From Myxococcota bacterium (GTDB taxonomy: Bacteria; Myxococcota; JACRCW01), in NCBI GenBank assembly GCA_040752415.1, contig JBFMGU010000152.1, positions 1 through 25,928 on the forward strand: 25,928 bases of DNA, read 5' to 3'. Shown here one piece after another: positions 1 through 25,928 of this stretch. A program made the position numbers and the translations under genes. Every line of letters starts with the position of its first letter. Within the stretch, counting starts at the first letter, position 1. The notes under the pieces are model-generated. The model was not told the DNA's origin, searched no databases, and was given only the letters and a program-made list of their open reading frames with translations.

Positions 1-44
1 GGGCCACCAGCGCCCGGCCACTGGGGCCCGGGAAGGTTGGACAT
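1..44 (-). CDS. Possible 5' end of a gene running off the left edge (MSNLPGPQWPGAGG...)
   Basis: Minus-strand ATG at 44, an AAGGA SD-like motif upstream and an open frame to the window edge. Only 14 codons are visible. Confidence 0.25.
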   Translation of the reverse strand, partial: MSNLPGPQWPGAGG

Positions 45-233
45 CGGTAACGGTCCTTCGTGACGGCTTGGCGCACCAGGGCCAAACGGCCCGCGACCAC
101 GGGCGGCAACACGGAGCTGCCGGCCAGGTTGGCGTCGAGGGCGCGGCAACCTAACCATGGGTCCGGGGGCTGTCAAACCCGACCTGTCCGCGCTGCCCCC
201 ACCGCCGGTCCTCGCGTTAGGCTTGCTGGAAGC

Positions 234-1538
234 GTGGCTTCGTTCCTCAAACGGTTGACGCAGTCCCTGTGGGGCCCACCCGCGCCCGCGCCGTCGCTGC
301 CCGTGACGACGGAGCCCGTCCCCACGGAGCTCACGCCCGCGCAGCGGATGCACCAGGTGGCCGCGGAGTCGCTCCGCTCCGTCGACGCGCCCGCCTACGT
401 CCGCCACCAGGCCCGCGCCGACGCGGAAGCGCTGCTGGCCCTGGGAGAGACCGGGCTGGCGCGCAGCCTCCTCGTCGACGCGCTGGCGGTGGAGCCCGTG
501 TCCGCGCTGCGTGAGCTGCTGGCCCGCGTGCTGCTCCAGCGGGGTGAGACGCACCTGGCCCAGCCGTTGTTGGAGGCGTTGGCGCAGGATCCGCGGCACG
601 CCGCGGCGGCGGAGCTGCAGCTGGGCCAGCTGGCGGAGGACGCGGGGGACGCGCGGTCGGCCCGTCGACACTACGAGCGCGCGCTGGCGTTGCGTCCCGC
701 CGATCCCCTGGCGCGGGAGCGCGCCCGACGCCTCCGCGCGCGGGAAGAGGGCGAAGCGGGCCTGCCGCGTCAGGCGTGGGCGGCCATGAGCCGCATGTGG
801 GGCGAGGCGGCGGCGGCGGGACGGTACAGCGTCGTCGAGGAGATCGGGCGCGGTGGCGCGGCCACGCTGTTCCGCGCGCGGGAGCTGGGGACCTCGCGGG
901 AGGTGGCGCTCAAGCTGCTGCATCCGCGCGGGGACCCGGCGCTCCGTCGACAGCGGCTGGTGCGTGAGGCGGCCCTGGCGGCGCGCTTCACCTCCGAGCT
1001 GGTGGTGCCCATCCTGGAGGTGGTCCCGGAGCGCGACCTGATGGTGATGCCCTACCTGCACGAGGGCAGCCTGCGCATGCGCCTGGCGCAACGCGCGCTC
1101 CCGCCGCGGGAAGCGTTCCACCTCGTCGCGGAGCTGGCGTGGGCGCTGGCGCTCTTGCATGCGGGCGGGGTGGCGCACCTGGACGTGAAGCCGTCCAACG
1201 TGCTGCTCCGTCGGGGGCGACCGGTGCTGGCGGACTTTGGCGCCGCCAGTGCGCGGGAGCTGGGCCAGGCAGCGGGCACGCGACCCTACATGGCGCCGGA
1301 GGCCATGGTGCAACCCGCGGATCACCGCGCGGATCTCTATGCGCTGGGCGTGGTGCTGGTGGAGTGCCTGACCGGGACGCCTTCCGCCGACGCGCGCCCG
1401 CTCACCACGACGGGAAACGCCTCATCCCAGGCCGCCGCGCAGCTGGTGAAGCGGCTGTGCCACCCGGATCCGGAGCAGCGGTTGGGGGACGCGCGCACGG
1501 CGGCGCAGCTGTTCGCGGCGCTCGCGGCGTCGACGTGA
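234..1538 (+). CDS. TPR-repeat-containing Hanks-type Ser/Thr protein kinase
   Basis: Kinase motifs IGRGGAA, VALK, HLDVKPSNVLL, DFG, GTRPYMAPE and DLYALG. The N-terminal half has TPR-like helices (ARRHYERALALRPADPLA). GTG at 234 is preferred over the ORF start at 60, whose first 58 aa look non-coding. Confidence 0.88.
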   Translation: MASFLKRLTQSLWGPPAPAPSLPVTTEPVPTELTPAQRMHQVAAESLRSVDAPAYVRHQARADAEALLALGETGLARSLLVDALAVEPVSALRELLARVLLQRGETHLAQPLLEALAQDPRHAAAAELQLGQLAEDAGDARSARRHYERALALRPADPLARERARRLRAREEGEAGLPRQAWAAMSRMWGEAAAAGRYSVVEEIGRGGAATLFRARELGTSREVALKLLHPRGDPALRRQRLVREAALAARFTSELVVPILEVVPERDLMVMPYLHEGSLRMRLAQRALPPREAFHLVAELAWALALLHAGGVAHLDVKPSNVLLRRGRPVLADFGAASARELGQAAGTRPYMAPEAMVQPADHRADLYALGVVLVECLTGTPSADARPLTTTGNASSQAAAQLVKRLCHPDPEQRLGDARTAAQLFAALAAST

Positions 1539-1559
1539 GAGGCGCTCCGACGGGCGAGC

Positions 1560-1594
1560 ACTTCTGACTTCTGTATTCTGACTCCTGACTTCCT
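1560..1594. repeat. Heptamer short tandem repeat, 5 imperfect copies of ACTTCTG
   Basis: ACTTCTG ACTTCTG TATTCTG ACTCCTG ACTTCCT in the convergent gap between the kinase gene and deoC. Confidence 0.75.
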
Positions 1595-1605
1595 TCTCGT
1601 GCCCC

Positions 1606-2517
<912 letters not shown>

Positions 2518-2541
2518 GGTCTTGCTCCTTGGGAGGTGCCC

Positions 2542-3057
2542 TCAATAGCGGAAGGACCCCGGTCCCGTCTGCACCGGGTGACCCATGGGCACCACCTGGG
2601 GGTCGCTCCCGGCGGGCGGCGCGTCCGGCGAGGGGCTGGAACCGGGTGCGGGGGCCGGCTCGGGGCTGGGCTGCACCGGAGGCAGCGGCTGCTTCCGCTT
2701 GAGGACGAAACGGTAGCGGTCCTCCAGGTGCCGGCTGCGGGGAACCAGGTAGAGCGCCGCCAGGCCGCAGGTGCAGACGCCACAGATGCCGGCGGCGGCC
2801 AGCGTGACGGGGTTGAAGACGCCCTGTTCCACGGAGGTCTGGTGCAGTTCGTAGCCGTCCTTGCGCACCGTGATCTCGTAGGAGCGCGACCAACCGCCCT
2901 CATCCTCGAAGCTCACCGGCGCGTGCCCCACCTTGTCCCCGTTGACGTAGACCTCCGCGCCGGGGGGGTCGGTCTCCACCGTGGTCTGGTGCGCACACGC
3001 CCCCAGCGTGGGGATCAGCGCCATGACGACGAGGATGCTTCTCACTCGGATTCCCAC
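2542..3057 (-). CDS. PEGA-domain lipoprotein
   Basis: Signal peptide ending in the lipobox LGAC. PEGA pattern VETDPPGAEVYVNGDKVGHAP...YEITVRKDGY, then a hydrophobic helix and a Pro-rich tail. It ends 24 bp upstream of deoC. Confidence 0.8.
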   Translation of the reverse strand: MGIRVRSILVVMALIPTLGACAHQTTVETDPPGAEVYVNGDKVGHAPVSFEDEGGWSRSYEITVRKDGYELHQTSVEQGVFNPVTLAAAGICGVCTCGLAALYLVPRSRHLEDRYRFVLKRKQPLPPVQPSPEPAPAPGSSPSPDAPPAGSDPQVVPMGHPVQTGPGSFRY

Positions 3058-3118
3058 GCGGCGGGGGGTGGCACGACGGAGGGTTCTCTAACATGATCAC
3101 GGAGGCAGGGCGCCCATC

Positions 3119-3706
3119 ATGTTCTGGTTGCTGGTCTGTCTCACCGCTGCGGGGGCTTTCGGGGCTGGCCTGGTCTGGGCCCAGGGCCGGCCGCGCCCGG
3201 AGCTCCTCCCGCCGCCGCCCACGCCGGTGCCGGCCCTGCCGGATCCGCCCGCCCCGCGCACCGGGGACGTGCTGGAGGAGCTCTTTGCGGTGGGCGCCGG
3301 CGACGTCATCACGCACCTGGGCGCGGATCACTGCGTGGAGCGGGTGACGCGCCTGGTGGGCTCCGACCACGTCATCGTGCGCGCGGACGTGGACGGGGCG
3401 CCCGGCTCCTGCATCATGGTGCTGGATCAACCGCGGCCCTGGGCGGCGGTGTGCGTCCCGGCCCGCAGCCACGCCATCGTGGCCAGCCCGCCGGACACGG
3501 TGGAGCACCAGGGCTTCCGCTACCGCCGCCTGCGTCGCCTGGAGCTGCGGGAGCAGACCACCGGCCGTCCCCAGCACCTGCACGTCTATGAAGGCCCGGA
3601 CGGGCTCTCCCTCTTCGTTCGCGACGTGCCGGGCGGCGTGGAGGTCCTGGAGGGCCGCGCCATCCGCACCGCCGCCTGCCAGGTCCTCCCCGGTTCCCGG
3701 GCCTGA
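3119..3706 (+). CDS. Hypothetical membrane-anchored protein (possibly DUF4178-like)
   Basis: GGAGG upstream, N-terminal TM helix, Pro-rich linker and a beta-rich domain beginning GDVITHLGADHCVE. GC3-rich codons. Confidence 0.6.
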   Translation: MFWLLVCLTAAGAFGAGLVWAQGRPRPELLPPPPTPVPALPDPPAPRTGDVLEELFAVGAGDVITHLGADHCVERVTRLVGSDHVIVRADVDGAPGSCIMVLDQPRPWAAVCVPARSHAIVASPPDTVEHQGFRYRRLRRLELREQTTGRPQHLHVYEGPDGLSLFVRDVPGGVEVLEGRAIRTAACQVLPGSRA

Positions 3707-3898
3707 CCGCCACCTCCGCGAGCCCCCCTCTCCAGCACATCGCGACGCGGCGCTGAAGCGCGTCCTGGGGCGACCGGTGAACGACAAAAGGGAGTGGTGA
3801 CGCCGACGAGGAGAAGGCGTCTGTGCGCGATGTGCTGTGGAGGGGAGTGTCTTCCGTGAGCCGACCTTGGCGTGCTGCTCAGGTTGCCGGGTCAGGCA

Positions 3899-3934
3899 CC
3901 GGGTAGCGCCGGGGGGACACCCGACGCTACCCGG
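3899..3934 (-). terminator. Strong stem-loop just downstream of the multiheme cytochrome gene
   Basis: CCGGGTAGCG (3899-3908) pairs with CGCTACCCGG (3925-3934), extended by CGGG/CCCG. The single mismatch is a G-U wobble on the minus-strand RNA. It starts 11 bp after the stop at 3946, with no clear U-tract. Confidence 0.6.
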
Positions 3935-3945
3935 CTTTCAAGCCA

Positions 3946-6900
3946 TCACTGGAAGAAGCCGTTGGGGCAGGTGTTCACGTTGCAGCGGACGCCGTTCCAG
4001 TCCACCCACTGCGTGAGCACGATGCCGCTGTTGTTCAGGTTGTTCAGCAACTGCAGGTGCTGCGCACCCAGCGGACCGGCCACATCCGGATCCAGCGAGC
4101 CCTGGCGGGTCACACCACCGAACTCCACCATCTTGTGGCTGTTCTTGGAGTTCGCAACACCCGTCGCGGTCACGAACTGGTCGTAATCCGCGAACACGTT
4201 GGCCGGGTTGTTGTTGACCGTGGCCGGCGGGCACAGGTTCGCGTTCCCGTCAAAGAAGAACAGACGAGCCTGGTTGTCCAGCGCCGTGCCGTTGGTGCAG
4301 TCCGCAATACCCGCGGGCTGGTTCACGGTGGCGTTGGTCGCGCAGTTGATGAAGTTCATCGGGCAGCCGAAGCGGTCCGCAGCGAACTTCTTGTAGGTCA
4401 ACGCCCCGAGACCCGTGGTGGTGCGAACGAGGTCCACGGCGCTGGTGTTGTTCGCCGTGGCCTGGGTCAGGTGGCAGTGGAAGCAGGCCGTGCCGTAACC
4501 ACCCCAGTTCTGACCCGTGGGACGGCCACGCTGGCTGTGCGGCATGAACTCATGCTGGCCGCCCGCCGTGGTCATACGCTGTCGGTTGCCGGCGGAGGAG
4601 CCGGAGCCGAAGCGGTCGGAGAACAAGCCCTTGGCTCCCGTCACCGCGCCGTAGGTGTAGTTGGCATTGGTGGCCGCCGCCTGGACGCCGAACAGCGTCA
4701 TCACGTCCTGCAGACGGACAGCGTTGTTGTCGATGTAGTTGAACCAGTTGTGCTGCGGCTGGAACGGAACAATCCGCCCGTGGCTACCCACACCGATGTA
4801 GAAGGTGCTGATGTCAATGTACGTGAAGTTGGCGTTGATCGTGGTGAACACGTACTCGCCGTTCACGTTGTTGACAAAGTTCTGGTTGATGTCGTTGGCC
4901 CACGGGAAGCCCACGTTGGGAACGCCACCGGTGTTGTTGTTCGCGTAGTCGTTGCTGATCTGCGTGTACGCGTCCACGTTGGCACGCGCCTGCAGGTCAA
5001 GGTGGCAACCCACGCACTGGTTCTGCCAGGAGGTGTGGCAGGTGTAGCAGGCGATACCGCCCTTGTTGGTCGGCGAGCCCAGGTGGCTGAAGTTGCGAGC
5101 GCGCAGCGCCTGGTCAAGCTGGGCAACGTTCTGCAGCGGTCCGTCGCCGTTCGTCGGGTCAAAGTCCATACGACCCATCGCGAAGTCGGCGTTGGCGCTG
5201 TAGATGGGCTGGTTGTTGCGCGGGTTGGTGACCTGGCTGTTGCTGTTCACCAGGTCCTTCACCTGCGGGATGAAGTGCGGCACGCCGTCACGCTTGCCGA
5301 TCAGGTAGTAGCGGCCCGTCTGGTCCTTGTAGACGTGCTTGATCTCCTGGTCGTGACGATCCAGCGCAAAGCCGTTGGCGCTCAGCTTGGCAGGAGCGTC
5401 CGCGTTGCCGTGGCAGCTCTCGCAGTTGATGGCCAGCGCATGGTTGCTCCTCGCGTAGATACGGCCGTTACCGTGCATCTCACCCGTGGTGTGGCAGTCA
5501 TAGCACTCCAGGCCACGCTCGTAGTGGATGTCGGCAGGCGTGTCGTCACGGTTGGTCTGCGCGCGGTTGCCAAAGTCGTTGGCGTTCGGCGTGCCACCGA
5601 AGTTGATGTCGTAGAAGATGTTACGCCAACCGTAGTCCTCGTAGAGGATGTACTGCGTGGCCGCGCGGTTGTTGATGAGCGTGGTGCGGTCATTGATGTT
5701 CGGGCCGTACGGGATGTTGTACAGCTCGACGCCGTCACGACCCTGGAACTCGTTGCCAAACTTGGCCACGAACGGGTTGCCCGGGTACTGGCGGTTGTTC
5801 ACCACGTCCTGGTTCTGGTCCAGACGGATACCCACGTACTGGAGCACGGTGCGGTTGGAGCCCTGGTGGCAGCCAATGCACGCGCGCACGGAGTTGATGC
5901 CGTACAGGATCTGGTCCGGCTGACCCTGGCGCGCAATACGACGGTAACGGCCGCGGATGACGTGCTCACGCACGTGCGGACGCTCACCGGGGTAGATGAA
6001 GTCCGGGTTGATGGGCTCACCGCGGTTCAGGTTCGGGTCATAGCCGCGGTAGCGACCCTCAAAGCCGTACTCCATGTGGCAGGACGCGCAACCCGAGCCG
6101 CGGTAGTCCGCAGTCGTGTTGTTCTGGCCATTGTCGCCCGCGTGGCAGTCACCGCACTGCTTGACGAACGACACCGTGACGGCCTTGGCAAGCTCGTTGT
6201 TGGTGTCGCGGATGCGGTTGTAGCCGTACGTGATCCAGGCCTGCTGGTCCAGGTTGGCGTTGGACTCCACGCCTTGGGCCATCTGGGCTGACGTCACCGT
6301 CTGAACGTTCACGTTGCTCTCGAAGTCCTGGACGAAGCGCGGCTCCAGGAGGCTGTTCACCTGTCCGGCCTCAATGAAGTCGAGACTGGACGGACCGCCC
6401 GGGTTGGCCACGGCGGTGATGTCGCGCACGCCGTAGTCCGGTGCCCAGGCGCTGCGACCAGCCACCGCGTTGGGAATGCCGAACTCGAAGCGGGCGGTGG
6501 ACACCAGGCCGATGCTCGTGCCGATCACGGAGCGCGGAGTGTTCTTGGCGTGGTTGACGTGGCACTGGCCGCAGCTCTTGCCCGTCTCGACGACGCGGAG
6601 GTCACCGGGGGCGATGAACTGCAGGAAGTCCATCTTGGTCACGGTGCGGGTGGGCGTGCCGTCGGGGCCCAGGCAGGTCCACTGATCCGGGATGCCCAGG
6701 ATGCCGTCCGTCTGGCTCTTGTCCAGACCGGCCTTGTGCAGGTACCGGCTCCAGGCGCGCGGGCCGTACTGGTCAAGGATGACGCCCTCCCAGCGCGGCT
6801 CACCGTTGTCGCGGATCTGCTCGATGTCCGGCGGCGGGCAGACGTGGGCGCGGTCCTTGTACATGCCGCTGGTGGAATCGCCACCGTGGCAGTTGGTGCA

Positions 6901-7692
6901 GGCGACCGGCTGTCCACCGGCGGAGCGCCAGGGGTGCGGATCCTCCAGACCACCACCGCTGTAGCGGGGGTCGCTGGGGCCGGCGCCGTTGTGGCACTGC
7001 ATGCAGTTGCTGTTCTCGGGGGGAGCCGGGTCGCAGGGGGGCAGACCGGAACCGACCTCGTCAATATTGCAGAACAGCTGGCAGGCTGCCTGGTTATTGG
7101 CGTTGCCGTTCACGCGTCCGCCGCCGTTGGCGTCGCAGGCGCCCCACACCGCCTCGGAGCGGCAGTCAATGCTGGCGCCGTTGTACTGGGCCTGCGTACC
7201 GCCGAGGCAGTACTCGGTGTTCACGCCGCTGCTGATGGGCGTGCCGCCGCTGCTGCTGCCACCGGGGTTGCACGCGCCACCCGTGAGGGAGTCGATGCAG
7301 GCGGTCTCGTCGAAGTTGGGCGCGCAGCCGCCCGGACACTGGAGCGGACCGGTGCTGCTGATGCCGCCGCTGCTGGTGCTCGAAGGGTTGCCCGAGCTGG
7401 TGGACGTGTTGGGGTTCGACGTGGAACCGGAGCTGGTGCTGGCACTGCTCGGGTCACCACCACTGCTGGTGCCACCCGTGCTGCCGGTGCTCCCGGAGTT
7501 GCCGCCGCTGCCACTGGTGTTGCTGGCGCTGTCAGCGGTATCCGCGGGGCACATGCCCTCCTCGTCGGGTTCACTGCCGTCGTCGCACTTGGCGGAGCCA
7601 GTGCTGCTACATCCCCCCAATCCCAGGGGGACCGCTGACGCCACCGCCAATGCGGTGATCATCAGTCGGATTTGTCTATTTGGACTCTTCAT
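3946..7692 (-). CDS. Large multiheme c-type cytochrome lipoprotein (11 CxxCH motifs)
   Basis: Signal peptide with lipobox LGGC and a Ser/Gly/Thr linker. Heme motifs CMQCH, CTNCH, CGQCH, CGDCH, CASCH, CIGCH, CYDCH, CESCH, CYTCH, CVGCH, CFHCH. GAGGAGAGG SD upstream. Confidence 0.93.
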   Translation of the reverse strand: MKSPNRQIRLMITALAVASAVPLGLGGCSSTGSAKCDDGSEPDEEGMCPADTADSASNTSGSGGNSGSTGSTGGTSSGGDPSSASTSSGSTSNPNTSTSSGNPSSTSSGGISSTGPLQCPGGCAPNFDETACIDSLTGGACNPGGSSSGGTPISSGVNTEYCLGGTQAQYNGASIDCRSEAVWGACDANGGGRVNGNANNQAACQLFCNIDEVGSGLPPCDPAPPENSNCMQCHNGAGPSDPRYSGGGLEDPHPWRSAGGQPVACTNCHGGDSTSGMYKDRAHVCPPPDIEQIRDNGEPRWEGVILDQYGPRAWSRYLHKAGLDKSQTDGILGIPDQWTCLGPDGTPTRTVTKMDFLQFIAPGDLRVVETGKSCGQCHVNHAKNTPRSVIGTSIGLVSTARFEFGIPNAVAGRSAWAPDYGVRDITAVANPGGPSSLDFIEAGQVNSLLEPRFVQDFESNVNVQTVTSAQMAQGVESNANLDQQAWITYGYNRIRDTNNELAKAVTVSFVKQCGDCHAGDNGQNNTTADYRGSGCASCHMEYGFEGRYRGYDPNLNRGEPINPDFIYPGERPHVREHVIRGRYRRIARQGQPDQILYGINSVRACIGCHQGSNRTVLQYVGIRLDQNQDVVNNRQYPGNPFVAKFGNEFQGRDGVELYNIPYGPNINDRTTLINNRAATQYILYEDYGWRNIFYDINFGGTPNANDFGNRAQTNRDDTPADIHYERGLECYDCHTTGEMHGNGRIYARSNHALAINCESCHGNADAPAKLSANGFALDRHDQEIKHVYKDQTGRYYLIGKRDGVPHFIPQVKDLVNSNSQVTNPRNNQPIYSANADFAMGRMDFDPTNGDGPLQNVAQLDQALRARNFSHLGSPTNKGGIACYTCHTSWQNQCVGCHLDLQARANVDAYTQISNDYANNNTGGVPNVGFPWANDINQNFVNNVNGEYVFTTINANFTYIDISTFYIGVGSHGRIVPFQPQHNWFNYIDNNAVRLQDVMTLFGVQAAATNANYTYGAVTGAKGLFSDRFGSGSSAGNRQRMTTAGGQHEFMPHSQRGRPTGQNWGGYGTACFHCHLTQATANNTSAVDLVRTTTGLGALTYKKFAADRFGCPMNFINCATNATVNQPAGIADCTNGTALDNQARLFFFDGNANLCPPATVNNNPANVFADYDQFVTATGVANSKNSHKMVEFGGVTRQGSLDPDVAGPLGAQHLQLLNNLNNSGIVLTQWVDWNGVRCNVNTCPNGFFQ

Positions 7693-7833
7693 CGCGACCT
7701 CTCCTCGTCTGGCGGGCCAGCGGACCGGGTCCCTGCCCCTTGGGCGCAGTTGTTGCGGATCACCAAGCTTCAGTGTCCGCCCGACTTCCCCTCAAGTTGC
7801 TCCAAGATCCCTCACGCCGGTGACAGCACACGC

Positions 7834-7849
7834 TGCACGGCTGGAGCCA
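7834..7849 (-). promoter_or_regulatory. Candidate sigma54 (-24/-12) promoter for the cytochrome gene
   Basis: Minus-strand TGGCTCCAGCCGTGCA has the GG-N10-GC spacing and 2 mismatches to TGGCAC-N5-TTGCA. It lies ~140 bp upstream of the ATG. Confidence 0.4.
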
Positions 7850-7873
7850 TAGCACATGCCGATCCAACTTGAA

Positions 7874-7887
7874 CATCACGCGTGATG
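7874..7887. promoter_or_regulatory. Perfect 14-bp palindrome, possible operator
   Basis: CATCACGCGTGATG is its own reverse complement and lies in the 400-bp intergenic region upstream of the cytochrome. Confidence 0.4.
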
Positions 7888-7945
7888 ACGTCGCACCCGC
7901 GCCAATCCCGTGATCTTCAAGGTGAAAGTCTCACACGCACATGTC

Positions 7946-8012
7946 GGTGGGGGCTGGTGCCCCATCGACAACTGGGGAATAGGCCCCCCACCTGGGGAAT
8001 GAAGCCCCCACC
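7946..8012. repeat. Three copies of TGGGG-N6/7-CCCCCACC (one inverted, two tandem direct)
   Basis: 7946-7964 is the inverted copy (revcomp TGGGGCACCAGCCCCCACC). 7973-7992 is TGGGGAATAGGCCCCCCACC and 7993-8012 is TGGGGAATGAAGCCCCCACC. Confidence 0.7.
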
Positions 8013-8097
8013 AGGGTCGGATCCGATCCGGACGTGCGAACGGGCTCCCCGCAGCCGACGCAGCGGTTTCGCGAAAACGGAAAATGGGCGGTGGAAA

Positions 8098-10071
8098 TCA
8101 GCGCGCGGCGGGGCGAACGAGCTTGCCCTCGACCTCGCTGAGGCGGCGCTTGAGACCGGCGTTCTCGGGCTCATAGCCCAGCGCGAAAGTCAGGTTGAGT
8201 CGCGCGCCGTTGAGGTCATTCCGGTTGAGCGCCTGCAAGGCCAGCTTCAGGAACTTCTTGCCGCCGGGCGTGGTGGCGTCGTCCTCCGGGTTGGCGGCGG
8301 GCTCCGCGGGAGCGGCAGGCGGCGGCGGTGGCGACGGAGCGGGCGTGTGCGGCGGCGAGGGCAACGACGCATTGGCCGGTGTGGGCAGCCGGCTCCGCAC
8401 CTGCGGCTTGGACGTCGGGACCACGACGCGGAAGGCGGGCGTGTCGGAGGGTTGCAGCGCGGGGCGCACGGGCGGGGGCGCGTCGTCGACCACCACGCTG
8501 CTGGACGGCGACGGAGGAGGCGGCGGGGCGGCCTCACGTTCGGGCGCGGGGGGGACCACCTCCGGCGGGGCGGGATGGGAGCCCACGCGCAGCAGCTCCT
8601 CGTAGGCCGCACGCTCCTGGGGGTCGGAGAGGACGCGGAAGGCCTCGGTCACCCGACGGTAGATGGCGGTGAGCCGGTCGCGCAGGGCGCCGGAGGGCAA
8701 CCAGGTGTAGCGGTCCGGGTGGAACTCCAGGCTGAGCGCGTGGAAGGCGGCCATCACGTCGTCCGCGGAGGCGGTGCGTTCCACGCCGAGCAGTTGGTAG
8801 AGGTCCAGGCGATCCAACAGGCGGTACACCGCCATCACGCGACGCGTCTTCTCGCGGCCCAGGATGTCCTCGTGCACGCGCGCGGGGTCCGGTCGCAGGC
8901 CGGTGCGGCGCAGCGCGGTGGTCTCCCCCTCCAGGGGGATCACCTCGACGTCGCGGGGCAGCGGGGGCGCGTCGGTCTTCAGCTTGCGCGGGGGAACCGC
9001 GTTGGGCGGCACCGGGGGGCCCTCACCGACGGGCAGCACGGGCAGCGGCGGATCCGCGCGGGGAATCAGCGCGCCGGCCGCCAGCTCATCCGCGCGCTCG
9101 ACGACGTGCTGCAGGTGCGCGAGCAGATCCACCGCGGGCTGGGTGGCCGCTGGCGCCCCGCCCGACGAGGCGAACACGTCCTCCTCCGCCTGCGGCTCGG
9201 GAGCGGCCTTGCCCGACGCCACCGCCTCGCGGAGTTGCTCCAGTCCCTCGGGGCCGGTGCCCACGTCGGTCTTGGAGGGCTCGGCCTCACTGGCGGCCGC
9301 GGGCGCGGCGGGCTCCTCGACGGAGGCGGGCGTGGGCTCGTTGTGGTCGGGGGGCGCGGGCGGTGCGGCGGCGGCATCCTCCGTCTTCAGCGCCTGCTGG
9401 ATGACCTCCGCGGGCGTGCCCTCCGGCGGCGTGCGCTCACCTTCCGCGGCCGCCGGCAGCTCAACGTCACCGGCCATGGTGGGCTCGGCCACCGGCGGCG
9501 GCCCCAGCGGCGCCACCGTGTCCGCGGAGGGCGACTCATTGAGCGCCGCCGCAACCACGCGCTGGTCCAGGCCGCTCAGCGTGGTGGGCTCGTCGGGGGC
9601 GTCGGGGGAGGAGGCCGCGTCCAGCTCCATGGCGGTCGACGGCAACGCGGAATCCAGCTCCAGCTCCAACGCCGTGGCGGCGAACTGCGCCGCGCGCTTG
9701 AGGCTGATCTCCTTGAGCACGCGCTCGCACGCCCGGGAGTCCAGCGGCTGGGGCAGGATCCCGTCGACGGTGGAAGGCGCCGCCTGCGCACGCTCCTCCG
9801 CGCTGAGCTGGTCATGACGCTCATGCATCACGAAGAGCAGCACCCCCAGCTCACGGGCCTTCTGGCTGATCTTCCCGGCGAGGCGGGGCGCGTCCACGCG
9901 GGAGGCGGCCAGCAGGACGGCGTCCGGTCTCACCTCGTGGAAGCGGTCCAGGCCGTCTTCCTCGTCGAGCGCATAGACCAGGGAGTGCGGCGCGGTGGAC
10001 ATGAGCTTGTTGAGCTCCGCCCGACGCAGCGGGTCGCCGTCAACCACCAGAAGGATCCGCCTCTGCACCAT
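8098..10071 (-). CDS. Multidomain J-domain protein: atypical receiver domain, Pro/Ala linker, J domain and C-terminal TPR-like helices
   Basis: The N-terminus RILLVVDGDP...RPDAVLL has a receiver-fold pattern. J domain DLYQLLGVERTASADDVMAAFHALSLEFHPDRY...AFRVLSDPQERAAYE, with HPD at 8713-8721. C-terminal ALQALNRNDLNGARLNLTFALGYEPEN. Confidence 0.88.
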   Translation of the reverse strand: MVQRRILLVVDGDPLRRAELNKLMSTAPHSLVYALDEEDGLDRFHEVRPDAVLLAASRVDAPRLAGKISQKARELGVLLFVMHERHDQLSAEERAQAAPSTVDGILPQPLDSRACERVLKEISLKRAAQFAATALELELDSALPSTAMELDAASSPDAPDEPTTLSGLDQRVVAAALNESPSADTVAPLGPPPVAEPTMAGDVELPAAAEGERTPPEGTPAEVIQQALKTEDAAAAPPAPPDHNEPTPASVEEPAAPAAASEAEPSKTDVGTGPEGLEQLREAVASGKAAPEPQAEEDVFASSGGAPAATQPAVDLLAHLQHVVERADELAAGALIPRADPPLPVLPVGEGPPVPPNAVPPRKLKTDAPPLPRDVEVIPLEGETTALRRTGLRPDPARVHEDILGREKTRRVMAVYRLLDRLDLYQLLGVERTASADDVMAAFHALSLEFHPDRYTWLPSGALRDRLTAIYRRVTEAFRVLSDPQERAAYEELLRVGSHPAPPEVVPPAPEREAAPPPPPSPSSSVVVDDAPPPVRPALQPSDTPAFRVVVPTSKPQVRSRLPTPANASLPSPPHTPAPSPPPPPAAPAEPAANPEDDATTPGGKKFLKLALQALNRNDLNGARLNLTFALGYEPENAGLKRRLSEVEGKLVRPAAR

Positions 10072-10106
10072 GCGTCCGTCCCAGAACCCTCAGGGGGCGC
10101 CCAGCT

Positions 10107-11675
10107 TCAGGCGCGCACCTCTCCGCGCCTCAGGCGCAGCAACACCACGTCCTGCTCCAACGACTCCGCGCCCGCGCGCACCACCGGCGAGCTGCGCGTC
10201 CCGGTGGCGAGATCGGTGGCGCTCACGTTGAGCACCCCGTCGCAGTCCATCTCAAAGCTCACCTCCACCCTGCCCTCCCCCCGACGGGACGAGCGCAGGC
10301 CCTCCACCACGAACTCGCCCGTGGCGCGACGTTGCCCGTCGGTGCCCTCGCCCTGCAGCAGCTGCACGTGCAGGCGCTCCTGGTCGTCGGTGGAGGTGGT
10401 GAAGACACAGCGGCGCTCCGACGGGATGGGCGAGTTGCGCGCGAACAGGCGCTCCTCCCGTCCGCCCGCTTTCACGAACCACGGAGACGGCAGCACGTCG
10501 GAAATCAGGGAGCCGGGCTTCTCCTCCGGGCTGGCCGCGTCCAGCAGCTGACGCGCGTACAGCGCCGCGCCCAGGGCCACCGCGCCGTCGTCCTGCGCCA
10601 CGCCCAGGGGGGCCTTCTTGAAGTAGCGCGCCGCCGCTTCCGCCACGAGCGGCACCCGCGTGGCACCACCCACCAGCAGCACCGCGTCCAGGTCCCCCAC
10701 GACGGTGCGCGCCGACTTCAACGCCTGGTCACACAGCGCCAGCGTCCGACGCACCACGTCCTGCCCCGCGGTGGTGATCTCCTCCCGCGTCAGCTCCGCC
10801 ATCAAGTCCAGCGGGCCGTTGTCGCCGTAGGCCATCTCCCGCAGGCGGACCTCCACGCTGGTGTTCTCGCTGAGGTGGATCTTGCTGTTCTCCGCGGCGT
10901 TGAGAAGGCGTTGCGTGGCCACCACGTCGGTGGCGAGGTCCAGGCCGTGCTCGGCGAGGAAGCGGCTGCGCAGCGCCTCGTACAGCAGGCGGTCGAACTC
11001 GTCTCCGCCCACCATCGTGTCGCCGGCCACCGCGCGCACCTGGACCACGTGGTCGCGCACGTCGAGGACCGCGGCGTCGAAACACCCACCGCCAAACGCG
11101 TACACCGCCACGCGCTGCTGCAATCCCGCCCCGTGCGCGTGCAACAACGTGGCCGCGGCGGGCGCGCTGACAATGCGCAGCACGTCCAGGCCGGCCATCT
11201 GCGCGGCGAGTCGGAAGGCGAGGCGCTGCGCGTCGGAGGCGCAGGCGGGAACGGCAATCACCGCCTTGCTCACCGGCCCGCCCAGGAAGGCTTCCGCCTG
11301 CGCCTTGAGGTGCGTGATGAGCACGGAAGCCACTTCCGACGGGCTGTAGACGTTCTCGCCAATCTCCACGCCGACCTTCCCGGAAGGACACGGCACCAGC
11401 GTGTAGGGCACGGCGTGGGAGAGCGACTTGATGACCGGGTCGTCGGCGTCGCGGCCGAGGAGGCGCTTGACGCCGTAGACGGTGCGCGCGGGGTCAATCA
11501 GCCGACGCCGCTTGGCGTCCAGCCCGACGATGGGCTCGCCGTCCTCGGGGTAGGACACCACCGCGGGCGTCAGGATCCGACCCTGGTCATCCGGGATGAC
11601 CACCGGGGCACCGTCCTTGACGGCCGCCACGGAGGCGTTGCTGGTTCCCAGATCAATCCCGATGACCCTGTCCAT
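10107..11675 (-). CDS. Hsp70 (DnaK-like) family protein, lidless and with degenerate ATPase motifs
   Basis: IGIDLGTSN, KRLLGR, GGDEFD, AAENSKIHLS and VLLVGGATRVP motifs, plus an SBD-beta pattern FTTSTDDQ...VEVSFEMDCDGVLNVSATD. It is 522 aa and ends right after the beta-sandwich. Confidence 0.92.
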   Translation of the reverse strand: MDRVIGIDLGTSNASVAAVKDGAPVVIPDDQGRILTPAVVSYPEDGEPIVGLDAKRRRLIDPARTVYGVKRLLGRDADDPVIKSLSHAVPYTLVPCPSGKVGVEIGENVYSPSEVASVLITHLKAQAEAFLGGPVSKAVIAVPACASDAQRLAFRLAAQMAGLDVLRIVSAPAAATLLHAHGAGLQQRVAVYAFGGGCFDAAVLDVRDHVVQVRAVAGDTMVGGDEFDRLLYEALRSRFLAEHGLDLATDVVATQRLLNAAENSKIHLSENTSVEVRLREMAYGDNGPLDLMAELTREEITTAGQDVVRRTLALCDQALKSARTVVGDLDAVLLVGGATRVPLVAEAAARYFKKAPLGVAQDDGAVALGAALYARQLLDAASPEEKPGSLISDVLPSPWFVKAGGREERLFARNSPIPSERRCVFTTSTDDQERLHVQLLQGEGTDGQRRATGEFVVEGLRSSRRGEGRVEVSFEMDCDGVLNVSATDLATGTRSSPVVRAGAESLEQDVVLLRLRRGEVRA

Positions 11676-11780
11676 GCGCGCTTTGTCCTGGGGAGGCGTG
11701 GCACGCTAGTCCTCGCGTGGCAGCGCGCGCAATTGCTGATTCGTGGTTCATCGCCCCCGCCCGCGCTGCAGGATCCGTCG

Positions 11781-12620
11781 ATGCGCCTGCTGCTGTTGAC
11801 CCGCCGGCCCACCGGCTACACCGCGCGTCGCCTGCGCGAGGCCGCCGACGGGCTGGGCCACCGGATCCTGGCGCTGGATCCCGCGGGCCTGGGCGCCCAC
11901 CTCGGCGCCGGTCGTCCCACCCTGGTGCGCGGCAACCGGCCCGTGCCCGCCGTGGACGGGGCCCACCTGCGCCCCGGTGGTCGCACCGCGGAACACGGGC
12001 TGTTGCTGCTCCGCGTGTTGGAGACCGCCGGCGTGCCATGCCTGAACTCCACCGTGGCCCTGGGTCAGCTCCGACCCCGCACCCTGGCGCTGGCGCAGCT
12101 GGGACTTTCCCGCATCCCCGTGCTGCGCGGCGCCACCGTCCGTCGTGGACGCGAGCTGGAGGACGCGGTGGCGGCGGCGGGGGGGCTGCCGGTGGTGCTC
12201 CACGCCGAGAGTCGCGACGGAAGAATCTCCCGCGTGGGCGCCAGCTCCCTTGCCGCCGCGCGCGCCGCGCTGAGCGTGCTGCTGGGTGTGGAGCAGACCG
12301 TGATGGTGCAGGCGGGCGCGCCGCGGATGACGCGCGTGCTCGTGGTGGGCGGCCGCGCGCGCGGCGCGGTGACCCGGCTGGCGACGGGACGGATGCGCTA
12401 CGTGGCGGAGGTGGGGCCGGAGACGCAATTGGCGGCCCGCGCCGCGCGCGCGTTGGGATTGGACGTGGCGGGTGTCGACGTGGCGGCGCTGCGCGAGGGT
12501 CCCGCGGTGGCTTCCGTGACGGCCTCACCGGCGTTGGAGGCGCTGGAGGCGCTGGGCGGAGTGGACCTGGCCACGCCGATGGTGCGCGCGTGGGCGGCCC
12601 GGGTGCGCGCGGGTGCATGA
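11781..12620 (+). CDS. RimK-like ATP-grasp fold protein, apparently degenerate
   Basis: MRLLLLTRRPTGYTARRLREAADGLGH matches the RimK N-terminus, and LAARAARALGLDVAGVDV matches the RimK C-domain. The real start is the ATG at 11781 inside the 10332 ORF. Confidence 0.8.
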   Translation: MRLLLLTRRPTGYTARRLREAADGLGHRILALDPAGLGAHLGAGRPTLVRGNRPVPAVDGAHLRPGGRTAEHGLLLLRVLETAGVPCLNSTVALGQLRPRTLALAQLGLSRIPVLRGATVRRGRELEDAVAAAGGLPVVLHAESRDGRISRVGASSLAAARAALSVLLGVEQTVMVQAGAPRMTRVLVVGGRARGAVTRLATGRMRYVAEVGPETQLAARAARALGLDVAGVDVAALREGPAVASVTASPALEALEALGGVDLATPMVRAWAARVRAGA

Positions 12621-13099
12621 GCGCAGGCAACCGGGTAGAACACGGCGCCATGATCAAGCACACCCTCGTGTTCCTGATGCTCTCCGCCCCCGTCCTGGCC
12701 CAGCAGCCCCAGGAGAAGCACTACACCGTCGACACCAGCGGCACGCCGCGCGAGGTGAAGGTGGGTGACAAGGGCTCGCTCTCGATTGTCATCACGCCCA
12801 GCGCCGGCAAGAAGGTGCACGACCAGGCGCCGCTGGTGGTGAGCCTCAAGGGCAGCAAGGGCGTGGCGCTGGCCAAGAACAAGCTGGGTCACTCCGACGT
12901 GGCCAACAAGGGCGACAAGGCCCCGCAGATCAAGGCGGAGTTCACCGCGCGCGAGCCCGGCGAGCAGACCGTGGACGCCGACATGCAGTTCTTCATCTGC
13001 ACCGACAAGTGGTGCGAGCGCATGACTGAGAAGGTCAAGGTCACCCTGAACGTGGTGCCCGCCGACGCCGCGCCAGCGCCCACACCAGCACCCAAGTGA
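12617..13099 (+). CDS. Secreted Ig-like protein resembling the DsbD N-terminal domain (CxxxxC motif)
   Basis: Signal peptide MIKHTLVFLMLSAPVLA (alternative start 12650), beta-rich body and FFICTDKWCER near the C-terminus. ATG 12617 overlaps the upstream stop (ATGA). Confidence 0.7.
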   Translation: MSAGNRVEHGAMIKHTLVFLMLSAPVLAQQPQEKHYTVDTSGTPREVKVGDKGSLSIVITPSAGKKVHDQAPLVVSLKGSKGVALAKNKLGHSDVANKGDKAPQIKAEFTAREPGEQTVDADMQFFICTDKWCERMTEKVKVTLNVVPADAAPAPTPAPK

Positions 13100-14051
13100 G
13101 CAACGCCGCGGGCGGCCCACTCCTCACGCCGTCCATGCCGCAGGTGATGGGCTTCCACGCCAGCGGATGCAGGATGCGCCAGGAGGCAAAGGTCTCCGCC
13201 TGGTCGCGCGCGTCCGAGAGTTTCAGTCGGATCTCGTAGGCCCCGTCGACGTCGGGACGCACGCGCACCAGGCCAGGCGAGTTGTTGTCCTTCTCCAGGA
13301 ACGAGCGGCTGCCACTGGGCACCACCAGGTTCCACTCGAAGATGAGCTCGCCGTGCGCCGGGTCGTGCGAGCTGCCCGTGGCGTCGGCCACCACGTCCGA
13401 GCCGATGAGGATGGTCCCGTTGGGGCAGCGCGGGTCGCAGTTGAGCTGGCGCCCGTCGCCAATGATGCGGAAGTCCAGCTTGAACGGGATGCTCTGCACG
13501 TCGAGGGTCAATGTGGCGCGCGCGGATTGCCCCTGCGGGTCCTGCACGCTGAGCCCCACCTGGTAGAGCCCGGCCACCTCCGGCGTGAAGCCCGTCTGCG
13601 CGGAGGTGGGGTCGGTCATCTCCGCCGTCGAGCCGGTGGGCCGGGTCACCACCTCCCAGAGGTAGGTCAGCGCGCCGCCCTCAGGGTCGCTGGACGACGA
13701 CGCGGACAACGTCAGCTCCGTGCGCACCTCCGCCGTCAGCTCCGCGCAGGCCGGCCCGCACGTGGCCTCCCCCGCGGTGGCGACGATGATCGCACGTGGC
13801 GGCTGGTTGGCGGGCGGAATGTTGGCGTCGGGAGCGACGGTGGCGTCGGGAACGGAGGCGTCCGGGGTGGTGGCGGCGTCGGGAGCGGAAGCGTCGGCGG
13901 GCGTGGCGGCGTCGGGAAGTTCCGCGGCATCGGTGGCACCCGCGTCCAGCGTCCCCGCATCCAGCGCCGCGTCGGCGGGACCGCCATCCGCCCACGCAGT
14001 CGACGACGCCAGCAGCGCCACCAATCCCCATGCCCCACACTGGAAACGCAT
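13041..14051 (-). CDS. Cell-surface PKD/Ig-like domain protein with a MYXO-CTERM-like sorting tail
   Basis: Signal peptide ending STAWA, a PDA-rich linker, and two Ig-like repeats (NQPPRA...LSASSSSDPEGGALTYLWEV...FTPEVAGLYQVGLSV). The tail is TCG...AALLTWVLVWALARRRR. Confidence 0.8.
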   Translation of the reverse strand: MRFQCGAWGLVALLASSTAWADGGPADAALDAGTLDAGATDAAELPDAATPADASAPDAATTPDASVPDATVAPDANIPPANQPPRAIIVATAGEATCGPACAELTAEVRTELTLSASSSSDPEGGALTYLWEVVTRPTGSTAEMTDPTSAQTGFTPEVAGLYQVGLSVQDPQGQSARATLTLDVQSIPFKLDFRIIGDGRQLNCDPRCPNGTILIGSDVVADATGSSHDPAHGELIFEWNLVVPSGSRSFLEKDNNSPGLVRVRPDVDGAYEIRLKLSDARDQAETFASWRILHPLAWKPITCGMDGVRSGPPAALLTWVLVWALARRRRAPRSG

Positions 14052-14130
14052 CACGTCCGCACCCTGCCACGGGCGACGGCCCACGGCATCCGGCAGACTG
14101 CCACGCCCACCCCGCCCGCCGCCAATCCGG

Positions 14131-14664
14131 TCAGGCGAACATCACGTGACAGATGATGACGCTGATGATCACGCCGAGCAGCTCACCGAGGAGCCCCACC
14201 GCCAGCGCGTAGCGGAAGTTCGAGACGCCCACGGAGCCGAAGTAGACGGCGAGCACGTAGAAGGTGGTCTCCGCGCAGCTGGAGATGACCGCGGCCATCT
14301 TGCTGACGAATGCGTCCGGGCCGTGCGTCTTCATGAGATCGACGAGGACCGCGTTGGCGCCGGAGCCGGAGAGCGGTCGGATGAGGATCATGGGCAGCGC
14401 CTCCGCCGGCACGCCCAGCGGCGTGGTGATGGGGGCGAGCACCGAGGAGAGCGCGTCGATGAGGCCGGTGGAGCGGACCATGCTGATGGCGCACAGGATC
14501 CCCACCAGGTACGGGATGATGCGCACCGCGGTCTCGAAGCCTTCCTTGGCGCCCTCGATGAAGCTCTCGTACACGCGGACCTTGCGCGCGTACGCAATGC
14601 CGATGATGGCCACGAAGATGAACGGAATGGCGACGTGGCTGACGCCCTCCAGCAACGCCTTCAT
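14131..14664 (-). CDS. spmB: Spore maturation protein B family (nucleoside-recognition Gate domain) membrane protein
   Basis: VYESFIEGAKEGF, IIPYLV, RPLSGSGA and ETTFYVLAVYFGSVG motifs. Its ATG at 14664 overlaps the spmA stop (ATGA). Confidence 0.9.
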   Translation of the reverse strand: MKALLEGVSHVAIPFIFVAIIGIAYARKVRVYESFIEGAKEGFETAVRIIPYLVGILCAISMVRSTGLIDALSSVLAPITTPLGVPAEALPMILIRPLSGSGANAVLVDLMKTHGPDAFVSKMAAVISSCAETTFYVLAVYFGSVGVSNFRYALAVGLLGELLGVIISVIICHVMFA

Positions 14665-15314
14665 GGCTGCTCCTCCACCGGCTGCGGCCTGGCCACCCGC
14701 TTGGCGATCTTGGCGAGCACCACCGCCAGCACCGCGGTGATGGCCGTGGCCAGCGCCACCGGTCCGACGATGTCGGAAGGATCCGCGGCGCCCGCAGCCT
14801 GGCGCAGCGCGATGGTCTGGCTGGGGAGCGGCGTGAAGGAGGTGGCGTGCATGGCCATGAAGAGGCACATGGCGTCGGTGGCGACGTGCTTGACCGGGTT
14901 GAGCTTCTGCAGCTCCTGCATGGCCTTGATGCCCAGCGGCGTGGCGGCGTTGCCAATGCCCAGCGCGTTGGCGCTCAGGTTCAGCGTCATGGCGCTGATG
15001 GCGGGATGGCCCTTGGGAATCTCCGGGAAGAGCCGCGTCATCACCGGCTCGACGAGACGCCCCACGAGCTCGATGAGTCCCGCGCGCTCCGCCACCTTCA
15101 TCAGGCCCAGCCACAACGTCATCACGCCAATGAGCTTCAACGAGAGCTCCGCGGCGGTGGTGGCGGCGTCAAACAGCGAGTTGGTGAGCGCCGCGGACAG
15201 GCCCTTCTGGCACTGGGCCGCGTCCTGGGCGAGGAGACCCAACGCGCACGCCGCGTCGGCGCCCATGGCGTAGAGACAACCGAGGAGGATGAGGGCGACA
15301 AAGACGAGGTTCAC
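14661..15314 (-). CDS. spmA: Spore maturation protein A family membrane protein
   Basis: LWLGLMKVAERAGL, LFPEIPKGHPA and NALGIGNAATPLGIKAMQELQKLNP motifs. Confidence 0.92.
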   Translation of the reverse strand: MNLVFVALILLGCLYAMGADAACALGLLAQDAAQCQKGLSAALTNSLFDAATTAAELSLKLIGVMTLWLGLMKVAERAGLIELVGRLVEPVMTRLFPEIPKGHPAISAMTLNLSANALGIGNAATPLGIKAMQELQKLNPVKHVATDAMCLFMAMHATSFTPLPSQTIALRQAAGAADPSDIVGPVALATAITAVLAVVLAKIAKRVARPQPVEEQP

Positions 15315-15353
15315 GGCAGGCGAGCGTAGAGAATGGCGCCCGCCGTCACCAAT

Positions 15354-15992
15354 TTATTGCCCGGCTTCCTCCGGCTGCTCCTCCTCCCCGTCAAGCTGGC
15401 CGGTGCCCCACAGCGCCACCAGCTCCGGCCAGGAGCGCTGCGCGAGCGAGATGTCCACCGGCAGCACGGGGAACCCACCGTCGGTGTCCACGTTGAAGAT
15501 CGGCTCCTCCGGCTCCACACCGGACGCCGCGCCCGCATCCGCGCGGGGCACCATGCGCTGGCCCGTGAACGTGATGATGACGTCGCAGTCCCGCTTGCGA
15601 CACAGGATCTCGCCCTCACCACCCTGCTTGTCCAGCCGGCCCTTGAAGGTGCTGCCCACCCGACACGGCCCGCCCTGCCCGCTGCGCTCGAAGTGGCCGT
15701 TCTCGTCGAGGTGCGCGTCTCCCTGGTAGAGCCCACCGCGCAGGTAGATGGTGATCTCCCGCAGCGTGTGCCACTCCACCACCATCTCCTCCTGGCTGCG
15801 CTTGTACGGCTCGCTGGCACCGCAGCGGGAGTCGTCCTCGAGGACGTCGATGTCGTAGCGGATGACCTTCTCCCCGTCCTCGACGGGAACGGGGCGGTGC
15901 GCCTGGGCGGGCGCCGTCATGGGGAGCTCACACGCGGTCAGCGCAGACGCACACACGAGCGTCCGCAACCCCCGGCTGCAAATGGGGCGCAT
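15354..15992 (-). CDS. Hypothetical lipoprotein
   Basis: MRPICSRGLRTLVCASALTAC is a lipoprotein-like signal (LTAC), followed by a beta-rich body and an acidic tail. GC3-rich codons. It lies just upstream of spmA. Confidence 0.6.
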   Translation of the reverse strand: MRPICSRGLRTLVCASALTACELPMTAPAQAHRPVPVEDGEKVIRYDIDVLEDDSRCGASEPYKRSQEEMVVEWHTLREITIYLRGGLYQGDAHLDENGHFERSGQGGPCRVGSTFKGRLDKQGGEGEILCRKRDCDVIITFTGQRMVPRADAGAASGVEPEEPIFNVDTDGGFPVLPVDISLAQRSWPELVALWGTGQLDGEEEQPEEAGQ

Positions 15993-16194
15993 GGAAGACC
16001 TCACGTTGTGAAGACACCGGCACCGTTGCCCCGGGCCGCCGTGGCGGCGCCGAGGCCGGACCAATGCGCAGGTTGTGGGTGGTCACACGGTGGCAGGCAC
16101 CCGCGTCAACAAGATGATAACGACGGCGCGCCATCCCAGCAGGCGCGTCACCGGGTTGTCGCACACCGGATCAACGCGGGAGAACGAGGAGAAC

Positions 16195-16626
16195 GTGGAG
16201 CTCAAGGACATCACACATGGCCCCCTGTCCGTGCGCGCACCGGCCGGCTGGCGCGACATCACCGACGAGGTGGGGACGGAAAACGTGCCCTTCACCCTGG
16301 CGCGCGGGCTGGGCGCCCTGCAGCTCTCGCTGGGTCAACCGCAGTCCGGCCCGCCGCGCGCGCCCTCCGAGCAGGAGCTGCTGATGATGTGCCTGGAGAT
16401 CGGGAGGCAGCGCGGACTGGAGGCGCCGCTGGAGCACCGCGTGGACCAGCAACCGCAGCTGCGCGCCTCCGTGAGCTACCGCGCCGACGACGCGTTTGTG
16501 CGCCTGTGGACGGTATTCACCGGGAAACACTTCGTGGCGGCGAGCTACGTGTGTGACTGGCAGGACCGCGACGCCGAGGTGATGGAGACCGAGCTGGTGG
16601 TGTCGTCGGTGCGGGTGCGGGTGTGA
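16195..16626 (+). CDS. Hypothetical protein (possible PsbP/DcrB-like fold)
   Basis: GAGGAG SD followed by GTG at 16195. The pattern SVRAPAGWRD...LVVSSVRV is reminiscent of PsbP/DcrB-like proteins. Confidence 0.6.
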   Translation: MELKDITHGPLSVRAPAGWRDITDEVGTENVPFTLARGLGALQLSLGQPQSGPPRAPSEQELLMMCLEIGRQRGLEAPLEHRVDQQPQLRASVSYRADDAFVRLWTVFTGKHFVAASYVCDWQDRDAEVMETELVVSSVRVRV

Positions 16627-16629
16627 TGG

Positions 16630-19600
16630 TCAGGGAATGGGCGTGGCGATCACGTTGGCCTTGGTGACGTCGAACTGCAGGCCGCTGTTGGTGCTCTTGA
16701 TGGGGTTGCTGAAGGTGCGGGTGGCGCCCTGGACGGCGCTGCACTGCGTGCCCGACCACACCGCGTCCGCCACGAAGCACCAGCCGTCCACCGGGATGTC
16801 CTCACAGCGGTAGCGCTTGAAGCCCACGCCCTTGCAATACACCTCCACCTCGACGTCCACGCTCTGCTTGCCCGCCGGGGCCACGCCCCGCACGTTGCCC
16901 GTGAAGCCGTCGGCGGTCTGCACCACCGGCTCACCGTAGTAGTGCACGGCCACGGTGTAGTGGTCGGCGGGGAAGTTGGCGGGACGCTTGATGGAGACGT
17001 TCTCCGGCGTGCACACCGTGTTGCCCTGCGCGTCCTGGTAGCAGCCGCGACGGTTGTCGATGTCCAGCTTGGGATTGGCGTCCGCGCTGAACGTCCCGCC
17101 GTTGGTAAACGGGAAGCTGGTGGACCACGACTGGCCCTGCGTGGTCACGCCACTGATGTTCACGTCCTGGTTCCACGTCAGCGTGTCCTGCACGCACGTG
17201 GGCTGGCCGGGCACGGTGACGGTGCACGCGTTGCAGTTGCCGTAGTGGCAGTCCGGGAGGGCGCGCGCATCCTCGGCGTCGTAGCAGCTGTACACCTGGC
17301 TGTAGGCGTTGAAGCAGCTGTTGGAATTGGCGGGGCCCCAGTTGAAGGAGAAGAAGTAGTCCTGCGCGTTGACCTCGGCGATGGGGTGCAGCACGTGCAG
17401 GTCCACGTCCACCGCGTCAAACATCACGAGCTGCGCGTTGAAGTCCTCGTCGGGGCCGGCCACCGTGAAGCTGACCGTGCAGTTCTGCTCCGACGCGCCC
17501 ACCTGGGTGAGACGCACGCGCAGGGTGTAGTCGCCGCGCACCACCGGAGAGAAGGTCACGGTCGTCGTCGTGGCGCCCTGGAGGGCGAGGCTGTTGGCGC
17601 TGGGCTCCGCCTCCACCGACCAGAGCACGCTGTACGTACCCGGCACCGCGCCGGACACCGTGGCGGTCAGCGTGATGGTGTCCAGGATGCGCTTGCCCAC
17701 CGGCGGCGCGGGACAGGCCAGGGAGCCAAAGCCCTCGTCGGTGAAGCCGTTGCAGTCGTTGTCACGACCATCCGCCGCCACTTCGGCGTGACCGGTGTAG
17801 GAGGTCGCATCGTTGTCGTCGCAGTCGTCACCGCCGCAGGTCACAGGGAAGTGGCCGTCGGAATCCGCGTCGAGCGGGCGGCTGCCGCAGCCGGTGGCGG
17901 GGTCGCAGAAGCCCACGTGGCACGCGTCCACCGCCGGACACTCGAAGGGCGAGGCCGGTCCCACACAGCCCTGCCCCACCACGCAACGCTCCGCGCCATT
18001 GCACGCGTTCTGGTCCTGGCACACGTCATGGTCCGTGGTCACGCCGGGCACGCCCGCGGTGCAGGTCTCCGTGGCGCAGGCAAACCCGTCGTCGGTGGGC
18101 AGGTCGGCGTCATCCACCGCGCTGACCACCGCGAGGCCCTGACAGACCTCCTTGTGGCAATCACCACCGCCGAGCTGGGCCGGTACCGCGGTGGGGTCCG
18201 CGTCGTGGATGCAGTCCAGGATGACGTCGCAGGTGTCCAGGGAGCACACGTTCCCGTCGTCGCAGCGGGCGCTGACCGGGTTATGCGTCACCGTGCCGGT
18301 GGCGGGGTCGCACACGTCATCCGTGCAGCCAACCTGGTCATCGACGAGCGGCGCCACGCCGGGAAGACAGATGCCACCGGCGAGCACGTCGCACAGCTCG
18401 AAACCGTTGCACAGCGTGCCATCCTGGCACCCGAGATCGTCGCGACAATCCTGCACCTGCACACACACGCCGGAGAGGCACGCCTGGTCCAACGGACAAT
18501 CCGCCGACGTGGTGCAGGTATCATTGCGCGCGCAGGTGCCGGCCTCGCAGTGCTGCTCGCGGGGGCATTCCGCGTCGGTGCTGCACGCGGGATTGGGCTC
18601 ACAGCGACCGGCCACACAGCGCTCGCTCGTCGTGCACTGGGTGTCGCTGGTGCACTGCGGGCCCTGGGTGCACACGCCGCCCTGGCAGAACTGGGAGGCG
18701 GGGCAATCACCGTGGTCCTGGCACGCGCCGTTGTCCGTGCACACGCCGTTCACGCAGGACTGCGCGGCCGGGCACTGGCTGTCCTCCGTGCAGGACGGAT
18801 TCCGACGACACACGCCATCCACGCAGCTCTCACTGGCCGAGCAGTCCGCGTCAAACGCGCAGGGCGGGTTGCGCGAGCAGACCCCGGAGACACAGCTCTT
18901 GTCCGACGGACAATCCGCATCCACCGTGCACGCCGGGTTGTTGTGACACACGCCCGCGACGCAGGTCTGGGAGAGGGCGCAGTCGGAGTTGTCGGTGCAG
19001 CCGCCGTTGCGCGTGCAGGTGCCGGACACGCAGGACTGGGTGGCGGGGCAGTCGGCGTTGTCGTCGCAGGAGGGGTTGGCGACGCAGTAACCACCCTGGC
19101 AGCCCTGGTTGGGCGCGCAGTCTTCCGCGCTCGAGCAGGTGGGGTTGAACGTGCAGACGCCGTTCACGCAGGTCTGCTGCGGAGTGCAGTCGCCGTTGTC
19201 GTCGCAGGTGTTGTTGCGGGTGCAGGTGCCGTTCACGCAGGCCTGTGTGGCCGGGCAGTCGGTGTTGACACTGCAGGACGGGTTGTCGACGCAGCGGCCG
19301 TCGGCGCAGTGTGCATTCGCGGCGCAGTCCGAGTCCGCGGAGCAGGAAGGGATGTCCTGGCACGCGCCATCCACGCACGCTTTCCCGGCGCCGCACTCCC
19401 CGTCGGAAGCACAGCTCTCACAGCTCCCGTCGCGACACACCTGGCCATTGGCGCAGTCACCGTTCTCTTGACACTCCACCTGGCAGTTTCCGTCGCGACA
19501 CACCAGCCCGTCCGCGCACTGCCCGTCGTCGGTGCAATCGGCGCACGCGCCGGAAACGCAGACCCTTCCGTCGGTGCAGTCCGCGTCATCACGGCACCCG

Positions 19601-20019
19601 GCGACGCACACTCCGGACACGCACACTTCCCCGCTGGGGCAGTTCTCGTCGGAGGCGCAGGGGGTGCCTGGCGCGCAGGTCCCGTCGGCGCAGTGCTGTC
19701 CCGTCGTGCAGTCGTTGTGGGTGGCGCAGCTGGGGCGACACACGCCCGCCGCGCAGTGCTCACCTTCCGCGCAGTCGTTGGAGGAGCTGCACACCGTGCC
19801 GGGAATGCATGCACCGCGCACGCATTCCGAGCCCGCCGGGCAGCCGTCGTTGTTGACGCACTCGGAGGCGCACAGGCCATCCTCGCAGTGCTCCGTCGTC
19901 GTGCAGTCCGCGTCCGTGACACATGACGTCGCGGTGTCCTCGTCGCCCGCGTAGTTGTTGGCGCACGCGCTGCTCAACCACAGAAGGGCGCCCAGAGCCC
20001 GGATCCACTGCCGTTCCAT
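16630..20019 (-). CDS. Large Cys-rich repeat surface lipoprotein with a putative metal-binding (MopE-like) motif, an Ig-like domain and a C-terminal YfaP-like domain
   Basis: Lipobox LSSAC and GGAGG SD. It has 22 four-Cys repeats, CTDD-type repeats, the motif DADSDGH...DCDDNDAT...EVAADGRDNDCNGFTDEG, and DVDLHVLHP...PKLDIDNRRG...PENVSI. Confidence 0.88.
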   Translation of the reverse strand: MERQWIRALGALLWLSSACANNYAGDEDTATSCVTDADCTTTEHCEDGLCASECVNNDGCPAGSECVRGACIPGTVCSSSNDCAEGEHCAAGVCRPSCATHNDCTTGQHCADGTCAPGTPCASDENCPSGEVCVSGVCVAGCRDDADCTDGRVCVSGACADCTDDGQCADGLVCRDGNCQVECQENGDCANGQVCRDGSCESCASDGECGAGKACVDGACQDIPSCSADSDCAANAHCADGRCVDNPSCSVNTDCPATQACVNGTCTRNNTCDDNGDCTPQQTCVNGVCTFNPTCSSAEDCAPNQGCQGGYCVANPSCDDNADCPATQSCVSGTCTRNGGCTDNSDCALSQTCVAGVCHNNPACTVDADCPSDKSCVSGVCSRNPPCAFDADCSASESCVDGVCRRNPSCTEDSQCPAAQSCVNGVCTDNGACQDHGDCPASQFCQGGVCTQGPQCTSDTQCTTSERCVAGRCEPNPACSTDAECPREQHCEAGTCARNDTCTTSADCPLDQACLSGVCVQVQDCRDDLGCQDGTLCNGFELCDVLAGGICLPGVAPLVDDQVGCTDDVCDPATGTVTHNPVSARCDDGNVCSLDTCDVILDCIHDADPTAVPAQLGGGDCHKEVCQGLAVVSAVDDADLPTDDGFACATETCTAGVPGVTTDHDVCQDQNACNGAERCVVGQGCVGPASPFECPAVDACHVGFCDPATGCGSRPLDADSDGHFPVTCGGDDCDDNDATSYTGHAEVAADGRDNDCNGFTDEGFGSLACPAPPVGKRILDTITLTATVSGAVPGTYSVLWSVEAEPSANSLALQGATTTTVTFSPVVRGDYTLRVRLTQVGASEQNCTVSFTVAGPDEDFNAQLVMFDAVDVDLHVLHPIAEVNAQDYFFSFNWGPANSNSCFNAYSQVYSCYDAEDARALPDCHYGNCNACTVTVPGQPTCVQDTLTWNQDVNISGVTTQGQSWSTSFPFTNGGTFSADANPKLDIDNRRGCYQDAQGNTVCTPENVSIKRPANFPADHYTVAVHYYGEPVVQTADGFTGNVRGVAPAGKQSVDVEVEVYCKGVGFKRYRCEDIPVDGWCFVADAVWSGTQCSAVQGATRTFSNPIKSTNSGLQFDVTKANVIATPIP
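18463..19923 (-). repeat. Intragenic array of 22 tandem C-x5-C-x5-C-x4-C units (~20-23 aa period)
   Basis: Counted from CVTDADCTTTEHCEDGLC to CTTSADCPLDQACLSGVC in the translation. Confidence 0.85.
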
Positions 20020-20154
20020 CGACCGCCTCCCAGGCCCTCCGCGGGGCCGGAAGAGGTATCGCCGTCGGCATCAGCTTGTTGTTGTAGGTATTTCTCCTAC
20101 GCGATTTTTTCGCGCCAGAGGCCCCTGGAAGCCCCTCCAATGCACGCAACCATC

Positions 20155-21549
20155 TCAGGGGCCGGTTTTGGCCGCGCCATCCCCAGAGCCAGCCTTGGCG
20201 CCAACCAGCGCGTTATACGCGGCCTGCAACCAGGCGTCGTTCTGCAGGGAACCCTCCTGGCCGCGACGGGGATAGGTGCCCGGTTCCAGGGGGTGGTCGG
20301 GCTGGATTCCGGAGCCCACGCCGGTGCCCTTGGCGGTGGTGAAATGCGCGCTGGTGATCTTCAGGTAGCCGCCGCCTTCAATGGGAAGGAGCTTCTGCAC
20401 GCTCCCCTTGCCGTAGCTGGGGCTGCCCCACAGCGGGGTGTTGAGTCGCTCGCGCAGCACGAGGGCCAACAGCTCACTGGAGCTGGCGGTGCGTCCATCC
20501 AGGATCACGGCGAGCGGCATGCCTTCGCCCGGATCCCCCGGCTTGGCGTCGAAGCGCTGCGCCGGACGGTCGGGGCGACCGGACACGACGGCGGTGGCGC
20601 CACGAGGAATGAACAGGTCGGCCAGCTCCATGGCGTCGGCCACCTGACCGCCGCCGTTGCCACGCAGGTCCAGGATGGCACCGCGCACGCCCTTCTCACG
20701 CTGGAGCGCCTCCCGCACCGCCGGCGTGGCCCCGCCGAGGAGCGGACCGGGCACCACGTGCAGCACGTCGCCCAGGCGGCGGATCTGCGGGTGCAGCGCG
20801 TAGGGCGGATCCCGACGCAACGCCACCGTGCTGAGCTCCCCGCCCTCGGGCTTCTCCACGACGAGCGAGATGGCGCTCCCCGCCTGCCCGAGCAGCAGCG
20901 CGCCCAGCTCCCCCAGGCACAGTCCGTCGACGTTGTGGCTGTCCACCCGACGCAGCACCAGCCCCGGCGCCAATCCCGCCGACGCCGCGCTGCTCCCCGG
21001 CGCCACGGTCCGCACGATCATGCGCTCGCCGTCGAGGGTGAAGTCCACGCCGGGGTCACCGAGCAGCTCACCCTCGGAGTAGCCCAGGCGCTGCACGAAG
21101 GCGGGCTTGAGGTACGCGCTGTGCCGGTCGCCCAGGGCGTTGACCACCGCGGCGGCCACGGCGTCGTCGATCTCCACGCGGGAGAGCTTGGGCGCGGCGA
21201 GCTCCTCGGCCCCCTCGAGCGCGGCCGCCACCTCGCTGTCGGTGAGCATCTCCCCGACGTGGATGGTGAGCTTCCGCCCGTGCGCACTCACCGTGACGGT
21301 GCCCGGCGGCTCCTCCTTGAACGAGGTCCCCGGCGCCAGGCGCATCAGCGCAAGCAGGCCGCCACGCAGCACCACCGCGCGCGAGACCTCACCCGCGTAG
21401 CTGGCGCTCATGCCCTGGACCACCTGGCGGGTGCGCGGGAGTCGAGCGGAGGCGGAGACGGCGGCGCTTGGCGTCGAGACGAGGGCCCAGACGAGCGTGC
21501 ACGCGGTGAGGGAATGCCAGGGCCTGAGGCGTCGGAAGGACGGGCGCAC
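20155..21549 (-). CDS. S41 family C-terminal processing peptidase (CtpA/Prc-like) with PDZ domain
   Basis: PDZ-like VAPGSSAASAGL, plus ILDLRGNGGG, TASSSELL (catalytic Ser) and SYGKGSVQ (catalytic Lys). The start is uncertain: GTG 21549 gives a plausible signal peptide, but the frame is open to 21807. Confidence 0.9.
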   Translation of the reverse strand: MRPSFRRLRPWHSLTACTLVWALVSTPSAAVSASARLPRTRQVVQGMSASYAGEVSRAVVLRGGLLALMRLAPGTSFKEEPPGTVTVSAHGRKLTIHVGEMLTDSEVAAALEGAEELAAPKLSRVEIDDAVAAAVVNALGDRHSAYLKPAFVQRLGYSEGELLGDPGVDFTLDGERMIVRTVAPGSSAASAGLAPGLVLRRVDSHNVDGLCLGELGALLLGQAGSAISLVVEKPEGGELSTVALRRDPPYALHPQIRRLGDVLHVVPGPLLGGATPAVREALQREKGVRGAILDLRGNGGGQVADAMELADLFIPRGATAVVSGRPDRPAQRFDAKPGDPGEGMPLAVILDGRTASSSELLALVLRERLNTPLWGSPSYGKGSVQKLLPIEGGGYLKITSAHFTTAKGTGVGSGIQPDHPLEPGTYPRRGQEGSLQNDAWLQAAYNALVGAKAGSGDGAAKTGP

Positions 21550-21736
21550 GAGCCACAGCCTAGCGCGACCCGGCGCACGGGCAATGTCCCCGGCCGCGCT
21601 CGGCGCAAAGAATGCCCACGTGCGTCCCCGGGTCGGAAATGGGCTTGAAAAGGCGAGGCGGGCGTGGTTCACCGTCCCTCCCCACGGTAGGGTTCGCGCG
21701 CCTTTGCTCCGGGTCACGGTGCACGGCGTGGAGTGA

Positions 21737-23011
21737 GTGGAAATGGCCGGAAAGAAAAAGCGCAGCGTCAGCGTGTCAGCACACGGCGTCTCCCGAAAGC
21801 CACGCAAGCCCCTGGACCATGAGGCCAGCGGCGGGAAGCACAGTGAGTGGGAGCGCGCGTTCTGGCGTTACTCCGCCGTGCTCTCCGTCATGGGCGTGCT
21901 GTACTTCGTCTACAACAACCACCCGTACTACCTGCGCCCGCAGTTCAATCCGGCCGGGGCCGTCGGTTGGCGCCAGTTCTACAACTTTGGCTTTGCGCTG
22001 TGGTTCTTCCTCGGGCTGCCCTATGTGATCGTGACGCGTCGGAGGTTTGGCGGGGTGCGGATGGACCTCACCGACGGCGCGGTGCACTACCTGCTGCTCT
22101 TCCGCGGCGTGTTCTACTGGATCTTCGAGGGATGCCGCTGGCCGCGCCACATTTGGAGCAACCGGCGCATGCGCATCACGGTGCTTTCGCTGGGCGTCAA
22201 GGCGTTCTTTACGCCGTTGATGACCATCTTCATGGCGGAGCATGCGGTCCGCATCAAGGACATGTGGTTCCGGAACAAGGGCGTGGCGCTCCCCACCAAT
22301 GACCTGCTCGCCAGCCTGAACGCGGGAGGCGTGGATGCGTGGCTCAATTATCTGAAAGAAACCGTCCCGCAGCTCTTGCCAACGTTCCAGGGGTTCTTGC
22401 AGTCCATCAACGTCCTAGGCTGGTCGCGACGTGACTTCGACTGGCACACGGATTTCTACTACCAACTGCTCTTCTTCGTGGACTGCATCTGGGCGCTGAC
22501 AGGCTACGCGGCGGAGAGCCGGTGGCTGGGCAACAAGACCAAGAGCGTGGAGCCCACCGGCTTCGGCTGGATGGTGGCGCTGATGTGCTATCCACCGTTC
22601 AACGACGTCAGCGGTACGTATTTCCCACTTGGTCGTAATGCGGGCTGGCAAATCATCACCGACCCGTACGTGTTGGGGGTTTTCAAGATCCTCACGCTGG
22701 CGGCATTCACCATCTACGTGTGGGCCACGCTGGCGTTCGGCCCCACGTTCTCCAACCTGACCAACCGCGGCATCATCACCCGTGGCCCCTACGCATGGAT
22801 TCGACACCCGGCTTACGCGTGCAAGAACTTTGCGTGGTGGATGGAGTACCTGCCGTACTGCGCGGGCGGTCATAACCTGCTGCCACTGATCATCTGGAAC
22901 ATCATCTACGGGCTGCGTGGCTGGACGGAGGAGCGCCACCTGAGCCGCGACCCGGCCTACCGCGAGTACAAGAAGAAGGTCCGCTGGGCCGCCATCCCCG
23001 GCATCTTCTGA
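21737..23011 (+). CDS. Polytopic membrane protein with a C-terminal isoprenylcysteine carboxyl methyltransferase (ICMT/PEMT)-like domain
   Basis: IITRGPYAWIRHPAY and EERHLSRDPAYREYKKKVRWAAIPGIF motifs, with multiple TM helices. Alternative start ATG 21743. Confidence 0.85.
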   Translation: MEMAGKKKRSVSVSAHGVSRKPRKPLDHEASGGKHSEWERAFWRYSAVLSVMGVLYFVYNNHPYYLRPQFNPAGAVGWRQFYNFGFALWFFLGLPYVIVTRRRFGGVRMDLTDGAVHYLLLFRGVFYWIFEGCRWPRHIWSNRRMRITVLSLGVKAFFTPLMTIFMAEHAVRIKDMWFRNKGVALPTNDLLASLNAGGVDAWLNYLKETVPQLLPTFQGFLQSINVLGWSRRDFDWHTDFYYQLLFFVDCIWALTGYAAESRWLGNKTKSVEPTGFGWMVALMCYPPFNDVSGTYFPLGRNAGWQIITDPYVLGVFKILTLAAFTIYVWATLAFGPTFSNLTNRGIITRGPYAWIRHPAYACKNFAWWMEYLPYCAGGHNLLPLIIWNIIYGLRGWTEERHLSRDPAYREYKKKVRWAAIPGIF

Positions 23012-23085
23012 CGACGAAGCACTCGAGCACCGCATCCGGACAACGTGTTGTCGGCGGCGGTGGCCGTGCTCCCCGCTTCACGGTC

Positions 23086-23439
23086 ATGGAAGAGCAGCAA
23101 CGGCTTTTCTATGATGGACTCATCTTGAGGTCCGTGAATGCGGCGTGTCGGGCCGCGCTGGAGGAACTGATGCGGCAGGGACAGCTTGGAGAGCTCAGCG
23201 ACCTCGAGGAGAAGTGGCTCCACCAAGGCGAGCAGCGGGGAAGGCAGCGGGGGCGTGAGGAGGGGCGCGCGGAGGCTCTTTCCGGCGCCGTGCTCAAGGT
23301 GCTGGAGGCCCGCGGACTGGGCCCGTCCGAGGAGATGCGGGCGCGCGTTCTCGCATGTCGTGACGCAACGTTGCTCGATCTCTGGCTCGCCCGTGCGGTC
23401 ACGGCACGCACGTTGGACGAGGTCTTCCAGCCTCACTGA
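23086..23439 (+). pseudogene. C-terminal fragment of an Rpn/YhgA-like (PD-(D/E)XK transposase-like) protein
   Basis: GEQRGRQRGREEGRAEAL...VLEARGL...RVLACRDATLLDLWLARAVTARTLDEVF is the typical C-terminal tail. No nuclease domain is present. Confidence 0.6.
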
Positions 23440-23569
23440 CGTCTGGTCCGCGCTCCAATCTCCCGCTCCAGATCCCCACGGTTCCTGGCAACCGGACGAC
23501 GCCGTCCACCGCGTACGTGGTGCGCACCGGGTTGGCACAACTCACGGAGTCGAGGGACCATCTCACGCC

Positions 23570-24382
23570 GTGGCGGCTCCCCAGACGTCGGCCAGCGCAA
23601 CATCCCGTCGCCCGGCCTCGGGCGAGGTGGACACGCGACCATGGTGGCTCAAGCTGTGGCACACCTTCGTCGCGTTCTTTCGCGTGAGCCATCCGCCGGT
23701 GTTCAGCCCCGAAGTGGACATCCAGTTGCTGCTGGCCCACGAGCGACGCATGAAGCTCCATCACGCCCGCACCACCGAGGCGGTCTTCCTCCAGGTGCTG
23801 CTCGAGGATCAGCGCTTCGTCGCGATCCTGACGAGGAGGAACACGGACGTGGAGTCGCTGCGCGAGGACTTGAAGGAGCTCGTGGCGGGAATGTCCACGG
23901 TCCGCGACCCGCCCTCCGACGTCCGCTACGATGATGTCCTGCCGCTCATCCTGCGCGAGGCCTGGGTGGTCGCCGTCCACGAGGGAAAGCGTGAAGCCGG
24001 GCTGGCCCACGTGGCGCAGGCCTTCGCCACCCGACCGGAGTCCCAGGCCGGCGGAGTGATGGTGGCGCGGGGATACGGTCAGGCGACCCGGCCACGCGGG
24101 AGAGCGCCGCAGGCACCGCGCTTCGACGTCGTGCTCCACAATGACGACGTGACAACGATGGACTTCGTGATTCGTCTGCTGATGGAGGAATGCGGCTTCT
24201 CGCACGTCACCGCAGCCAGCCTCACCCTGGGAGTCCACTCGCGCGGCAGAGCCGCCGTCAGGTCATTCCCGACGGAGGCAGAGGCGCGGGAGCTGTGGGA
24301 GCGCGTCCAGCGGTCCATCGCTCGCGAGGGCTTCCCGCTCGTCGTCACCGTGGAGCAGTGGCCCAGGTCGGAGGTGCACTGA
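23570..24382 (+). CDS. Fusion of a ClpA-type N-terminal (Clp repeat) domain and a ClpS adaptor domain
   Basis: C-terminal ClpS signature FDVVLHNDDVTTMDFVIRLL...VHSRGRA...GFPLVVTVE. It is preceded by FSPEVDIQLLLAHERRMKLHH...LQVLLED...DVESLREDL...ILREA...GKREAGLAHVAQA...PESQA, which resembles the ClpA N-domain. Start uncertain (GTG 23570 or 23627). Confidence 0.8.
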   Translation: MAAPQTSASATSRRPASGEVDTRPWWLKLWHTFVAFFRVSHPPVFSPEVDIQLLLAHERRMKLHHARTTEAVFLQVLLEDQRFVAILTRRNTDVESLREDLKELVAGMSTVRDPPSDVRYDDVLPLILREAWVVAVHEGKREAGLAHVAQAFATRPESQAGGVMVARGYGQATRPRGRAPQAPRFDVVLHNDDVTTMDFVIRLLMEECGFSHVTAASLTLGVHSRGRAAVRSFPTEAEARELWERVQRSIAREGFPLVVTVEQWPRSEVH

Positions 24383-24403
24383 AGGAGCGCGGATTGCCTG
24401 CGC

Positions 24404-24913
24404 TCAAACCCTTCCGCCACCCGGCCGTCCCGGCGGCGGCCCCCGACGAATGCCGCTGTCCGGCATCACCCCGCCCTGCCCATGGCGCTGGAACTCACCC
24501 ACGCCGCCCTTCTCGGGCACCATGGCGGTGACCTCCACCTCCACCTTGGCGCCTGGCTCGAGGAGGTCGCGCACCACGACGAGGGTCATGGCCGGGACGT
24601 GCTTGCCCACGAACGTGCGATACGCGCCGCCAATGGCTTCGATCTGCTTGAGGTACTCGTTCTTGTCGGTGACGTAGATGGTCATCCGCAGGATGCAGTC
24701 CGGGGTGCCGCCCGCGTTCTTGAGCACGCTGCCCACGTTCTTGAGCGCCTGGCGGAACTGGGTGGCCACGTCGTCGCCCACCATCTTTCCGGTGCCGTCC
24801 CAACCAATCTGACCGGAGATGCACAGCACCTTGCCGCCGCCCTCCGAGATGACGCCGTGGGAATAGCCCTTGGGAACCGGGAGCTCCGTGGGGTTGATCA
24901 TCCTGTGGCGCAT
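24404..24913 (-). CDS. Rid (YjgF/YER057c/UK114) family protein
   Basis: PKGYSHGV, ISGQIG, ALKNVGSVLKNAG and PAMTLV...KVEVEVTA motifs. GGAGGG SD. Confidence 0.9.
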   Translation of the reverse strand: MRHRMINPTELPVPKGYSHGVISEGGGKVLCISGQIGWDGTGKMVGDDVATQFRQALKNVGSVLKNAGGTPDCILRMTIYVTDKNEYLKQIEAIGGAYRTFVGKHVPAMTLVVVRDLLEPGAKVEVEVTAMVPEKGGVGEFQRHGQGGVMPDSGIRRGPPPGRPGGGRV

Positions 24914-24932
24914 GGAACGTGTCCCTCCTGGT

Positions 24933-25733
24933 TCAGCCCGCGAGCTGTCCGCCGTCGATGGTGAGGGTGGTGCCGGTGAGGTCGCGTGCGTCGTCGCTGG
25001 CCACGTAGGCCACCATGGCCGCCACCGCCTCCGGCTTCACGAAGCGGTGCGTGGGAATGTCCGCCAGCAACGTCTCCCGCGCGTTCTCCTCACCCCGGCC
25101 GGTCTTCTTGCTGATGTTGCGCACGGTGTCCTGCAGCATCTCCGTCTCCACCCAACCGGGACACACCGCGTTCACCGTGACGCCCTTGCTGGCCACCTCC
25201 AGCGCCAGCGCCCGGGTCAGCCCGACGACACCGTGCTTGGAGGCGCAATAGTGCGTGGTGTAGCGGTATCCGGTGAGCCCGGCGGTGGACGCAATGTTGA
25301 TGACGCGCCCGAACCCGCGCTCCACCATGGAAGGCAGCACCGCGCGCGTCACCAGGAACGTGCCGGTGAGGTTCACGTTGATCATGCGCTGCCAGTCCTC
25401 GACGGACATCTTGAGCAGCGGCACGCTGTGCGCCTGTCCCGCGTTGTTCACCAGGATGTCCACGGGCCCCAGCCGCCGCGTGCACGCCTCGACGGCGGCG
25501 GTGATGGAGTCCTCGTTGGTGACGTCGCAGACCGCGGAGAGGGCCTTGCCGCCGCCCTCGTGGATGATGGAGGCAACCTCGTCCACCTCGTCCAGGGAAC
25601 GCGCGAGCACCGCCACGCGGCAGCCCGCCCGCGCCAACTGCAGTGCACATGCGCGGCCAATCCCGCGACCACCGCCGGTGATGAGCGCCGTGCGTGCGTT
25701 CTCCGCGGGCGCGGGGAAGGTGGGCTTTTGCAT
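24933..25733 (-). CDS. Short-chain dehydrogenase/reductase (classical SDR)
   Basis: TGGGRGIG, LVNNAG, NIAS, YCASK (YxxxK) and NAVCPG motifs. Confidence 0.95.
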   Translation of the reverse strand: MQKPTFPAPAENARTALITGGGRGIGRACALQLARAGCRVAVLARSLDEVDEVASIIHEGGGKALSAVCDVTNEDSITAAVEACTRRLGPVDILVNNAGQAHSVPLLKMSVEDWQRMINVNLTGTFLVTRAVLPSMVERGFGRVINIASTAGLTGYRYTTHYCASKHGVVGLTRALALEVASKGVTVNAVCPGWVETEMLQDTVRNISKKTGRGEENARETLLADIPTHRFVKPEAVAAMVAYVASDDARDLTGTTLTIDGGQLAG

Positions 25734-25928
25734 GGCGGGGGACCCTAGAACGTGGCGCCCGTTGAGAAAAGGAAGTCAAGCGGTGTCGGGGAATCCCCAC
25801 AGGGAGTCACGAAGCGGGTGAGCGGAAGCAGCGGCGCCCTGGAGAGGGTGTCTCGGAATATCTGGCGGCGATTGAACCGGAAACCCCGGTCACCCGGCCG
25901 CGAGGCGGAGGAGACCCTTGTTCCAGGC

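What the first reader, a model, noticed from the sequence alone, without database searches (positions are those of the whole stretch)
8098..12620. Three adjacent intact 'pseudoenzymes': receiver-J protein, Hsp70 and RimK-like ATP-grasp protein, a candidate undescribed module
Seen: three full-length, stop-free ORFs with normal high-GC codon usage, arranged around a 105-bp divergent gap. Each keeps its fold motifs but has lost key catalytic residues: the receiver Asp and Lys, the Hsp70 E171/D194/T199 equivalents, and the RimK ATP and metal ligands. The J-domain HPD is intact. Known: J-domain HPD motifs engage Hsp70s, and myxobacteria use specialised DnaK paralogues (SglK, StkA) in motility and EPS control. 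Inference: this may be a scaffold or signalling module that works by protein-protein interaction rather than catalysis, or simply a chance neighbourhood of diverged paralogues.
Basis: partly seen in the sequence, partly recalled or inferred. Interest (0 to 1): 0.72.

Follow-up and report, generated by a model that had tools for sequence, protein, structure and literature searches.

The report
Conserved cluster of three pseudoenzymes
An uncultured myxobacterial lineage keeps side by side an Hsp70 chaperone, its J-protein partner and a RimK-like ligase that have all lost catalytic residues yet stay intact in relatives, which points to an undescribed chaperone-type module that probably works by binding rather than by catalysis.

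Summary
They encode a lid-less Hsp70 with E171A/D194A/T199C, a J-protein with intact HPD behind a receiver that lacks its Asp and Lys, and a RimK fold without K141, E260, N262 or the ATP loop.

None is a decaying orphan. The Hsp70 belongs to a monophyletic family of 6 full-length members, 0 of 6 keeping E171, against 25 of 25 canonical paralogues. In two same-class genomes it sits in an operon with the same pseudo-receiver J-protein. The RimK-like protein belongs to a family of at least 7 full-length metagenomic members, all sharing the same losses, and its model superposes on RimK (TM 0.86-0.90).

I could not fetch these contigs. G002 and G003 lack the RimK-like gene.

A fourth gene joins the neighbourhoods: a small secreted DsbD_N-like protein, found phylum-wide next to RimK or next to the J-protein.

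Reading: the Hsp70/J pair is the core, the RimK-like protein a later accessory, and the function is non-catalytic. Physical interaction is not shown. I class it as a new variant of a known kind.

The parts
8098..10071 (-). RJ: a 657-aa J-protein made of an N-terminal pseudo-receiver, a long Pro/Ala/Glu-rich linker with conserved short motifs, a J domain and a C-terminal helical TPR-like motif.
   Evidence: ORF. Pfam DnaJ 47.4 bits. Orthologues are aligned.
9697..10071 (-). Pseudo-receiver domain of RJ (about aa 1-125). Ala stands at the phospho-acceptor position and Gln at the conserved Lys position.
   Evidence: The profile of 5 orthologues matches PleD, PhoP, RssB and the FrzS pseudo-receiver (E 1.2e-10 to 3.4e-5). 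Pfam Response_reg matches 5 of 5 members at E up to 1, best 8.3e-12, but the window's own score of 14.3 bits is below the cut-off.
8599..8805 (-). J domain of RJ (aa 423-491) with intact HPD.
   Evidence: Pfam PF00226 covers 1-63 of 63 profile positions. H451, P452 and D453 are invariant in 9 of 9 aligned relatives.
8101..8277 (-). Conserved C-terminal helical motif of RJ (aa 599-657). It is shared with the small J-proteins that partner the lid-less Hsp70s of the phylum.
   Evidence: Conserved. It is 34% identical to the C-terminus of the 180-aa J-protein at G000:C496. The 'TPR-like' label is my inference; no Pfam hit was found.
10107..11675 (-). HSP*: a 522-aa Hsp70 paralogue. It keeps the nucleotide-binding domain and the beta substrate-binding domain and has no helical lid. 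It carries E171A, D194A and T199C. R167 and the adenosine-pocket motifs are kept, and the family shares a specific C-terminal tail.
   Evidence: Pfam HSP70 at 402 bits matches profile positions 1-501 of 599. The DnaK equivalog scores 425.7 bits against a cut-off of 648.
11676..11780 (.). 105-bp divergent intergenic region between HSP* and the RimK-like gene.
   Evidence: Sequence. There is no sigma-70-like promoter or intrinsic terminator by consensus scan and no sigma-54 consensus here.
11781..12620 (+). Pseudo-RimK: a 279-aa ATP-grasp protein with the complete RimK fold. It lacks K141, E178, D187, the 207-215 loop, E260 and N262.
   Evidence: Family alignment. The AlphaFold2 model has pLDDT 92 and pTM 0.89. 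Foldseek's best hits are RimK structures with TM 0.86-0.90.
12650..13099 (+). SSP: a 149-aa secreted protein with a signal peptide and the invariant motif FFICTDKWC. It starts 29 bp after the pseudo-RimK stop. It is the gene that ties the neighbourhoods together across the phylum.
   Evidence: ORF. Alignment. The family is found in 337 of 401 phylum genomes. The DsbD_N-like fold is a lead only (Atlas structure TM 0.70 to a PF11412 cluster). No Pfam or NCBIfam hit.

Best explanation
The window holds a conserved, lineage-restricted module of proteins that have given up catalysis and most likely act by binding.

Shown: the core is an operon of a lid-less Hsp70 (HSP*) and a J-protein with a pseudo-receiver (RJ). 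Every known HSP* member lacks the catalytic Glu171. RJ keeps its HPD motif.

Inferred mechanism: HSP* still has its beta substrate-binding domain, the J-contact Arg167 and, in this genome, the adenosine-pocket motifs. It therefore probably binds nucleotide and peptide but cannot run a J-stimulated hydrolysis cycle. It would act as a holder or as a regulatory subunit docked to RJ. RJ's pseudo-receiver and its linker motifs would take protein inputs instead of phosphorylation. RJ's J domain may also drive one of the 13 catalytically intact Hsp70s of the cell.

The RimK-like protein is a later accessory of the G000-type branch. It probably arose in place from the RimK that sits upstream of the small secreted protein SSP across the phylum. 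It keeps the RimK fold and its N- and C-domains. It has lost ATP and Mg binding, so it is more likely a binder of a peptide tail than a ligase.
For: 1. HSP* family. The 6 full-length members are the window, P0159, P0160, P0162, G002:C49 and G003:C310. They are monophyletic (SH-aLRT 98). E171 is kept in 0 of 6, against 25 of 25 canonical paralogues. D194 is kept in 2 of 6, T199 in 1 of 6, K70 in 3 of 6 and R167 in 6 of 6. The beta substrate-binding domain and a C-terminal tail are conserved.

2. HSP* followed by RJ. The arrangement is the same in G002 and G003, as SSP, then HSP*, then RJ. NG86 dN/dS between G002 and G003 is 0.33 for HSP*, 0.34 for RJ and 0.33 for SSP. Canonical Hsp70 controls give 0.19 and 0.23.

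3. RJ. The acceptor Asp is absent and HPD present in all 9 aligned relatives. RJ's J domain and C-terminal motif resemble those of the small J partner of the phylum's lid-less Hsp70. Grouping HSP* with that Hsp70 type is not rejected (AU p 0.48).

4. Pseudo-RimK family. In 7 of 7 full-length members K141, E260 and N262 are replaced and the loop is shortened to 4-7 residues from 17. Among 27 canonical RimKs, K141 is kept in 25 and E260 and N262 in 26 each. The central domain is the least conserved: 0.29 mean identity against 0.50-0.57 in canonical groups. The fold is kept.

5. Origin of pseudo-RimK. 8 of the 11 best non-self loci for the family profile have SSP directly downstream.

6. Co-location by identical recorded contig length.
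- 24,194 bp: P0054 (pseudo-RimK), P0160 (HSP*, 53% identity) and P0259 (RJ, 40%).
- 3,336 bp: P0010 and P0159.
- 22,590 bp: P0162 and P0260.
- 22,743 bp: P0027 and P0261.

Against: No interaction among the proteins was shown.

The RimK-like gene is absent from the HSP*-RJ loci of G002 and G003. No match was found in those genomes at E 1e-38, and one search found none in G002 and only a weak one in G003. The core pair therefore works without it.

Co-location on metagenomic contigs rests on contig-length identity, not on sequence I could read. Those organisms are kin, so inherited synteny alone could explain it.

In family f6, RJ stands next to SSP without any HSP*. RJ therefore does not need HSP*.

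HSP* evolves 2-3 times faster than canonical paralogues at non-synonymous sites and about 5.8 times faster by tree path. That is also what relaxed constraint would give.

In the same-family genome G001 (92% complete), none of the three was found. Its SSP contig breaks 166-340 bp upstream of SSP.

The tree could not place the window's RimK-like protein: the AU test rejected none of three placements (p 0.28-0.44).
Confidence: 0.55

Rival explanations
1. Only HSP* and RJ form a functional unit. The RimK-like gene is the resident RimK of the SSP locus. It lost its ligase role after a second, canonical RimK (G000:C171) took over, and it now does something unrelated. It lies beside HSP* through inherited gene order among close kin.
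For: RimK followed by SSP is an old, widespread pair: 11 of 20 loci fetched around SSP, plus 8 of the 11 best profile loci. G002 and G003 have HSP*-RJ but no RimK-like gene. G000 has a second RimK with canonical motifs at C171. The organisms that share the cluster are related.
Against: The RimK-like family keeps an intact, confidently folding protein at 38-45% identity among full-length members (66% for the fragment P0009), so it is under selection for some function. It travels with HSP* even on a 3,336-bp contig, where the two genes, about 2.5 kb together, must be adjacent.
Confidence: 0.27
2. HSP* and RJ are a dedicated chaperone pair for the neighbouring small secreted protein SSP, much as HscA and HscB serve IscU. 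They would hold the precursor before export.
For: SSP, HSP* and RJ form one co-directional cluster in G002 and G003. SSP is followed by RJ at gaps of 11-42 bp in the 7 f6 genomes where the printed match reaches RJ's N-terminus. The two are adjacent in all 10 f6 genomes for which both coordinates were printed. A J-protein lies directly upstream of SSP in 2 of 2 f18 loci. SSP stays within 1 kb of HSP* in the window despite the rearrangement.
Against: In 11 of 20 loci SSP has RimK and no chaperone gene of this type beside it. A non-hydrolysing Hsp70 cannot release a client by the usual cycle. SSP is predicted to be periplasmic while the pair is cytoplasmic. No test of binding was made.
Confidence: 0.15
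3. The three proteins are still enzymes, with slow or altered chemistry. HSP* would be a slow ATPase, like DnaK E171 mutants. The RimK-like protein would use other ligands.
For: In the window, HSP* keeps D8, K70, the phosphate loops GTSN and GGG, D201 and the adenosine-pocket motifs. Three relatives carry E171Q, a conservative change. The RimK-like protein keeps D248 in 7 of 7 members.
Against: The other catalytic positions of HSP* drift freely among members: K70 to V, M or C, D201 to F or G, and T199 to A, G, Q or C. That is the pattern expected once hydrolysis no longer matters. The RimK-like family lacks the Lys, both remaining Mg ligands and the whole nucleotide loop.
Confidence: 0.1
4. 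The cluster is a chance neighbourhood of decaying paralogues, that is, pseudogenes kept open by high G+C.
For: High-GC DNA keeps long spurious ORFs open: 889 aa and 762 aa antisense ORFs lie in the same stretch. All three genes evolve fast.
Against: All three align in frame over their full length to their families. Each has intact relatives at 33-66% identity with the same losses. dN/dS between G002 and G003 is about 0.33. The RimK-like model has pLDDT 92.
Confidence: 0.04

Closest known systems
Lid-less Hsp70 plus small J-protein pair of Myxococcota (here G000:C496, locus L032: a 537-aa Hsp70 followed by a 180-aa J-protein)
   Same: The Hsp70 ends after the beta substrate-binding domain. A J-protein lies directly downstream, with the same extended J domain and the same C-terminal helical motif as RJ (34% identity in each block). 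These Hsp70s are the nearest rows to HSP* by tree path, and a joint clade is not rejected (AU p 0.48). J-plus-C-terminus matches to such short J-proteins are listed in many families of the phylum. The Hsp70 lying beside the J-protein was seen in G000, G001 and G082.
   Different: The C496-type Hsp70 keeps E171, D194 and T199 and passes the NCBIfam DnaK cut-off (667 bits against 648). Its J partner has no pseudo-receiver and no long linker.
Ribosome-associated complex of eukaryotes: atypical Hsp70 Ssz1 with J-protein Zuo1
   Same: Both pair an Hsp70 homologue that does not work through its own ATPase cycle with a J-protein. In the complex, the J domain acts on another, canonical Hsp70 (abstracts seen in the listing: PMC8476630, PMC7083937, PMC9197937). 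That Ssz1 has a shortened substrate-binding domain is recalled, not checked here.
   Different: This is an analogy only. No specific homology to Ssz1 or Zuo1 was tested. No ribosome link, no stable heterodimer and no second Hsp70 partner are shown here. This system is bacterial and carries a pseudo-receiver and a RimK-like partner.
RimK, the ribosomal protein S6 L-glutamate ligase (E. coli 4iwx and 5zct; Pseudomonas 7qyr and 7qys)
   Same: The whole three-domain ATP-grasp fold is shared: sequence E 1.8e-24 over residues 1-273 and Foldseek TM 0.86-0.90. D248 and the N-terminal pre-ATP-grasp domain are kept.
   Different: K141, E178, D187, the 207-215 loop, E260 and N262 are lost. The protein scores below the curated cut-offs: 83.2 bits against 331 and 58.6 against 143.4.
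Pseudo-receivers of Myxococcus, such as FrzS (PDB 2gkg)
   Same: Both have a receiver fold without the phospho-acceptor Asp. The RJ N-terminal profile matches the FrzS receiver at E 3.4e-5. That the FrzS receiver serves as an interaction domain is recalled, not checked here.
   Different: Here the domain is fused to a J domain rather than to a coiled coil. No link to motility was tested.
HscA/HscB with IscU, and the specialised M. xanthus DnaK paralogues SglK and StkA
   Same: These are specialised Hsp70 systems encoded beside a client or pathway. Myxobacteria carry many Hsp70 paralogues of unknown role (PMC8265645: abstract and section 5 read. PMC4319316: listing only).
   Different: HscA, SglK and StkA are described as Hsp70 or DnaK homologues, and none is reported to have lost catalytic residues. 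PMC8265645 has 0 occurrences of 'catalytic', 'ATPase' or 'DnaJ'. I did not compare sequences with SglK or StkA.

Membership tests
Hsp70 superfamily (Pfam PF00012) | Hsp70 nucleotide-binding and substrate-binding domains scoring above Pfam's gathering score | tested here: met
   402.3 bits against a cut-off of 20.6, matching profile positions 1-501 of 599.
DnaK (NCBIfam NF001413 / TIGR02350 equivalogs) | Score above the curated equivalog cut-off | tested here: not met
   425.7 bits against 648, and 406.8 against 822.55.
DnaK / catalytic Hsp70 | Catalytic residues E171, D194 and T199 (E. coli DnaK numbering, recalled) | tested here: not met
   The window has A, A and C, while 13 of 13 other paralogues of the genome keep E, D and T. 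Across the family, E171 is kept in 0 of 6.
DnaK / catalytic Hsp70 | Helical lid (alpha substrate-binding domain) and C-terminal tail | tested here: not met
   The protein ends at residue 522, shortly after the beta domain. The match ends at position 500 of 625 in the DnaK model.
J-domain proteins (Pfam PF00226) | J domain above the gathering score, with the HPD motif | tested here: met
   47.4 bits against 27.8. HPD is invariant in 9 of 9 relatives.
DnaJ class A (NCBIfam DnaJ equivalogs) | Full DnaJ architecture scoring above the cut-off | tested here: not met
   About 45 bits against cut-offs of 377-585. Only the J domain matches.
Response-regulator receiver (Pfam PF00072) | Receiver fold or sequence family | tested here: inconclusive
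   The window alone scores 14.3 bits against 30.2. The profile of 5 orthologues matches solved receivers at E 1.2e-10, and Pfam matches 5 of 5 members at E up to 1, best 8.3e-12.
Response-regulator receiver (Pfam PF00072) | Phospho-acceptor Asp and the conserved Lys | tested here: not met
   The acceptor position is A in the window and C, H or A in relatives. The Lys position is Q in the window.
RimK family (Pfam PF18030 + PF08443; NCBIfam TIGR00768, NF007764) | Domain-level membership | tested here: met
   Rimk_N scores 44.3 bits against 26.4, and RimK 33.4 against 21. The fold matches at TM 0.86-0.90.
RimK family (Pfam PF18030 + PF08443; NCBIfam TIGR00768, NF007764) | Curated family cut-off, and the ATP and Mg ligands (K141, E260, N262 and the 207-215 loop) | tested here: not met
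   58.6 bits against 143.4, and 83.2 against 331. The ligands are replaced or deleted.
RAC-like pair (Ssz1/Zuo1 type) | Stable heterodimer of a non-hydrolysing Hsp70 with a J-protein that activates a second Hsp70 | not testable with these tools
   Only the sequence prerequisites are seen: lost catalytic residues, no lid and an adjacent HPD J-protein. No complex of HSP* with RJ was modelled.
DsbD N-terminal domain (PF11412), for the neighbouring SSP | Family membership by sequence | tested here: not met
   No Pfam hit at E 0.01. There is only an Atlas structural lead, TM 0.70 to a PF11412 cluster.

The most novel reading that the evidence does not exclude
This would be a bacterial counterpart of the eukaryotic ribosome-associated complex. 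A catalytically dead, lid-less Hsp70 is permanently docked to a J-protein, and that J-protein's HPD drives a separate, active Hsp70. The RimK-derived pseudo-ligase serves as a reader of the glutamate tail of ribosomal protein S6, or of another acidic tail, and so places the complex at the ribosome. The locus descends from a translation-linked neighbourhood: RimK, SSP and then a gene whose N-terminus resembles the rRNA methyltransferase RlmB (my reading from memory; no family scan was run), a tRNA region I did not scan, and tuf, as seen in families f11 and f15.
Probability: 0.08. Interest if true: 0.85.

Novelty: new variant of a known kind. Interest (0 to 1): 0.62.

Why it matters
Pseudoenzymes are well charted among kinases and phosphatases, but I found little on them for chaperones and ATP-grasp ligases in bacteria. 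My literature searches gave the following:
- No paper held both 'RimK' and 'pseudoenzyme'.
- Three papers held 'pseudoenzyme', 'DnaK' and 'Hsp70', and none has them in its title or abstract.
- No listed paper describes a pseudo-receiver J-protein.

These searches cover only the open-access library held here.

If the module works as read, it gives a natural example of an Hsp70 kept for binding rather than for its ATP cycle. It also gives the first family of RimK-fold proteins kept without the ligase site. Both would make testable how Hsp70 and J-protein networks with many paralogues, 14 in this genome, divide their labour. The small secreted protein, which is found across the phylum and anchors these neighbourhoods, is itself undescribed.

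Tried and rejected
1. Complex prediction on HSP* (alignment A8) with the RimK-like protein (A6) gave the verdict 'no answer'. It counts neither for nor against binding.

2. The look-up of sequencing runs on 8098-13099: none was listed and no RNA holder was listed.

3. 'The RimK-like protein is an orphan'. I held this, where the best relatives were 36-41% identical ordinary RimKs. I dropped it when the exhaustive HMMER search found the degenerate family.

4. The search for related loci.
- Metagenome contigs with the single protein gave one weak, partial and probably unrelated hit (L106).
- Genome contigs with alignment A7 used a single pattern that canonical RimKs share. It returned 80 ordinary RimKs at 34% identity or less. 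It says little about absence.

5. 'HSP* descends from the housekeeping DnaK that sits upstream of RimK-SSP in family f15'. The AU test rejected this (p 4.6e-5).

6. Placement of the window's RimK-like protein on the RimK tree is unresolved. It sits on a long branch of 1.4-1.6, and three alternative groupings were not rejected (p 0.28-0.44).

7. Sigma-54 promoters. I looked because an FHA/sigma-54 activator flanks the G002 and G003 loci. Matches were no more frequent than chance and none lay in the relevant intergenic regions. The sigma-70 and terminator scan found nothing.

8. dN/dS between the window and G003 is uninformative. The values are 0.62-0.87, but the phylum-wide conserved SSP gives 0.79 at the same distance, so dS is saturated at GC3 of about 0.9.

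9. The search of earlier findings by place and by sequence returned nothing.

Full report
**Anatomy**

The window is the whole contig C60 of an 11-Mb draft genome, G000, which is 96.8% complete and in 520 contigs. Names on related proteins and Atlas taxa point to Myxococcota. The record itself is unnamed.

Four genes matter here:
- RJ, 8098-10071(-), 657 aa.
- HSP*, 10107-11675(-), 522 aa, lying 35 bp upstream of RJ on the same strand.
- A 105-bp divergent gap, 11676-11780.
- The RimK-like gene, 11781-12620(+), 279 aa.
- SSP, 12650-13099(+), 149 aa, starting 29 bp after the RimK-like stop.

GC3 is 0.89-0.92 for the three reported genes, as in the neighbouring genes. This DNA is 72-75% G+C and keeps spurious antisense ORFs of 762 and 889 aa open over the same stretch. 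Openness alone therefore proves little.

**Checking the observation**

Pfam confirms DnaJ, HSP70, and Rimk_N plus RimK above their cut-offs. The curated NCBIfam cut-offs for DnaK, DnaJ and RimK are all missed.

HSP* aligns over residues 1-519 with DnaK structures. I aligned it with the 13 other Hsp70 paralogues of G000:
- It alone has SAPAAA where the others have NEPTAA (E171A, N170S).
- It alone has AFGGGCFD where the others have DxGGGTFD (D194A, T199C).
- It keeps D8, K70, R167, D201, the GGG loop and the adenosine-pocket motifs.
- It ends right after the beta substrate-binding domain, so it has no lid.

The RimK-like protein aligns with E. coli RimK over residues 1-273. It has K141H and E178A, has D187 and residues 207-215 deleted, has E260S and N262T, and keeps D248.

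The N-terminus of RJ scores only 14.3 bits on the Pfam receiver model. A profile of five orthologues matches solved receivers such as PleD and PhoP, and also the FrzS pseudo-receiver (E 1.2e-10 to 3.4e-5). In that alignment the acceptor Asp and the conserved Lys are replaced. HPD is intact.

**HSP* and RJ are a conserved pair**

Only three relatives of the same class are held: G001 in the same family, and G002 and G003 in a second family. G002:C49 and G003:C310 both carry SSP, then HSP*, then RJ on one strand. An FHA/sigma-54 activator converges on the cluster.

Their HSP* copies also lack E171 (SSP in place of NEP), T199 (Q) and K70 (M or C). Their RJ copies lack the acceptor Asp and keep HPD.

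An index search added P0159 (55% identity), P0160 (53%), P0162 (48%) and the fragment P0161 (79%).

The six full-length HSP* proteins form one clade (SH-aLRT 98). The tool warns that long branches meet in this part of the tree.

| Residue | HSP* family (kept, of 6) | Residues seen | Canonical paralogues (of 25) |
|---|---|---|---|
| E171 | 0 | A, Q, Q, Q, S, S | 25 |
| D194 | 2 | | 25 |
| T199 | 1 | | 25 |
| D201 | 3 | | 25 |
| K70 | 3 | | 25 |
| R167 | 6 | | 20 |

There is one shared loss, E171, followed by lineage-specific drift of the other catalytic positions. The beta substrate-binding domain and a family-specific C-terminal tail stay conserved. This is the pattern of a protein kept for something other than hydrolysis.

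NG86 dN/dS between G002 and G003 is 0.33 for HSP*, 0.34 for RJ and 0.33 for SSP. Two canonical Hsp70 controls give 0.19 and 0.23. dS is 0.6-1.3, near saturation, so the ratios are rough. HSP* accumulates non-synonymous change 2-3 times faster than the controls, and about 5.8 times faster by tree path (2.26 against 0.39).

**Where the pair comes from**

RJ's J domain and C-terminal motif match small J-proteins of about 180-200 aa listed in many families of the phylum. In G000 (C496), G001 (C19) and G082 such a J-protein lies just downstream of a lid-less but catalytically intact Hsp70.

These Hsp70s are the nearest rows to HSP* by tree path, and a joint clade is not rejected (AU p 0.48). Grouping HSP* with the housekeeping DnaK type is rejected (p 4.6e-5).

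Among the 150 matches printed (71 more were not), profile matches that include the pseudo-receiver part of RJ came from 12 genomes only. These are G000, G002, G003 and nine genomes of family f6. In f6 there is no HSP*: in five f6 genomes the HSP* profile scores only E of about 1e-138 to 1e-145, and in G082 the best hit lies beside a small J-protein.

RJ is therefore older than HSP*.

**The small secreted protein ties the neighbourhoods together**

SSP has a signal peptide and the invariant motif FFICTDKWC. It has no Pfam or NCBIfam family. An Atlas structural lead points to the DsbD N-terminal fold (TM 0.70).

A three-sequence profile finds it in 337 of 401 sampled phylum genomes, nearly always once. 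That tally includes the unpublished genome G195 as one count.

Its neighbours vary by family:

| Family or genome | Arrangement around SSP |
|---|---|
| 11 of the 20 loci fetched (families f7, f11, f15, f22, f26) | RimK, then SSP |
| 3 of those 11 (family f15) | The housekeeping DnaK lies further upstream. In G059 (f15) and G156 (f11), the two such loci whose full gene lists I read, SSP is followed by a gene I read as rlmB and by tuf and ribosomal genes. The gene names come from the N-terminal sequences, from memory. |
| f6, all 10 genomes with both coordinates printed | SSP, then RJ. Gaps are 11-42 bp in the 7 genomes where the match reaches RJ's N-terminus. |
| f18, 2 of 2 loci | A J-protein, then SSP |
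| G002 and G003 | SSP, then HSP*, then RJ |
| The window | Both themes around one SSP |

**The RimK-like protein is not an orphan**

Searches by shared words and by patterns found only ordinary RimKs at 36% identity or less. The exhaustive HMMER search found closer proteins: P0009 (66%, a fragment), P0010 (45%), and P0011, P0016, P0027, P0029, P0062 and P0054 (38-43%). They are 249-309 aa long, and each is the only member of its cluster.

In 7 of 7 full-length members:
- K141 is H, R, S or T.
- E260 is S, N, G or A.
- N262 is T or S.
- The nucleotide loop is cut from 17 residues to 4-7.

Among 27 canonical RimKs of the phylum, K141 is kept in 25 and E260 and N262 in 26 each.

Mean pairwise identity within each group, by domain:

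| Domain | Pseudo-RimK family | Canonical groups |
|---|---|---|
| N | 0.39 | 0.46-0.50 |
| Central | 0.29 | 0.50-0.57 |
| C | 0.44 | 0.51-0.53 |

The AlphaFold2 model is confident (pLDDT 92, pTM 0.89). It superposes on RimK structures at TM 0.86-0.90.

Among 401 phylum genomes only G000 matches the family profile strongly (2.6e-108; the next best is 3.4e-53). Of the 11 best non-self loci, 8 have SSP directly downstream. This fits an origin in place from the SSP-linked RimK. The tree cannot place the long branch. G000 also has a canonical RimK on contig C171.

**Do the three genes travel together?**

I could not fetch the metagenomic contigs. The collection does record the length of the longest contig that carries each protein:

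| Recorded contig length | RimK-like | HSP* | RJ |
|---|---|---|---|
| 24,194 bp | P0054 | P0160 | P0259 |
| 3,336 bp | P0010 | P0159 | |
| 22,590 bp | | P0162 | P0260 |
| 22,743 bp | P0027 | | P0261 |

On the 3,336-bp contig the two genes fill about 2.5 kb, so they must be adjacent.

I read these coincidences as co-location in at least two further lineages. These lineages are kin of G000, so inherited gene order is a sufficient explanation. G002 and G003 show that HSP* and RJ do without the RimK-like gene.

In G001 none of the three was found. The genome is 92% complete and its SSP contig breaks just upstream of SSP.

**Mechanism**

Shown:
- Three intact, conserved proteins whose catalytic residues are gone.
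- An operon link between HSP* and RJ.
- An intact HPD in RJ and an intact J-contact Arg167 in HSP*.

Inferred from established Hsp70 knowledge: a J domain docks on the ATP form and triggers hydrolysis, which needs E171 and T199. On that basis:
- HSP* can probably bind nucleotide and peptide but cannot complete the J-driven cycle.
- It therefore acts as a holder, or as a fixed partner of RJ.
- RJ's pseudo-receiver and linker motifs take protein inputs.
- The RimK-like protein binds a partner through its conserved N- and C-domains.

The nearest functional analogy is the eukaryotic Ssz1/Zuo1 complex (abstracts seen). Membership in that system was not tested.

**Prior work**

The M. xanthus Hsp70 survey counts 15 paralogues. 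It does not mention catalytic residues, ATPase or DnaJ (PMC8265645: abstract and section 5 read; term search). I found no paper that describes RimK pseudoenzymes or pseudo-receiver J-proteins in the library searched.

Earlier notes of this scan report lid-less Hsp70 and J-protein sets in other genomes. These are leads only.

**Verdict**

The module reading is partly supported: the core pair is strongly supported, the accessory plausibly so, and interaction is untested. I class the finding as a new variant of a known kind.

Noticed in passing
window 12650-13099 (+); L052 7051-7494 (-); L053 10157-10600 (-): A small secreted protein family with the invariant motif FFICTDKWC. It is found in 337 of 401 sampled phylum genomes, nearly always as a single copy. 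It has no Pfam or NCBIfam family, and there is a structural lead to the DsbD N-terminal fold. Depending on the family, it sits next to RimK, a J-protein, RJ or a Ser/Thr kinase.
   Followed up: partly
L032 1486-3099 (+) and 3118-3660 (+) (G000:C496); G001:C19; G082:C1 2477349-2479462: A lid-less but catalytically intact Hsp70 of about 525-537 aa is followed by a J-protein of about 180 aa, made of a J domain plus a C-terminal helical motif. J-proteins of this kind are listed in many families of the phylum. The Hsp70-J pairing itself was seen in these three genomes. It is the closest paralogue set to HSP*/RJ.
   Followed up: partly
L092 (G059:C1), L095 (G156:C1), L084, L085: In families f15 and f11 the SSP locus lies just upstream of a run of genes I read as tuf, secE, nusG, rplKAJL and rpoB. 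The order is RimK, then SSP, then an rlmB-like gene, then a tRNA region I did not scan, then tuf, with the housekeeping DnaK upstream in f15. Gene names are read from N-terminal sequences, from memory.
   Followed up: no
L052 1991-3742 (+); L053 4537-6282 (+): An FHA-domain sigma-54 activator converges on the 3' end of RJ in both G002 and G003. No sigma-54 promoter consensus was found upstream of the operons.
   Followed up: partly
window 3946-7692 (-), within 4001-8000: A 1248-aa predicted lipoprotein with multihaem cytochrome c motifs lies in a stretch of lower G+C (0.62-0.67, against 0.70-0.75 around it). It may be a foreign insertion directly downstream of RJ.
   Followed up: no
L096 (G247) and L097 (G186), SSP-linked RimK genes: Two otherwise ordinary SSP-linked RimKs show single changes at the metal ligands (E260D with a shortened loop in G247; N262H in G186). 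This hints that the clade may be prone to losing ligase residues.
   Followed up: no
window 8098-10071, RJ linker (aa about 130-400 and 500-600): Short motifs in the otherwise disordered linker are conserved between the window's RJ and P0259, P0260 and P0261, but not in G002, G003 or f6. One acidic motif ends in DVFAS and one has the form KTNVGxEPxGL. This is the same branch that carries the RimK-like gene.
   Followed up: no
window 7882-10551 (+), 10332-12620 (+), 11653-12663 (-): Very long antisense or out-of-frame ORFs (889, 762 and 336 aa) overlap the real genes. They are artefacts of high G+C and a warning against using ORF length as evidence in this genome.
   Followed up: yes
window 16630-20070 (-), 51-1538 (+): An 1146-aa protein with five DUF7107 cysteine-rich repeats, and a TPR-Ser/Thr kinase, lie elsewhere in the window. 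Neither is linked to the finding.
   Followed up: no
L089, L090, L102 (families f20, f18, f32): In these families SSP lies beside a conserved Ser/Thr kinase of about 700 aa and a second protein of about 700 aa. This is another recurrent neighbourhood of SSP.
   Followed up: no
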